Below, piece after piece: positions 1-64,000 of a stretch of DNA of 64,000 nucleotides. The DNA lies in assembly GCA_965235115.1 (NCBI GenBank), contig OZ249436.1, positions 31,126,001 to 31,190,000 of the forward strand, in the 5' to 3' direction. Each line of letters starts with the position of its first letter. Position 1 is the stretch's first letter. The stretch is from Laetmonice hystrix (Eukaryota). The position numbers and the translations under genes were made by a program. The notes under the pieces are model-generated. The model saw only the letters and a list, made by a program, of their open reading frames with translations, searched no databases and was not told the origin of the DNA.

Positions 1-595
1 CTCGCAAACTTCTCCAGGGGCTACGCCCCCCCTAACTAAGAATCCCGGATCCGGCCCTGCAGGGGGCGTACCATATACACACACACGTGACCGTATACGT
101 CACAAAATTACCTCAGCGTCATACCTGCATGGGCGAAACTGTCTAAATCCAATGTTCCACTGTCAGTAGAGTAGCATGGTCACACCCTAGCCCTATAGAC
201 TCTGATATCGCCGGAATCTCGGCGTATATCGTAATCTGACCTGCGTGGAAGGATGGCCTTCCTAAGTATAGAAATTGCTAAGTTGAACAGAACGTATAGG
301 CCTATCCCCTTTTCGGGGTTGTACAGTTAGCAAATGACGGCTTATTTGTTTAAAGGTAGGTGTGCGTGATATTGCCTATTGCTGATAACACATTTTCACT
401 GACATCTAAATTTCGCGCCACCACATTTTACGCAATTTGAGCAAAAATAACCGCAAATAACCCCAATCCACAGTATATTTATACAGTAAAACCTTCATGT
501 AATGAACACTTTTGGAACTGAGAAAAACTGTGCATTATACATGGAGGTACAGGCCCGTACGCAGGATTTCTTTTTTTTTTTTGGGGGGGGGGAGC

Positions 596-1157
596 AAATG
601 TGGCACCGTCCTCGCATACCCACGAAATGTGGCACGGTCCTCGCATACCCACGAAATGTGGCACCGTCCTCGCATACCCACCAAATGTGGCACGGTCCTC
701 GCATACCCACCAAATGTGGCACCGTCCTCGCATACCCACCAAATGTGGCACCGTCCTCGCATACCCACCAAATGTGGCACCGTCCTCGCATACCCACCAA
801 ATGTGGCACCGTCCTCGCATACCCACCAAATGTGGCACCGTTCTCGCATACCCACCAAATGTGGCACCGTCCTCGCATACCCACCAAATGTGGCACCGTC
901 CTCGCATACCCACCAAATGTGGCACCGTCCTCGCATACCCACCAAATGTGGCACCGTCCTCGCATACCCACCAAATGTGACACCGTCCTCGCATACCCAC
1001 CAAATGTGGCACCGTCCTCACATACCCACCAAATGTGGCACCGTCCTCGCATACCCACCAAATGTGGCACCGTCCTCGCATACCCACCAAATGTGACACC
1101 GTCCTCGCATACCCACCAAATGTGGCACCGTCCTCACATACCCACCAAATGTGGCAC
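596..1157. repeat. 29-bp minisatellite (AAATGTGGCACCGTCCTCGCATACCCACC), ~19 copies
   Basis: Near-identical head-to-tail units. Explains the 29-aa periodic ORFs in all six frames. Confidence 0.97.
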
Positions 1158-2237
1158 ATCACGTCAGTTGAGGATAATCGATGTGCACACCCATCACCTG
1201 TACCTGCACCCTGACCCTATACATAGCAACTACTTATCTCTCTTTGATCCTTCGAGACATTCAATCGAAGAACCGAGGATTCGTATCAAAACGTGCAATT
1301 ATCGACATATGTCGACAGTCTTGCGCCCTGTGTTCGCCTCCGTGAACCCTTTGTTCTCGTAACAGCAACGCTTTTGTTTTAATTTAATGAAGAAGAGATT
1401 TTACAAACTGTTGACTGTTAGCACGCCCCCAAAGCCGCGCACCCACCCACACACAAAACTCACATACCCTGAAAATGGATCCGCCATATAGAATAGTGAC
1501 AGTGACTAGTTTAGTCAACATCAGTGACTCTCGGAAAAAAGGACTAAATTCACTCGGGGTCTGGCGGTCAATGAAACCAAATAGAAGACGATTTTGAAAC
1601 TAAAGTAGCGTCTCATGGATTATCGGGTAGCACTACATCAGGTGTGACAGATAGTATAGGCCAATAGACAAAGGCGTACAACCATGCAGTCCGCCAGTCG
1701 ACTGTTCATTCATCTGCCTGGTTTTAATTTATAATACCGCTCTCTGACTAAATTTATACCGTAGTTCTAAACGTCATTGAACAAGTCGAATCCCGCAATG
1801 AATGACGTCGCTTTCCTGGAAGAAATGCACACAGCAACATTGTTAGATTTAGGAATCTCTGGTTATTAATATCGAGAGATCAACAACACTTACTAAGTTA
1901 TGAAACGTTATGTGTAAGCTTTATTGGTTCGACAAGGAAGGAGGAGTCTATACTGACACTTGCCGTAGAACGATCAAACACACATCATGTACTTCGAAAT
2001 CACTAAGGCTCTATTTACAGGTAATCTCTTTCACTTGCCTTAATCTTTTCGCTTCAACACCTATACGCTATATTTAACAACTCGAAAAGACTTCCTTAAG
2101 ATATGGGCTATTTGCAAAAGTGCATCAGTAGTTATATTTATATTTATTCAGCACGCCATGCTGCGATCGTTTCTCATGAGGTAAAAACTTTAAAAAACAT
2201 GAGGTAAAAACATTAATTTTAGAACTCCGGCACCAGT

Positions 2238-5200
2238 TCAATCGTCTTCCGTACTTCGACTTTTGTCTTTTGAAGCATGACTGGATACCTCACGCTCCTG
2301 AAACATTAAATAAACACAGCATTATATCTCACATCTATGTTAGCATTCTGAGGAAGAATCAGAATCTGGATCAGAAGAATCAGAATCAGAAAAAAAAGAA
2401 GAAAAAGAAGTTGATATTTTTCCTTTCTCCTAAATACACCCTATACTAAAATATCAGGGAATCACGAAGGAGTAGTTCTGGCCCGGAGATGTCGTACAGA
2501 TATAAATGCCTACCCGTTTGTCTATGATGTTCTCACTGAGAAGTTTGATCTCCAAGCTGTTCTTACAGAACATGAGCTCTTTCTGAAGTTTGCTGATGTT
2601 CCGGTTCATTTCCCGTTGCTGACGTTCAATTTTGGCGATTTCCTGGTTAGTCATGTCGCATACCCTAAACATAGTACATGTACATGTATGTAATATGGCT
2701 TACTTAATATAACCTATTTTAGCGACATCCGAGTTTATACATAAACTGATGACATTTATTATAGGACGTATCTCACGTATTTTTTTCAGACGTGCTTTAA
2801 ATGCTCCAGTACTACAGTGCTCCAGTAAAGGTGTTCTACCTTTGAAAGACTTTCCCACTGCTACAGCACTGATTTCGACTTACTTTTGATATTCCTTGCT
2901 GAGGGCCTCTGAGTTTGCCAAGGTTTCGTTGATGACCTGACGATAAGTTAATGATTGCGGCTTGTTAAAAGTTAAGGTCCTCTCTTGAACTAAAGTCTAA
3001 TAAAAATACATAAAATTAGTCGTTTGAGGATATTAAATTACTACTGTAATGTTTATTATTATGTCTTGAAATATATTAATACAGTTACACTGTATAAGCA
3101 ATAGTTTTAAAAAGGTTATAGAAGATATCTTTAATAAATGAGACGTAAAGGATATTGAAGTTTGCTAATTTCTGTGCGCCGCACGCGCCGTCCTGGTTGC
3201 GTGGGTCCCTTCAGGTTGCGCAGGCGGAGATAATGCGCCACCAGAGGGCTATGGCCCTTCAGGTTGAACAGCGTCCTCTCAAGTTCTGGTCCAGGCCCGA
3301 TCTGGTGGGACTGTATAACATTAACAAATAACAAGTTTGTCAATCGAAATGCAGCTGGTATTTCCTTACATTGCAGTAAGAAAACAACTCTTGTCAATAA
3401 CAAATTGGATAAAGAAGAAGTCAACATTTTGAATAGTGGGTGTGAACGTTTTAGCCTACACTGGGTAATATCATCAATAAATCATTGCCATGAGCGTATA
3501 TTTCGAACTATTCATTCAGCACGCCCCAGATTTGTTCATGATCAACGTACGTGGAAAACTTTGGGTGTGCCGCATTCGGCCTGCTGTGACACAGAGACAG
3601 CTGGGACTCCCGTAGATGGCAGGGCGAGCAGGCCGCCCACCCCTAGTACACCGCCCACACCGTTGGTGGCGCCACCACCGCTGCCACCGCTGGCGCCACC
3701 TGACGGGCGCTTAGTTACCGTGGTCGGCTCCCGTGACGGCGTCACAGACGACGTGCCAACGCGCGAACTGGATTCTCCTAACTTAGCTACAGTTCGCTTG
3801 AATTCTTCCACATCCAGGCTATAAACAACTGGTGACAGAAAACAACCAACGAATATTATTAATTTAGGACTTCCAAAAACCGGACAAGAACATGTCAAAA
3901 GACGGAATAAACCCTTCCACGACTAGACACCTACACATGGGTTCTCTAGAATCATAAATGAGTTCTAAATCAGCGCATAATGACTAGGGACATTTTATTT
4001 TCTACCAATGGTCACTCATAGACCCGGATTTATACCTCATTACTTATAATAATTGGTTCAGTACAACATTGAAGAACAGTATACCTTCCTTGTTCGTGTT
4101 CGCGCTATCCATCAAGTTTTTGGCTGCCTGTGTTTGGTTGTTCTCTGCCATCTTATACATCTTGGGTTCCAGACGTCGAATATCCCACTTCTGCCATTGT
4201 TGCGGTGGTGGGTGCATACCTTTAAAGTGGAAGAGCCTAACTAGTTGGTAACTATAAGGCAGTACCGGTAAGTAACTAAAGTCTATAGGTCAGAAATAGG
4301 GTCGAATTCTACTTTGGATCCTGCATTATATCGTGTTTTAAAATTTGAAAGATTAATTGATCAATTGCTATATTTTTCACCACAAGTCTTATTTCAACAG
4401 CACTGGGCTTGTACAACAGAAACACATAGTCCTTACCGTAATGTACATAATAATCGACTTGCAGCCATACTAATGTAACTTACTAACTAAAGCGCTGAAC
4501 CCACCAAGGCGATTCCCCTTGCGACGGCCATGCGGTTTTTGATTTAATGGTGGAATTTCACTCTGAAATTTTTCCTGGCTGGCCTTCTCCGTTTCAGGAA
4601 ATGGCTCCCATCCTTTAATCTCAAAATTACAGTAAAATAAAAGTGTGATGTCAAAACCGCATGGGCGTCGCAAGGGGAATCGCCTTGGTGGGTTCAGCAC
4701 TTTAAACTGCCCGTTTCTTTTAACTTAGATACGAACCTGTAATCCATTCTGAGGTGATATTTATGACTCGCGTTTTGAAGTCATCCTGGAAGGAGCGATC
4801 TGATTCCGGGAAAGATTCGCGAAATGCAGAAAACACAGCTTGTGCCAGGCAGTCACTGTACACCTATGTAAAAATCCAAAAGTACACGGGATGTTGAAAC
4901 AAAAGAACACCGAAAGGTATGTTAGGTGTGCAAGGATTAAAATTGTTTTAGTCAGGTCTGATCGAGTCTGAATTGAAACCCCTCAACAATGGATTTAATT
5001 GGTAGTTTGAGAACATCAGGTGTAAAGTTCTACACAACCAACATTTTACTTATGTATGACTGAACTCCAAGACCAGTGCAGACTCATGAACCTATAAAGT
5101 GCACCCCCTCCCCCAAAACTTATTCCCGAGCAAACACACCTGAAAGAATTTGTCCTTGATTTCTGGGTGAACACTCGTGAACAGAGCAACGAAACTGTCG

Positions 5201-7930
5201 GCGATACGGTCAAAGAGTCGGTCTTGGTCCTCACGGCTCTTAGTTGGCTGAGAGAATGGAAGATAATACGCGTACTGGTTCACAATATTAAGAGTGACTA
5301 CCTTGGTATTTTAAATATAATCTTAATATAAAGCAGAAACTTTGTAACCCTCTATATATCATGTTATTACTAGACTATAATAGGGTCTAAAATACTGTAG
5401 GCCTACTGTATAAGGACCATGATGAAACATGCTTGTATAGTCTCAAAGTGTTCAAAAAGTGTTCATGTTTAGAAAGTTGCTTTCAGTTACCTGGAATAAA
5501 TCGATAAATATCCACCAGAAGGTGTCTTGCATGATAGCTATGGACGCCTCCGACTGGAAGATTTTCTTCCAAAATTTCTTGAATCCCGCCTACGATTTAA
5601 AAATAAAGAAGACAATTTACTGCTAATCAAGAGGTAAAGCCACGTTTTAATTTTATATTTTTAGTGTACTCTCACTCTTAAAACTGATTTTCTTAATTCA
5701 TGTGAGTCAAAAGTTTCTTTGTTTGGACTTACATATTGGGCCCAGTTATTCAAACCTTTGGACTATGATATTGGGCCCCGTTATTCAAAACTTTGGACTT
5801 ACAGATTGGGCCCCATGATTCAAATACCTTTGGACTTACATATTGGGCCTCGTTACTTAAACCTTTGGACTTACATATTGGGCCCCGTTATTCAAACCTT
5901 TGGACGTACATATTGGGCTCCGTTATTTAAACCTTTGGATTTACACATTGGGCCCCGTTACAAACCTTTGGACTTACATATTGGGCCCCGTTACTTAAAC
6001 TTTGGACTTACATATTGGGCCCCGTTACTTAAACTTTGGACTTACATATTGGGCCCCGTTACTTAAACTTTGGACTTACATATTGGGCCCCATTAACCTT
6101 TGGACTTACATATTGGGCCCCGTTACAAACCTTTGGACTTACATATTGGGCCCCGTTACTTAAACCTTTCGACTTACATATTGGGCCCCGTTACTTAAAC
6201 CTTTCGACTTACATATTGGGCCCCGTTATTTAAACCTTATGTTCTTGCTTAATCTTTATGAGGTCAACATCTATTACAAGAAACTATATATTTTGATTTC
6301 TTTACAGTGAAACCAAGAGATGGACAATGGCAAAAATATATTTCCTTAATTATTCATGCGAAAGAAAGCTCAGCAGTTCTCAAGGAAATCTATTGCACTT
6401 TTCTTCTCACTTCACTGTTTCCTGCTCTACCCTTCTAAAGTTTTAGGATGTTAGTTGCCTTACATTGAAATCCTGTGCTTTGGTTACTCTATTCAGGATC
6501 TGCGGCGCTTCCAACTGTCCAGGTAACTCTGGTAGCTCTCCCTGGCGGAAACCAGGGAAAGTGCAGTGTTCAACACTACGCTTCTTTGTTTCCAACAAAG
6601 ATTCCTTGAAATCCTGTTGGTCAAAGAAATGAAGACAATGTATTTCTAGAGCAACAGTATACTTTTTCGACAAATATTCTGTATACTAGTAATTAATGTA
6701 CCAAACCAATAATATTTGCAATGAATTGATATACATGCGTATTCAAGGAATAATCCACAAATATGAATCACCATTCTCTTTTTGCTCTTTCTCGAGGGAT
6801 GTGCTCTGACGGCATCAGATTCTTGTATGTCTGTCATGAAGGCTGCGAAAAGAAGCACAATTCTTAAAATTATTACAGAGTTTCACAAATTTGAAAAAAA
6901 AAGTTACCAGCTATAAAAAGGGCAGTTCCAATAACTATTTGTGTCAAAAATAAGTGAAAAAATGTGCTTCTAGTAGTTCTGCATATTAATGAGACACACC
7001 TCTGCCCGTTGACGGTAGGTGTTTCTCAGATGTGTCCTCCGACTTTCCACATGCATGATCAGGGACCACGATTCGGGAGGCATACATCTGGAGGCTATCT
7101 TCTAATGCCTGTAGTCTGGTCTCCAGGTTCGTTAAGCACTTCATATCGACCGCTGGGTAGATCTAAGTCAAGTTAAACTTTTAAAGGGGCCCAATTGGAA
7201 GAATCACACTTTCAAATGGCTTTTGGATCTTTTGTAAGAAGTTAAATGGTTACCTGCTTCTATTTGATGTATCCACATTTCTTTTCAAAAGAGAGGGAAA
7301 GTTTTAAGTAGAGAGAGAGATGATGATGACATCGTCAAGGATACGTGTTGCCTCACGCAGTTCTTTCATGATGACGTCTTGTGATCCCATGAGATCCTTG
7401 TCTTCATCCACTCCCATGAACTTCTCGGATGTCAACCGTAAAGGCCACTCATTCTGAACATTAGAGAATCATATCATGAGAGGTGTTATGCACGTCAATC
7501 CCTTGCCTTTTATGTAAGTCACTGCAGATTACTATGTTATCATCTGTGTTCTCATTAACAAAAATATTCTTAAGATGTCACTCAGCTGACCGCAATATTC
7601 CCCACACTGAAAAACATTCTTTAAAAGTTATTTTGTACAAGTGATTTTGATATAATTTTTTAAGGGGGGGGGGGGGGCACGCATGCGCGGGTTCACATAA
7701 CTTTGATAACATAGGTCTCAGTCTGAGGATGAACTTCTATTTCGAATTCAACATGTGAGGCTGGAACTCACCAAATGTTCTGCCTTGATGAAGTCGTCCA
7801 GGGTCAGGGGTGGTTTGGGCGGCCGATCTCCATCCTCAACGACACCTTTCTTCCCTTCTGCCGGGTTTGACTCATCCTTGTTCAGTTTGGACATGATGGC
7901 CAAGATCCTGGGGTCACTTATATCATCCAT
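2238..7930 (-). CDS. FAM227B: FAM227B-like (FWWh-domain) protein, multi-exon
   Basis: Minus-strand exons translate to motifs I recognise from FAM227B: PPLTLDDFIK (7772-7930), NEWPLR (~7350-7453), SVEHCTFPGFRQGELPELPGQLEAPQIL (~6463-6646), FWKKIFQSEASIAIMQDTFWW (~5491-5590), REDQDRLFDRIADSFVALF..KDKFFQ (~5140-5247), VYSDCLAQAVFSAFRESFPES (~4737-4863), SHQIGPGPELERTLFNLKGHSPLVAHYL (~3160-3313), a coiled-coil exon (2514-2645) and a last exon 2238-2297 ending in TGA. Some internal boundaries are approximate. Confidence 0.88.
4491..4700. mobile_element. Palindromic MITE with AG..CT ends in (C/T)TAA flanks (Kolobok-like)
   Basis: ~50-bp inverted arms AGCGCTGAACCCACCAAGGCGATTCCCCTTGCGACG.. / ..CGTCGCAAGGGGAATCGCCTTGGTGGGTTCAGCACT, flanked by CTAA and TTAA. 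Confidence 0.75.
5722..6237. repeat. ~34-35-bp minisatellite (TTTGGACTTACATATTGGGCCCCGTTACTTAAACC), ~15 copies, intronic
   Basis: Direct tandem units with small indels. Confidence 0.95.
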
Positions 7931-8221
7931 GGTATGAACAAGACGCCAGACTCACAACTCAAACACAATGTAGACTTCACTTGTTGTCAGTTATCTCTGG
8001 AACATTATCTTTATGTGCTTCTTTCTACTGTTCGATCTCTGCTTGGCTTTCGGTAATCTTGTTCTTAGTTTTCTCTCCTTTCACATTAAAGCTTCATTTG
8101 TGTTCACTGGTGGGATGTTACTTGGATATCACTCTACAACATGTAAATTATATGAGATACACTGAATGGAAGAAACGCTGTACATGCTGAAATTGTGTCC
8201 TATTCTAAGTAGTTATGTTAA

Positions 8222-8568
8222 GGAATAGAAAAGTTCCTCACTAACGTACCTTTGAACACAAGTAACACCATATAAAGTACGTGTCTAAGGTCACACCGAT
8301 AAGTGGAACACTGTCAACGGCGACTTTTTAAAAATACCGCCCGGGTCATTCGCTATTTCCCACGCGAGACAGCGGGAGCTATATCTATTAATAGATTGAG
8401 AGAGGGCCAAATAGGGTAAACAAACCGACGAAGCCAGCGGGAGAATGTCTCTACATTTCGGTTGATTATTCCTTTATTAAAGATCAGATAATCACAGAAT
8501 TGTAGGTAAGAACAAGCTTGTTCATGCTGAACACCCTTATATTGATAGTTTGAACTTTTCTATTCCCT
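8222..8568. mobile_element. TTAA-flanked MITE inserted into a ~36-bp tandem repeat
   Basis: TIR GGAATAGAAAAGTTC / GAACTTTTCTATTCC with TTAA on both sides. The unit GCTGAAATTGTGTCCTATTCTAAGTAGTTATGTTAA occurs once on the left and twice on the right. Confidence 0.7.
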
Positions 8569-10779
8569 TTAAAGCTGAAGTTGTGTCCTATTCTAAGTAG
8601 TTATGTTAAAGCTGAAATTGTGTCCTATTCTAAATAGGGGTTATGTTAAAGTTAACTTAATTAAACTTAGTCTCTTAACCATTCAATTTAGGCATTTTAA
8701 AGTTAAGAATTGTGATGCTTGCAAGTCAAAACTAGTATAAAAGTATTGTACTCTCATTGCATTGGTTTAAAGATCGAAGATAAGCTGTACACACAATGTA
8801 AAAGGTATGTTCAAAAAAAGATATTATTGAATTATTCACTTAAATAGTCATGAATGATGTTACAACCTATGGCTATGCAGCCAGTGAATATTGTTTACAT
8901 AGATCTTCTATATGTTTTTAACCCTTTCCAGTCTGGCCCAGTACCCTGCCAGGGGGCTGGGGGGTTTTCACCAGAAATTCCACAAAAAATTCACAAAACT
9001 TTGATATAATTGGAAACATGTTAGACTTTCAAAATAAATTATCATTTTGGAACGTGTTTGACCATTAGCCTTTGACCATTCAGCCCAGAATGATGGTTTC
9101 TTATCCCGTATGTGATACAGGAAATCATCATGCATTGCAACAAAAGTTAGCATTATAGCATCGCCACATCTGTTGAAAACACCGACATGCACGTCTACAG
9201 ACTAGGCTACACGTAACCTACCTGGAAGGCTGGATGGAATCTGTGACCTGTATCATTAAATAGTTAGATGTAATAAATGTTTAGGTCAGCAGGACAGAAT
9301 CATGAATCAGGAAGTCATGAGATACAAGTTATGGTTAATTTTCTTGAAGGTGGCGTACTGTAGATCATCTAGCTTCAAATTGTATTTTATCAAACCGGGC
9401 CCAGTCTAAACGGTGTAGTTTTATCTAGTGGAGAGTCAACGGCTCACAGTAACACTATAACTATAAGTATAACACAGTTACACTAACTTTTACAGTACAG
9501 TAACACCGGCCCCTACCCACACCTAGCTCTCCCCTGGCTGAGTGATACCTACTCAAAACCAGCACAGTAGGCCTACTCAGGAGGTCAAGTACAGTCATAG
9601 TTATACTCATTACTGATAGTGATACTCCCATAGCATAGACCATAGGCCATAGAGTCTAGGCCTACCACTGTGATTAGTGAGTGTAGGGGGAAGTACTGTA
9701 CTCAAGTTTGAGGCGGGCCGAGCCCGAGGAAGTGGCAGACACTGACTGGGACAGTGAGACTGAGTGAGAGAGAGCGGAGAGAGTACGAACTGTACGGTGC
9801 ACACAGTCTACAGACGTGTAAGTTAATAAGTAAGTATAATGTCAGTACTCCCAGGTGTTAGCCATTGATTCTCAATGACTTAAACCTGGATTCCTCGACT
9901 TACTTCAACTTGGTAGAGTTTCGATGCCCCGTTGTCAGGTACGCCCTAAAACTAGGTCAAGTAGGTCCCCGCGCCCTACAATAAAGAGACGTGAACCAGT
10001 CAGCAAGTGACCTATTTAATTAAGGTCTCACTACAGAGAGTATTATGACACGTGCTTGCAAAGTGACGTTCCAACTCATGGGGCAGATCTGTTCATATAT
10101 CATGATATCATCTAAGAGCAGCGTCTTTATGTGTTATCAGATTGTTCTCGCATACATTGGTCTCGTGAATGAAGTGATTGAGACTGAGTGTAACATCACT
10201 GACACTGATGCAGTGATGGCCTATCTCATTCTCACTGCCTGTGTCAGTGGGTGGTGTCCTAGCCAACTCGTCAGCTCTGTCTAGTGGTGTCCCTGCTTCA
10301 GTCAACACCCAAGGCCCAGGGCAGGAGTCCAGAGGCTGTCTACATGTAGTATCAGGCTTTAAACAGGACCAGCGTGTGACTGTCGAAACCCTCGATAACT
10401 GAAGTCCTAACCGGTCACTGCATGAGTATCAAACTTCAAACTCAAGTCAAAGACAAAGAGTGGCTCAGGCTCAGCAACACATCAACGATAGCTTCGCTCA
10501 GTTGATTTTTATAACTGGAAGGAGGCCTAATTAAGGTAATTGTGCATCGGATTTAACTTTTCTTAGTGCTCAACGTAGCCCCACATGGCCGACACAATCT
10601 AGTTGCATACATGGTGACCATGATGATCAGATGGTGATCATGATTGATCATTGAAACAACCCTCCCCCCCCGTGGGATTTAATTGAATAAAGGTAGCCTA
10701 CTAATTACAGCTAGTGGTGGATATGAGGGGGGGTACTGGGGTTGCAACTTCAAACCAAACACACCCCCCCCCCCCCCAC

Positions 10780-11965
10780 TGTTACGGCATATATTGTCGC
10801 CATGCATATTTTGTCGCCGGCGACAATATATATGCCAATGATATGTCCATGGCATATATTGTCGCTGCCACATAATGTCACCGGCATATATTGTCGCCAG
10901 CGACAATATGCAGAGAAATACAACACATATTGTCGATACACAGTTCCAGGCAGCGCAATTTGCAAATAGGGTGTTTGCAATGGGTAGGGTTCACTAGTCT
11001 AAGGGTTCACTGGTCCGAAGTGGTAACCCTAAAACCAAATATCAATAACCCTAAACCTAACTTTAACACTAAGCCTGTCGGACTAACGCCCCCCACCCCA
11101 AGTAAATGCCCCATTTTGCCCCATGTTCCCCTGCCATTGCCAACTGCTAACTTTGGACTAGTGAACCCTTGGACTTGTAAGTGGTTCGCGATTGGGGTTC
11201 ATCAAGTTCCAAATTTACCCGGCCAATTTAAAAAGGCAAACCAGCAGATACGGGTGCTACCTGTACGCCCCTCGATTAGGGTTAAGGTCTATTTGAATTA
11301 ACGCCCCACCCCACCCTCTCTCTCTTCCACACACTTCTCTTCCACAATGATCACCGACAACCGTACAGTAACCGGCGCTGGCGACAATATGCCAATGTCC
11401 ATGGCACATATTGTCGCCGGTGCAGTCCGCTATAGGGCGCCGAAGTCTCGCGGCACGGTTATGGATTTTCTGGATAGGAGGTGCAAATGGAGCGTCAATG
11501 TTGACACCCAAATGTTACGTCACAAATTTCCCATTGCTTTAACATAGGAGAAGAGACATCGTTCCAAAGATCGGCCTAGTCTTGAAGAGTTTCGTGTTCT
11601 TATGTCCTATCAAAATTATCTATTCAAGCATACAACAGGTTGATACAAATATCTGGGAAGGTTTCATTACAAAGGACAGCATAATTACAGAGAAATCACA
11701 AGTTGAAGTTGGCAGTCGCCGTTCCCTATGGGCGGCGCAATGCTAAACAAGCGTGAGCGATAATGAAGTGTCACCAAAACAGACTTTTATCGCGTTGTAA
11801 CGCAAGATCTTGTGACCTACTTCGGCTCCCTATATGGACCAACTCTCCCGGCACATATTGTCGCCGGCGACAATATGTGAAAATGGGCGGCAATATATGC
11901 CATGAACGTTGTTATATATTGTCACCGGCGACAATATATGCACGGCGACAATATATGCCGTAACA
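10780..11965. mobile_element. Non-autonomous TIR element with TGT..ACA ends (Ginger-like termini) and many ATATTGTCGCC/GGCGACAATAT subterminal repeats
   Basis: Left end TGTTACGGCATATATTGTCGCC, right end GGCGACAATATATGCCGTAACA. Flanked by C-runs, so the TSD is ambiguous. The superfamily call rests on the termini only. Confidence 0.7.
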
Positions 11966-13052
11966 CCCCTCCCGCCCCCCCCCCCCCCCCCCCCCCCCGG
12001 AACAAACTTGAATCTCTGCCTCTAGTTGGTATCGCATCACTTGTACACATATTATACACCTTGCTGGTGCAGCTAAGCAATCTGATTGGTTTATTGACGC
12101 TTTTCTTTGTCCCATAAACTGGATAGTTGACTCGCCGCCATCCAATATTTCTGCAATTGTACAGACTTACGGTAGTTATCTAATATTACATTTCTGTCCA
12201 AGAGGTGGATAATCATAATGGAACAAGTGAATAAAAGTAGAATCGATAATATATTCATGGATGAGGAAAAGGTCAAGCATGAGAAACTTTGACATTTGTG
12301 GGAAACAGAAATATACAGGAGACATTACAAAAGAAGGGTTTGAATTATATGATGCAGCTTATTGGACTATTGTTTTTGGTAGAAGTGTGAGAATTTTTGA
12401 AGAGATGAGGTTTTATTCATTTTAGATGATATATATGTTTAAATTGACTAGATTTTAAGATTTAAGGAATCTTATCTGTATTTTATTGCCATTCTATGTC
12501 TTTTGGAATGTAGAATATTATTATATTTTTCAGGAATAGATAACAGGGATGTCAAATCTTTGGTTGTAGTTCTTTATGCCTTGGCTAGATAACGGAGTTG
12601 AGATTGTCCAGGACAATACTAAATTGACCTGCGTGATATCTCCTTAACCTCCTTACACTCTTCTGTGGTCTGGATTTCTTGAAATTTATGTTGTGTTCAG
12701 CTCAAACTATGATTGCACTCTTACATCATAATGTTATCTAGCAGATAGTGTAAGGAGCTGTACATGAAATTTGCATGTATTTTTTTGCACACTTCTTTTT
12801 TTTGCAGTGGCACTGCTAAATTCTTAGAACTTTGACAAATCATGTATACATTTGTATGGGACACCCTGTATATAGTATATATCTGATAACCACACATACT
12901 TATAGATCATACTAGAAGGACCTGTAATGTCATGGGTACAGAGCATGCATCTCTTCATTTCCCCTAGCTACTTGATGCAAACTCTTTATCTACACGTATC
13001 AGACAGGTTAGAGGAGATACTGTACAAATGACAGGCCACTGACGACTTGACC

Positions 13053-16000
13053 ATGACAGAAAGTGTTGTGTTCTGTAGAGCCATGGCTGAGACACTGTTC
13101 ACCGACTTCTGGGACTGGCGGATGAAGGAGAGCCCCGAACTGGCCTCCTTCTGTGGCATACATAAATATGATGATAGACTTGATGATGTCTCCATAGCTG
13201 CCTATGAAAGGAGGGGTGTAAGTGTAACCTCTAAATGTTTTTTAATCAAAAGGTACGGAGCTCTTTTGTAATTTTTCATTTTTAGTGAATGACCTTCAAG
13301 CATTATTGATGCTTCCTGTGTGTATCGTAGATCTTATACAGGCCAATTTTTTACACTTGAAATGAAAAAATACTAAATATAGTTTATTCTGAAATTGCTC
13401 CCCTAGATAACAACAACAACAACCATTCATGATTACTCAACTGCTCCTTGATATTAACACTATAGAAAGCAGCTGAGGAGTTCTTGGCCCGTGGTAGGAC
13501 TCTTCTCTCCAATGAGGAGCTCAGTGTTACGGACCGGGACAGTGTCGCCATGCTGGTGTCTGATCTCGAGGTGTATATCAGAGGACTGAGATACCAAAGG
13601 TTTGTCATTCACATTGTGTGTCAGGCTGTGTTAAACAGAATTCGAAGCTGGTTCAACCACGGCATTGAAGCAAGTATTATAACGTTATATTGTTTGACCG
13701 AGGTGAATTATTGGCACAGATTTCGAGGGGTTTGATTTTTCCATGATTTTTCCAGTTTCCTGTTCCCAGTCAGTTATGCAGAAGGTATCCAGGTGGATTT
13801 TGAAATGTTCATATCATGGATGGACTTCAAGACAGTCGAGAACTTCAACACCTATATCTCGCGTCTCAGAGCACTGCCATTAAGGGTTTGTCATTTTGGT
13901 TTCTAAATTTATATGCAATGATTAAGGACATGATTAATTTCGTTTATGTGATTGTTTGCATTCCCAATTTATTTTCATTATTAGTTTATTTTTTGAAGGT
14001 ACAACAGGTTGAAGATAATCTCAGACAAGGCGTTAAGTTGGGTCTGGTACAACATCAACAGTCCATGGTAAGTTCCACCCAGATCCGACATGAACACGTG
14101 ACATGTTTGGGATACTCCCAATGATGCCAGTCAGATAGGGTAAAAAATATAATTTTTAAAAAAATCTGTCAAAATCAGCTGTAGCAAGAATCAACCTTTA
14201 AATCAGAGGGTCACATTTTAAGAAAGTAGTTTTGTTTAAATAATTTTTTATCTGTAAGCTGTCATTTGTCTTGTTACAATTTTTCAGGAAGGTGTCAAAG
14301 AAGAATTTGAAGTTTTGGGGAAACCGGTGGAAGAAGGTGTATTCTTTCAACCATTCCGAGATGCCCCAAAAGAACTTGATTTGTAGGTGAATTCATATTG
14401 GCAGGTGCTATTTCGACATCTTAATGTTAGAAACAAAATCGTGTGTGTAATACTTTACATCCGTACTCTATATTATTACAAACCATTTTAATATGTATCA
14501 ATAAAAGAAGGTACATTCCAGCATGACATACATACGTCATAGCAGGAGAACGTACGGTAAGCTTCTTTGAAAGACCATTTTGACACGTTGGGTACGTTTT
14601 TAATATCTTTAGAACGATTCAAATGGAAGAAGCGAAGAAAGTCATACGAAACGATGTTCAACCTGCATTCAAGAGGCTAAAAGACTACATAGAACAGGTT
14701 GGCATAGAGAACTTACATGCGATCCATAGCCCACCAACCCATCAAACATTGGTCGCGTGATATTGAGCCACAATAATAATATACATGTAGTATCTCTTTA
14801 TTTTACTTCGTATTTCTAAGTCACTTTGGAAACAGATACTGACATATCGTCTAGGTTTGCCTGGAATTCCGAAGACAAGGACTTTATAAATGATTTACGT
14901 CTGGGAGAGGGCGTGTCCTGCCTCCCCAACTTGTGAATGGACCCTTGTGTTGATTCCCACGTTTTGTTTTTAACAAGGACTATATGAAAGATTTACGTTT
15001 GGGAGAGGGCATGTCCTGCCTCCCCAACTTGTGAATGGACCCTTGTGTTGATTCCCACATTTTGTTTTTAACAAGGACTATATATGAATGATTTACGCCT
15101 GGGACAGGGTGTGTGCTGCTCTCCCAACTTGTGAATGGACCCTCTTGTGTTGATTCCCACGTTTTGTTTTTAACAAGGACTATATGAAAGATTTACGTCT
15201 GGGAGAGGGCGTGTCCTGCCTCCCCAACGGCCGCCAGTTTTATGAGGAGTGTCTGAGATGGCATTTGTCCTTGAACATGACCCCAGAACAGGTACACCAG
15301 TGTGGTTGGAAGGAGATCCACCGTATCAAGGAAGAGATGCAGAAGGTGAAAAAAATGTAGTCTCTGTTACTTGTTTTTTCTTTCTTTCTACTATTAACTC
15401 ACAGTATATACATATGGTTTTCAGTTGACAGTAACAGTAGCTGGAACAAGAAGTATGATCATTTACAGGTGAAGATGAGTACAAAGTAAGGGGAATATTC
15501 GGACCGCCATACATGTGTTAAAAAGTAGTATAGCATATAGAATGGGTCAATCCCACTACCATTTTTTAAACACTTTTTAAATATAAATTCAGTTTTGAAA
15601 TATAGTTTGTGATTGTTGTTTTGTGACATTGTCTATTATCGAGTTTGAAAACGTAAACGCTTACAGTACACGGGAAAAATGCGGTGATACCACCAAAAGT
15701 ATAATCTCAGGAAGTATGTTGTTTTTATTTTAGGTGATTACCAAGGTTGGATTTCAGGGCAGCTTCAAGGAATTCCTTGATCACTTGAGAGGCAGTGACC
15801 AGTTCTATTTCAAAGATAAGGTTTAGTATCCTCCATTATCCTATTTTATTTTCTTCCACGCATTCTTTAGCAAAAATCAGATATAAGCAGTAGCGGACTA
15901 GATGATTAGGGGGAAAACGGTCAAATATAGGGGATTGGTCATTATTATTTTTAAGTTATTCTACGTTTTCCCATTTCTTTCATTTGCATACGTAAAACAT

Positions 16001-19000
16001 GTATTACATCACTTGTTTCTCTTTTGACAGAAATCCTTGATGGAAGGTTACCGCCATACATGTGACAATATCATCCGTCCAAAACTTAGTCAGCTCTTCT
16101 ACAAAATCCCAAAGTCAAAACTCGCGTATGATTTTTTTGTTTCCCCCTCTCAATGTGTGTCTCATTGTCTGTCCATCTGCCCGTTTCTCTATCTGTCCCT
16201 CTCTCTGACCTTCGGAATTGGAGCAACATTCATAATATTCTATTGTGGTAAGTTGTCAAACGTGAAAAGTATTTCGAATTAGTAAAACTAGCCATAGCAT
16301 ACTCTTCATCCTTGATCTCATCCTGATGACATGTAGAATAGAGCCGGTGCCTGAATCACGGCCGAACGCCCCGGCCGGCTACTATCTGGCAGGGACACTG
16401 GACGGTTCCCGGCCCGGCAAGTTCTACGTGAGCGCTCACAACGTCAAGATGTGGTAAGATGACAGCAGCAGGCAGAACCATGTAGGTTAACCTGTGTCGT
16501 TGTAGTATCTTTACTCTATCTGGTGGCGGGGCTGGTCTCGGGAATAGATTGTTGCACAGCATCAGGCCGTTTGGAGTATCTTATCGGTGGCTGTCGAGCA
16601 TGTCCTCGGAATAGGAATCGGAAGTGTTTGTATTATGTACCTTTTTTGTAATAGGACAGGATTCAGATATGTAGAAATGGACCTTTACTGAATGACAAAA
16701 AAAATCCATTATTTTCTAAATAGCTTGGATGTTCAGTGACGTATAAATCAAATTTTTGCGTCTTTCTGCTTACCATAGCCCGAAATATGAGATGATTGCA
16801 CTCAGTCTCCACGAGGGGGAGCCAGGGCACCACTTCCAGGTCGGTTACAGTGGGACTACAGTAGGAATAGCAATATCAACACTGCAGTGGTAGGGAAGGA
16901 GGCTCCCTCTACCGTTAAATAATTGTGACGCTTGGCCTTTAGAACCGGTGCCTCTACAGTGGACATGTTAAAGCTTTGAGTGTGTATTTGTTTTGTAATG
17001 CAGGTATAATATACTACACGTTCATACGATATATGACCAATAGTAATAGTTTTAACTACGTGAGATTAAACACCATTTGTTTCATGAGTTTATGTATGCT
17101 GTACATGTACTTGTTGACAGGGAATGTTCGCCATTGAAATGAAAGGTCTGCCCATGTTCCGGCAATACGTGGAGGACATGAATTACTTCTGTGTACCATC
17201 AAGGTTTCCCCTTCACACCGCGTACTGTGAGGTGGGTCTCACCTTCCTGAACATCACTATATTATAAGTGTTTTTAAAACGTTTAAGAAGCTAGAAGGTG
17301 ATTGCGAGTATAGATCTCCATTATGAGGCCCCACCCTGCTCCTCCACTCCCCTCCCCGGCCCGCCGGCTGCCGCCTCCCCTACCCGACATGGGGAGCGAA
17401 CCCCCTTAATACCTTTAATTAAAAAAAAATAAAAATCAGGTAAGGCTCGGAGTTAAATCTCTATCCTGGCCAGCCGCCTTTCCAGTAGACATTTTTACAA
17501 TTACGCTTCTTTAAGGTTAATGAAAATAATAACTGATAATATGACTCACTGGTACAAACAGTTGTACACATATGCTATATAGTGCTACATGAGAAGTGCT
17601 CATCACCTTTGACGTTGTAGGATATACATTTGTAGATGTTTTATATATTTACACTTTTAACTTATTTTTTTTACTATAGAACACTTGTCGAACAAGTTGA
17701 GTCTGAAATAAAGGAATTGAATTGAATGATGATGCATGATGGGAAGTTTTTCATAATCTCCTCTCGAACACACCCACATACAAAAACTTTACTTTCAGTA
17801 TACCAAAGAGACTACTAGTATGTATTCACTATACCATGGCCCCTGATTGCAGGGTTGGGGGTTGTACTGCGAGTATCTGGGTGAAGAACTCGGTCTCTAT
17901 GATGACCCGTACGCCATGTTTGGTCACCTCTCCCTCGAGATGCACCGAGCGTGCCGCCTGGTGGTGGACACAGGTATCCATGCGTTCGGGTGAGCCCTTC
18001 ACTTAAACATTTGTCTTTCTGTTTCCTGTACCTCAGTGATGATGGTGTTGATTAAGTAGAGGGGAAAATAAAGTATTCAGGGTGGGATCTTTGGCCGGCA
18101 TTATAGGAGCTGATCTTAGAGTTGCAGCAATCTTTAAATAACCCTATGGTTTAAATGTGTTATTTTCAGGATTTATCCATGGTTTGAATTTAAGTTCTAG
18201 TTCTTTTATATAGTATTCTCCCCACCTCTATAAGATATTTTCTCCATTTTATAAACGTGTTTAGGTGGAGCTTTGAGAAAGCCAAATCGTTGTTGATGGA
18301 GAACACGGCCTTGGGCGAGGCGTTCATGGACAGTGAGGTCCGGCGCTACATCACCTGGCCAGGACAGGTAGACCTATACTTGACATGTAATGTATTATTG
18401 TGGGCTTAAAGATCCTTAGATTCATGCCTGCATGTTAAAATTCAAATGCTGCGTGAGCGCTCTGCAGATGGGTGATTCTACGGTAAATGAGCAAATCGGT
18501 GTCCAAGCAATAGAACCGTTCCCCAGAGCCACCATAATCTTATAATTACATTAATTTTACCATAGCATGCCAAATTATGAACATTTTAAGTGAAAAGCAA
18601 TTTGTTACAGCTAAAACTTATGTGTGTCAGTCAGTTTTTCACAGTCAAAGGTATAGCTTGTGACCCCAAAACCCCATGTCCCGACCCAGGGGTGTTAAAA
18701 TTTATGTATTTTTATTTTCATACAACTCATGGTTATTCCCATGCTTTCATCGTTTTTTTTCAATAAATTATGATACTGAAGGAAACCACAAACCGGTCTC
18801 AGGTCACACATTTCATACAACTCCATAAACAGACACAGAAACAGGAGAAAACTGTGTCCAAGAGTCTGCTGTCATTACACTAACAGCCTACATTGAACAT
18901 CGCCATCTAGTGATCAACTGATAAACGAATGGAGTGACGTCACAAAAATCAATACGTCAAGAAGCGCGAGTTGGCGAGGCGGCAGATTCGAAGGTATGTC

Positions 19001-22000
19001 TGCAGATTTTCTCACAATTTCATGATTTCCTCAAGAGGTCTTGGCCGAACAGTTATTGTATGTCATTACACAGCACTCATACACTTTGATGGTCCTACAT
19101 ATCTGGTGACAAAAGGCTGTTTTGTATACTAAGATCGTGGTCATCTTCTTGGTAAACAACGTCGCGGTTGAATCAAGTCAGCCATTTTGAGTTTATGGGG
19201 CGCCAAGTTGTAAATAGGTCATTACACAAACAGTCATTACACTAACTGAATATCTGTTGGTGTAATGACCACTTTTGTTTGTGTAATGACAAAACTTCGT
19301 TTGAGTAGGTTTTATGTAATAATTTCTTAGTGCCTGGCAACAGGAATTTTACGTTGCTAAACATGAAAGTCCACTAGTTTTTACAAATTATTTTCACTTT
19401 CCTTATAAATAAACTTAAGTGATTAGGACCGTTGGTTAGTGTAATGACTGACTGTGTCATTGCGACCGTTAGTGTAATGACTGAGCCTACATCACAGGCA
19501 ATGATGAACACACTGAATCTGAGCAGAATAAAATACATGTACAATACAGTGTATGCCTGTCTGATAATTGCTCTCTTTTTTTGCAGATGCCTCCGAAAAA
19601 TACGGTTGTCACAGCGTCGGCGATGCGCCACCGGAAATATTTAGAACAAATAAAGAGTGATCCAGAAGCCCATGCAAACTACCTCCGTAAACAACGAGAA
19701 AAATACCAAGAACGTAAAAGGAAGGGTGAATTGAAATCCATCAAAGAAAGAACCTCACGGGATCAACGAAAACAACGTAGAGCTTGGCGTGTAAACCAAC
19801 AAAATTCTCGTAAATCAAAACAAAAACAAACTGCTGATTTGACACCTCCAGCCACTCCTGGGGATGATGGTACTGTAAATGTTGCAGTGGTCCAGCAGCG
19901 CCCTCGCGGTCGTCCAAGGACCAGAGACCCATCTCGTTCAAAGGCATACAGAAAGATAGCTCAGCTTGAAAATACCCTCCGTGAGAAGGAAAGATCGATT
20001 GCGAGGTTGACCAAGCGTTGCCAACGTCTGAAACAAAATGTCAACACAAACAGCACACCACGAAGCAAAACAAGGGCCTTGATGAAAAGTACTAAACCCG
20101 ATGATGTCAGGCAGGTGAAAAAAACACTTATTTTTCACCATGCTCTGGCTGATGACATGGCGAAACTGAAGACGACAACGAATGGACAAAAGAAGTTAAT
20201 CCAGACGTTAGGTTTAAAGCTCGTGAAAAAGTATCGCTGTTGTAAAATCATGCGTGAGTCAACTGGTATTGGGAGGCGAGTTCAAGAAAAACCTTTCCAC
20301 AAGAAGCATAGGCTGGTTGAGAAGAGTAAGGCCATGAGGGAAGCTGTTCATACATTCCTTGACAGGGACGATAATTCTAGAATGTCTTCGTGTAAAAGGC
20401 ACCATGTTGGTAACAAGCAGGTGCGATTTCTCTCGCATAGCCTAAAACTTCTGCACCAGAAGTACCTTTCTGAAGCAGAAATCAAAGTGAGTCGAGCCTT
20501 CTTTTATCGCAATTGTCCGCCCCAAATCCGTAAACCAACGTTGCAGGATCGAGAGGTCTGCGTGTGCAAACAGTGCGACAACTTTACAATGAAGCTTGAG
20601 GCACTTCATCGCGAAAAGGTTGTTTCAAGCAGTGACCCAGAGGATTTCATTAAGTCGTTGGTATGCGATGACACCAATCAAGACTGTATGTATGGCAACT
20701 GTAAAAAATGTGCCAAGGGGGCAAAAATTGGTAAAAATATCACGACGGCAACAGAGGTTGACAGGGTGGTGAAGTGGTACGAGTGGGAAAACGTTAATCA
20801 CGCCTACACTGCCAAAGACGGCCACAAAAAAAGCACCAAGCGTACACAGAAAGTGCAGAAATCTTCTTCACTGAAAGCTCTCGTCACTCTCGCAAACAAA
20901 TCTTTAGGCCTCATCATGAAACACCTTTACCGCGTAAATCATCAGTACCTTGCTATCAGGAGCCTGAAGACCAACCTTGGTGATGACTCTGCACTTTTAC
21001 ATTTTGACTTCTCGGAAAACTGGGCATGCAAGTACGCCAAAGAAATAACAGCAGTTCACTTTGGGGCATCACAGCAACAAGCTACTTTACATACGGGACT
21101 GATGTACACTTCACGCGGGGCTGAAGCATTTTGCAGTGTTTCTCCATCCGGTGTCCATGATGCGACTGGTGTTTGGGCTCATCTAAAAGCAACATTGGAG
21201 TACATTAGAACGGCATATCCGAATGTGTCAATGCTGCATTTTCTTAGCGACAGCCCAAGCTCACAGTACAGAAACAAGTCATCATTCTACCTCCTCTGCA
21301 ATATCCCGAAGTCACTTGGCTTTGGTTCTGTAACGTGGAACTTCCTCGAGAGTGGCCACGGCAAGGGCGCAGCCGATGGCATTGGGGCAACAGTAAAACG
21401 GACGGCCGACCAGTTTGTATCAGAAGGCATGGATATCCCAGATGCCAAGGTACTTTTTGAGAAACTCTTGCTTCAAAACCATTCCGTCAAGTTTCTCTAT
21501 GTGACTCAGGACAACATCGAGGAAATGGCAAAGCTCCTCCCAAAAGACTTAAAAGCATTCCCAGGGACAATGTCATGTCACCAAGTCTGGCCAGACGCGG
21601 AAAATGCAACTCCATCAGATGGGGACATTTTCCTCAGGGATCTCAGCTGCTATTGTTCTGATGATATCAACCAACATTGCGACTGCTACAGACCAAAGAC
21701 ATGGTGTCTTCGAACATTCAAGCAGCTTGAAAGTTCAAAAATACGGCGGCTTGAATCTGAAAACCCAGCTCTAATAGAACCTGCAGACGATGCCCCAGAG
21801 AGAGAAGTCTCCAATGCTTGCGATCGTTTGTCAGCCAACATGTTGCCGAAGGAAACTGATAACGTAGCCATGCATCCAATCAGTCACCAGGATGGTCTTA
21901 ACGAAGTGTCAGCAGGCCAGAGAAACGTGAGAGCAGTAGTGGCCATAGTGCATCGACAGGATGATCCTCATGTTCCTCCGACATGCGCGGGAGAATACCT

Positions 22001-24427
22001 CAATCACAGAGCCGACCTCTCCCTTCAGTCCCTTCCCACCACATCCAAAAAGGATTCGAGTGGAAAAATGGCTAGCAAGATGACTAAGAAACAATGCACC
22101 AAGCGTTCCAAATCCAGACCTACCCAGTCCGTGAAGCCCACTACTACTGCTAGTAATGATGATAATCCCCAGTGTCTTGTCTGTGACGAATTTTACAATG
22201 ATTCAGCACCAGGTGAAGAGTGGATTATGTGTAGTATTTGCGAATGTTGGGCTCATGAACAGTGCACTTCTTTTGACGAAACGCAGTCAAAAACATACAT
22301 ATGTGACATGTGTGACTAGTACATACATAGTCGTGTGATTTTCCAATGGCGTTGGTCTTCAGCAGGACATTTGTTACCAGAGTCGTTAGGGGCCATTCAT
22401 GTACACATAGACGTCTGGATTTTCAGACGCCCTCTCCCCAAACACAGAAAAATGGTAAAAATGTACAGGTAAATGTACATGCCTTCGCAAATGACCCCCG
22501 AAATACTCAACCCCGCTCCCCCTCAGATGTGTACATACTATAAAATGAATGGCCCCTTGGTCTTTAGCAGGATATTTGATTGCCAGAATCAGGACATTTG
22601 ACTGCAAGAATCGTTGGCGAAACTTACCTGAAACGTGCAACCTGTGTCAAGTTTGTCTACAAGCTGAAACATTTCAAAACACCTGAAACGATGCACTAAT
22701 TTGTATCGACTCCTCATGAGTCATTCCTATCGCATGTCACAGACTTTTGTTCTGATTTCTGAATGAAAACATGAAGCAATTTTGTAACATGTCTCAAACA
22801 TGCCAAAAGAAATGTCCAGAAAATTTCTTGAAACTTCGTGGAAACAACTTGGAAATTGTTTCAAGCTGTATCCGAAATGTTTCATAGTGACATGTTTCCA
22901 AAGATTTCAGGGAGTTTAGAAATGTTTCAGATCAGACCAAATTATTATATGACCCTATTTCATGTCGTTCTCCAATTACATGCTGTTACCTTCAACCATG
23001 TTCACTGTTCACTAGTTTTGTCGTTCATTCAATTAAAAATACATGTACATGTTGTACTTGGTTTATTGAAATGCTAGTATCCAGACTCCAATTTCTTCAC
23101 TCTTGATAAGCCTACGAATAGGAGCCAAGTTCACTGACAGTCCATCGTGGCGCAGGCTTACACCCTGTGACAAATATCATGAATATATATGCAGACCTTC
23201 GAGTATTATGGACCAGATGAACGCAGCCCCCCCCCCCCCGCCGCTACAGTGACCAGTGACGACGCTAGTAACACGAATAAGGGTAGATGTCATTACACAA
23301 ACGGAGAAGTCACTACACAAACTGAGAGTCATTACACAAACATTGCAATGAAATCATCTGAACAGGAAGTAATATTTTTCAATCTAAAAATGAACTGTTT
23401 GTTCTGAACCAGTGGCAACAACTCCAAATAACAGAACACTTGCCTAGACACACACAGCCTTTAGTTTGTTGCCGACTATGATCAGGATGCTGAATTTAGC
23501 ACCAAATCTGGTGTAACCTTTAGTCAACTTCTGATATATCTTAAAATACTGCACAACAAGTAGGATTCGGTCTTTGACCATTAAATACATGGTGAAGCTA
23601 TGATAAAGCACCTCTTTTCTTTTAAAGAAATCGACAATTAACATTTTTTTTGTAGCTTAGAATATTCATATTTACTAGTTTGTGTAATGACATTTTCAGT
23701 TTACACAAACGGACACAAGCTTAAATAATGACCTTGACCTTGACCTTAATTTTTGCCCATTGGTATTTTTGAAAACTTAGCCCTCATATGGAGTGATATA
23801 TCTGCCCCCTAACATCAAACTGATGGATTTTATTTTCACACTTCTGAAGTGTAATTTTGCTCATTTACCATAGAATCACCCAGATACATGTTGACCGTCT
23901 AGGGGTTCACTTCTTTCTTTTCTCTTTCCCAGGCGTGCGCATATAAGATCGGTGAGCTGAAAATCAAGGAGCTGAGGAGGCGTGCCGAGGAGGAGCTAGG
24001 TGAGCTCGCTCTTTAAAACAATGAGTTCAGTCAGTCTGACAAAGGGTGCGCTCATTTATCGGCTTGGATAGAAGCTGCGTAAAAAATACTTCTTGGATGT
24101 GATAGTTGTAAAAAGGTATAATCAATGGAGCCTATTTGTTAAAGTCACTCGAAACCCCAACCTCCATAATTATCGCATTGGCAAAGCCAGTTACAAGATT
24201 AAGTGGGCATTGTCTTGTATGGAAACAGTCCATTCAGCGTTCTAATCCCCACATTGTTCACCTGTGACAAAGCACAGGATAATATTGGTGACATGTCTTT
24301 CCCCTCGGTATCAGGCATGCGATTCGACGTCCGCGACTTTCACGAAGAAGTGCTGAAGTGTGGAATGGCTGCCATGAGTGTGCTGGAGAAGACCATAGAT
24401 CGCTACATCCAGAAACAGACGTCGTGA
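13053..24427 (+). CDS. DUF885-family putative zinc metallopeptidase, 16 coding exons, ~578 aa
   Basis: Exons 13053-13217, 13466-13599, 13756-13885, 13999-14067, 14288-14382, 14613-14697, 15178-15345, 15734-15820, 16031-16125, 16337-16453, 16779-16839, 17121-17231, 17853-17989, 18265-18367, 23933-23999 and 24315-24427 join in frame at GT-AG sites. DUF885 motifs: [95 protein letters not shown]. Confidence 0.92.
14876..15228 (+). repeat. ~100-bp tandem duplication of an intron/exon boundary (3 full acceptor copies plus 1 partial)
   Basis: Unit TTGTGAATGGACCCTTGTGTTGATTCCCACGTTTTGTTTTTAACAAG|GACTATATGAAAGATTTACG..CTCCCCAAC is repeated. Only the last copy continues into the DUF885 reading frame. 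Confidence 0.92.
18470..23881 (+). mobile_element. Sola2 DNA transposon, full length (5.4 kb), in a DUF885 intron
   Basis: TIR GGGTGATTCTACGGTAAATGAGCAAA / TTTGCTCATTTACCATAGAATCACCC (1 mismatch in 26). 4-bp TSD AGAT at 18466-18469 and 23882-23885. 5'-GRG termini plus a 4-bp TSD are Sola2 traits. Confidence 0.88.
19587..22319 (+). CDS. Sola2-type DDD transposase (910 aa) with AT-hook-like RPRGRPR and C-terminal PHD finger
   Basis: Uninterrupted ORF. Motifs [18 protein letters not shown] and [17 protein letters not shown], Cys clusters, and C-terminal [27 protein letters not shown] (C4HC3). The ATG directly follows a polypyrimidine-CAG acceptor. Confidence 0.9.
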   Translation: MPPKNTVVTASAMRHRKYLEQIKSDPEAHANYLRKQREKYQERKRKGELKSIKERTSRDQRKQRRAWRVNQQNSRKSKQKQTADLTPPATPGDDGTVNVAVVQQRPRGRPRTRDPSRSKAYRKIAQLENTLREKERSIARLTKRCQRLKQNVNTNSTPRSKTRALMKSTKPDDVRQVKKTLIFHHALADDMAKLKTTTNGQKKLIQTLGLKLVKKYRCCKIMRESTGIGRRVQEKPFHKKHRLVEKSKAMREAVHTFLDRDDNSRMSSCKRHHVGNKQVRFLSHSLKLLHQKYLSEAEIKVSRAFFYRNCPPQIRKPTLQDREVCVCKQCDNFTMKLEALHREKVVSSSDPEDFIKSLVCDDTNQDCMYGNCKKCAKGAKIGKNITTATEVDRVVKWYEWENVNHAYTAKDGHKKSTKRTQKVQKSSSLKALVTLANKSLGLIMKHLYRVNHQYLAIRSLKTNLGDDSALLHFDFSENWACKYAKEITAVHFGASQQQATLHTGLMYTSRGAEAFCSVSPSGVHDATGVWAHLKATLEYIRTAYPNVSMLHFLSDSPSSQYRNKSSFYLLCNIPKSLGFGSVTWNFLESGHGKGAADGIGATVKRTADQFVSEGMDIPDAKVLFEKLLLQNHSVKFLYVTQDNIEEMAKLLPKDLKAFPGTMSCHQVWPDAENATPSDGDIFLRDLSCYCSDDINQHCDCYRPKTWCLRTFKQLESSKIRRLESENPALIEPADDAPEREVSNACDRLSANMLPKETDNVAMHPISHQDGLNEVSAGQRNVRAVVAIVHRQDDPHVPPTCAGEYLNHRADLSLQSLPTTSKKDSSGKMASKMTKKQCTKRSKSRPTQSVKPTTTASNDDNPQCLVCDEFYNDSAPGEEWIMCSICECWAHEQCTSFDETQSKTYICDMCD

Positions 24428-24467
24428 AAGCTAGAATTCGTTCTGGGCAGGTGTGACAAACTTCTAA

Positions 24468-24697
24468 AGCCAACACACACACTGCGATTACCCGTCGCAC
24501 GACGGTCTCACGACGGTCCGTCGCTATGGCAATGAGTGGCCTGCAACAGCCTGCGACCGTCGCAGACGTTCTGACAGTGCCAGAACCTCTGCGACAGTCG
24601 CAAGACTCCATTCTGTCCTGTGCAGATGGGCTTGGGTCAAAATCTGGGTCACGACGGTCGCAAGGAGTTGCAAGCAGTCGCAGTGTGTGTGTTGGCC
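24468..24697. mobile_element. Harbinger/Tourist-like MITE in the DUF885 3' region
   Basis: TIR AGCCAACACACAC..TGCGA / TCGCAGTGTGTGTGTTGGCC, with internal GTCGCA/TGCGAC repeats. Confidence 0.65.
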
Positions 24698-26009
24698 TTG
24701 GTATTATAATTATATCTCGATATATAAAGATATACCTCTTTACTGATATGTCTTATATGCCACTAAGTAAAAGAACTGGGACTTGCTTACACAAGGAATC
24801 AGGTGTAGCAGACCTCCAGCCAGACAAACTTACATTCCTTTTACACCTGTAGGCTGCTGAGCACTCAGGTGTAATAAATTAATAGTACTAGATTATTCCC
24901 CCACAGTGCAGGCATTTGACAGGTCTGGACAGACGACTGCCAACAACTACACCTGAAACTGATTATAGAAGTGAGCATACTAAAAGAAAGTAGGCCTGTA
25001 GTTTGGGTAGCGACATTGACTGTCAGACTGAGAGCTATTTTAGCTCTAACATTCCTCTGATACCTGCATACCTTTATATCGTAAAATCGTATCAACATAA
25101 TTCTCTTTAATCATTCGAGTTCGCCTTAGTGTCATTCTGGTTTTAGGATTAAGCTTTCCATGCATGCTTGTCTGTGCAGTTATCTTCAGGCAATTTCACT
25201 GGTCTTTAAAATGATAGGCCAAATGCTTTTAACTGAAAAAGTATACGTATTTTGTACTCAGTATTTTCAGTATGAACCTACATCCAACACTTTTATTATA
25301 TTATAAGTAACCTTTGGTTTTAATCAAGTACTGAAAACCGCATGTTTCACCCTGAGACAAGGAAGAGCCAGCTAGTATTCGTGCCTGTCGTCGGCACACC
25401 GTGTGTCCATGTTGAAAACTTAAACCGAGGGTTTGAAACAAACCGGTTTCAGGCCAACAGGTTTCCGCGACCAAAATTTACCTACCTAATGGGGCGGCTT
25501 ACTCGCGGTCTGTGTATGTACGGGCCGAGTTTGTGGTGGTTTCACTCTGAAATCTGAACACCCGACTTGGCGCGGTATCAATTCTTCAGTTGTCACACTC
25601 TCATGTCCGTCCCCACCCGACACAGTCACAAACTACATCAACGTGTGAGCAATATACGAAGCCTTCATAAACTTTGCCAGGTATAATTAATATGTTAATT
25701 ACCGGTACATGAAGTACCTTAGTGAATGGAGAGACATTTTGATATTACCATGCTAGGATAACACTTCTACACCATGCACAGGCCTTGTGAAGTTTCCTCT
25801 GAACAACTATAGTAGGATTTATCGTTAGGTCTTTCATAATGTGTATTTGTGTGACTGAGATACATATCAAATGACTGCTGCTATGGGGATAACACTTTCG
25901 AGCGGAACATGCTATTCACATGTTAATAACTGTTTGAGATTATACGTGTACATACTTGTCATCGCCCCAGTGGAATGAATGAGCTGTGATTTAATGTGTT
26001 TAGCGAGCC

Positions 26010-26110
26010 CTTGGCAACAATCGTAATACCTATATCGGCTTGCCGTATCTCGGCAACATACAACATTGGAGGAGGTATACAGACTTATATAAGGTCGAAT
26101 CGCCTCAGTC
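26010..26110 (+). promoter_or_regulatory. Putative beta-tubulin promoter: X-box-like sites, CCAAT, TATA, Inr-like TCAGT
   Basis: TTGGCAAC 26011-26018, GTATCTCGGCAAC 26045-26057, ATTGG 26065, TATATAA 26086-26092, TCAGT 26105. Motif matches only; the TATA-Inr spacing is shorter than canonical. Confidence 0.45.
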
Positions 26111-26129
26111 ACCGACAGCACTTGGGTAG

Positions 26130-27527
<1,398 letters not shown>

Positions 27528-30500
27528 GAATCTTAACTATGGTCCCCAGTTGGAAACGCCGAGGTGTCTACTTCAAGCAAGTACAATGTGCATATAAAAA
27601 GTAAAAACTGTAAAAAAAAATAGCAAAAAGACAATGTTCATTCTACTTTAATTTAGTCGGACGGTGCCTACTTCTAATGGTTGAAGTATGGCTTTCAAAT
27701 ACTTGTGTCTACAGACAGTGACACAAAACATCAAGCGGAAGTGATTATTGCTTTATGGTTGCTTTGTGGCATAGCATTTGCCAGTGCCTTCCATCCGACG
27801 TTTCGGCTGAATAAAGCATTTTTGAACACAAAATTGGATTTTGTTTATTTAATTTTGTATTATTTTTATTATGATGTGCAGAGATAAAATGCAGATATAT
27901 AGGGCCTAGTTTATCTGAGCAAAAAGTAGACTTCTTAACTGCAGTATCCTCTTTGTTATTCTTAAATATACTAATCTAATCATTTTCTTGTCACGTTCAT
28001 TAAATCTTATTTGGCCTGCCCCGGCCATTTGACATATTTTTTTTCCATGAACCCCTCTAGGCCCGTAGGCTACGCAGGAGGGGGGGGGGGGGGGGGGGGG
28101 GGGGGCGTGTCTTCTGAAAATGGACCTGAGTGATGATGCAATTGGCCTGTAGATATTTCGTATTTTGCATATTTTTTATATTTATTCTTTTATTTATCTT
28201 ATTTATTTCTTTACATATTTATTTATTTTGGAGGGAGGCCTTTGTCATCTCATATCTGTAGGCCTATAGGCTTGTGCTATGCATTTACAGGTGCGGATCC
28301 ATCACTGCACGAAAGGGGGGGGGGCACCTTCGGGCGGGAGGCGAACATGCCTGGGGTCCTCCCCAGACAATTTTTGAATTTTGATTGGGGGGGGGGGGGG
28401 CACCCCTATTTCCTAGCATATGGGGATAGCAATTGTCAATTTTCTCAAATCATTTAGGCCTGGCTTACCCCCCTGACAGGACGGGTCCAGAGCTCTTTGT
28501 GCCCAGGGTGTTCACGTGGACCTGCCTTATTTGACTTGAATTAGATCTATAACTAGTGTATAATTCTGTCGGATAAAGTGGTCACAATGGCCACTGCATG
28601 CGCTGAATATTGGGACACCTGTCAAGAATACTACTACTCCCTATAGAGGGGACTGGAGTTAGAAGCTAGGGAGTGGGTTTGATGGGGAAAGAAAGAACAT
28701 GATTTCTGGTCATTCTTACTTTTGGTCAGTTCTATTTGATTGAATATGAAGTGATTCCCTGTGCAGCGTTCCATACAGGATAGCTACAGCACAGCTAATT
28801 ATTATCCAGCATTTATAACTTTGGGAAACCAATATACCTTAATCCCCCACTTATAGATTCCCGAAGTGGGAGTGGCCGAAAATTGTCGAAAATGTATACC
28901 ACATGTAGCCCATGGTTCAAACAGTTGCCGGAAGGTGGCACACGTGTCTTGAGCACACGTGCGCCACCTTCCGGCAACAATGAAATTGGCCCGCAATGCG
29001 ACCGCCCCCACAATCTGACCATTTAGCTCAGAACCAAGGGTGATCGTTTTAGGGACGTCCGACTTACATTAGTCGGTGGGTAACAACTGATAACAGACCA
29101 ACCCTGTCAAAACCAGGTCATCTGTCACATTTTGACAGGACATAATACTGAGCTCTTTGAAATTTGAAATTTGATGCGCTCGGGAATAAGCGGCTATAGG
29201 CCTACTATAGGACAGGTAGGCCTAAGTGCGTGTGCGGGGGGGTTGGGGGGGGGGGGGTTAAGGTAGGCCTATTAGCAGGGCTGCAGCTATAGCGCGCGGG
29301 GGGTGGGCACCGCAGCAGGCCCCAGAAATTGGTCTTTATAAATCCCATAAGTATCATTAAAAGTGGCCCCCTGCTCATGAAGGCCTCACGCCTTCAGCGC
29401 TATAGCTCGCTGAGTGCACTCCCCTTTTCTGTATAATGCCTGAGCCACCCCCGCCCCCATATATTGTTCATTATACCTTCCCTTCAAAATATCTTAAAAT
29501 ACACACTTTTGAATAAACAAAATGCGCCTTGCATGTTCCATTCCTTCACAGATTATTTGCCCCCCCCCCTTATTTTTAATTTTTAAAAGATGGGGCCCCC
29601 CATCACACTATAAGACGATAGATTTTGGTCCCAGATGCCAGGAAAACGCGTTTAGGCACTTTAATCTTCAAAGGCTTCGCGTCTTCGGCGCTCGCATGGA
29701 GGGGGAGGGGGTGTGACCACTTTCCCAATTTCCTGGATCCGCCTCTCACTGCCCCCCACTTAGAAAATTCTAGCTAGGCCTATAGATACGGCCCTGATTG
29801 GTGAGACATTTTTGCCGATTTCCTAGCTTCCCCAGAAACTTTTTAATTAGAAGGCCAAAAAACGCTATTTCCCACCATCTGGAGATGGGAGTTTCTCAAA
29901 GCATTTAGGCCTAGCCTACCAATTATTATTAGGCTATAGGGGGATACGCGCCCACACCCTGGACGTGATTTCCAAAGCCCTTTTTGGCAGTGGACCTTTG
30001 CAAAGCAGAAGTCGAGGGACCCAAGCGATATAAGCAACTAGGCCTATAAAAAAGGTGCTTAAAGTCTAGAAAAAACTACGTGAACTTTGACCTGACGTCG
30101 AGCGATGGTCGGCCGATGGACTATATATATAAACCGGCTTAATGCGGAAAATGTAGTCTGTTGTTCAAATGAAGTACCTCTCAGCGTCCAGCATGGACTA
30201 ATAATAATGAATATGGAGTTAAATATTAACATAAATTTTTCACCATATAAAATTTGCCTTCATTACCCTTGACCAATATATTGGGGGAACATACTCTGCC
30301 CCTAACCCAGCGTCAGATCCCATTTCCGACGCCACTGAGAGGTATCGATATCTCTTTTTCTCTATGCACTATGCTCTAGAATCAAAGAAAAAGTAGCAGA
30401 TATGAAATAAGAACACGAAGACATTAAATAAGGGAGTACAATTCTTATATTGCGTGGACTTCCCATGTAACCGTGTATAATTTTCGGGACGTAACGTAAA

Positions 30501-31113
30501 TAACCGACGGACATACAAGAGCCGAACCAGAAGAATTCCATTATAGCTAATTCTGATGCAGAACTCAAAATAAGCAAATGTCATTGAAAGAACAAAAGTC
30601 TCAAAAACTGTATTTCAGTGGGTGCCTGTCGGAACTGGCCTTACATTAATTGCTATCTTCGAACGGGAACCATGACACTTAGACCGTAAGAATATAGGGC
30701 CTAATTATTTAGACTAGTAAGCCAGTTCTTAATGCTATACGCCACCGTCACTGCAGACAGTCACAAAATGGTATCACTAAAGTAATCTGAAAGCATAGAA
30801 ACTAAATAACAGGCATGCCATTTTTAGCCAACTTTAAACTCCAATAACAGATGGTAAAAGATAGTAGTAAAACACTTCTACAAAAATGACAACTCAATTT
30901 TTTATGTTTAATCCTTTAGTTACATGGCAGTTGGCGAAAAACGTGCACAATTTCGAGAGTTCGATTGTAACATGCGACATCAGGCGACCTTGAGCTGAAA
31001 CAATCGGCCGACTCACCAGAGTCCAGACCCAATATCGGATCGGGTTGATAGGTACCAGTCAACTAATTATTCGGCCTATACTCCCACCTTTCGTCAGTTT
31101 AAACTATTATAAT

Positions 31114-31296
31114 CAGGGTTTCCGCCAGAAAAACAATTTAGGGTACGGACCAGAGGATTTTGTTTCCAATTTTCCATTCTCATGCCTGTTTTTATCACTT
31201 CATGGAAAAATGGTTACCTAACGATTTTGAGGGTACGGATCCGAAAAATTTTAGGGTACGGAATTTTACCCATTTTACCCTCTGGCGGAAACCCTG
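31114..31296. mobile_element. Small hAT-like MITE
   Basis: TIR CAGGGTTTCCGCCAGA / TCTGGCGGAAACCCTG with internal AGGGTACGGA repeats. No clear TSD. Confidence 0.65.
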
Positions 31297-31551
31297 TAGG
31301 CCTAACGCCTGTTATAATATGGGCCTAGTTCCATCTTTTGCGAAGCGCTCGACTCACCAAATAAATAAATAATAATTGTTTAACAACCTATATCCACAGT
31401 TAGACTGTGTCACACGAAAGTTGACGCATTAACCTCCACGACGTATTTTGCTGTGTGTCGTAGATGACAGAACCAGACCGCCAAGATTTTTGGCCGGTAG
31501 AATCTCTGGTGATTGTGCGACGCTGCTGCCTCCTAGTGTGTAGATCTAATG

Positions 31552-34500
31552 CTATGTTACGCTGTTTTCCCCTACAGCTGGCGCTGCAGTAAAGTTTAAG
31601 ACCGCCGTGTGGTCGAATAGCTGTCCTAAAGTTGTACCGACTTTGACTTTGCTTGCAGTATGGTACAACTGTGTCGTTGCTTTGGGTGGATGCGTCGTCC
31701 TTGATATTCTTTTAGTTGTTTTAGTCGTCCTTATTGTTTTCGTGCTGAGAGTTTTTGGTGCCGTGGTCCTGCTAATGCGTCGTGTTGTAGGGACCTGGGT
31801 GCGCAGGGGCCGCCGGTTAAAGGGGCCGGAAAAGTTGACCAGTATGCGGGTGTACAATGGTAGGCGGTCAATGGACTCGAGGTTATAGGTCAATGTATTC
31901 AACCCCTCTTTGTCGTAATCCGCTGGCTTCAGCCACTTCCATGCCTTGTTGCTGAAAATAAAGAACATACCAACTGATGTAGATTATAGAACTATTATGT
32001 ACGCAGTGCCTACATAATACGTTTGGGGCTAATCGTATAGAGCCTATTGTGCACCACCTAACTTAACTAGGACCTATAATAGGCTTACAACCTGATGTGG
32101 ACCTATAAATGAGCTAATTCATGAGCTGATGTGGACCTATTGATGAGCTAACAATCTCTTTAATAATCGATTGCACTGAATCTCCTGTTTTTGCACCAGA
32201 TATAGCGTCCCGAGATCTATTGACTTAATATTAATCAATATTATGTTCGGCAAGAAATAGTTTGACCTTGAGTTCCAGACACCACCTACCTGTGAGGGTT
32301 GGTTGGGTTACCCTTGTCTCTCTTATGTGGGACCATATAATAATAATTAATGGTCGGGTGCCTAACGACAGCCAGCTTACGAGTCCTTACCCTATTGAGA
32401 GTCAGAATAAAACACGGTCAATATCGACTTAAGTTACACTGCGTGTACACATCATAATGTATATAGGTCTACAAACATGTGTTATTCCACATCACAGACA
32501 CGTCACCATATCCATACACATCGACGTGAGCACGTGTAGTTTGTGGCCAGGTAAATATAAACGGACAAAGCCAAGCTGGCCGACCTGAAAGGACAAATAT
32601 AAAACCCAAAAAAGCGGAATATCGATCTATAGAGGCATTATATTATAGGCCTAAATCTATAATACCACGCAGTATAATACCATTGGGTCATTTTTGGTCA
32701 CATCACATGTTTATAATAGATTTATTTTGTATAATATAATATTCTAACAATTCCATGACACCCTTTTCTGGAAAGAATAGACGTACATATGATATTGGGG
32801 GGGGGGGGGGTCAAGATATACAAAAGGATGTCAGACCGTACTTCGGTTCCTTTTTAAAGGCGCTATGGCTACGAAGCGCGTAGCCTGCTGTGGACCACCA
32901 TTTCCGATGTCCCTGCATGCATCCGCCCATGGCTGAGTTCACGCGCATGCAAACATTAGGCATGCATTATATAATACGACTTTCTCATATTATAAGACCA
33001 TGGCATTCAGGTCAGAAACAGTTCATCGATTTTTGCTGACCTCGGGAACAGCCACGTCCTGCCATCAATTCGGCCCGTGGTTTGTCGCAAGCCATTGAGC
33101 AATCGTCGTACCTGTGCGCGTGCCGAATGACAAAACCGTTGTGTAAACACTGCAAATCAATGGTGGCAGAGCCAGTCCCATCTCAAGCGCAACCAATTCA
33201 GTTTTGTCTAAAGCTGATGCATGGAAAGCCTATGTTATAAGCTGGAAGGTTTCGTACACGTATACGACGCGTTGCATGCGATAAATTGCCACTTATCTCT
33301 ATAGGGCCTATATCCAGATCGATAGCTTCAGTCGTCATCCAATTGCATCATTGTGTTGTTCAATATATAGAACCATTGCAGTTCAATTAAATACAACAGG
33401 CGTACTTTACCTAATCAAATGATGCAGAAAATTAATCAACTGGGGTCTAATTAAACTCATGTTTTTCAGAGACAGACTCGGTCAAGTGGCTAGGTTATCA
33501 AGTAAATCTTTTAGGATGTAGTAAAATATAAATTCGGCATACGTTTATAGCCTCGCGGTTCACTTGAACTGTTTGACATGAGAAATTGGGCTAAAAATTA
33601 GGCGTACGAAGGCATAAGACTGTGCAGACTTAAAAACGATCCTTAAAGTCGGGACCGAAAGAAGGAGCAAAACACCAACTTGTACGTGAAAAGGAATCAA
33701 GAATATTTAGATTATATGGTTATAATAATATGAGAAGTTGTTTCACAATTATTATTTCCTTCCGATTTTGTGGACCGACCGGTTTTCTCCCCCGGACAAA
33801 GTGAAAGTCGGCCGTTCACAAAATATATCTTTTATCATTATTATGTATACAGGTATCAAATCAAATCTGTGATCATGAATCGCCGCTTTTATATGTGCAG
33901 ATGATTATCTTGGACGATAACATGCCAACTGCAAGATTCCAGCCTGCAGTTTTCCGAACAATACATTATTGATGTTTGGGTAGTGACACGTCGTTGTTAA
34001 GCTGTGTGGTTTCGTCACATGGAGGTTCCGTCTGTATTTATGAGTAGCAGCTACTCCAACTCTGTCAAACACAGCAGGAACCTGGAGTGTCCTCGACCTC
34101 CATTGGGTCTAGCACGGCAGTATTCCTAACTCACGAATGGTCGCGATTTTGCCTTTCCTTAATTTAATCGACGGCAGGCATTTTAGTAGTGGTTTTATAT
34201 CAAATAAATAAATACTTTAATACAATATTCTTGCTCAAATCTCTCGTAAATAGCAATGAGCGAAAGCCCGTTGCAATCGATGATGGCTATATGAGGAGTA
34301 TGTCATTACGTGGAAATATGGGCGATATGAGCTTGTATAACTTAGTGAAACCGCTCTCAGGACTTATATTTTGGGAGTCCGTTTTCCTTAGATTCAAGGA
34401 GGTGTGGTAAATATAAGAAGAAGTTGTGTCCATTTTGTGTAGCACTATATGACAGTAAGAATACGCAGATATATTATAGTAGAATTACATACCTGTGAAA

Positions 34501-36580
34501 CATGTCATCGTCCTCTCCACCCCAGCCGACGTACGAGTTGGAGAAACCGTTGGCAATGTGGAAATGGCGCCCTGTAAGGCCAATGACACCTCCAAATATA
34601 CCCACGTATGGCACCCTGTAGGAGTTAGTGCAGGGAGTGCGGAGGAGAGAAAAACAAATGTCATCATTTGTTCAAACCGATGTAAATAATTATCACAAGC
34701 TATAGGGCAGAAAACAGTTATATTCGGGTGTTTTAATGTGCACTTCTGAATAATAATATAGATAATGGTATAGGTGGGACGTATGTTGGTCACAACCATA
34801 ATGTATCTCAGGCAAATGTGGCTTATGTTTTACATACAAATGCAAACTAAATGTAAATGTGACAGCTCGGCCGATAACCAACCAATATAGTTCTGATGTT
34901 GAAAGGAAGATTATAAATGAAGGACTTGTATTATTGGGAATGACCACTTACTTGTAACCAAACTTGCTGACATGGGAGCCAAGATGGCGGACACCCTGAA
35001 TACAAGCTTGAATGTTTCGATCATCTTCGGGAAGCATATCTACGTCGTTAAAGATGTAGCAGTCGAAAGGGCCGAAGTTTTTCTCAGCCTCTACGAAACC
35101 AGCATTCATCACTCGAGCCTTATTAAATGTACCACCTGCAGACTAAATGATCGTGTACGGTCAGGGTATACATGTTACTGGAGAGTGGTATAGTTTATAT
35201 TAAATCTGCAGTGAGGGTGGATTGGGGGTGGGTGAGGACAAGTCTACTCAACATGGGTCGGGCGGTTGGGGGGGGGGGGGTGGCCGCTGAGGTCGGGATA
35301 TGGCAAGATTCATATTACATGGACCGTGTTCTTCATAGCGACCTGCCATAATAATTTGCGACGTCTGAGACAAGGGTGCCCCATTTCTGCCATTAGAAAA
35401 CAAGAAATACGTTATTCTGAACTTTATACTACATCTAGGAGGAACCCAATAAGTTCCATATGACCTGAAGGGAAAGTTTCAAAGTAGGCCTATGTTTATC
35501 CAAATTACATAAGATATTCTTGAATAAAGTACCCCAACCCTTAACCTTTTAGCAGTTTTCATGTTTAAAATGTAATTTACAAACCTGTTCTGCTGCAAAT
35601 ATGGTGTAACTGAGAAGTTGTCGTTTCAGCAATGAATGCATGTGGTGGACGTACATTTGTAAATGTTCGTTTCTGTTCCGTACAGGAATGATGAGAGCGA
35701 CTCGTTGTATTGGGTTACAGTCTGGCGTGTAGTTACCACCAGCGCTAACTTCAGGATGTAACTTAATAATTTCTGCCAGTTTTACTGGTTTTAATTGGGC
35801 CCGAAGATTTTGCCGATGAACTGAAAGAAAACATGTATTTTAATTCCTTGGGGTTGGTGTTACATCAAGACCACATAATTATACAGGGAAGAAGACTTCA
35901 GGTAGAAGACACGTTTGTATTCTGTTTAGACTGCATGGATCATAATATACTACGCACTGAAGTAATGATTTACACAATAATTAATATATTAACAGCTTAC
36001 ATAACCGGTCCAACCTGACATAATCCACAGCTGTTGGCGACTATTGCATGTATAAACATGCAACAGCAGCAGTCTGGATCAACACGGGCAACTATATACC
36101 ATTGTATTGAGGGACCTGCCAATATTGCAGATACTTTTGTATTCTACATATATACTTCACCTGTTGCGGGTTTTTATGCAAGGGAGCTAAGGGGGTGGGG
36201 GCTATATTATTGTGGGTATACAAAATGTATTTGGGGGGCAAAATAAATAGAAGCTTACTCAAATTCGGGGGCGGGCATGGGCAGTCCGCCCGCCCGACCA
36301 CCTTCAGTGCAAGATTTCTCCGAGGGCATATGACATCGAGAAGTCGTATGAAGTCCCTGTTGGATGTGTTGTACTTTAACCCTTTCTGTACCGTGGGTAC
36401 TGTGACGGCAGATATGTTTCCGACGTCCCCAATGTTTCCCCCAGCGTCGACATCTGTACGTAGTCTTGCCACGTATATGTCATGCGTCATGATAAGAGCG
36501 TATATAGTTTGCAGCATGACGATGACGCCCAGGTAAAATACCAGTCTGGGATATTTGTAGAATAAAGCTAATAACCGCAT
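31552..36580 (-). CDS. GT7-family beta-1,4-glycosyltransferase, likely beta-1,4-N-acetylgalactosaminyltransferase (bre-4-like), 6 coding exons
   Basis: Exons 36259-36580 (type II TM anchor), 35585-35820 (GGNYTPDC..RVALIIPVRNRNEHL..LKRQ), 34952-35142 (FNKARVMNAGF..DCYIFNDVDMLPEDDRN..RHL), 34493-34615 (PYVGIFGGV..NGFSNSYVGWGGEDDD), 32290-32391 (YMVPHKRDKGN) and 31552-31951 (EGLNTLTY..PLYTRILV) splice in frame. Confidence 0.92.
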
Positions 36581-37845
36581 GATTTTTGTTGTGGTTAAAC
36601 GTACGTCATCTGTAGATGGGGTAAGCAGGTATAGGCCGAATCCCTTAAAACTTATGTTCTTGAAGCATCGATGCCAGCCGGATCTGCGAAGTACATATTG
36701 GAATGATCTATATAGCCAGATGTTTTTAGTCTCACATTAAACATGATTTACTGTAAACAGTCAAATAGGTCAGTAATGCCAATACAAATAGACGTAGCCT
36801 ACAGTATAAAAGAAATAGGAGTGGACTATAAAATAGAGAATCTGTCTGAAAGGATATTCTGTATAGTCTATACGTTGGGACGGGGGAGACCCACTTGGAC
36901 TATTATAGGCATAGGCGTAATCTATAGAGTGGTGACATAATCTGACGGCTTCACATGGAGGCGGACATACAGGGCTATTATACATCAATGTCGGTTCAAT
37001 AGAGCCTGTAATTATACGGAATAATCAATCAACCGTGGTTCTATACACCTCGTGTACAATGCGTTATAGTGAACAATGCAGGTAGACAAACAAGGCGCAA
37101 CCAGGATCTATAATCTCATAATTAAATATTTCCGGACGGTTAAAGGTGTTAGCTATAACGACCAGTTTGAACATGTTCTAATCCTACCCCCGCACAGTAC
37201 TTCCGACTGGAATACTAGCAGTAAAGGGGGCGTGTTCCGTGACGGCGTAATGCTGTCGATATAGTGTTGCACAGTAAAAGAACACTTGGAACTGCTTCGT
37301 CCGGATATGCGGGTTTCTCCCGTATCGTCATCATCCTAAATGGAGTGAATAAATTCAGAAGAAGAATCAGAAGAAGAAGCAGAATCAGAAGAAGAAGAAG
37401 AAGAAGAAGAAGAAGAAGATGATTAACGCTATAATATCTAGTCTTGCTAACCTGTCGGCTGCACAACTTTCACTTGAACAAAGACAAATAGAATTTTCAT
37501 GTTTTCTTCTTCAAATTCTAGCTTGGAAGTTTTCATAGTCTTCTATATATGAATGAATGAATACCATGGGTGTCTTCTTCCTACAGCCACACCACCACTC
37601 CATTCATAGAATAAAAAATAAAAATACCCCCCCCCCGACCTGGAAAAATTTGATGCGGCGGACGCTAAACAAGTAACTTTTTTCCTTTGTCCTTGTTTCT
37701 GTGTTGGTGCATGTCAATAGCCAGTCCCTGTCGGGAATCCCCCCACCCCGGGACCAGTTGCACGACTATCCGTTCGTTAAAATTATCATTGAAAATACAT
37801 GGGGAAATTAACGAACGGAGAGTTATGCAACTGGCGTAACTGATG

Positions 37846-38188
37846 GGTCGTGCTAATTGCCGTCCAGAGCCATCCGGAGCCGTCCAGAACCGTCCAGAGC
37901 CGTCCGGATACCGTCCAGAGCCGTCCGGATACCGTCCAGAGCCGTCCAGATACCGTCCGGATGCCGTCCAGAGCAGTCCAGATACCGTCCGGATATAATA
38001 TAACTAACCCTAAACCTAACCTTAACTCTAACCCATAGGGTGTCTGACCAATGGGCCTACACCCCCACCGTGTCCGAACGGTACCGGACGGTGTCCGGAC
38101 GGCACCAGACGGTGTCCGGACGGCACCAGACGGCACCAGACAGTGTCCGGACGGCACCGGACGGTACCTGACGGTAATTAGTAGGACC
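37846..38188. mobile_element. Palindromic non-autonomous element: CCGTCC(A/G)GA repeat arms around an AACCCTAAACCTAAC core
   Basis: TIR GGTCGTGCTAATTGCCGTC / GACGGTAATTAGTAGGACC. The short-repeat arrays are mirror-oriented. Confidence 0.7.
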
Positions 38189-39710
38189 GTAACTTGATTG
38201 ATCTCAGTTTGCCCAGTTCGCTGTTTATTGGAGCCTGTTTTAGTGTTTATTAATGCCCCTACAAAACGTCGGATTTCCCCAATTCTGCTCACTCAGATAT
38301 AATATGTCATATACCTGTGATAGTCGGCAAATGAAACCGTGGGCATAAATTAACAATAATATGAACACAGTCTCTGTGATGGTGAGTAGAGTGCTATGTC
38401 AAACAGGGGTCTAATTAAGTGGGAGTTGTTGACATTGCTCATGAAAACACCATCTTTGGACACTATATACATAATTATTAACTCCTCTGTAAAAGCATGC
38501 AGTAGGCCTAGACATTATCATGCGGAGTAGCATCTTAGGTTGCAAACGTTTGAATTTTACTATACTGGAACTGTCTGAAATCTGCTCACTCAGATTGTAA
38601 TGAAAGAAAGATCAATGGCATATTGTTATTATCTGGTTGCGATGTGTGTAATGACAAATCATACACGTACCTGAGTCAGGCTGTAGCCCCTGTCACTGTG
38701 GAGTCAAGGTGTCGGCACAATCCGGGTTCATGCACGATTCACCGACTCCTAAGTTATAACACATTGAAGGTTCACGAATCGACGAATCCAGGTGACTCGT
38801 TCCGCTTCGGCGTTTTCGCCAGAAATAGCTACTGCAAACCTTGCACGCTGGCCCAAACTATGCCATGGCTATCACACGTGGACGAGATGTGAAAAAGTTC
38901 TGCTATTATTGACTGATACAAATTTAAGACTGCCAGGAACACACATGAGCCTGTCAGAAGCTTCAGGCTAATCCGTATCGGTCGCCAAACCACATTTAAA
39001 TCGACGTTGAAGTATCCCCCAGCCTACCGACGGGCCCACGTCATAGAATCTAAAACGTAATGCACCGGTCAGTCGTCGTCTGGCGTTATTTCTGGGCATT
39101 TACGCCTGACAGGACCAAACCCGTGCCCCCTCCAAACTGCGGGTTGAACGAGTTCAAGTCTTCAACGTTGGAGAGGCCGACTTCCATATGCATGCGTCGT
39201 GGCACTATTCCGTCGGTGCGCATGTATGCACTGTCTAGAGTAGGCTGTTGCTGGGCAAATAAAGTTGAGTTTACTCATGAGGTGAGGAAGACTGGGGGAA
39301 ACACGACCTCTGGGATCGACAGAATGGGTCGCCTGCATGGGGGTTCATTGACGTTGGGTCGGCAGTAAGGAGCCATTTTCATGCATAGTGTGGCCTACAC
39401 TTTCTTGGCGTGCATATAATGATTGTCCGACGCGCTCTCAGATATTCTTTGGCCTTTCTTCACAGCTAGAGACATAGGCGTATACATATACATGTAGGTG
39501 GTATGGGTATATACCACGCTGATGGCGCATATATATATAGGCCCATATGACCCAAATAGGCCTACAAGATCACCAAAAACACCACGCTATAAAAGAAGTT
39601 TTGTTAGGATATTTGAGGGCATAAGTGGCAATTGACTCTTTCTCTAAGGTCGGGTTCACACTTCAAGCAGTTCCGGCTACTACGTCTACGGGGTGCAGTG
39701 GTCGTGACCT

Positions 39711-39838
39711 GGTCCTGGTTCACAAAGAAAGTCAAGTCAATTTTAATTGACTTGAAATCCATTTTAACCAATCAGATTCTAGTAAAATTGACTTCAAGTC
39801 AATTAAAATTGACTTGACTTTGTTTGTGAACCGGGCCC
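39711..39838. mobile_element. 128-bp fold-back MITE
   Basis: GGTTCACAAAGAAAGTCAAGTCAATTTTAATTGACTTGAA / TTCAAGTCAATTAAAATTGACTTGACTTTGTTTGTGAACC, a near-perfect inverted repeat. Confidence 0.8.
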
Positions 39839-41099
39839 TGTATACAAACGCGCTTACCCCGGGGTTTCACTAAGCGAGGACATCCCCAAGTGGAGACATC
39901 CACGATTCAGAGACATCCTACATTTCATTAAAATGTGCTTGAAATTAACATTGCCTGAATTGGGGATGTCGCTGGGAGGGACATTTTAGTGGATGACTTT
40001 GAGTGGGGATGTCCCCAAACCGTCGCATTTAACAATAATTTTGGGGCTAAAGTGAAAACTGACACTAACCCTATGCCTAACCTTTACCCTAACCCAAACA
40101 CACTGTCTCGCATCTCGCATGTCGTCGCCGGTATTCCATAGATGTCCTATTAGTGAAACGGGCCCCAGCGCAAACCATGCCGGCGTATAAAGGCACCAGG
40201 GGGCATTGCGAGCGGTCAGATATGCAAATCTTGTACGACTGTAACGTGGCCATGAGTTTACAGTGCCACCTGGAGTATATTCTGGGGTAATGGTTACGGG
40301 GCAGCAGTGAGAACCTGAGCTTATAGATTTTTTGAAAGGGGGGGGGGGGGGGCTGTCATCTGGTTACAAAATGGAGTCAAACGAAAATCCCTTGACCCAG
40401 ATACACCTAGGCCTACACAGCCCTACGACACGTCCAAGCTGATGCATGCTGTGACGTCACACAGATTAAAGTCTCTGTAATGCAAGGAATCAACAGGGAT
40501 TTTCCCTATAGTAATATATTGTTAAAATCAAAAATTTTGGGCCTTACTGAATCATAGATTATAATACCAATTTTTCCAAGAGCTACACTCCTATAGAGGT
40601 TATGCAGTGACGTCATTTGGAGGGAAACGGCGTGGTTATGTTTATGTGCATGTGCAGCCGATGTGTACGCATGTTCTCCTCTTCTTCAATATGATGCAAC
40701 AACGTTCTACTTGGCTGAACTGTTGAACTTGGCCCAGAATACCACCATAAGGCTACCGAGACAGTTTAAAAAAGTTTTAATATGAAACATTTGTCTGTCA
40801 TAAAAAAGTTATGGAAAAATCAATTTTTTCATTTGTCATTTTCCATTTATTTTTCAATTGTCTTTATTATTTTTTATTAGACATTTTTCTGGGAAGAAAA
40901 ACATGGCTACAGACATTCCAATGTGGCTATATGATGTGGGTGCCTGTTTAGCCACGGTGGTTACAGAAAAGTATTGGCTAGAGAAAGCCCAGCATAATAC
41001 AGGGCGTCTCAGAAAAAGAGAAATCCTAAAATAGCATCATTTTGTGAGAAGACGAACAACCCGAAACCCCTCCCCTCTGGATCCGCGCCTGTTGACAAT

Positions 41100-42085
41100 A
41101 CCATTGATCAAAAGGTATTTTTTAGATTGCTCTTGTATTTGGCGTAACAAAAATTCGAATGGAACTTTATTAACAAGCACATTATGAACACTGACCTTTA
41201 AACCTTCAGGACAGTTCTATATGACAAATTAGTTCGAGCAGTCGGAACAGGCTTCTCGAGAACTATTAAATAAAGAAGGTATTTCTTTTAGTATGAAATT
41301 TAAACATAAATATTTAAATATGATACAATTTGGGAAATGATAAAACTGTTATATTCAAGAAGAATTCAGCAGTATGTGCAGTCCACAAAGAGAATGTTAT
41401 TAATCTTATGGTTCTTTTCTGTAATTTAAAAATGCAATCAATATAATTTTGAGAGGCATTGCCCCAAACTTCAATGCAGTACGTCAAATACGGATAGATG
41501 AAGAAATAATATAATTTTAGTAGCGTATCCTGCCATAAAACCTTTCGTGCTTTGCAGATTAATCCAATGCTCTAGATAATTTACCTCTGATACCAATTCT
41601 TTGATACCTCAAAATTTAGTTTTTTTTCCACTCGGTCTATCTTAAAATTGTTAATGTATAATTCGGTGTCACAGCTTAATTTTTTTCTTTGTGGTTTAAA
41701 TACCATAAAATGTGTCTTTTGAACATTTAAAGAGAGCTTATTTATATGTAACCATTTTACATAATTCCTAATTCATTATGGAAGTTAACTGCTTTAAGTT
41801 GGAACCACTCATAAAAACATTAGTATCGTCATCAAATAATATAGAAAGAAGTTTTTTCTGATACCATTGCCAAATCGTTTATGTAAAGCAAAAACAACAA
41901 AGGCCCAAGAATTGACGGCTGATTTAACATTATCATATAAAACAAACTATTTTGTATTAGCCAAATAACTTTTAAGCCGGTCAAGACATATATCTCGAAT
42001 GCCATATGTTTCTAATTCCATAAGCAATATTTCATGATTAACAGTATCGAATGCTATACTGAAGTCAAGAAATATTCCCAGGACT
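41100..42085 (-). mobile_element. Degenerate LINE (CR1/L2-group) reverse transcriptase fragment
   Basis: Minus-strand translation gives GIFLDFSIAFDTVNHEILL..YGIR, SILGPLLFLLYINDL, a decayed FADD box (LFDDDTN) and IYPYLTYCIEVWG..LQKRTIRLIT, with stops and frameshifts. Confidence 0.85.
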
Positions 42086-42089
42086 ATTA

Positions 42090-42625
42090 ACATGACCTAA
42101 ACCTAATTAACTCTGAAGATATTGCAGATAGCGGAGTCTCTGATATTAGTTTAAGCGATCATAACCTCATGTTTATTACAAAGTAAAAGCAGAAAGATCC
42201 TTACAAAATCATTGATTTGGTGGGGAGATCTATAGAAACTATAACTGCGACTTATAACAACAGAGACTTCAAAACGTGGGCTGGCGTGAATTCTGTGAAT
42301 CCACTTGTCCTAACAACTATTGGAATATGCTCGGTAAACTATAAAAAATAATATTGATAGACTCTGTCCCTAATGGAGTTAAAAGTTAAAGATAAAGGTA
42401 CTCCATGGATGACGAATAAAATAATTGAAAAAATAATCCACGATAAAGATTGAGCTAGAAAACATGCAAAGAGTAATTAACCTATTCAAAGACTGCATGG
42501 ACTACTAAGAAAGCGGGTTAAAACTATTGTTCGGATCATTTGTAAAACGCATTTCAATACAACACACTCGAAATCGAGATTGTAAGAATTTTGGGAAAGA
42601 CTAAATACAATATTTCCAGGACGAC
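42090..42625 (+). mobile_element. Degenerate LINE ORF2 fragment (endonuclease C-terminus/linker)
   Basis: Translation includes SGVSDISLSDHNLMF and KDKGTPWMTNKII, typical of the end of an APE endonuclease and the PW linker motif. Interrupted by stops. Confidence 0.65.
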
Positions 42626-44623
42626 CGAAATTGGCTACACAGGAGGGAAATCTGGCCACGAACGGTCTTAGCAGAGTCATTGAGAAATTTGTATTCAGAA
42701 AAACAACGTTGGTTGGCAACGGGAGGTGGCGGGATTGCATGCAACCTTCCAAACCTGGATCCGCCATTAATAATTTCATCGCACTAATTCAAACCACATC
42801 TCTTAGATATAATAGGATGTCCCCCAAAGTTGTCCACACCTTAGTTCATTAGCCAGATCTCATTATCTGAGAGCTAGAACTGGCCACTGTAGAAAGAAAC
42901 AAATACTTTGCTCCACCAAAAACGGCATAACTTTTGATTTTGATTAAAGACTATTTTTCATGTAAGAAAATTTCCTATCAGGATATAATGGGGGACATAG
43001 GTTCTGAGGTTGCCTATAGTTTGGCCTGGACGGTTTTTTGGGGGACACCCTGTCTTACACTAAATAGCCATTATGCCCGACCTTTGAGTTCTTCTGGCTG
43101 CAAAACTCGGATCGAAACCTTTTCCGCCAAGTGTAATCTGTTGGACCGAGATTCTAAACACTTTAGCCCAAAGCAGGGCTTGGTAAACATTGCTGTGACC
43201 GCCTAATAAGGAGGTTCGTTATGGTATGACGTCAACCGATGGTGTTGACGCACATTCAAACATGGCCGCTCCTCGAGATATCAGATTGGGTGGTTGGAAT
43301 CTAGCGACGTGGCCGGTCGGAACAGCATGTGTATATCCAACACTGATATAATTATAATAGCGGATGATAACAAGAGGACACCAAGAATATTCAGTTTGAA
43401 AGGATACTTCATATCAACTTCTCCCTCAAGCATTGGAATCCTAATGCCACGTGTAACTTAGTTCAAAAATAACATCGGTAAAAAGGACTAAATTTTCAAT
43501 CCGTATTCAGCTGGCGTTTGACTACAGACAAAACGTTTACCACATCCAATCCAAGACTTATTCTTCTTAAATAAAACCTCATACAGAAGCAGGTGAAGAG
43601 TCATCTATAGGCTATGTAGATCTAATGCAATAATCTGCCATCAAAAATAGTTCCTTTCTGCATGCTATAAATCCATGCATGAATTTATGACAGTTATTAT
43701 TGACAGTTATTTAGGCCTATATAACAGTTATTGAAAGTCGTTGTTGTCCACACTTAATATTTGTCATAACCGCCATACATCACGTTATAAGGGCACGTAC
43801 AGAGCCTTGTATTTCAATGGCCAATAGAATTTCAATATGTGTCAACAGTGTCAGCTTGAAGTCGACACTGTTGGCGACGTGGTGACAGGATATTGAGCGT
43901 AGGCCTACATGTATTTGCTTCTACTGATCCGTTCTCTTTACCAGGCAAACACCCTCATTTTCGGGTCGACAGAGCCAACTGCTGTGACCCGTACAGCTCA
44001 TCGACTGCAGAGGTTGTCGAAAGGTCATGCATGCTAGAAGAAAATATGTCTCTTGAAAAATAGAAATCCCCCACACTCAAAGAAAACTGGTAGACCTAAC
44101 GCTGGAACACACCATACAATCTTGTGTGACAAGGGGTTCGACATGTGGGGTAGGAGTGGGGGAGGGGCGTAGGCCTACGTGTAGGCCTATATGCCTATAA
44201 GTAGTTTGCGATATCGTTTTTTTTACAATTATTTTCGTTTAAAGGTGGCTCCAGTCACTGTTCCAACCCTCGTTTCGACTAGTAGGCCCTATCTAGTCTG
44301 TCGGGTCTGTCGCCACAGCTTGTCGGGACCTGGAGGCCTCTAGCTGCACAGGTGTACTCTAGCGGCATTCTGGCGCTATTGCCACAGGTTACTCCCGCGC
44401 CATCTGGTGTTAGTATGCGTACCTAATAGACCCACTTTGCTATAGCTGAACGGTGCAGGATATTAGGCCTACCGCTCAAGTGAGCAACTACCGTCAGAGA
44501 ATTGCTTTGTGCCATGCCTTTTTAAAAATGTTATGTTGAAATTGTGCACATAGGAACAAAGATAAAAATATTTCACCTTATAGAATTACTATCTGAGAAC
44601 AAGTCTCCGAGTCAGGATGTTAA

Positions 44624-45064
44624 AGGCAGGGTAAACGCCCACGGAAAGTAAGGTTTCGTAGGCAAAATGAAACACCAGCATTTACCTCAGGGCAATACAT
44701 GCCACAATTACGCTGTCTGAATGAAGTAATTAACGTGTAACCGCCCGATGTATGACGCCGCTGGTTCTGACCTTGACCTTCTTGTGTGTTCATCAGAGCC
44801 GAATGCTGCACACCGCAGCGTATTGCGTAACATTACGTGTTACTCTGCTCACAGACCTTGTCTACACGATGTTTGGAGTCCCAACGTTTGTAAACGTCCA
44901 AAGTGTTGAACACACAAGCAGAACCAGTTGCGTCACACATCGGCCAGTTACACGTTAATTACTTCATTCAGACAACGTAATTGTGTCATTTATTGCCCTG
45001 AGGTAAATGCTGGTGTTTCATTTGGTTTATGAAACCTTATTTGCCGTGGGTGTTTACCCTGCCT
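44624..45064. mobile_element. Kolobok-like MITE, ~120-bp TIRs, TTAA TSD
   Basis: TTAA|AGGCAGGGTAAACGCCCACGG ... CCGTGGGTGTTTACCCTGCCT|TTAA. The arms match through ..GAATGAAGTAATTAACGTGTAAC. Confidence 0.85.
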
Positions 45065-46683
45065 TTAAGGTTATAATGGCGCCACATTCATCACTTCAGG
45101 CATTGCGTTACCATTTTAGGCACTCTTTGACACACGTGTGTTTACCCATAACATAATATTCTTCTTTTTGCGATACATTTTGTGTTTGTCGATTGATGTT
45201 TGGTTTGGCCATTGAATACCACACATCGATTCCATTTATTGTGTTACACGCACTGAAGGGCAATGAATGTCAAAAGAAATCTGGGAACATCCTTCTGCCT
45301 GCTTCTTCAGGTGAAAGTTAAATGAGAAAATGTGATGGCGCAATGGCCTGAGTCCATGCGATATTCTCAGTTGATACCTTCCACGGACGTGTCCCGGCAT
45401 ACCAGAACGCTGCAAAATGAATTCACTCTGAGGGGAGGGGACAGGTCAATGTTGATTAGCAAAATGTAGCATCTGACTGGTGTTCGGTAAACCTACATTG
45501 TACTTTATTATGACCTGGCCATGCATGGGCGTCAGCAACCGTATATTTAAACGTTAAAAAATACGTGTCTTTTTACGTGTCGTTTCTTTAAAATAAATCA
45601 CTACGCTGTACTCACAGAACAGAACTCACAGAACAGAACGCAGGGAAAGTTCTGCAGTATACACGGCGGATATGAAATGTGTGGCATCGACTCTAGAAAC
45701 GAATGACACGCACACTTTCCCCTAGTGAGTACCCCACCTAACTAATGGCAGAATCCATTCACAGATGGGCCCACTGTGTGATCTTTATCATACGTTAAAA
45801 GCTCGCCAGTTCGTGCGGACGAATGAGGAAAATGCATGACAGAAGTCCCCCCCCCCCGCAAACTGTTTGCGATTTCATTTCTTAATGGAGATTTTGACAG
45901 ATTGCATAGAAGCATGTTTTGGATTCCACAGACCGTCCTGTGGGAGACACATGCACGAGTAATTAAACCAAAAACCAGAATCGTGTGTGAAGATTTTGAA
46001 TGGGCGTGAGCTGACCTAAAAATTACTACGTCTAGAATTTCCTAATTAGACCGATATTTCGCAAGAGTTTGTTTATAGAGGAGTTTTGTTTCAAACAATT
46101 CAACTGTTGCCGCCATTAAAGGGTGGCTAAATACTTTAATTGCTTTGAGGAAAAATAGTAGTTTTGGGGACGTTAGAGCAGGCATGGGACGAGGATGCTC
46201 GGTTGTTATCTTTCTTTCCTTTAAAATGCTTGCAGCAGAAGTAATTGTCTCCAGGAAGTGACTCATGGCGAAACCAAGATGGCGGAGTGGTAAGGCTATG
46301 GACCATTTTAAGGCTCTTTTTGAATGACGCTTCAATGAGGAGAATTACTAAAGGGCAACATAAAGGGGACATGTTGTTTCACTTCTCTTACATCAAGTCT
46401 GCATGCTTGGCACCCGTACTTTGTCCCGATTTCAAACAAGTTTGGGCTGTCACTCAGTCAGCATGGTCCGATGGTTGGTTGCCATTATGGAAACGCATCT
46501 TGAGTTGTCAAGGGGCATCGCGCATCCCGCATTCTACCCCTTGAGCTCAGCCCAGGCTAAACGGCCAGAAGTTGACCTTGAGGTCAACCTTATGAATATT
46601 AATAGGACCTGGTATAGTCGTCATAGACTCACCGCCCACAGTACACTAAACGGGGTATCCTAAACGGTCCTCACCGAAGCAAA

Positions 46684-46830
46684 TTACTTCTCGCAAAAAT
46701 GCCTGATATAGCCTTGCCCAGTTCGCTGATAAACAAATGTGCTCCTCCCTAACAGTACAGTTTGTAGCACTCTGACTTGATACGGTTTAAAACGCGATAC
46801 TCCAAAGTTCAGCTCCCCTGATTTCAGCAT
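46684..46830 (-). pseudogene. RecQ-like helicase N-terminal remnant (Q motif to start of motif I)
   Basis: Translates to MLKSGELNFGVSRFKPYQVRVLQTVLLGRSTFVYQRTGQG, then loses similarity and stops. Short match judged by eye. Confidence 0.5.
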
Positions 46831-47365
46831 CGTCGCTTCGCATCCAAATGCAACACCGGCCAGCTCAGCGCTGGCTGTCGGTCTCGGCTTCTGTCGTACC
46901 CGTGGGTTGACAGGTTATAGGTCGGGATAGGGTTATAGTTATGGTGTGTGTTCTTGCAGCCCCGTCAACTCAAAGTTGCATGTTCCTCCCACTGTCACTA
47001 TAGATCAGGATTAAATACCTACCCGTTGCTGCTATCGTTGGCTTCGCCATATTGCTTCGACAACATTACACCCGAAGCATTTTGAATCATTCCGAAATTG
47101 GCCAACCGACTTGCGACTATAACTGATTTCCCTCCCCAAAAGTAGTTCCTAATATTTCATCAGGTGTTTCTCTTGTACGGTGAATGTCACTTGTTATAAT
47201 CTCGGTTTGTGGATTTAGAGGTACGTTTACAGATACCATACAGGACGGCCGACTTTGCAAAAACGGGGTTAAACGCGTAGGGGCCCGATTTTACCCGTAA
47301 AAGGTCATGCCTGGCAGAGGGGTAATTGGAGCGAGCCCCTCTGCATTATGGGAGATTGCATTTTG

Positions 47366-47703
47366 TCGGAACGACTGAGCCATTTCCGGTTTACTTTGCT
47401 ATTCGGGAAATAGACTCGGATGTTGTCATCGTGTGGGTGCCGCCATTATGGTAAAAATCGGACTGCCGAAGTCGTATTGTTACATCAAATTATGTGAACC
47501 TGTTACTTGCTTGTAGTGAAAGGTTGTTTATATATGCACACAACACCTAAAACGGTTGCACTAAATTTTCCATTGGCCGGATCAGAGACCACACCACACG
47601 TCCGGCGGATTGCCGTTAAATGCCCGTAGAATCTCTACACCTTTACTATCCGAGTCTATTTCCCGAATAGCAAAGTAAACCGGAAATGGCTCGGTCGTTC
47701 CGA
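47366..47703. repeat. 56-bp inverted repeat pair around a ~226-bp spacer (MITE-like)
   Basis: TCGGAACGACTGAGCCATTTCCGGTTTACTTTGCTATTCGGGAAATAGACTCGGAT, with its reverse complement at 47648-47703 (1 mismatch). Confidence 0.85.
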
Positions 47704-49372
47704 TTGGTATCCATCCTACTCAGACCGCGAAATGGCATCGAGACCCCATGTATATCAGGCTGTAAAATTTGTAAAGAGGTCATAAATTAATTTCTTTTTG
47801 CCCAGTAGGCCTATAATACCGAATTAAATCTGCCTAAATGTGTTCTCATGTTGTCAGTAATCTAATCGAAAACAATATGTAAGATTTCAATTTATTTGTC
47901 GTTGCTGAAAAAGCACGAGCCTGCTGTCTATTGCTGGATGGTGGCACTTCTGTTTTAGTGAAGCTGACGCCAGAGGCATGAACCTGTGGAGAATATTGCA
48001 CAAAGCTCATAATTTCAAAAGGCATCGGTCGCCTTAATTATAACAATCACTATTTCTCTATAAAGGATTTTTCACCCCATCGAGTGTCCTGTCCATACAT
48101 GGAGCTATATCTTTCCGTGGGCATGAGTGTCCGAGGAATTTAATTGTGTACGTCTATACATGTGACCTCATGGCATGGGCCATTTCTATCTTCAGTAATT
48201 TTGCGGAGCGCTAATATTGTAGCTGAAGTGGTCATGTCTCCTGGAGGTGATTCGATCTGGGAATCAATTTTTGTCGCCGGGAGTAAGGTGTCGCCTGGAG
48301 TACAATGTAAAAAGAAATCCTATCATGTATGATGTAGGCGTGGGGCGAAAAAGCGATGAGTCAATTCAAAACGTTGCCTGCATGGACAGAAATGCGGAGG
48401 ACGGCATCAGCAGATTTTCGAGTCGCCCCAGAGACGTCTGAGCATTGATATCGTCAATCGGGGGGAAGGGCTGAGAGAAGTAGGCTTAGCATCTGTCACA
48501 TAGATAGCCAAAATATGGACGAGAGAGGGACTAGAGCCCCCGCAGCCCAGCCCCGGTTCCAATGGCCTTGTTTTCAAAAGTGACCATATCAACTCCCGTT
48601 CCTGTCGAGAGTATGGATGGACTGATTCACCATGATTCTATTAACTGCAAATACAGAGGAAGTCTTGAATTGAAATACTAGTAATTTGTTATCATTGTCA
48701 TTTTGTCAGGTTCATTAAACAATCACCTGCATATTACATGATCGCGTAAGATAAGAGCTGAAAATAGATGGAAGTATGTATCTGGACGGAAGAAATATAA
48801 AAAGGAGCCATAGAAAAATATGAATAGAAAAAAACTTTGACATGAATGCTGGAGAACTCTCCATCTTACCTCGTCCACGTCATCACTGTCGAGGGATTAA
48901 AACCATGCAAGTCATGTTCGGTCAAATAATATAGTAGCGGAAAGCGGTGGCCTCTTTAATTGACAGTCGAGGTAATTTAAGCCTAACTTAATTGTCGCAA
49001 CTACACATGCAATTCTTGGCTTGCCAGCAAAATTAGTTTAAATAGGAAAAAAACGTCCTTTAATCAATTGACTATAACTTTGGGGGGCTATTTGCCCTTA
49101 CGCCGCATGCCGTAAAATTATAGAAGTCGGCCTCAAACTCCCATAAAATTAGAAAGCTACTTATATAAGAGGTCTAAGATGTGCCATCGGGATATATATC
49201 AAAGAGGACATATATAAATGTTTATGAAATTGTATCAGTATTGCATCAATATTGTAGATAATAAGAAATAACTAAATATTAACGTTTAATTCTGGTAGCG
49301 AACTTTGTTGAAACTCCACCCCCCACCCCCACAGACACAGACCCTCACCCCCCCCCCACACACACACACCCC

Positions 49373-49419
<47 letters not shown>

Positions 49420-49556
49420 GCACTCACCCGACAAAGGTATTGCAACAAGCACTCTTTAGAAGTACTCGGTAAAACCATATAGAGATGCACATTAAACCGG
49501 GCCCTGCCACATTCACATTACATATTAAATGTCGAGGTTTGTTGTATAAAAGCTTA

Positions 49557-49712
49557 GGCCCGATTTCCACCGGACGTAATTTCCACCAGACGCGAGCGAG
49601 TACGTGCGGGCGCGTCTGGTCGAAATTGCTGCAATCTCTTGAACTATTTCTACTTTTGCCGCGCGCGCACCAAACCAACGCGCGCTCGCTCGCGTTCAGT
49701 GGAAATCGGGTA
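49557..49712. mobile_element. Small Harbinger-like MITE
   Basis: TTA|GGCCCGATTTCCAC ... GTGGAAATCGGGTAC|TAA, with internal CGCGAGCGAG repeats. Confidence 0.6.
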
Positions 49713-49833
49713 CTAAGGCCCAGATGCACAGACCGATTTACGGTAGATTTTGAGATACGGCCGACTTTTCTCCATAATTTTCCTATGGAGAAAAAAGTAC
49801 AGAGTACAGAAGGACGTTCGCTTTGGTGTCACC

Positions 49834-49970
49834 ATGCCAACAGGTACTAGATCTGACAAATGCTGAACGCGGAAAAATGGAGTGCCTCCGAGAGGAAGGT
49901 GTTTCGGTCCAAAATATTGCTAGACGGTTTTACTGCTGTCGCCAAACAGTTTAGCGGGTATGGGCGAGGA
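49834..49970 (+). pseudogene. Tc1/Tc3-like transposase N-terminal HTH remnant
   Basis: MPTGT(fs)LTNAERGKMECLREEGVSVQNIARRFYCCRQTV*RVW resembles the paired-like first HTH of Tc1/Tc3 transposases. Contains a frameshift and a stop. Confidence 0.55.
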
Positions 49971-50758
49971 AAATATTGTCAATCACACTCCTGTGATATT
50001 AAGTTTGGTCATGACTGAATATGAAGCGATAATTGTCCATCGAAATAATATACCACCCACCTATACAAATGGCTGTCATTGAAAACGACTTATTATCGCT
50101 CTTCTCATGCTATCATATGATTCAGGCAGTCGACAATCGAATGAAAACTGAGATCGTCACTTCAATTAATTTGATATCATTGATGACAGTGCTTGTCGTA
50201 TCTATCCCCCCCCCCCAAACTCTGTGCCTTTTGTGGGCCGCGTGACATCTCTGAACAATATCGCCTATGGGCCCAAACTTTGTTACATACATCTAGTGTA
50301 TATTTTGGGAAAACGAAATAATGCTGGTATACAAAGGTGTATAGTTTCGCATCAGCGGTCTGTTATATTTGTGAGTCACTCTGTGGATAAATAATTAAAC
50401 ATTGCCACAAAATCTCCATGGACATAATTTCGTGAGTGAATCGTTGGCAAGCAGAATAGTGTACACTGGTCAATGAACCTTTCAGGCTGCCAGTTGTTTT
50501 CATTCTATAATGTATGATATATTCGGATCAGGGGAAAACCCAGGATTTAGAAGAATTTGCTAAGGGAGTCAGCATGGTCAATTCAGAAAGTTCTATGGGG
50601 GAAAAAGAAAGATTGGTTGCCAAGAGGGTCGAACCCCCCCCCCCCCGATCCGCTAGTGCGGATTTAAAAGAAATATCTGGACTGCTTTCTAAGCAGGGCT
50701 AGCTATTGTGGTTAATTTGAAAGGAAATGTTCATAGTTTGTACCTTTTTGGACGCTAT

Positions 50759-51282
50759 GCCCTTGTCACATCTTTGCGACATGAATATCTTGGGCAATCT
50801 TGGATATTCGTACTGAGATCAGTAATGCTTCGGAATTATTCCTGAGTATTCTTGGTTGATCGGCATACGCGTATACGAAAGTTTCAAACTGTTTAAAACT
50901 TTCGTACTTCATCGTGCGATCTCTCAATTCCGTACTGCGTCGTGTTACTGTCGTACTAGACCGTATACTAGACCGTACTAAACCGTACGGGGTATTCTTG
51001 ATTTTCCAAGGAGATTCAGTACGAATCGATACGACCTTGTACGGTGCTCACACGACAGCGGTACGATCTAGTGCTAAATCGTACTAGTTCTTAGTGAATC
51101 TTAACTCAACCGTAGTTGCCAAGTGCCCACGAACACTCAAGAACTACAGTCGTGATGAACCGTACAAGGTCGTGACAGTAGCCGATTCAGGGCGGTTAAA
51201 AAAACTTGGTCAATCGTTGAAATTTGAATTCGTGGACATTCTTGGAGATTCGTACAAAGAATCGCAAAGATGTGACAGAGGT
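50759..51282. mobile_element. Harbinger-like MITE rich in CGTAC/GTACG repeats
   Basis: TIR GCCCTTGTCACATCTTTGCGA / TCGCAAAGATGTGACAGAGGT. Confidence 0.65.
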
Positions 51283-53196
51283 AGTACGGTTTGCACGAAG
51301 GCAGACGGAGTTTCAAAGGTATCGTCATGTGCTTTCAAAAATCAGTAGATGTGCGAAGTGCTGATTTAAGATTGTGTGAATGCGTCGGCAGAACGCTTTT
51401 TCTAACCATCATTGAAGCAGATGGAAAGGAACAAGAAATCCAAGCAGCAATTGTGACAGGGGGAATGTATTCTATTCCAGTAAAATGTGCAATCCAGAGC
51501 CAGAAAGTTTGCTCTTAAGTAGTTTAATGTCGACTGCATGCCCAGGGCCAATCCTTTTTCCCTCTCTCGTGCGTCATATCGTCATGTAATAATTTTCATA
51601 AAGCCATACCGATGTGCCATTGTAAAGTAAAAAGTCCTGAGTCAGGGATTTTCGCCTCTCATTATATGCCAACATAGGTGACTCGAGGCATGTATATTCA
51701 TGAAGTGTTTCTCATTGTGTCCGTCCCAGGCTTGGGTCGGTAGGCAATCTTGGCACTCGTTATTGTGGGATCAAGTTGGAACAGTCCGCACTATAATGTA
51801 TCCCTTCTCCCAGAGAGCGGATTATATTTGGATTGTCACTGATTACCAAGGTAATCGCCAACACCCCTCCAATGGAAAGGTACCACAATATTTATCTGTC
51901 AGGCCGGACGCCTTGCTCATTGCAGATGGAATACTTTTATAAAGGGGCGTTTCAGAAATAACTGAATCTAGACAGACTCGACTCTTTTACTGTACATCGT
52001 CCCGCCCCGGACAATTGGCGGTGTCGAGTGAATGTCAAATTGTAATTAAGATGAAAGAGAACTGTATCCGATTCATCAACACGTCATTAATGTTCAATTG
52101 ATGGCAACCTGATAACATTAGATGAAATTGTTGGCCTACGCCCACGCACTTGGTAGAGTCAATGTTGGGGCGGGCCCTCGCGGTTCGAACCGGTCGTCGG
52201 CCTCTCTGGTGGATCGGCGTGTGCCGTGAGCCTGCAGGCTGATGTACACTCCGGGGAAATCCTATCAATAACATACACCCCGGCCGGCCGATCCCAATTC
52301 CTGGAACATACACATTATAAATAAACCCCACAACACCTGTTTGTATTGATATAAAACTTTAATAAGACTTTTCGCCTTCCAGGAAATCAGCCTTTCATCT
52401 TCCGATGGAAGCCTGGCTGAAGGCGGCGGTTAGAACATTTCATTAAGTTTTTGCTCCAGCGTAAAAACGTTTCCATTGACAGTCGTCAAACACTTAGGAG
52501 AAGGACAGGAAGGACATCAATTATTAGTACAGCTCTTCAACCAGTTTACAGTCTGGCTATTGACTGGCTTTTCTCGATTGAACAGCAATATTAACCTGTG
52601 TGACCACTTTGGTTCAGAGACAACTTGGGCATGGTATATTTATGGGGTGAACTGCAAAACTAACAAGGACTGAAACGTTTTAAACTGGAGAGAAAGCCCG
52701 CCGTATACAAATAGGTTTAGGTCGATAGACTGGGATGTTGAGAGATTCTATTGTCAATAAAGTTCACGTCACTGTCCATTGCAATCAGTGACTGCCGTCA
52801 CACGGGCTGGACATAATGGAGACAGCTATGTATACGGCGTATATATAGTCCGGACTCCGAGTGGCCTTCGCGTCGGCTAACAAAGTATAACTTTCGGCCC
52901 AATACCGTATAGAACAGTATTATACCGAAAAAAATATGAACATTGAATTTGCGCCACCAGGCGTGCTCTTCAGCCACCCTTTAAGAGGCCTATTGTAGGC
53001 TACCACTATAGGCCCCCTATAGGCCCGAGCCGAAGTGGAGACTGCCCCGTTTGCGGGTCAATGATGAGGGCCCTTGCCCCATTTGTCGCCTCTCCAAACA
53101 ACCAGAGATGGGGAGTGAGATTCATTCTTGCTCAAAGGGCACTAAATCTAAAATTTTGATTTTTGTTTAACGACTGGTATAGGCTATAACGTGGGA

Positions 53197-53535
53197 ACCG
53201 CAATGGTTGTCGCCGACCGCCGAGTGTGCGGAGTCGGCGACATCGCACACCGAAGTCGATGAGATCGTACGGCGACGTTGCCGCAATGGTTGTCGCCGAC
53301 CGCCTAGTGCGCGGAATTGGCGACATCGCACACCGAAGTCGTTGAGATCGTACGGCGACGTTGCCGCAATGGTTGTCGCCGACCGCCTAGTGCGCGGAAT
53401 TGGCGACATCGCACACCGAAGTCGTTGAGATCGTACGGCGACGTTGCCGCAATGGTTGTCGCCGACCGCCTAGTGCACGGATTTGGCGACATCGCCCGAA
53501 GTCGCTGAGATCGTACGGCGACGTTGCCGCAATGG
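53197..53535. repeat. 83-bp tandem repeat, ~4 copies, GC-rich with internal hairpins
   Basis: CCGCAATGGTTGTCGCCGACCGCC recurs at 53198, 53281, 53364 and 53447. Confidence 0.95.
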
Positions 53536-53612
53536 TTTTAACAGTCAGCTGTTATCTCCGGGTCATCCTTAAAACGAGGCTCTCCAGTTTCCTACCAAAA
53601 ATTACGTCCCGG

Positions 53613-53870
53613 TGTATTTACCATTGCTGACGCCGCATACGTCCTGGTGCATGTATTTACCATTGCTGACGCCGCATACGTCCTGGTGCATGTATTTACC
53701 ATTGCTGACGCCGCATACGTCCTGGTGCATGTATTTACCATTGCTGACGCCGCATACGTCCTGGTGCATGTATTTACCATTGCTGACGCCGCATACGTCC
53801 TGGTGCATGTATTTACCATTGCTGACGCCGCATACGTCCTGGTGCATGTATTTACCATTGCTGACGCCGC
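53613..53870. repeat. 39-bp minisatellite (TGTATTTACCATTGCTGACGCCGCATACGTCCTGGTGCA), ~6.5 identical copies
   Basis: Perfect tandem units. Confidence 0.97.
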
Positions 53871-54800
53871 AATCAAATATCCACCTTTAAATCTTTTCTA
53901 AAGGAAGACTTTCCCTTATGACGCAGACTTTGCCGAATTCGGTGAAATGGTTGGAAGAGGTGGCTGACTGAAACATGAAGGGAGGGCATAAAGTTGCTTT
54001 CTTTCACACAATTCCTCGGTCTAAAGAATTAGGCCTAATATTTATCTAGAGCCAGCTATAGGATAGAAATAACATTTATTTGCACAATGTGTCTGTCGTC
54101 TCTTCACTTTGTGTATAGGGTCAATTCAAAGGCGTTTGAAAGTATTTTATTGTAGAATCAAGTTCCATCAGCGTGACTGTTATTCAGCATCGTTTTCCCC
54201 ACATATTGTGTTCTGCTGAAAGCTGATAATGTTTTTGTTTGGTTGTTCGTAGTAATATGAGAACTCTAGTTTCGTTGGTCTTTATCCAAGGTCCTATAGC
54301 GGTGGGGGTTAATACGCAATCTTAGAAATAACAATCAACGTCACGATCCTGCATGTGCACCGTCATGTTAAACAGCACCTTCGTCCATGCCCCCACTAAT
54401 GTTTCGATATAATGTTCTATTAACACTTTGAATGTATCTTCCTTCAGTGCCATATTCACCGGATCAGCCGATTATGAAAATCTATGGAGACGAATGGCCA
54501 TACACGTACAGAAGAAAGGCACAGGTATATCATGCTGCATTATCTTTTCCGATTTTTTTCTGACAAGCATTTAGGCGAGCGTCGACTGTCCCGATCTTCA
54601 TTCGATTTCCCATCCCATAATGAAAAAATCTATAATAAATTGTGTATACAAAAAAATCATTCCATTCACAATACGCCAGAATTATGCGTATTTTCATCTA
54701 CAATTCTTTAAAAAAATCACTTTTTTTATAATAAAGTTCGGATCGGATGGAAATTGAGACAGTGGTCTCCCGCTTTAAAACTTGTACAATGATAAAATTT

Positions 54801-55070
54801 GCTCGCTGGTCGCCTGAGTGGATACTTGCTGGTCGCCTGAGTGGATACTCTCTGGCCGCCTGAGTGGATACTCTCTGGCCGCCTGAGTGGATACTCGCTG
54901 GTCGCCTGAGTGGATACTCTCTGGCCGCCTGAGTGGATACTCGCTGGTCGCCTGAGTGGATACTCGCTGGTCGCCTGAGTGGATACTCTCTGGCCGCCTG
55001 AGTGGATACTCGCTGGTCGCCTGAGTGGATACTCGCTGGTCGCCTGAGTGGATACTCGCTGTCCGCCTGA
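54801..55070. repeat. 23-bp minisatellite (GCCTGAGTGGATACTCGCTGGTC), left part
   Basis: ~11-12 units. Continues at 63597-63673 after the Harbinger insertion. Confidence 0.96.
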
Positions 55071-55225
55071 AGCGCAGTTTACACGGTCCAATTTGTCGAA
55101 CGCGATTTGTCGGGTGAAAAAATGTCTCATGCGACACCCCCGTTTACACGTTACGTCATATCGCGAGCGAATCACTAAGTAGGTCACGTTGCTTGGCATT
55201 AGGTCTGTGACAATCGAGGTATAGA

Positions 55226-58108
55226 ATGCCGAGCGTTTTGTGTTTAGCCGTCATGGAGGCTGCTGCTATTTTGATAGGCGCAGTCCTAAGGAAAAAAAGA
55301 AAGATGCAAAATAAAAAGCAAAGAATCTGGCAACGCAACTGGATTGCTCAACGAGCTAATAATGGGGCCTATAACCAACTTTTGATGGAATTACGGGTAT
55401 CCGATGCGTTTGCGTACAGGAATTTTTTACGCATGGATGAATACTCATTCCTGGAGCTTCTTAGTTTGGTTGAGCCGATAATACGCCGAAGAGACACCCT
55501 GATGAGGAACGCCATCCCAGCAGGTGAAAGACTGGCTATCACCTTAAGGTTTCTGGCTTCAGGTAAGGTTATCGCACTCAAAGAGTAAAATAGATACAAA
55601 CTAACAAAGTTGTAGATCGAGGCAGCATCAAAGCAGCGATCAAAGCAAAAGATAACTTTTCGTCACAAATAATATTATGTAACAGAATACTGGCAACATT
55701 GTTACAACGTATCGCTACAAAGTAACCTAGAGTACAAGCTCAACAGCCCCTGCCAATATTAGCACTGTTCATTACTGATCCAGGAAATGTTATCTATAGG
55801 TCTTCAAGGGTTCGAAACTAACCATTTCCCGCATGCCCGGGGCACCCCAACTTGGAGTGGGGGCACTTAGACAATTTGCAGCAAGTGCCCGCTGGGCATT
55901 CACACAGATGGGGTAGATCTACACTACAGTCATGGTTTAATAGGCCTAACTTAGTTCTGTCCAGCCTATAGCTGTGTGCTCCATCCATTTATTCATGGCA
56001 AAGACGTTAAAATGCATTAATTTAGGCCTACTACTATCTATATTGTTCTTAGTAGACTTCTAAGAAAACCTATTGGTCTGTTTATTAAAATTGTGCATAG
56101 TTAGGCGTAGAAAGCTCTTCTTGGTTGGGGGGGGGGGGCTGAAGGTTGGGGGGGGGGGGGGGTAATCCATGGCCACCGTAGGCGGGCCTCGGCGGGGGGG
56201 GGGGGGGGCTGGGGGCCTTCCCCCAAATTGTTTTCAGGAATGCCAGAGACGCGTTTTCTGAGCATCTCGGAGCAAAACTCTCTCAAATCTATCAACAAAA
56301 TTCCATCATTTTTCTGCGTGATACATGGCAAATCGGCATGAAACCCACCTCGACCAAGAAAGCACCCAAATGTTGGGGGGGCTGAAACACACTCCAGCCC
56401 CCCCCCCCCCCACTTTTGATATTGGGGGGGGGGGGCTGTGCTGTGGAGGTAAAACCATATGAAAATATTGTAAATAAAAAACTGCGGAAAATGAAAAACA
56501 GATTCCGGTACTGTATAATTCAACCTAACCTTTAAGTTAATCAATACAACAAAGGAATATAATATGACTGGCATGATATTAATGAAAATATAATTTAGTA
56601 AATGTGGGGCAGGGCAGGGAGACCATCCGTGCGGGCACTTGAATTGTAAACGTTTGTTAATACGAGGCAAAATTAATGTGCCTCGTATTAACCAATGGAT
56701 TGTAAAGGTTGGGTTCCCACAGGACATTCAGCTCAAAAAGTTAGTTTTGGGCCCTGTCTTCTAACTATAACAAGTGACTAGGCCTATAACAGGTGCATCG
56801 TAAGAATTCTCTGCTGTACATATGAATTAAACCGTTTCAATTATTATTATTATTATTTCACACTCATTATTTTGATATTTCAATGCAGGAAACAGTTACC
56901 AAGATCTTGAGTATCTGTACAGGATTCCGAAGTGCACCATCAGCCGGATAGTACCTGAGACATGTGATGCAATTTACAATGTGCTAAAAGCAGAATACCT
57001 GAAAGTAAGCTTCACAATCATGCAGAATTATTATTACGATTCATTGGCAATTCGATTTTCCTTCTGAGTAGGCATCTGGTAGTAGACCGGGACCCTTTAG
57101 AAAACAGCACCGAAATTCAAAATTAAAATAACTGTGATACATTTTCTTCAATGATATCAGGTGCCATCTAGTGAACGCGAATGGGCAGCAATTGCTGAAG
57201 GATTTAATGCCCTTTGGAATTTCCCTAATTGCATCGGCGCCCTAGACGGCAAACACGTACAGATCCGGCCACCACCTGGAAGCGGATCGTTCTACTACAA
57301 CTATAAAGGCAATCACAGTATTGTACTCATGGCGATGGTAGACGCGCACTACAGGTTCATCTATGTCAACGTAGGGTGTAACGGTAGGACGAGTGACGGA
57401 GGCGTCTTTAAGGAAAGTTAGCTCAGCAACGTACGTATTGGTTTGTCTGCTGATGGTTTGTTTTTCACGTAGTTTTTTTATTAGTAAAAAGCAAAATAAG
57501 ATTTCTGTAAAGACTCTCCTTCTCCTTCCCCCTCTCCTTCTATTCAGTTTCGTTTACTTTTGATTTTTTTCTCATTCTGTATTTTCTTCTTTCAGGCATT
57601 AGAAAAGAATACCTTGAACGTTCCCGGCTCGAGGTCGTTGCCTGGACGAGACGTTCCTGTCCCCATGGTTGTTGTAGCGGACGACGCTTTCCCACTTAAA
57701 GAACACATCATGAAACCATTTGGAGGCCGTGGGCTTGATACCGAAAAACGTGTATTCAACTACCGACTGAGTAGGGCAAGACGTGTGGTCGAGAATGTTT
57801 TTGGAATCATGGCAAACCGCTTTGGCATCTTTCGTTCCCCTTTGCGCTTATCACCCGACAAAGTAGAGGTCATTGTGTTGTGCACATGTGCCTTGCACAA
57901 CTTCCTTATTTCCAAATCTAACCGCAGTTACACCCCCCTCGATGTTGAGCAGAGTCCTACAGGACGGGATGAACCGTTTCGGAGTACGGGCAGCGTACCA
58001 GGCAACCGCACGAGCTCTGGTGCACGGGCAGTACAAAATGAGTTTTGCACATACTTTAATACAAGTGGACAAGTGCCGTGGCAAATCGCAGCAATTGCTG
58101 GAAAATGA
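55226..58108 (+). pseudogene. Harbinger (HARBI1-like, DDE_Tnp_4) transposase, 4 exons, with one in-frame TAG
   Basis: Exons 55226-55562, 56889-57004, 57161-57430 and 57596-58108. Motifs [47 protein letters not shown] and FNYRLSRARRVVENVFG. TAG at 57419-57421 inside exon 3. Confidence 0.88.
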
Positions 58109-58503
58109 ATTTCAATACCCTTTAATGGTATTATAGGCATGTTTGTTATCGTGTAACAAAATGTAGCAAGAGTAACTACTGTTGACTCCACTGCATGAGG
58201 TGTCATGGATGTTTGACCATGGTAACCCAAAGTGTGTGATATGACACGTCTCTATAGTTCTCAGTATAGCCATATATATATATAGGCCTAGGGGGTGTAT
58301 TTTCTAGCATGGTAACATGAGGAGGGGGTTGAGGTTCCGTAAAGTGTTAATTTAATAAAGTGTTAAGTATAACTTAACATCGATTCTTCTGCAACAATTA
58401 TACATTAACGTTTAACATCTCATTTTGAAGTGCAGAGAAAGAGTAAAAGATCATATATTTCCCAATGTCTGTATTTCTCAAAGTCAATGTTGTTTCGTCA
58501 TTA

Positions 58504-61500
58504 TTAGTAAAAAGGGGTTGCTGCTTCTAAGACAGTGTAGCTGTTTTGGGGGGTTTGAGACGGCGCACTCGGACGTGAAGAGTACCGCGCTTGGTAAAGG
58601 CACTCCTGGATGCGCAACTTTGCGAGATCCACTGAATGCCGGTCTCCATCTCTGGCCAGGGCTCGCATGTCTGCCGCGACATGACGACCGAACAGGTCAA
58701 ACTCATCTACAGCTTGCAGGCTGGTCAGGGCTGTCTCAATTAGCTGATCGTCTCTCGAAGGGGTGGCCTTCCTCTTCCGTCCAGATGGGGCGTGCGACAT
58801 CGACGGCACCTCCTGAGGGCAGGCCACCTCTTCTGCGCTTGTGCCAATGGGATCTGTTGTGTCAATGGAGCTTGAACCCTGAACATATATTATGAAATGA
58901 TATGGAAACCTTACACAGGAGCGGATCGAGAGTTTCTTGACTGCATGGTTTCCAATATGGGTGTGCTATAGGGGGATCCAGAGCACGGGGCATGCCCCCC
59001 CCCCCCCCCACCTGAATACGCCCCTGTTACACTTCTACGCCTATATGATGTTTACTCATAACCCACACCACAGCATGAATGTAGACGTCAGAGGAGTCAG
59101 AGTATGCAGCTTCTATTTTATCAGTCTCACAAGACCAATCTAAATAATGAAGAAATGAAATTCAAAGGAGAAGAAGATTTTTCAGTTTCAATACCTCCAC
59201 AATGACATCCATGTTAGACTGGCTCTTCCGCGGTGTCACCTGGGCCTCGAGGAACTTCAGCCGCATAAAATAGGGCCACTTAGACACATAGAGTTCGTCC
59301 TGCCCACTCCCACTCTTGTGTGTTTCTCGGACCTTTGACAATTCCTTTGCATAATAGGTTCTCAAGTTGGCCAGTTTTTTTGTCACCTCCATTTCGTCTG
59401 ACAATAAAAACAATGGAAATCCAATGGACCGCGTTCATTTGAACGAAATGTCTTGCTTAAGGGCATGTGCTATACACTGAGTCAAACCCACTACATATCC
59501 ATATTATGTTTTAATAGAAAAAACAAATGTTTCTGATTTTAAAAAGGTAAAATTATCCATATGCATGGTATACTATGCATTGCTGACTTTTGTGTCGGCT
59601 ATCTGTAGAAAATGCACCTCACACTAATCTGCATGAGGCCACCAGGGTAAACTCAAGGCTAGTTACGGCTAGATGCGTCCGAACGGCTATAGTTATCTCC
59701 GATATATAGGAGATTATGTCCGCAAACATCAGCTATAGGCCTATGGATGTGTCCGAAGAAATGGATATGTCCGCAAATATCAGCTATAGATGTGTCCGGT
59801 ACCGGACACGTCTGGCTGACATTTGCGGACAAATCCGGATTACCGGACACATCCAGCTGGGGAACTACCTAGGCCTACTAGTCCGGGGGTCCACGAGTCT
59901 GAGGTATATAGTCCGAATAGGGAGCTAACTTCAGGGGGCCGTTAGTCGGTGGGTGGGTGGGTATTTGGGGTTTTACGCCTACATCCAGGGTCATATCACG
60001 GCGGTGAAGATGATGATGAAAGTCAGTTTTTCTTGGTGGAGGAAACCGGAGTATCCGGATCAAACCACCGACCTTCGGGAAGGAACTGACTGACAAACCT
60101 TTCACACATGCAGCCCTGGCCGGGGATCGAACCCGGACGGCAGCGGTGTGAGGCGATGGTCCTACGTGTCATTATGAGCCAGCACCTATTTGACCACTCG
60201 GCCACCCGAGGTCCCGGGCCGTTAGTCCGACAGCCCAATGGTGCGACAGATCAATCCCCTATATGGGTTAGAGTTAAGGTTAGGTTTAGGGTTAGTTATA
60301 TTTGGTTTTAGGGTTAGGGTTGCCTATTGCCCACTTCGGACTATAGTGAACCCTCGTCGGACGAGTGAACCTAGGTACCCTCTAGCTGATATTTGCGGAC
60401 ATATATCTGGATTACCGGACACATCTAGCTAATATTTGCAGACATAGTTGGATTATACCGGACATCTATAGGTGATATTTTCTGACATCATCTCGGACAT
60501 AACTAGCCGTTCGGACATATCTAGCCGGAACAAGGCTTTGCACAGGCATTATTTCCCATAAACCTATAACAAAAAACTAACCACGGTGACATAGATATCT
60601 ATACATTTTTAAAATCAAAAATACTTTGTATTGAAATGCATTATATTGATGTAGGGTTTGGGTTGGCTACATTGGTTACCATGGCGAGATATGGTGGGAG
60701 ATTTTGGTGCCGCACATGACCTTAACCAAACCTTAACTAGTTCTATGAATAGGTTCGGTCTACGGTCCTGGCGGGAATCGTAAGGCTTGGAAGCACAAGA
60801 AAGTATGTCCTTCCATCCCCTACTCAGTGAAATAATAAACAATAATAAATAAAATAAAAGGGGCCTACTTGTTATTAGGGGACAGTATACCGTCATCCAC
60901 AACGTTCGGCGCTTGTCAAAACCGGGGTTTGGGTTTAATCCCCTTCGCCCTAATTGTGCCAGGACATTTTGTTTTAAATTGATAAGCTATCATCAAAGGG
61001 AAAGGGGAACGGAAAACAGGGGTCCACATTATAGTGGAAATAGCTTTGAATGATACTGTGGATTGTGGAGTTTGGGAGCACGGTGCACGGAAAGTGTTAT
61101 CGAAATCCCTTTGCAAGCATGAAAGTTGGCTATAAACAACAGCCCTGCCCCCCCCCCCCTCAGTCTAGATAGGCCTACTGGGGGCATTAGGGGCCTACGA
61201 CTAACTGTAAGTGAAATGAAATGGTTTTTGCTACAACTTAGATTCTTGGATTCGATGAAATTATGAAATGTGAGGGGTTGACCTACTTATTATAAAAACT
61301 AAATTAAAATTAGATTAAAACTTTTTCAGATATATTTAAGATTATTTTGTTAAAAATACAGTTTCTATTAGTTTCACATTTGCCTCGTACTAATAAAGAC
61401 TCGTATTAACTAATATTAACTAAATAAAATACATTTACTAGATTTTTATAAAAGTGGGATTTCTAAAAATGGACGTTGTTTTGCGAGTGATAATCATGAT

Positions 61501-63292
61501 ACACGCGCTGCACGTACACCGCCTTGGGGAGAGGACCCGCTTCAGGTCAGGGCCAGTAGAATCTATATTTCTATGAATTGGGCCTGATCTATTTATATTT
61601 ATCTAAATTTTGGAGGGAGGCCTTAATTTCACACCTGTACAACTCTTGTGCTATTCAGGCGCGAACTTCAGCATATGAAAAGGGTGGGACACTCTCGAGC
61701 GCCAAAGGCGCGAACCTGCGCGAGGGCTGGGACCCCCCTATCCCCCCCCCCCCCCCCAAAAAAAAAAAAAAAAAAAAAAAAAAATCGGCATCTATAGAGA
61801 GAAAAAAAAGGTGCACGGCCCGCTCCTGCAGGGACGTGTAAAAAGTGGACCTTCGACGTGCCTCAACTTGGGCTCAAGACCGGGGGAGGTGGGGGTGGTT
61901 GCGTACGGTACGCACCCTAATTCGCACAACCCCATACCCGCGTTCGGGCCTGGGGCCCGTCTGACTAAGCCGAGGCTGGTAACTGATCGTTAAGAAGTTA
62001 ACATAGCAGTGAATGGTGGCTGTAACCAGCGGCCTTCCATTCACTGCTTATTAACCAGCCGCCCTTAGTCAAGTCAGTGAGACGGGCCCCAGTTAGTTAG
62101 GGGGGGGGGGGGGGCGCTACGGCTTAGTGGATAGCAGACCTGACAAGTCCCCCGGTTTCACCGGGGGACTCCCGGTTTTTAACCTGATCCCCCGTCCCCC
62201 CGGTATGTGACAATTTTCTCACGGTAAATTGAAAACTCATGTATGCACACAAATGTAGGCCTACACAAAACACAAGAAAAAAGATAGATAAATATATTTG
62301 GACAATTTTAAGTTTAAAATATAATGAAAAAATATGTTTGAGTATGTTTTTAAGTAGACCTACATGTAGCAAGTATATGCAACGCAGAACACTAAAAAAG
62401 GATACATAAAGACAAAAGAAACAACATAAAGTAGCTGATGTCTTATGACAATTTTTTATTTTAAATTTATTAAACTGATGGTATGTAAGTTGTGGACTTC
62501 ATGTTTAGAATGTAGTGGCTCCATACTAACGTTTCTCCCCCACTCACATAGTGTCATAGGTGATATATCAGCTTCTTGATGTAGTGTCCAGGTTTTTCCA
62601 CAAAATCTCCAGGTTTTCCCCAAAAAAATCCCCCGGTTATCCTCCCAATTTCCAGGTTTTTGGACATCAACTTTTAAAAATCTCCCGGTTTCTTCTCCCT
62701 GTAGGTTGGCAGGTCTGGGATAGTACCTACCAGGGCAGTAGCCTGAGTTAGTGAGTAGGCTAGCCTACTAGTAGATCTACTATACTAGTGGGGGGGGGGG
62801 GGGGTGGTGGGGGGGGGGGCTGAAGCCCCCCCCCCCCCGCTTCCGCGGTCCCCGTATAGTTATTACTAGATTGCTATATTACTAGCCTATAGCCTAGGCT
62901 ATAGCCAGATCTGCTGTTACGCATCAGCGCGGCCAAACTCTGACTAGCAATTTGACTCTAGTCAAGCGGTAGGCCTACGCCCTACGCCACGGCTACAGCA
63001 GACTGAGCAGTATAGACTATAGACTGTAGAGTAGAAGCCCGCTTCGTGTTATATTATAGATAGTAGACTGGATGAAATCTAACATTAGAGTAGACCTGAT
63101 CTAGACCTCTAGATCTAGGCTAGATCTATATTAAATCGTTATACCTGTGGTTCCTAGTGCTACGCAGATTTCGTTGAGAGCCGCTCTTCGGCGGTCCCTG
63201 TGGTGGTAATCGGCATGCCTTACACACCACAGAGATGGTCGCTCCTCATATAGGTCGATCAGATGATCTGTATTGCCTCTTGTCCACTCCAT
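58504..63292 (-). CDS. Harbinger partner protein: MADF (Myb/SANT-like) domain plus C-terminal BESS-like motif, 3 coding exons
   Basis: Exons 63145-63292 (MEWTRGNTDHLIDLYEERPSLW..YHHRDRR), 59195-59397 (KKLANLRTYYAKE..KSGSG..YVSKWPYFMRLKFL) and 58504-58878 (RKRK NLS-like; DEFDLFGRHVAADMR..AKLRIQECLYQ) join in frame with no stops. Confidence 0.88.
59661..60532. mobile_element. Non-autonomous TIR element ((A/T)GTT(A/C)CGGCTAGAT ends, TGTCCG/CGGACA repeats) nested in the MADF intron
   Basis: Left AGTTACGGCTAGATGCGTCCGAACGGCTA, right TAGCCGTTCGGACATATCTAGCCGGAACA. AGGCT flanks both sides. Confidence 0.75.
59948..60215 (-). mobile_element. tRNA-derived SINE with V-domain-like core
   Basis: On the minus strand: A box GTGGCCGAGTGG, B box GGTTCGATCCC, core GATACTCCGGTTTCCTCCACC and an (ACCC)n tail. 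12-bp TSD GGGCCGTTAGTC at 59936-59947 and 60216-60227. Confidence 0.88.
61952..62090. mobile_element. Small fold-back MITE
   Basis: GGGGCCCGTCT..ACTAAG / CTTAGT..AGACGGGCCCC, with internal hairpin AGCAGTGAATGG..CCATTCACTGCT. Confidence 0.6.
62135..62717. mobile_element. hAT-like MITE with 6-bp TSD
   Basis: Ends CAGACCTGACAA / TTGGCAGGTCTG. GGATAG is duplicated at 62129-62134 and 62718-62723. Internal CCCCGG/CTCCAGG repeats. Confidence 0.75.
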
Positions 63293-63596
63293 CTGGGGCA
63301 AGGGGGGGGGTGAAAATAGCAATAACTATATCTAGGCTACTACCGATAGCTGTCTATGATTTATGATCTAACGTTAGGCTTTTTGCAAGTGCGCGCGTAA
63401 CAATGTATCACGTGACGTTCTTCTTGCATTCCCATTGGCTGTTGTCTACGACTTGTCGCGGCAAAATAGAGACGTGTCCTATTTTCTAGCGACGTTTCAA
63501 AAGTCGCGTACGACACTACGACAGGGGGTTTACACGTTTCAACTTTGTTTTATGAGACAAATCGCGTTCGACAAATCGCACCATGTAAACCGGCCT

Positions 63597-63673
63597 TGAG
63601 TGGATACTCGCTGGTCGCCTGAGTGGATACTCGCTGGTCGCCTGAGTGGATACTCGCTGGCCGCCTGAGTGGA
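63597..63673. repeat. 23-bp minisatellite, right part (same unit as 54801-55070)
   Basis: ~3 units of TGAGTGGATACTCGCTGGTCGCC. Confidence 0.93.
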
Positions 63674-64000
63674 GTTTGGTGTTATTGTTTTAGCGATATC
63701 ATGCAGCTTTAACTTGTTGTAATTTGTTGTAGAATTAATTGAAATATTGAATTTCGGCCTGTCTCTCGGAGTCTGTGTGTGTGTGTGGGTGTGGGTATGT
63801 GGGGGGGGGGGGGTGTGTTGTGTGTGGAGGGCGGCAACCCCCGCCCCCATACCATGTCTGTGTATGTGTTGTGTGTGGAGGGCACCAACTCCCGCCCCCA
63901 TATACCATCTTCAGTTTATTTTATTATCGCAATAACACGCTAAAATTACGTTTCTTTCCTATGACGTGGAATTTCAACTAAGATTGACTTTATATGCTGG

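Follow-up and report, generated by a model that had tools for sequence, protein, structure and literature searches.

A gene of the DUF885 family (PF05960) and a DNA transposon inserted into it were analyzed in a window of 64,000 nucleotides, i.e., the whole stretch of DNA under study. The gene has 16 exons (13083-24427) and encodes 568 amino acids, and its model is open throughout. In a Pfam scan the PF05960 profile was matched by exons 7, 13 and 14, and exon 14 covers positions 449-482 of the 532 profile positions. DUF885 is placed in the Peptidase_MA clan in the available text of PMC12572635. The host part contains HEGEPGHH and EGWGLYCE, i.e., HExxH and a downstream Glu, upstream of the end of exon 14, and, judged by its sequence, the gene product is probably a peptidase. 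Intron 14 harbors a 5,412-bp Sola2 element in sense orientation (Table 1). This location directly after exon 14 had been reported in a preliminary description of the locus, and the coordinates given there proved to be correct.

Three further observations concern the host gene. The Pfam name of DUF885 is bacterial, and at least nine intron-containing loci are present in this animal genome (on contigs including C1, C8, C10 and C20). A 98-bp tandem repeat (3.6 copies, 14875-15228) copies the exon 7 acceptor together with the start of the exon, so that decoy acceptors precede the true one. Lastly, an inverted-repeat element of 234 bp (24466-24699) begins 38 nt past the DUF885 stop codon. The contig depth in this bin was 6,600-12,500, and the element is probably an abundant MITE in the DUF885 3' UTR.

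Table 1. Features of the DUF885 gene and of the Sola2 element in its intron 14 (positions in the window).
Feature	Position	Strand	Remarks
DUF885 coding exons 1-14	13083..18367	+	509 aa; in-frame ATG at 13053 adds 10
Exon 14 of the DUF885 gene	18265..18367	+	phase 0 end ...WPGQ, GGA CAG/gtagac; donor CAG/GTAGAC
Left target-site duplication AGAT	18466..18469	+	empty-site skip of 5,416 equals element plus one copy
Sola2 DNA transposon	18470..23881	+	sole family copy with unbroken ORF in the assembly
Left terminal inverted repeat	18470..18495	+	26 bp, begins GGG; 25/26 complementary to right repeat
Subterminal GTCATTACAC-type repeats, both orientations	18871..19484, also 23286-23343, 23678-23696	.	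repeat families D1, D3, D4, D6
Putative promoter of the element and end of its 5' exon	18935..18999	+	TGACGTCA palindrome 18935-18942; donor AAG/GTATGT 18993/18994
Element splice acceptor	19566..19586	+	directly 5' of ATG; found in 9/9 copies
Sola2 transposase ORF	19587..22319	+	910 aa, intact; integrase/RNase H core about 451-635
PHD-like C-terminal finger	22173..22313	+	aa 863-909, C4HC3 pattern
Right terminal inverted repeat	23856..23881	-	26 bp
Right target-site duplication AGAT	23882..23885	+	
Host 3' splice region	23886..23932	+	intact, all 3' of element; 17/17 pyrimidines; strongest acceptor of the intron
DUF885 exons 15 and 16	23933-23999, 24315-24427	+	last 59 aa, from ACAYKIG; absent from fusion

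Sola2 elements begin with 5'-GRG, and the ends of the present element fit this terminus. Its subterminal repeats are likely to be transposase-binding sites, and the palindrome in its candidate promoter is one that we take to be CRE-like. The hexamer AATAAA occurs at 18762, 19408 and 19527, in all three cases in the left arm upstream of the element acceptor. Between the transposase stop codon and the end of the element no AATAAA was found, and only ATTAAA is present, at 23032 and 23580, the nearest 713 nt past the stop. The PHD finger that had been assigned to the C-terminus has the expected cysteine and histidine pattern, but its Pfam score (E=0.0034, 17.8 bits) is under the curated cut-off of 24, and structure prediction modelled it at low confidence only. 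It recurs in family L025/L026 and in two of the 120 listed database relatives.

An intact Sola2 transposase had been claimed, and the conserved residues agree with this. The DDD triad (D474, D555, D597) is invariant across 29 aligned relatives. Compared by eye, the transposase and the supplementary Sola2 alignment of PMC3627910 have the conserved blocks DFSEN, HFGAS..Q.T.HTG, SD.P..QYRNK and GHGK..ADG.G and the preceding Cys cluster in common, and the nearest Repbase-type rows are Sola2-1_Hrobusta and Sola2-1_BM. The 4-bp duplication, the short terminal inverted repeats and a size in the range of 2-9 kb are shared with Sola2 as characterized in the accessible literature, and DDD transposases and 4-bp duplications are given for Sola elements in the available text of PMC10741241. 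A Sola model is absent from Pfam. In a predicted model of the transposase (pLDDT 68), residues 451-635 match the catalytic cores of retroviral integrase, IstA and mariner with a best Z of 8.9. The superpositions with ASV/RSV integrase and IstA had Z 8.9 and rmsd 3.0-3.6 with 138-150 aligned residues, and a Foldseek search with the model gave no match under E 0.001 (best E 2e-3). At E<=0.001, 597 transposase relatives were found. The 120 listed ones share 34-42% identity with the transposase in its core, and those named among them belong to molluscs, insects, a sea star, a spider and fish. The present element differs from Sola2 relatives by its finger, rare among the 120 listed, and by the residue after D555, which is Ser here and usually Gly according to the consensus of 29 sequences. 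Because even the best of the listed relatives reach only this level of identity, the element represents a new family within Sola2, of which a single copy is intact. A Sola2 relative of 1,096 aa (P0044) combines an OTU protease domain with a PHD-like end, and its sequence suggests that C-terminal cargo may be exchangeable within the Sola2 group.

The assembly contains nine left-arm copies of the family, which are 97-100% identical. The left arms (1.1 kb) of eight aligned copies are only 0-9 substitutions apart, two of them being identical, and the family is therefore young. The 4-bp duplication was perfect in five of the eight copies with both ends read, two had one mismatch and one had two mismatches. 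Seven short, non-autonomous copies (L016-L022; contigs C1, C2, C8, C11, C20 and C30) kept 1,118 bases on the left and 577 on the right, and their ORF has been swapped for 1 kb of arm sequence from a different abundant repeat with GGG ends, with the switch point at the shared TTTTGCAGA. That the short copies break at the acceptor through selection was considered and rejected, as the donor repeat shares TTTTGCAGA at this position and microhomology explains the break. In the short copies the retained acceptor is followed, in phase 0, by 13 codons and a stop, so that an intronic copy would act as a truncating trap.

A second long copy (L023/L024, C11:28697605-28706620) has a 1-nt frameshift in the transposase, and an insert of more than 3.6 kb with inverted ends is nested at element position 610. 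This insert contains a reverse-transcriptase-like frame of 430 aa. The changes specific to this broken copy comprise eight non-synonymous and two synonymous ones in addition to the frameshift. The ORF in the window, compared to the contigs of the sequencing runs, has three differences, all of them synonymous. As far as can be judged from these sequences, this shows that the ORF is constrained, which fits an active transposase and is equally compatible with use as a fusion exon. In the whole genome there are 101 Sola2-type transposase matches, with many families that have long frames and several that are present in three to four similar copies. One further locus (L037, C3:2873900-2882900) has a transposase frame of 945 aa that is directly followed by another open frame of 901 aa.

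Contigs of three runs were used to analyze whether the insertion is present on all chromosomes. The runs represent one sample, possibly the source of the assembly, and the contigs are of unrecorded kind and behave as genomic DNA. A precise empty site was found in all three runs: the contigs join 18464 to 23881 and skip 5,416 bases, so that intron 14 of the empty allele has 149 nt. The insertion is therefore not fixed, as seen in the three runs of this one sample. The preliminary description had named a rare silent polymorphism as an outcome that would speak against its reading, and of this the polymorphism is seen in the DNA contigs. At four flanking sites (18198, 18212, 18228 and 18328) one run had the letter of the window and another run a different letter, and thus the sample carries two haplotypes here. 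The haplotype of the window is likely the filled one. The site is probably heterozygous; a contig of the flank-element junction was not among the contigs listed. Over 1,790 host bases, 11-15 differences (0.6-0.8%) separate the window from the empty-site contigs. This divergence is higher than that between the element body and its contig, with five differences in 3,783 bases. Contig depth yielded rough copy numbers but was set aside, because depth in contigs does not measure copies.

For exon 14 a phase-0 end at 18367 had been stated, together with a strong phase-0 acceptor at 19586/19587, and both statements held. The acceptor reads ctctctttttttgcag/ATG (ending in ttttttgcag), and the ATG of the transposase follows at a distance of 0 nt. 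With an acceptor model trained on the 14 other acceptors of the DUF885 gene (15 acceptors of one gene overall), it ranked second of the 339 AG sites of the intron with 7.4 bits; the host acceptor had 10.1 and the next site 3.8 bits. In a leave-one-out comparison it outscored 14 of the 15 host acceptors. The donor AAG/GTATGT at 18993, which had been proposed as the end of the element's own 5' exon, was the top-scoring donor of the intron. It lies 593 nt before the ATG and about 50 nt past the palindrome, and its context is exact in eight of the nine copies. Together, donor and acceptor have the layout of a putative short untranslated first exon followed by one intron.

The survey was extended to other Sola2 families. 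For this, 20 of the 101 transposase matches of the genome were taken for long open frames; two were duplicates, and the remaining 18 together with the window gave 19. Where the open frame begins, acceptors scored higher than in flanking windows (p<=0.1 in seven of the 19 cases; combined p 2e-7, for windows that are not independent). A cleaner test was restricted to 12 families whose homologous N-terminus has a start Met, picked by eye, and excluded seven without such a Met. In 11 of these 12 families, an acceptor of at least 2 bits lay no more than 25 nt from this Met, compared to 7% of the other left-arm ATGs. Compatibility with a phase-0 donor was seen in seven of the 12, with AG/ATG exactly in three, and candidate upstream donors were present in eight. 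Among the seven fetched frames without an N-terminal Met, several seem to require an upstream coding exon. By eye, several database relatives have mis-called N-termini that resemble translated acceptors. In the available text of Cosby et al. (bioRxiv 10.1101/2020.05.07.082677), the acceptor was supplied by the transposon in eight of nine traced fusions, and transposons are described to bear such sites for their own expression. The acceptor thus belongs to the gene of the transposon itself throughout the family, and no host fusion has to be invoked to explain it. The element acceptor is beyond chance; the phase match is not. The phase match is cheap, because phase 0 accounts for 64% of the intron bases of this gene (9 of 15 introns).

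The predicted fusion was assembled in silico. The join of exons 1-14 to the transposase ORF is free of stop codons and gives 1,419 aa from the ATG at 13083 or 1,429 aa from that at 13053. The 519 host residues that had been reported are thus obtained with the upstream ATG, and 509 with the downstream one. Both zinc-site motifs are kept in the host part, as had been claimed, and the host acceptor at 23933 is indeed about 4.3 kb further away (4,346 nt beyond the element acceptor). The DUF885 domain is, however, incomplete in the predicted fusion. The join ends at PF05960 position 482 of 532 and splits the motif PGQ/AxxYKxG, and AxxYKxG...LR is lost. The 150 listed DUF885 relatives contain 99 instances of the motif, in which the positions following PGQ are occupied by Ala in 92, Tyr in 92, Lys in 88, Gly in 93 and Arg in 90, and the PGQ-AxxYKxG motif is retained in all four paralogue stretches. 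The predicted fusion would retain the zinc ligands and lack the motif Tyr together with the rest of the last 59 residues. This Tyr is presumably catalytic, as we assume from gluzincin peptidases. A structure search with exon 15 alone did not find a DUF885 structure. A peptidase-Sola2 chimera, as proposed earlier, thus has an open in-frame join, but the term probably overstates the host part, because a motif conserved at 89-94% in DUF885 is removed.

Database proteins of this architecture were also searched. The 120 listed of the 597 transposase relatives were free of DUF885 domains, and the 150 listed of 2,435 DUF885 relatives gave no transposase match. More than 100 extra N-terminal residues were seen in only two of the 120 listed transposase relatives. 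When 25 of the longest among these 120 were scanned against Pfam, one OTU domain and no host domain turned up. Longer fused proteins (1,594-4,550 aa) were absent among 4,451 candidates, which is weak evidence. One DUF885 protein of 1,367 aa (P0222) was considered as a fusion and rejected, as its tail is ankyrin-like.

Taken together, the locus is probably a young, segregating insertion of an autonomous Sola2 transposon, for which a fusion mRNA would be at most a by-product. The transposase would be expressed from the element's own promoter near 18.9 kb with splicing from 18993 to 19587, and this splice would explain why an acceptor is present at the ATG. The pre-mRNA of the insertion allele would mostly be spliced from 18367 to 23933 over the 5.6-kb intron, since the host 3' splice region is intact and stronger. 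An mRNA joined from 18367 to 19587, if any, would be a minor by-product, and the protein encoded by it would have a DUF885 part that is cut within a conserved motif and would not be selected as a fusion. In Drosophila, according to the available text of PMC11462757, validated intronic insertions led to intron retention instead of chimeric mRNA, and chimeric TE-mRNAs were infrequent.

The element might instead be a working exon trap at its birth, in which a sizeable share of the DUF885 transcripts is spliced to the element and ends at the ATTAAA at 23032 or 23580. The allele would then lose the normal DUF885 product and make the 1,419-aa fusion, still unselected, which may bring host-driven expression to the transposase. 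The strong in-phase acceptor, which is 4.3 kb nearer than that of the host, and the open join argue for this, the first two steps would be shared with KRABINER and CSB-PGBD3 as described in the available texts, and the at least nine DUF885 loci could buffer the loss. Yet the host acceptor is intact and stronger by the scores given above, and a terminal exon of more than 2.7 kb requires a poly(A) site, for which only non-canonical signals are present downstream. Onward splicing from 22468 would put the stop codon 149 nt before the junction, and by the usual rule such a transcript is a substrate for decay. We regard this reading as unlikely. It is equally doubtful that the insertion allele makes an abundant DUF885-Sola2 fusion mRNA, i.e., that a fusion was caught while polymorphic beside the empty allele in one animal.

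The insertion could also damage or silence the allele without a fusion, by transcript ends at the AATAAA signals of the left arm, by intron retention, or by silencing that includes the 3' end of the gene. These signals precede the element acceptor, the insertion point is only 47 nt from the host acceptor, and intron 14 is stretched from 149 to 5,565 nt, compared to 113-621 nt for the other introns of the gene. However, AATAAA is common in AT-rich DNA and the host 3' splice signals are untouched. We regard this explanation as quite improbable. A domesticated and selected fusion gene like CSB-PGBD3, the precedent invoked in the preliminary description, is highly improbable, because, in spite of the intact ORF with its exclusively synonymous differences, the precise empty allele largely refutes it, the acceptor belongs to the element, the family is young and mobile and its ends are intact, and the combination was absent among the listed relatives (120 of 597 and 150 of 2,435).

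The locus was compared with CSB-PGBD3 as described in the available text of PMC2268245. Both elements are intronic in sense orientation and in frame with the upstream host exon, and the distance between acceptor and ATG is 7 nt in CSB-PGBD3 compared to 0 nt here. CSB-PGBD3 has a poly(A) site about 130 nt past its stop codon, whereas here no canonical site follows the stop. For CSB-PGBD3 the fusion mRNA and protein were shown, whereas the present fusion is a prediction from DNA. CSB-PGBD3 has been conserved for 43 My and its other copies decayed; in contrast, the present insertion is polymorphic and its family young. The present element, unlike CSB-PGBD3, has its own candidate donor and promoter. 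Of the steps that Cosby et al. (bioRxiv 10.1101/2020.05.07.082677) describe, insertion into a gene (step i) and a transposon acceptor are found here, whereas splicing (step ii) and selection (step iii) are hypothetical for this locus. The host parts of the fusions treated there are mostly regulatory (e.g., KRAB), in contrast to the cut enzyme predicted here. The word 'sola' is absent from the main text of that study. A literature search in titles and the starts of abstracts, with most subscription journals and Repbase Reports outside its coverage, yielded no Sola-derived host fusion. On present evidence the locus is not a member of the class of host-transposase fusions; it is raw material for a fusion gene.

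Sense, in-phase intronic insertions are expected by chance, given that there are so many young elements in this genome. To our knowledge, the known host-transposase fusions are old and fixed, and we know of few cases in which a fresh insertion with a ready acceptor was caught at the first splicing step. The value of the locus is that exon trapping at its birth can be tested here in an allele-specific manner, as the probably heterozygous site offers an internal control for splicing to a fresh insertion. The acceptor at the ORF start in Sola2 families extends a property that was described for piggyBac, mariner and others. If the fusion mRNA were abundant, Sola2 would be a general, overlooked class of exon-trapping elements in invertebrates, given the acceptors in 11 of 12 families. 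In addition, the intact, recently mobile transposase with its defined ends is a candidate for the first activity assay of this little-studied group.

Several other features were seen elsewhere in the window. Shortly 3' of the DUF885 gene there is an intronless beta-tubulin ORF of 446 aa (26187-27527). A Harbinger-type transposase (55226-58965, with PF13359 at 57500-58105) is split by introns; this locus also has a convergent second frame (58504-58965) and, by eye, an in-frame TAG near 57425. On the minus strand, two open frames are present (31552-31983 and 36092-36736). Neither of the two matches Pfam alone, and they read like what we presume to be exons of a membrane-anchored, Thr-rich glycosyltransferase.
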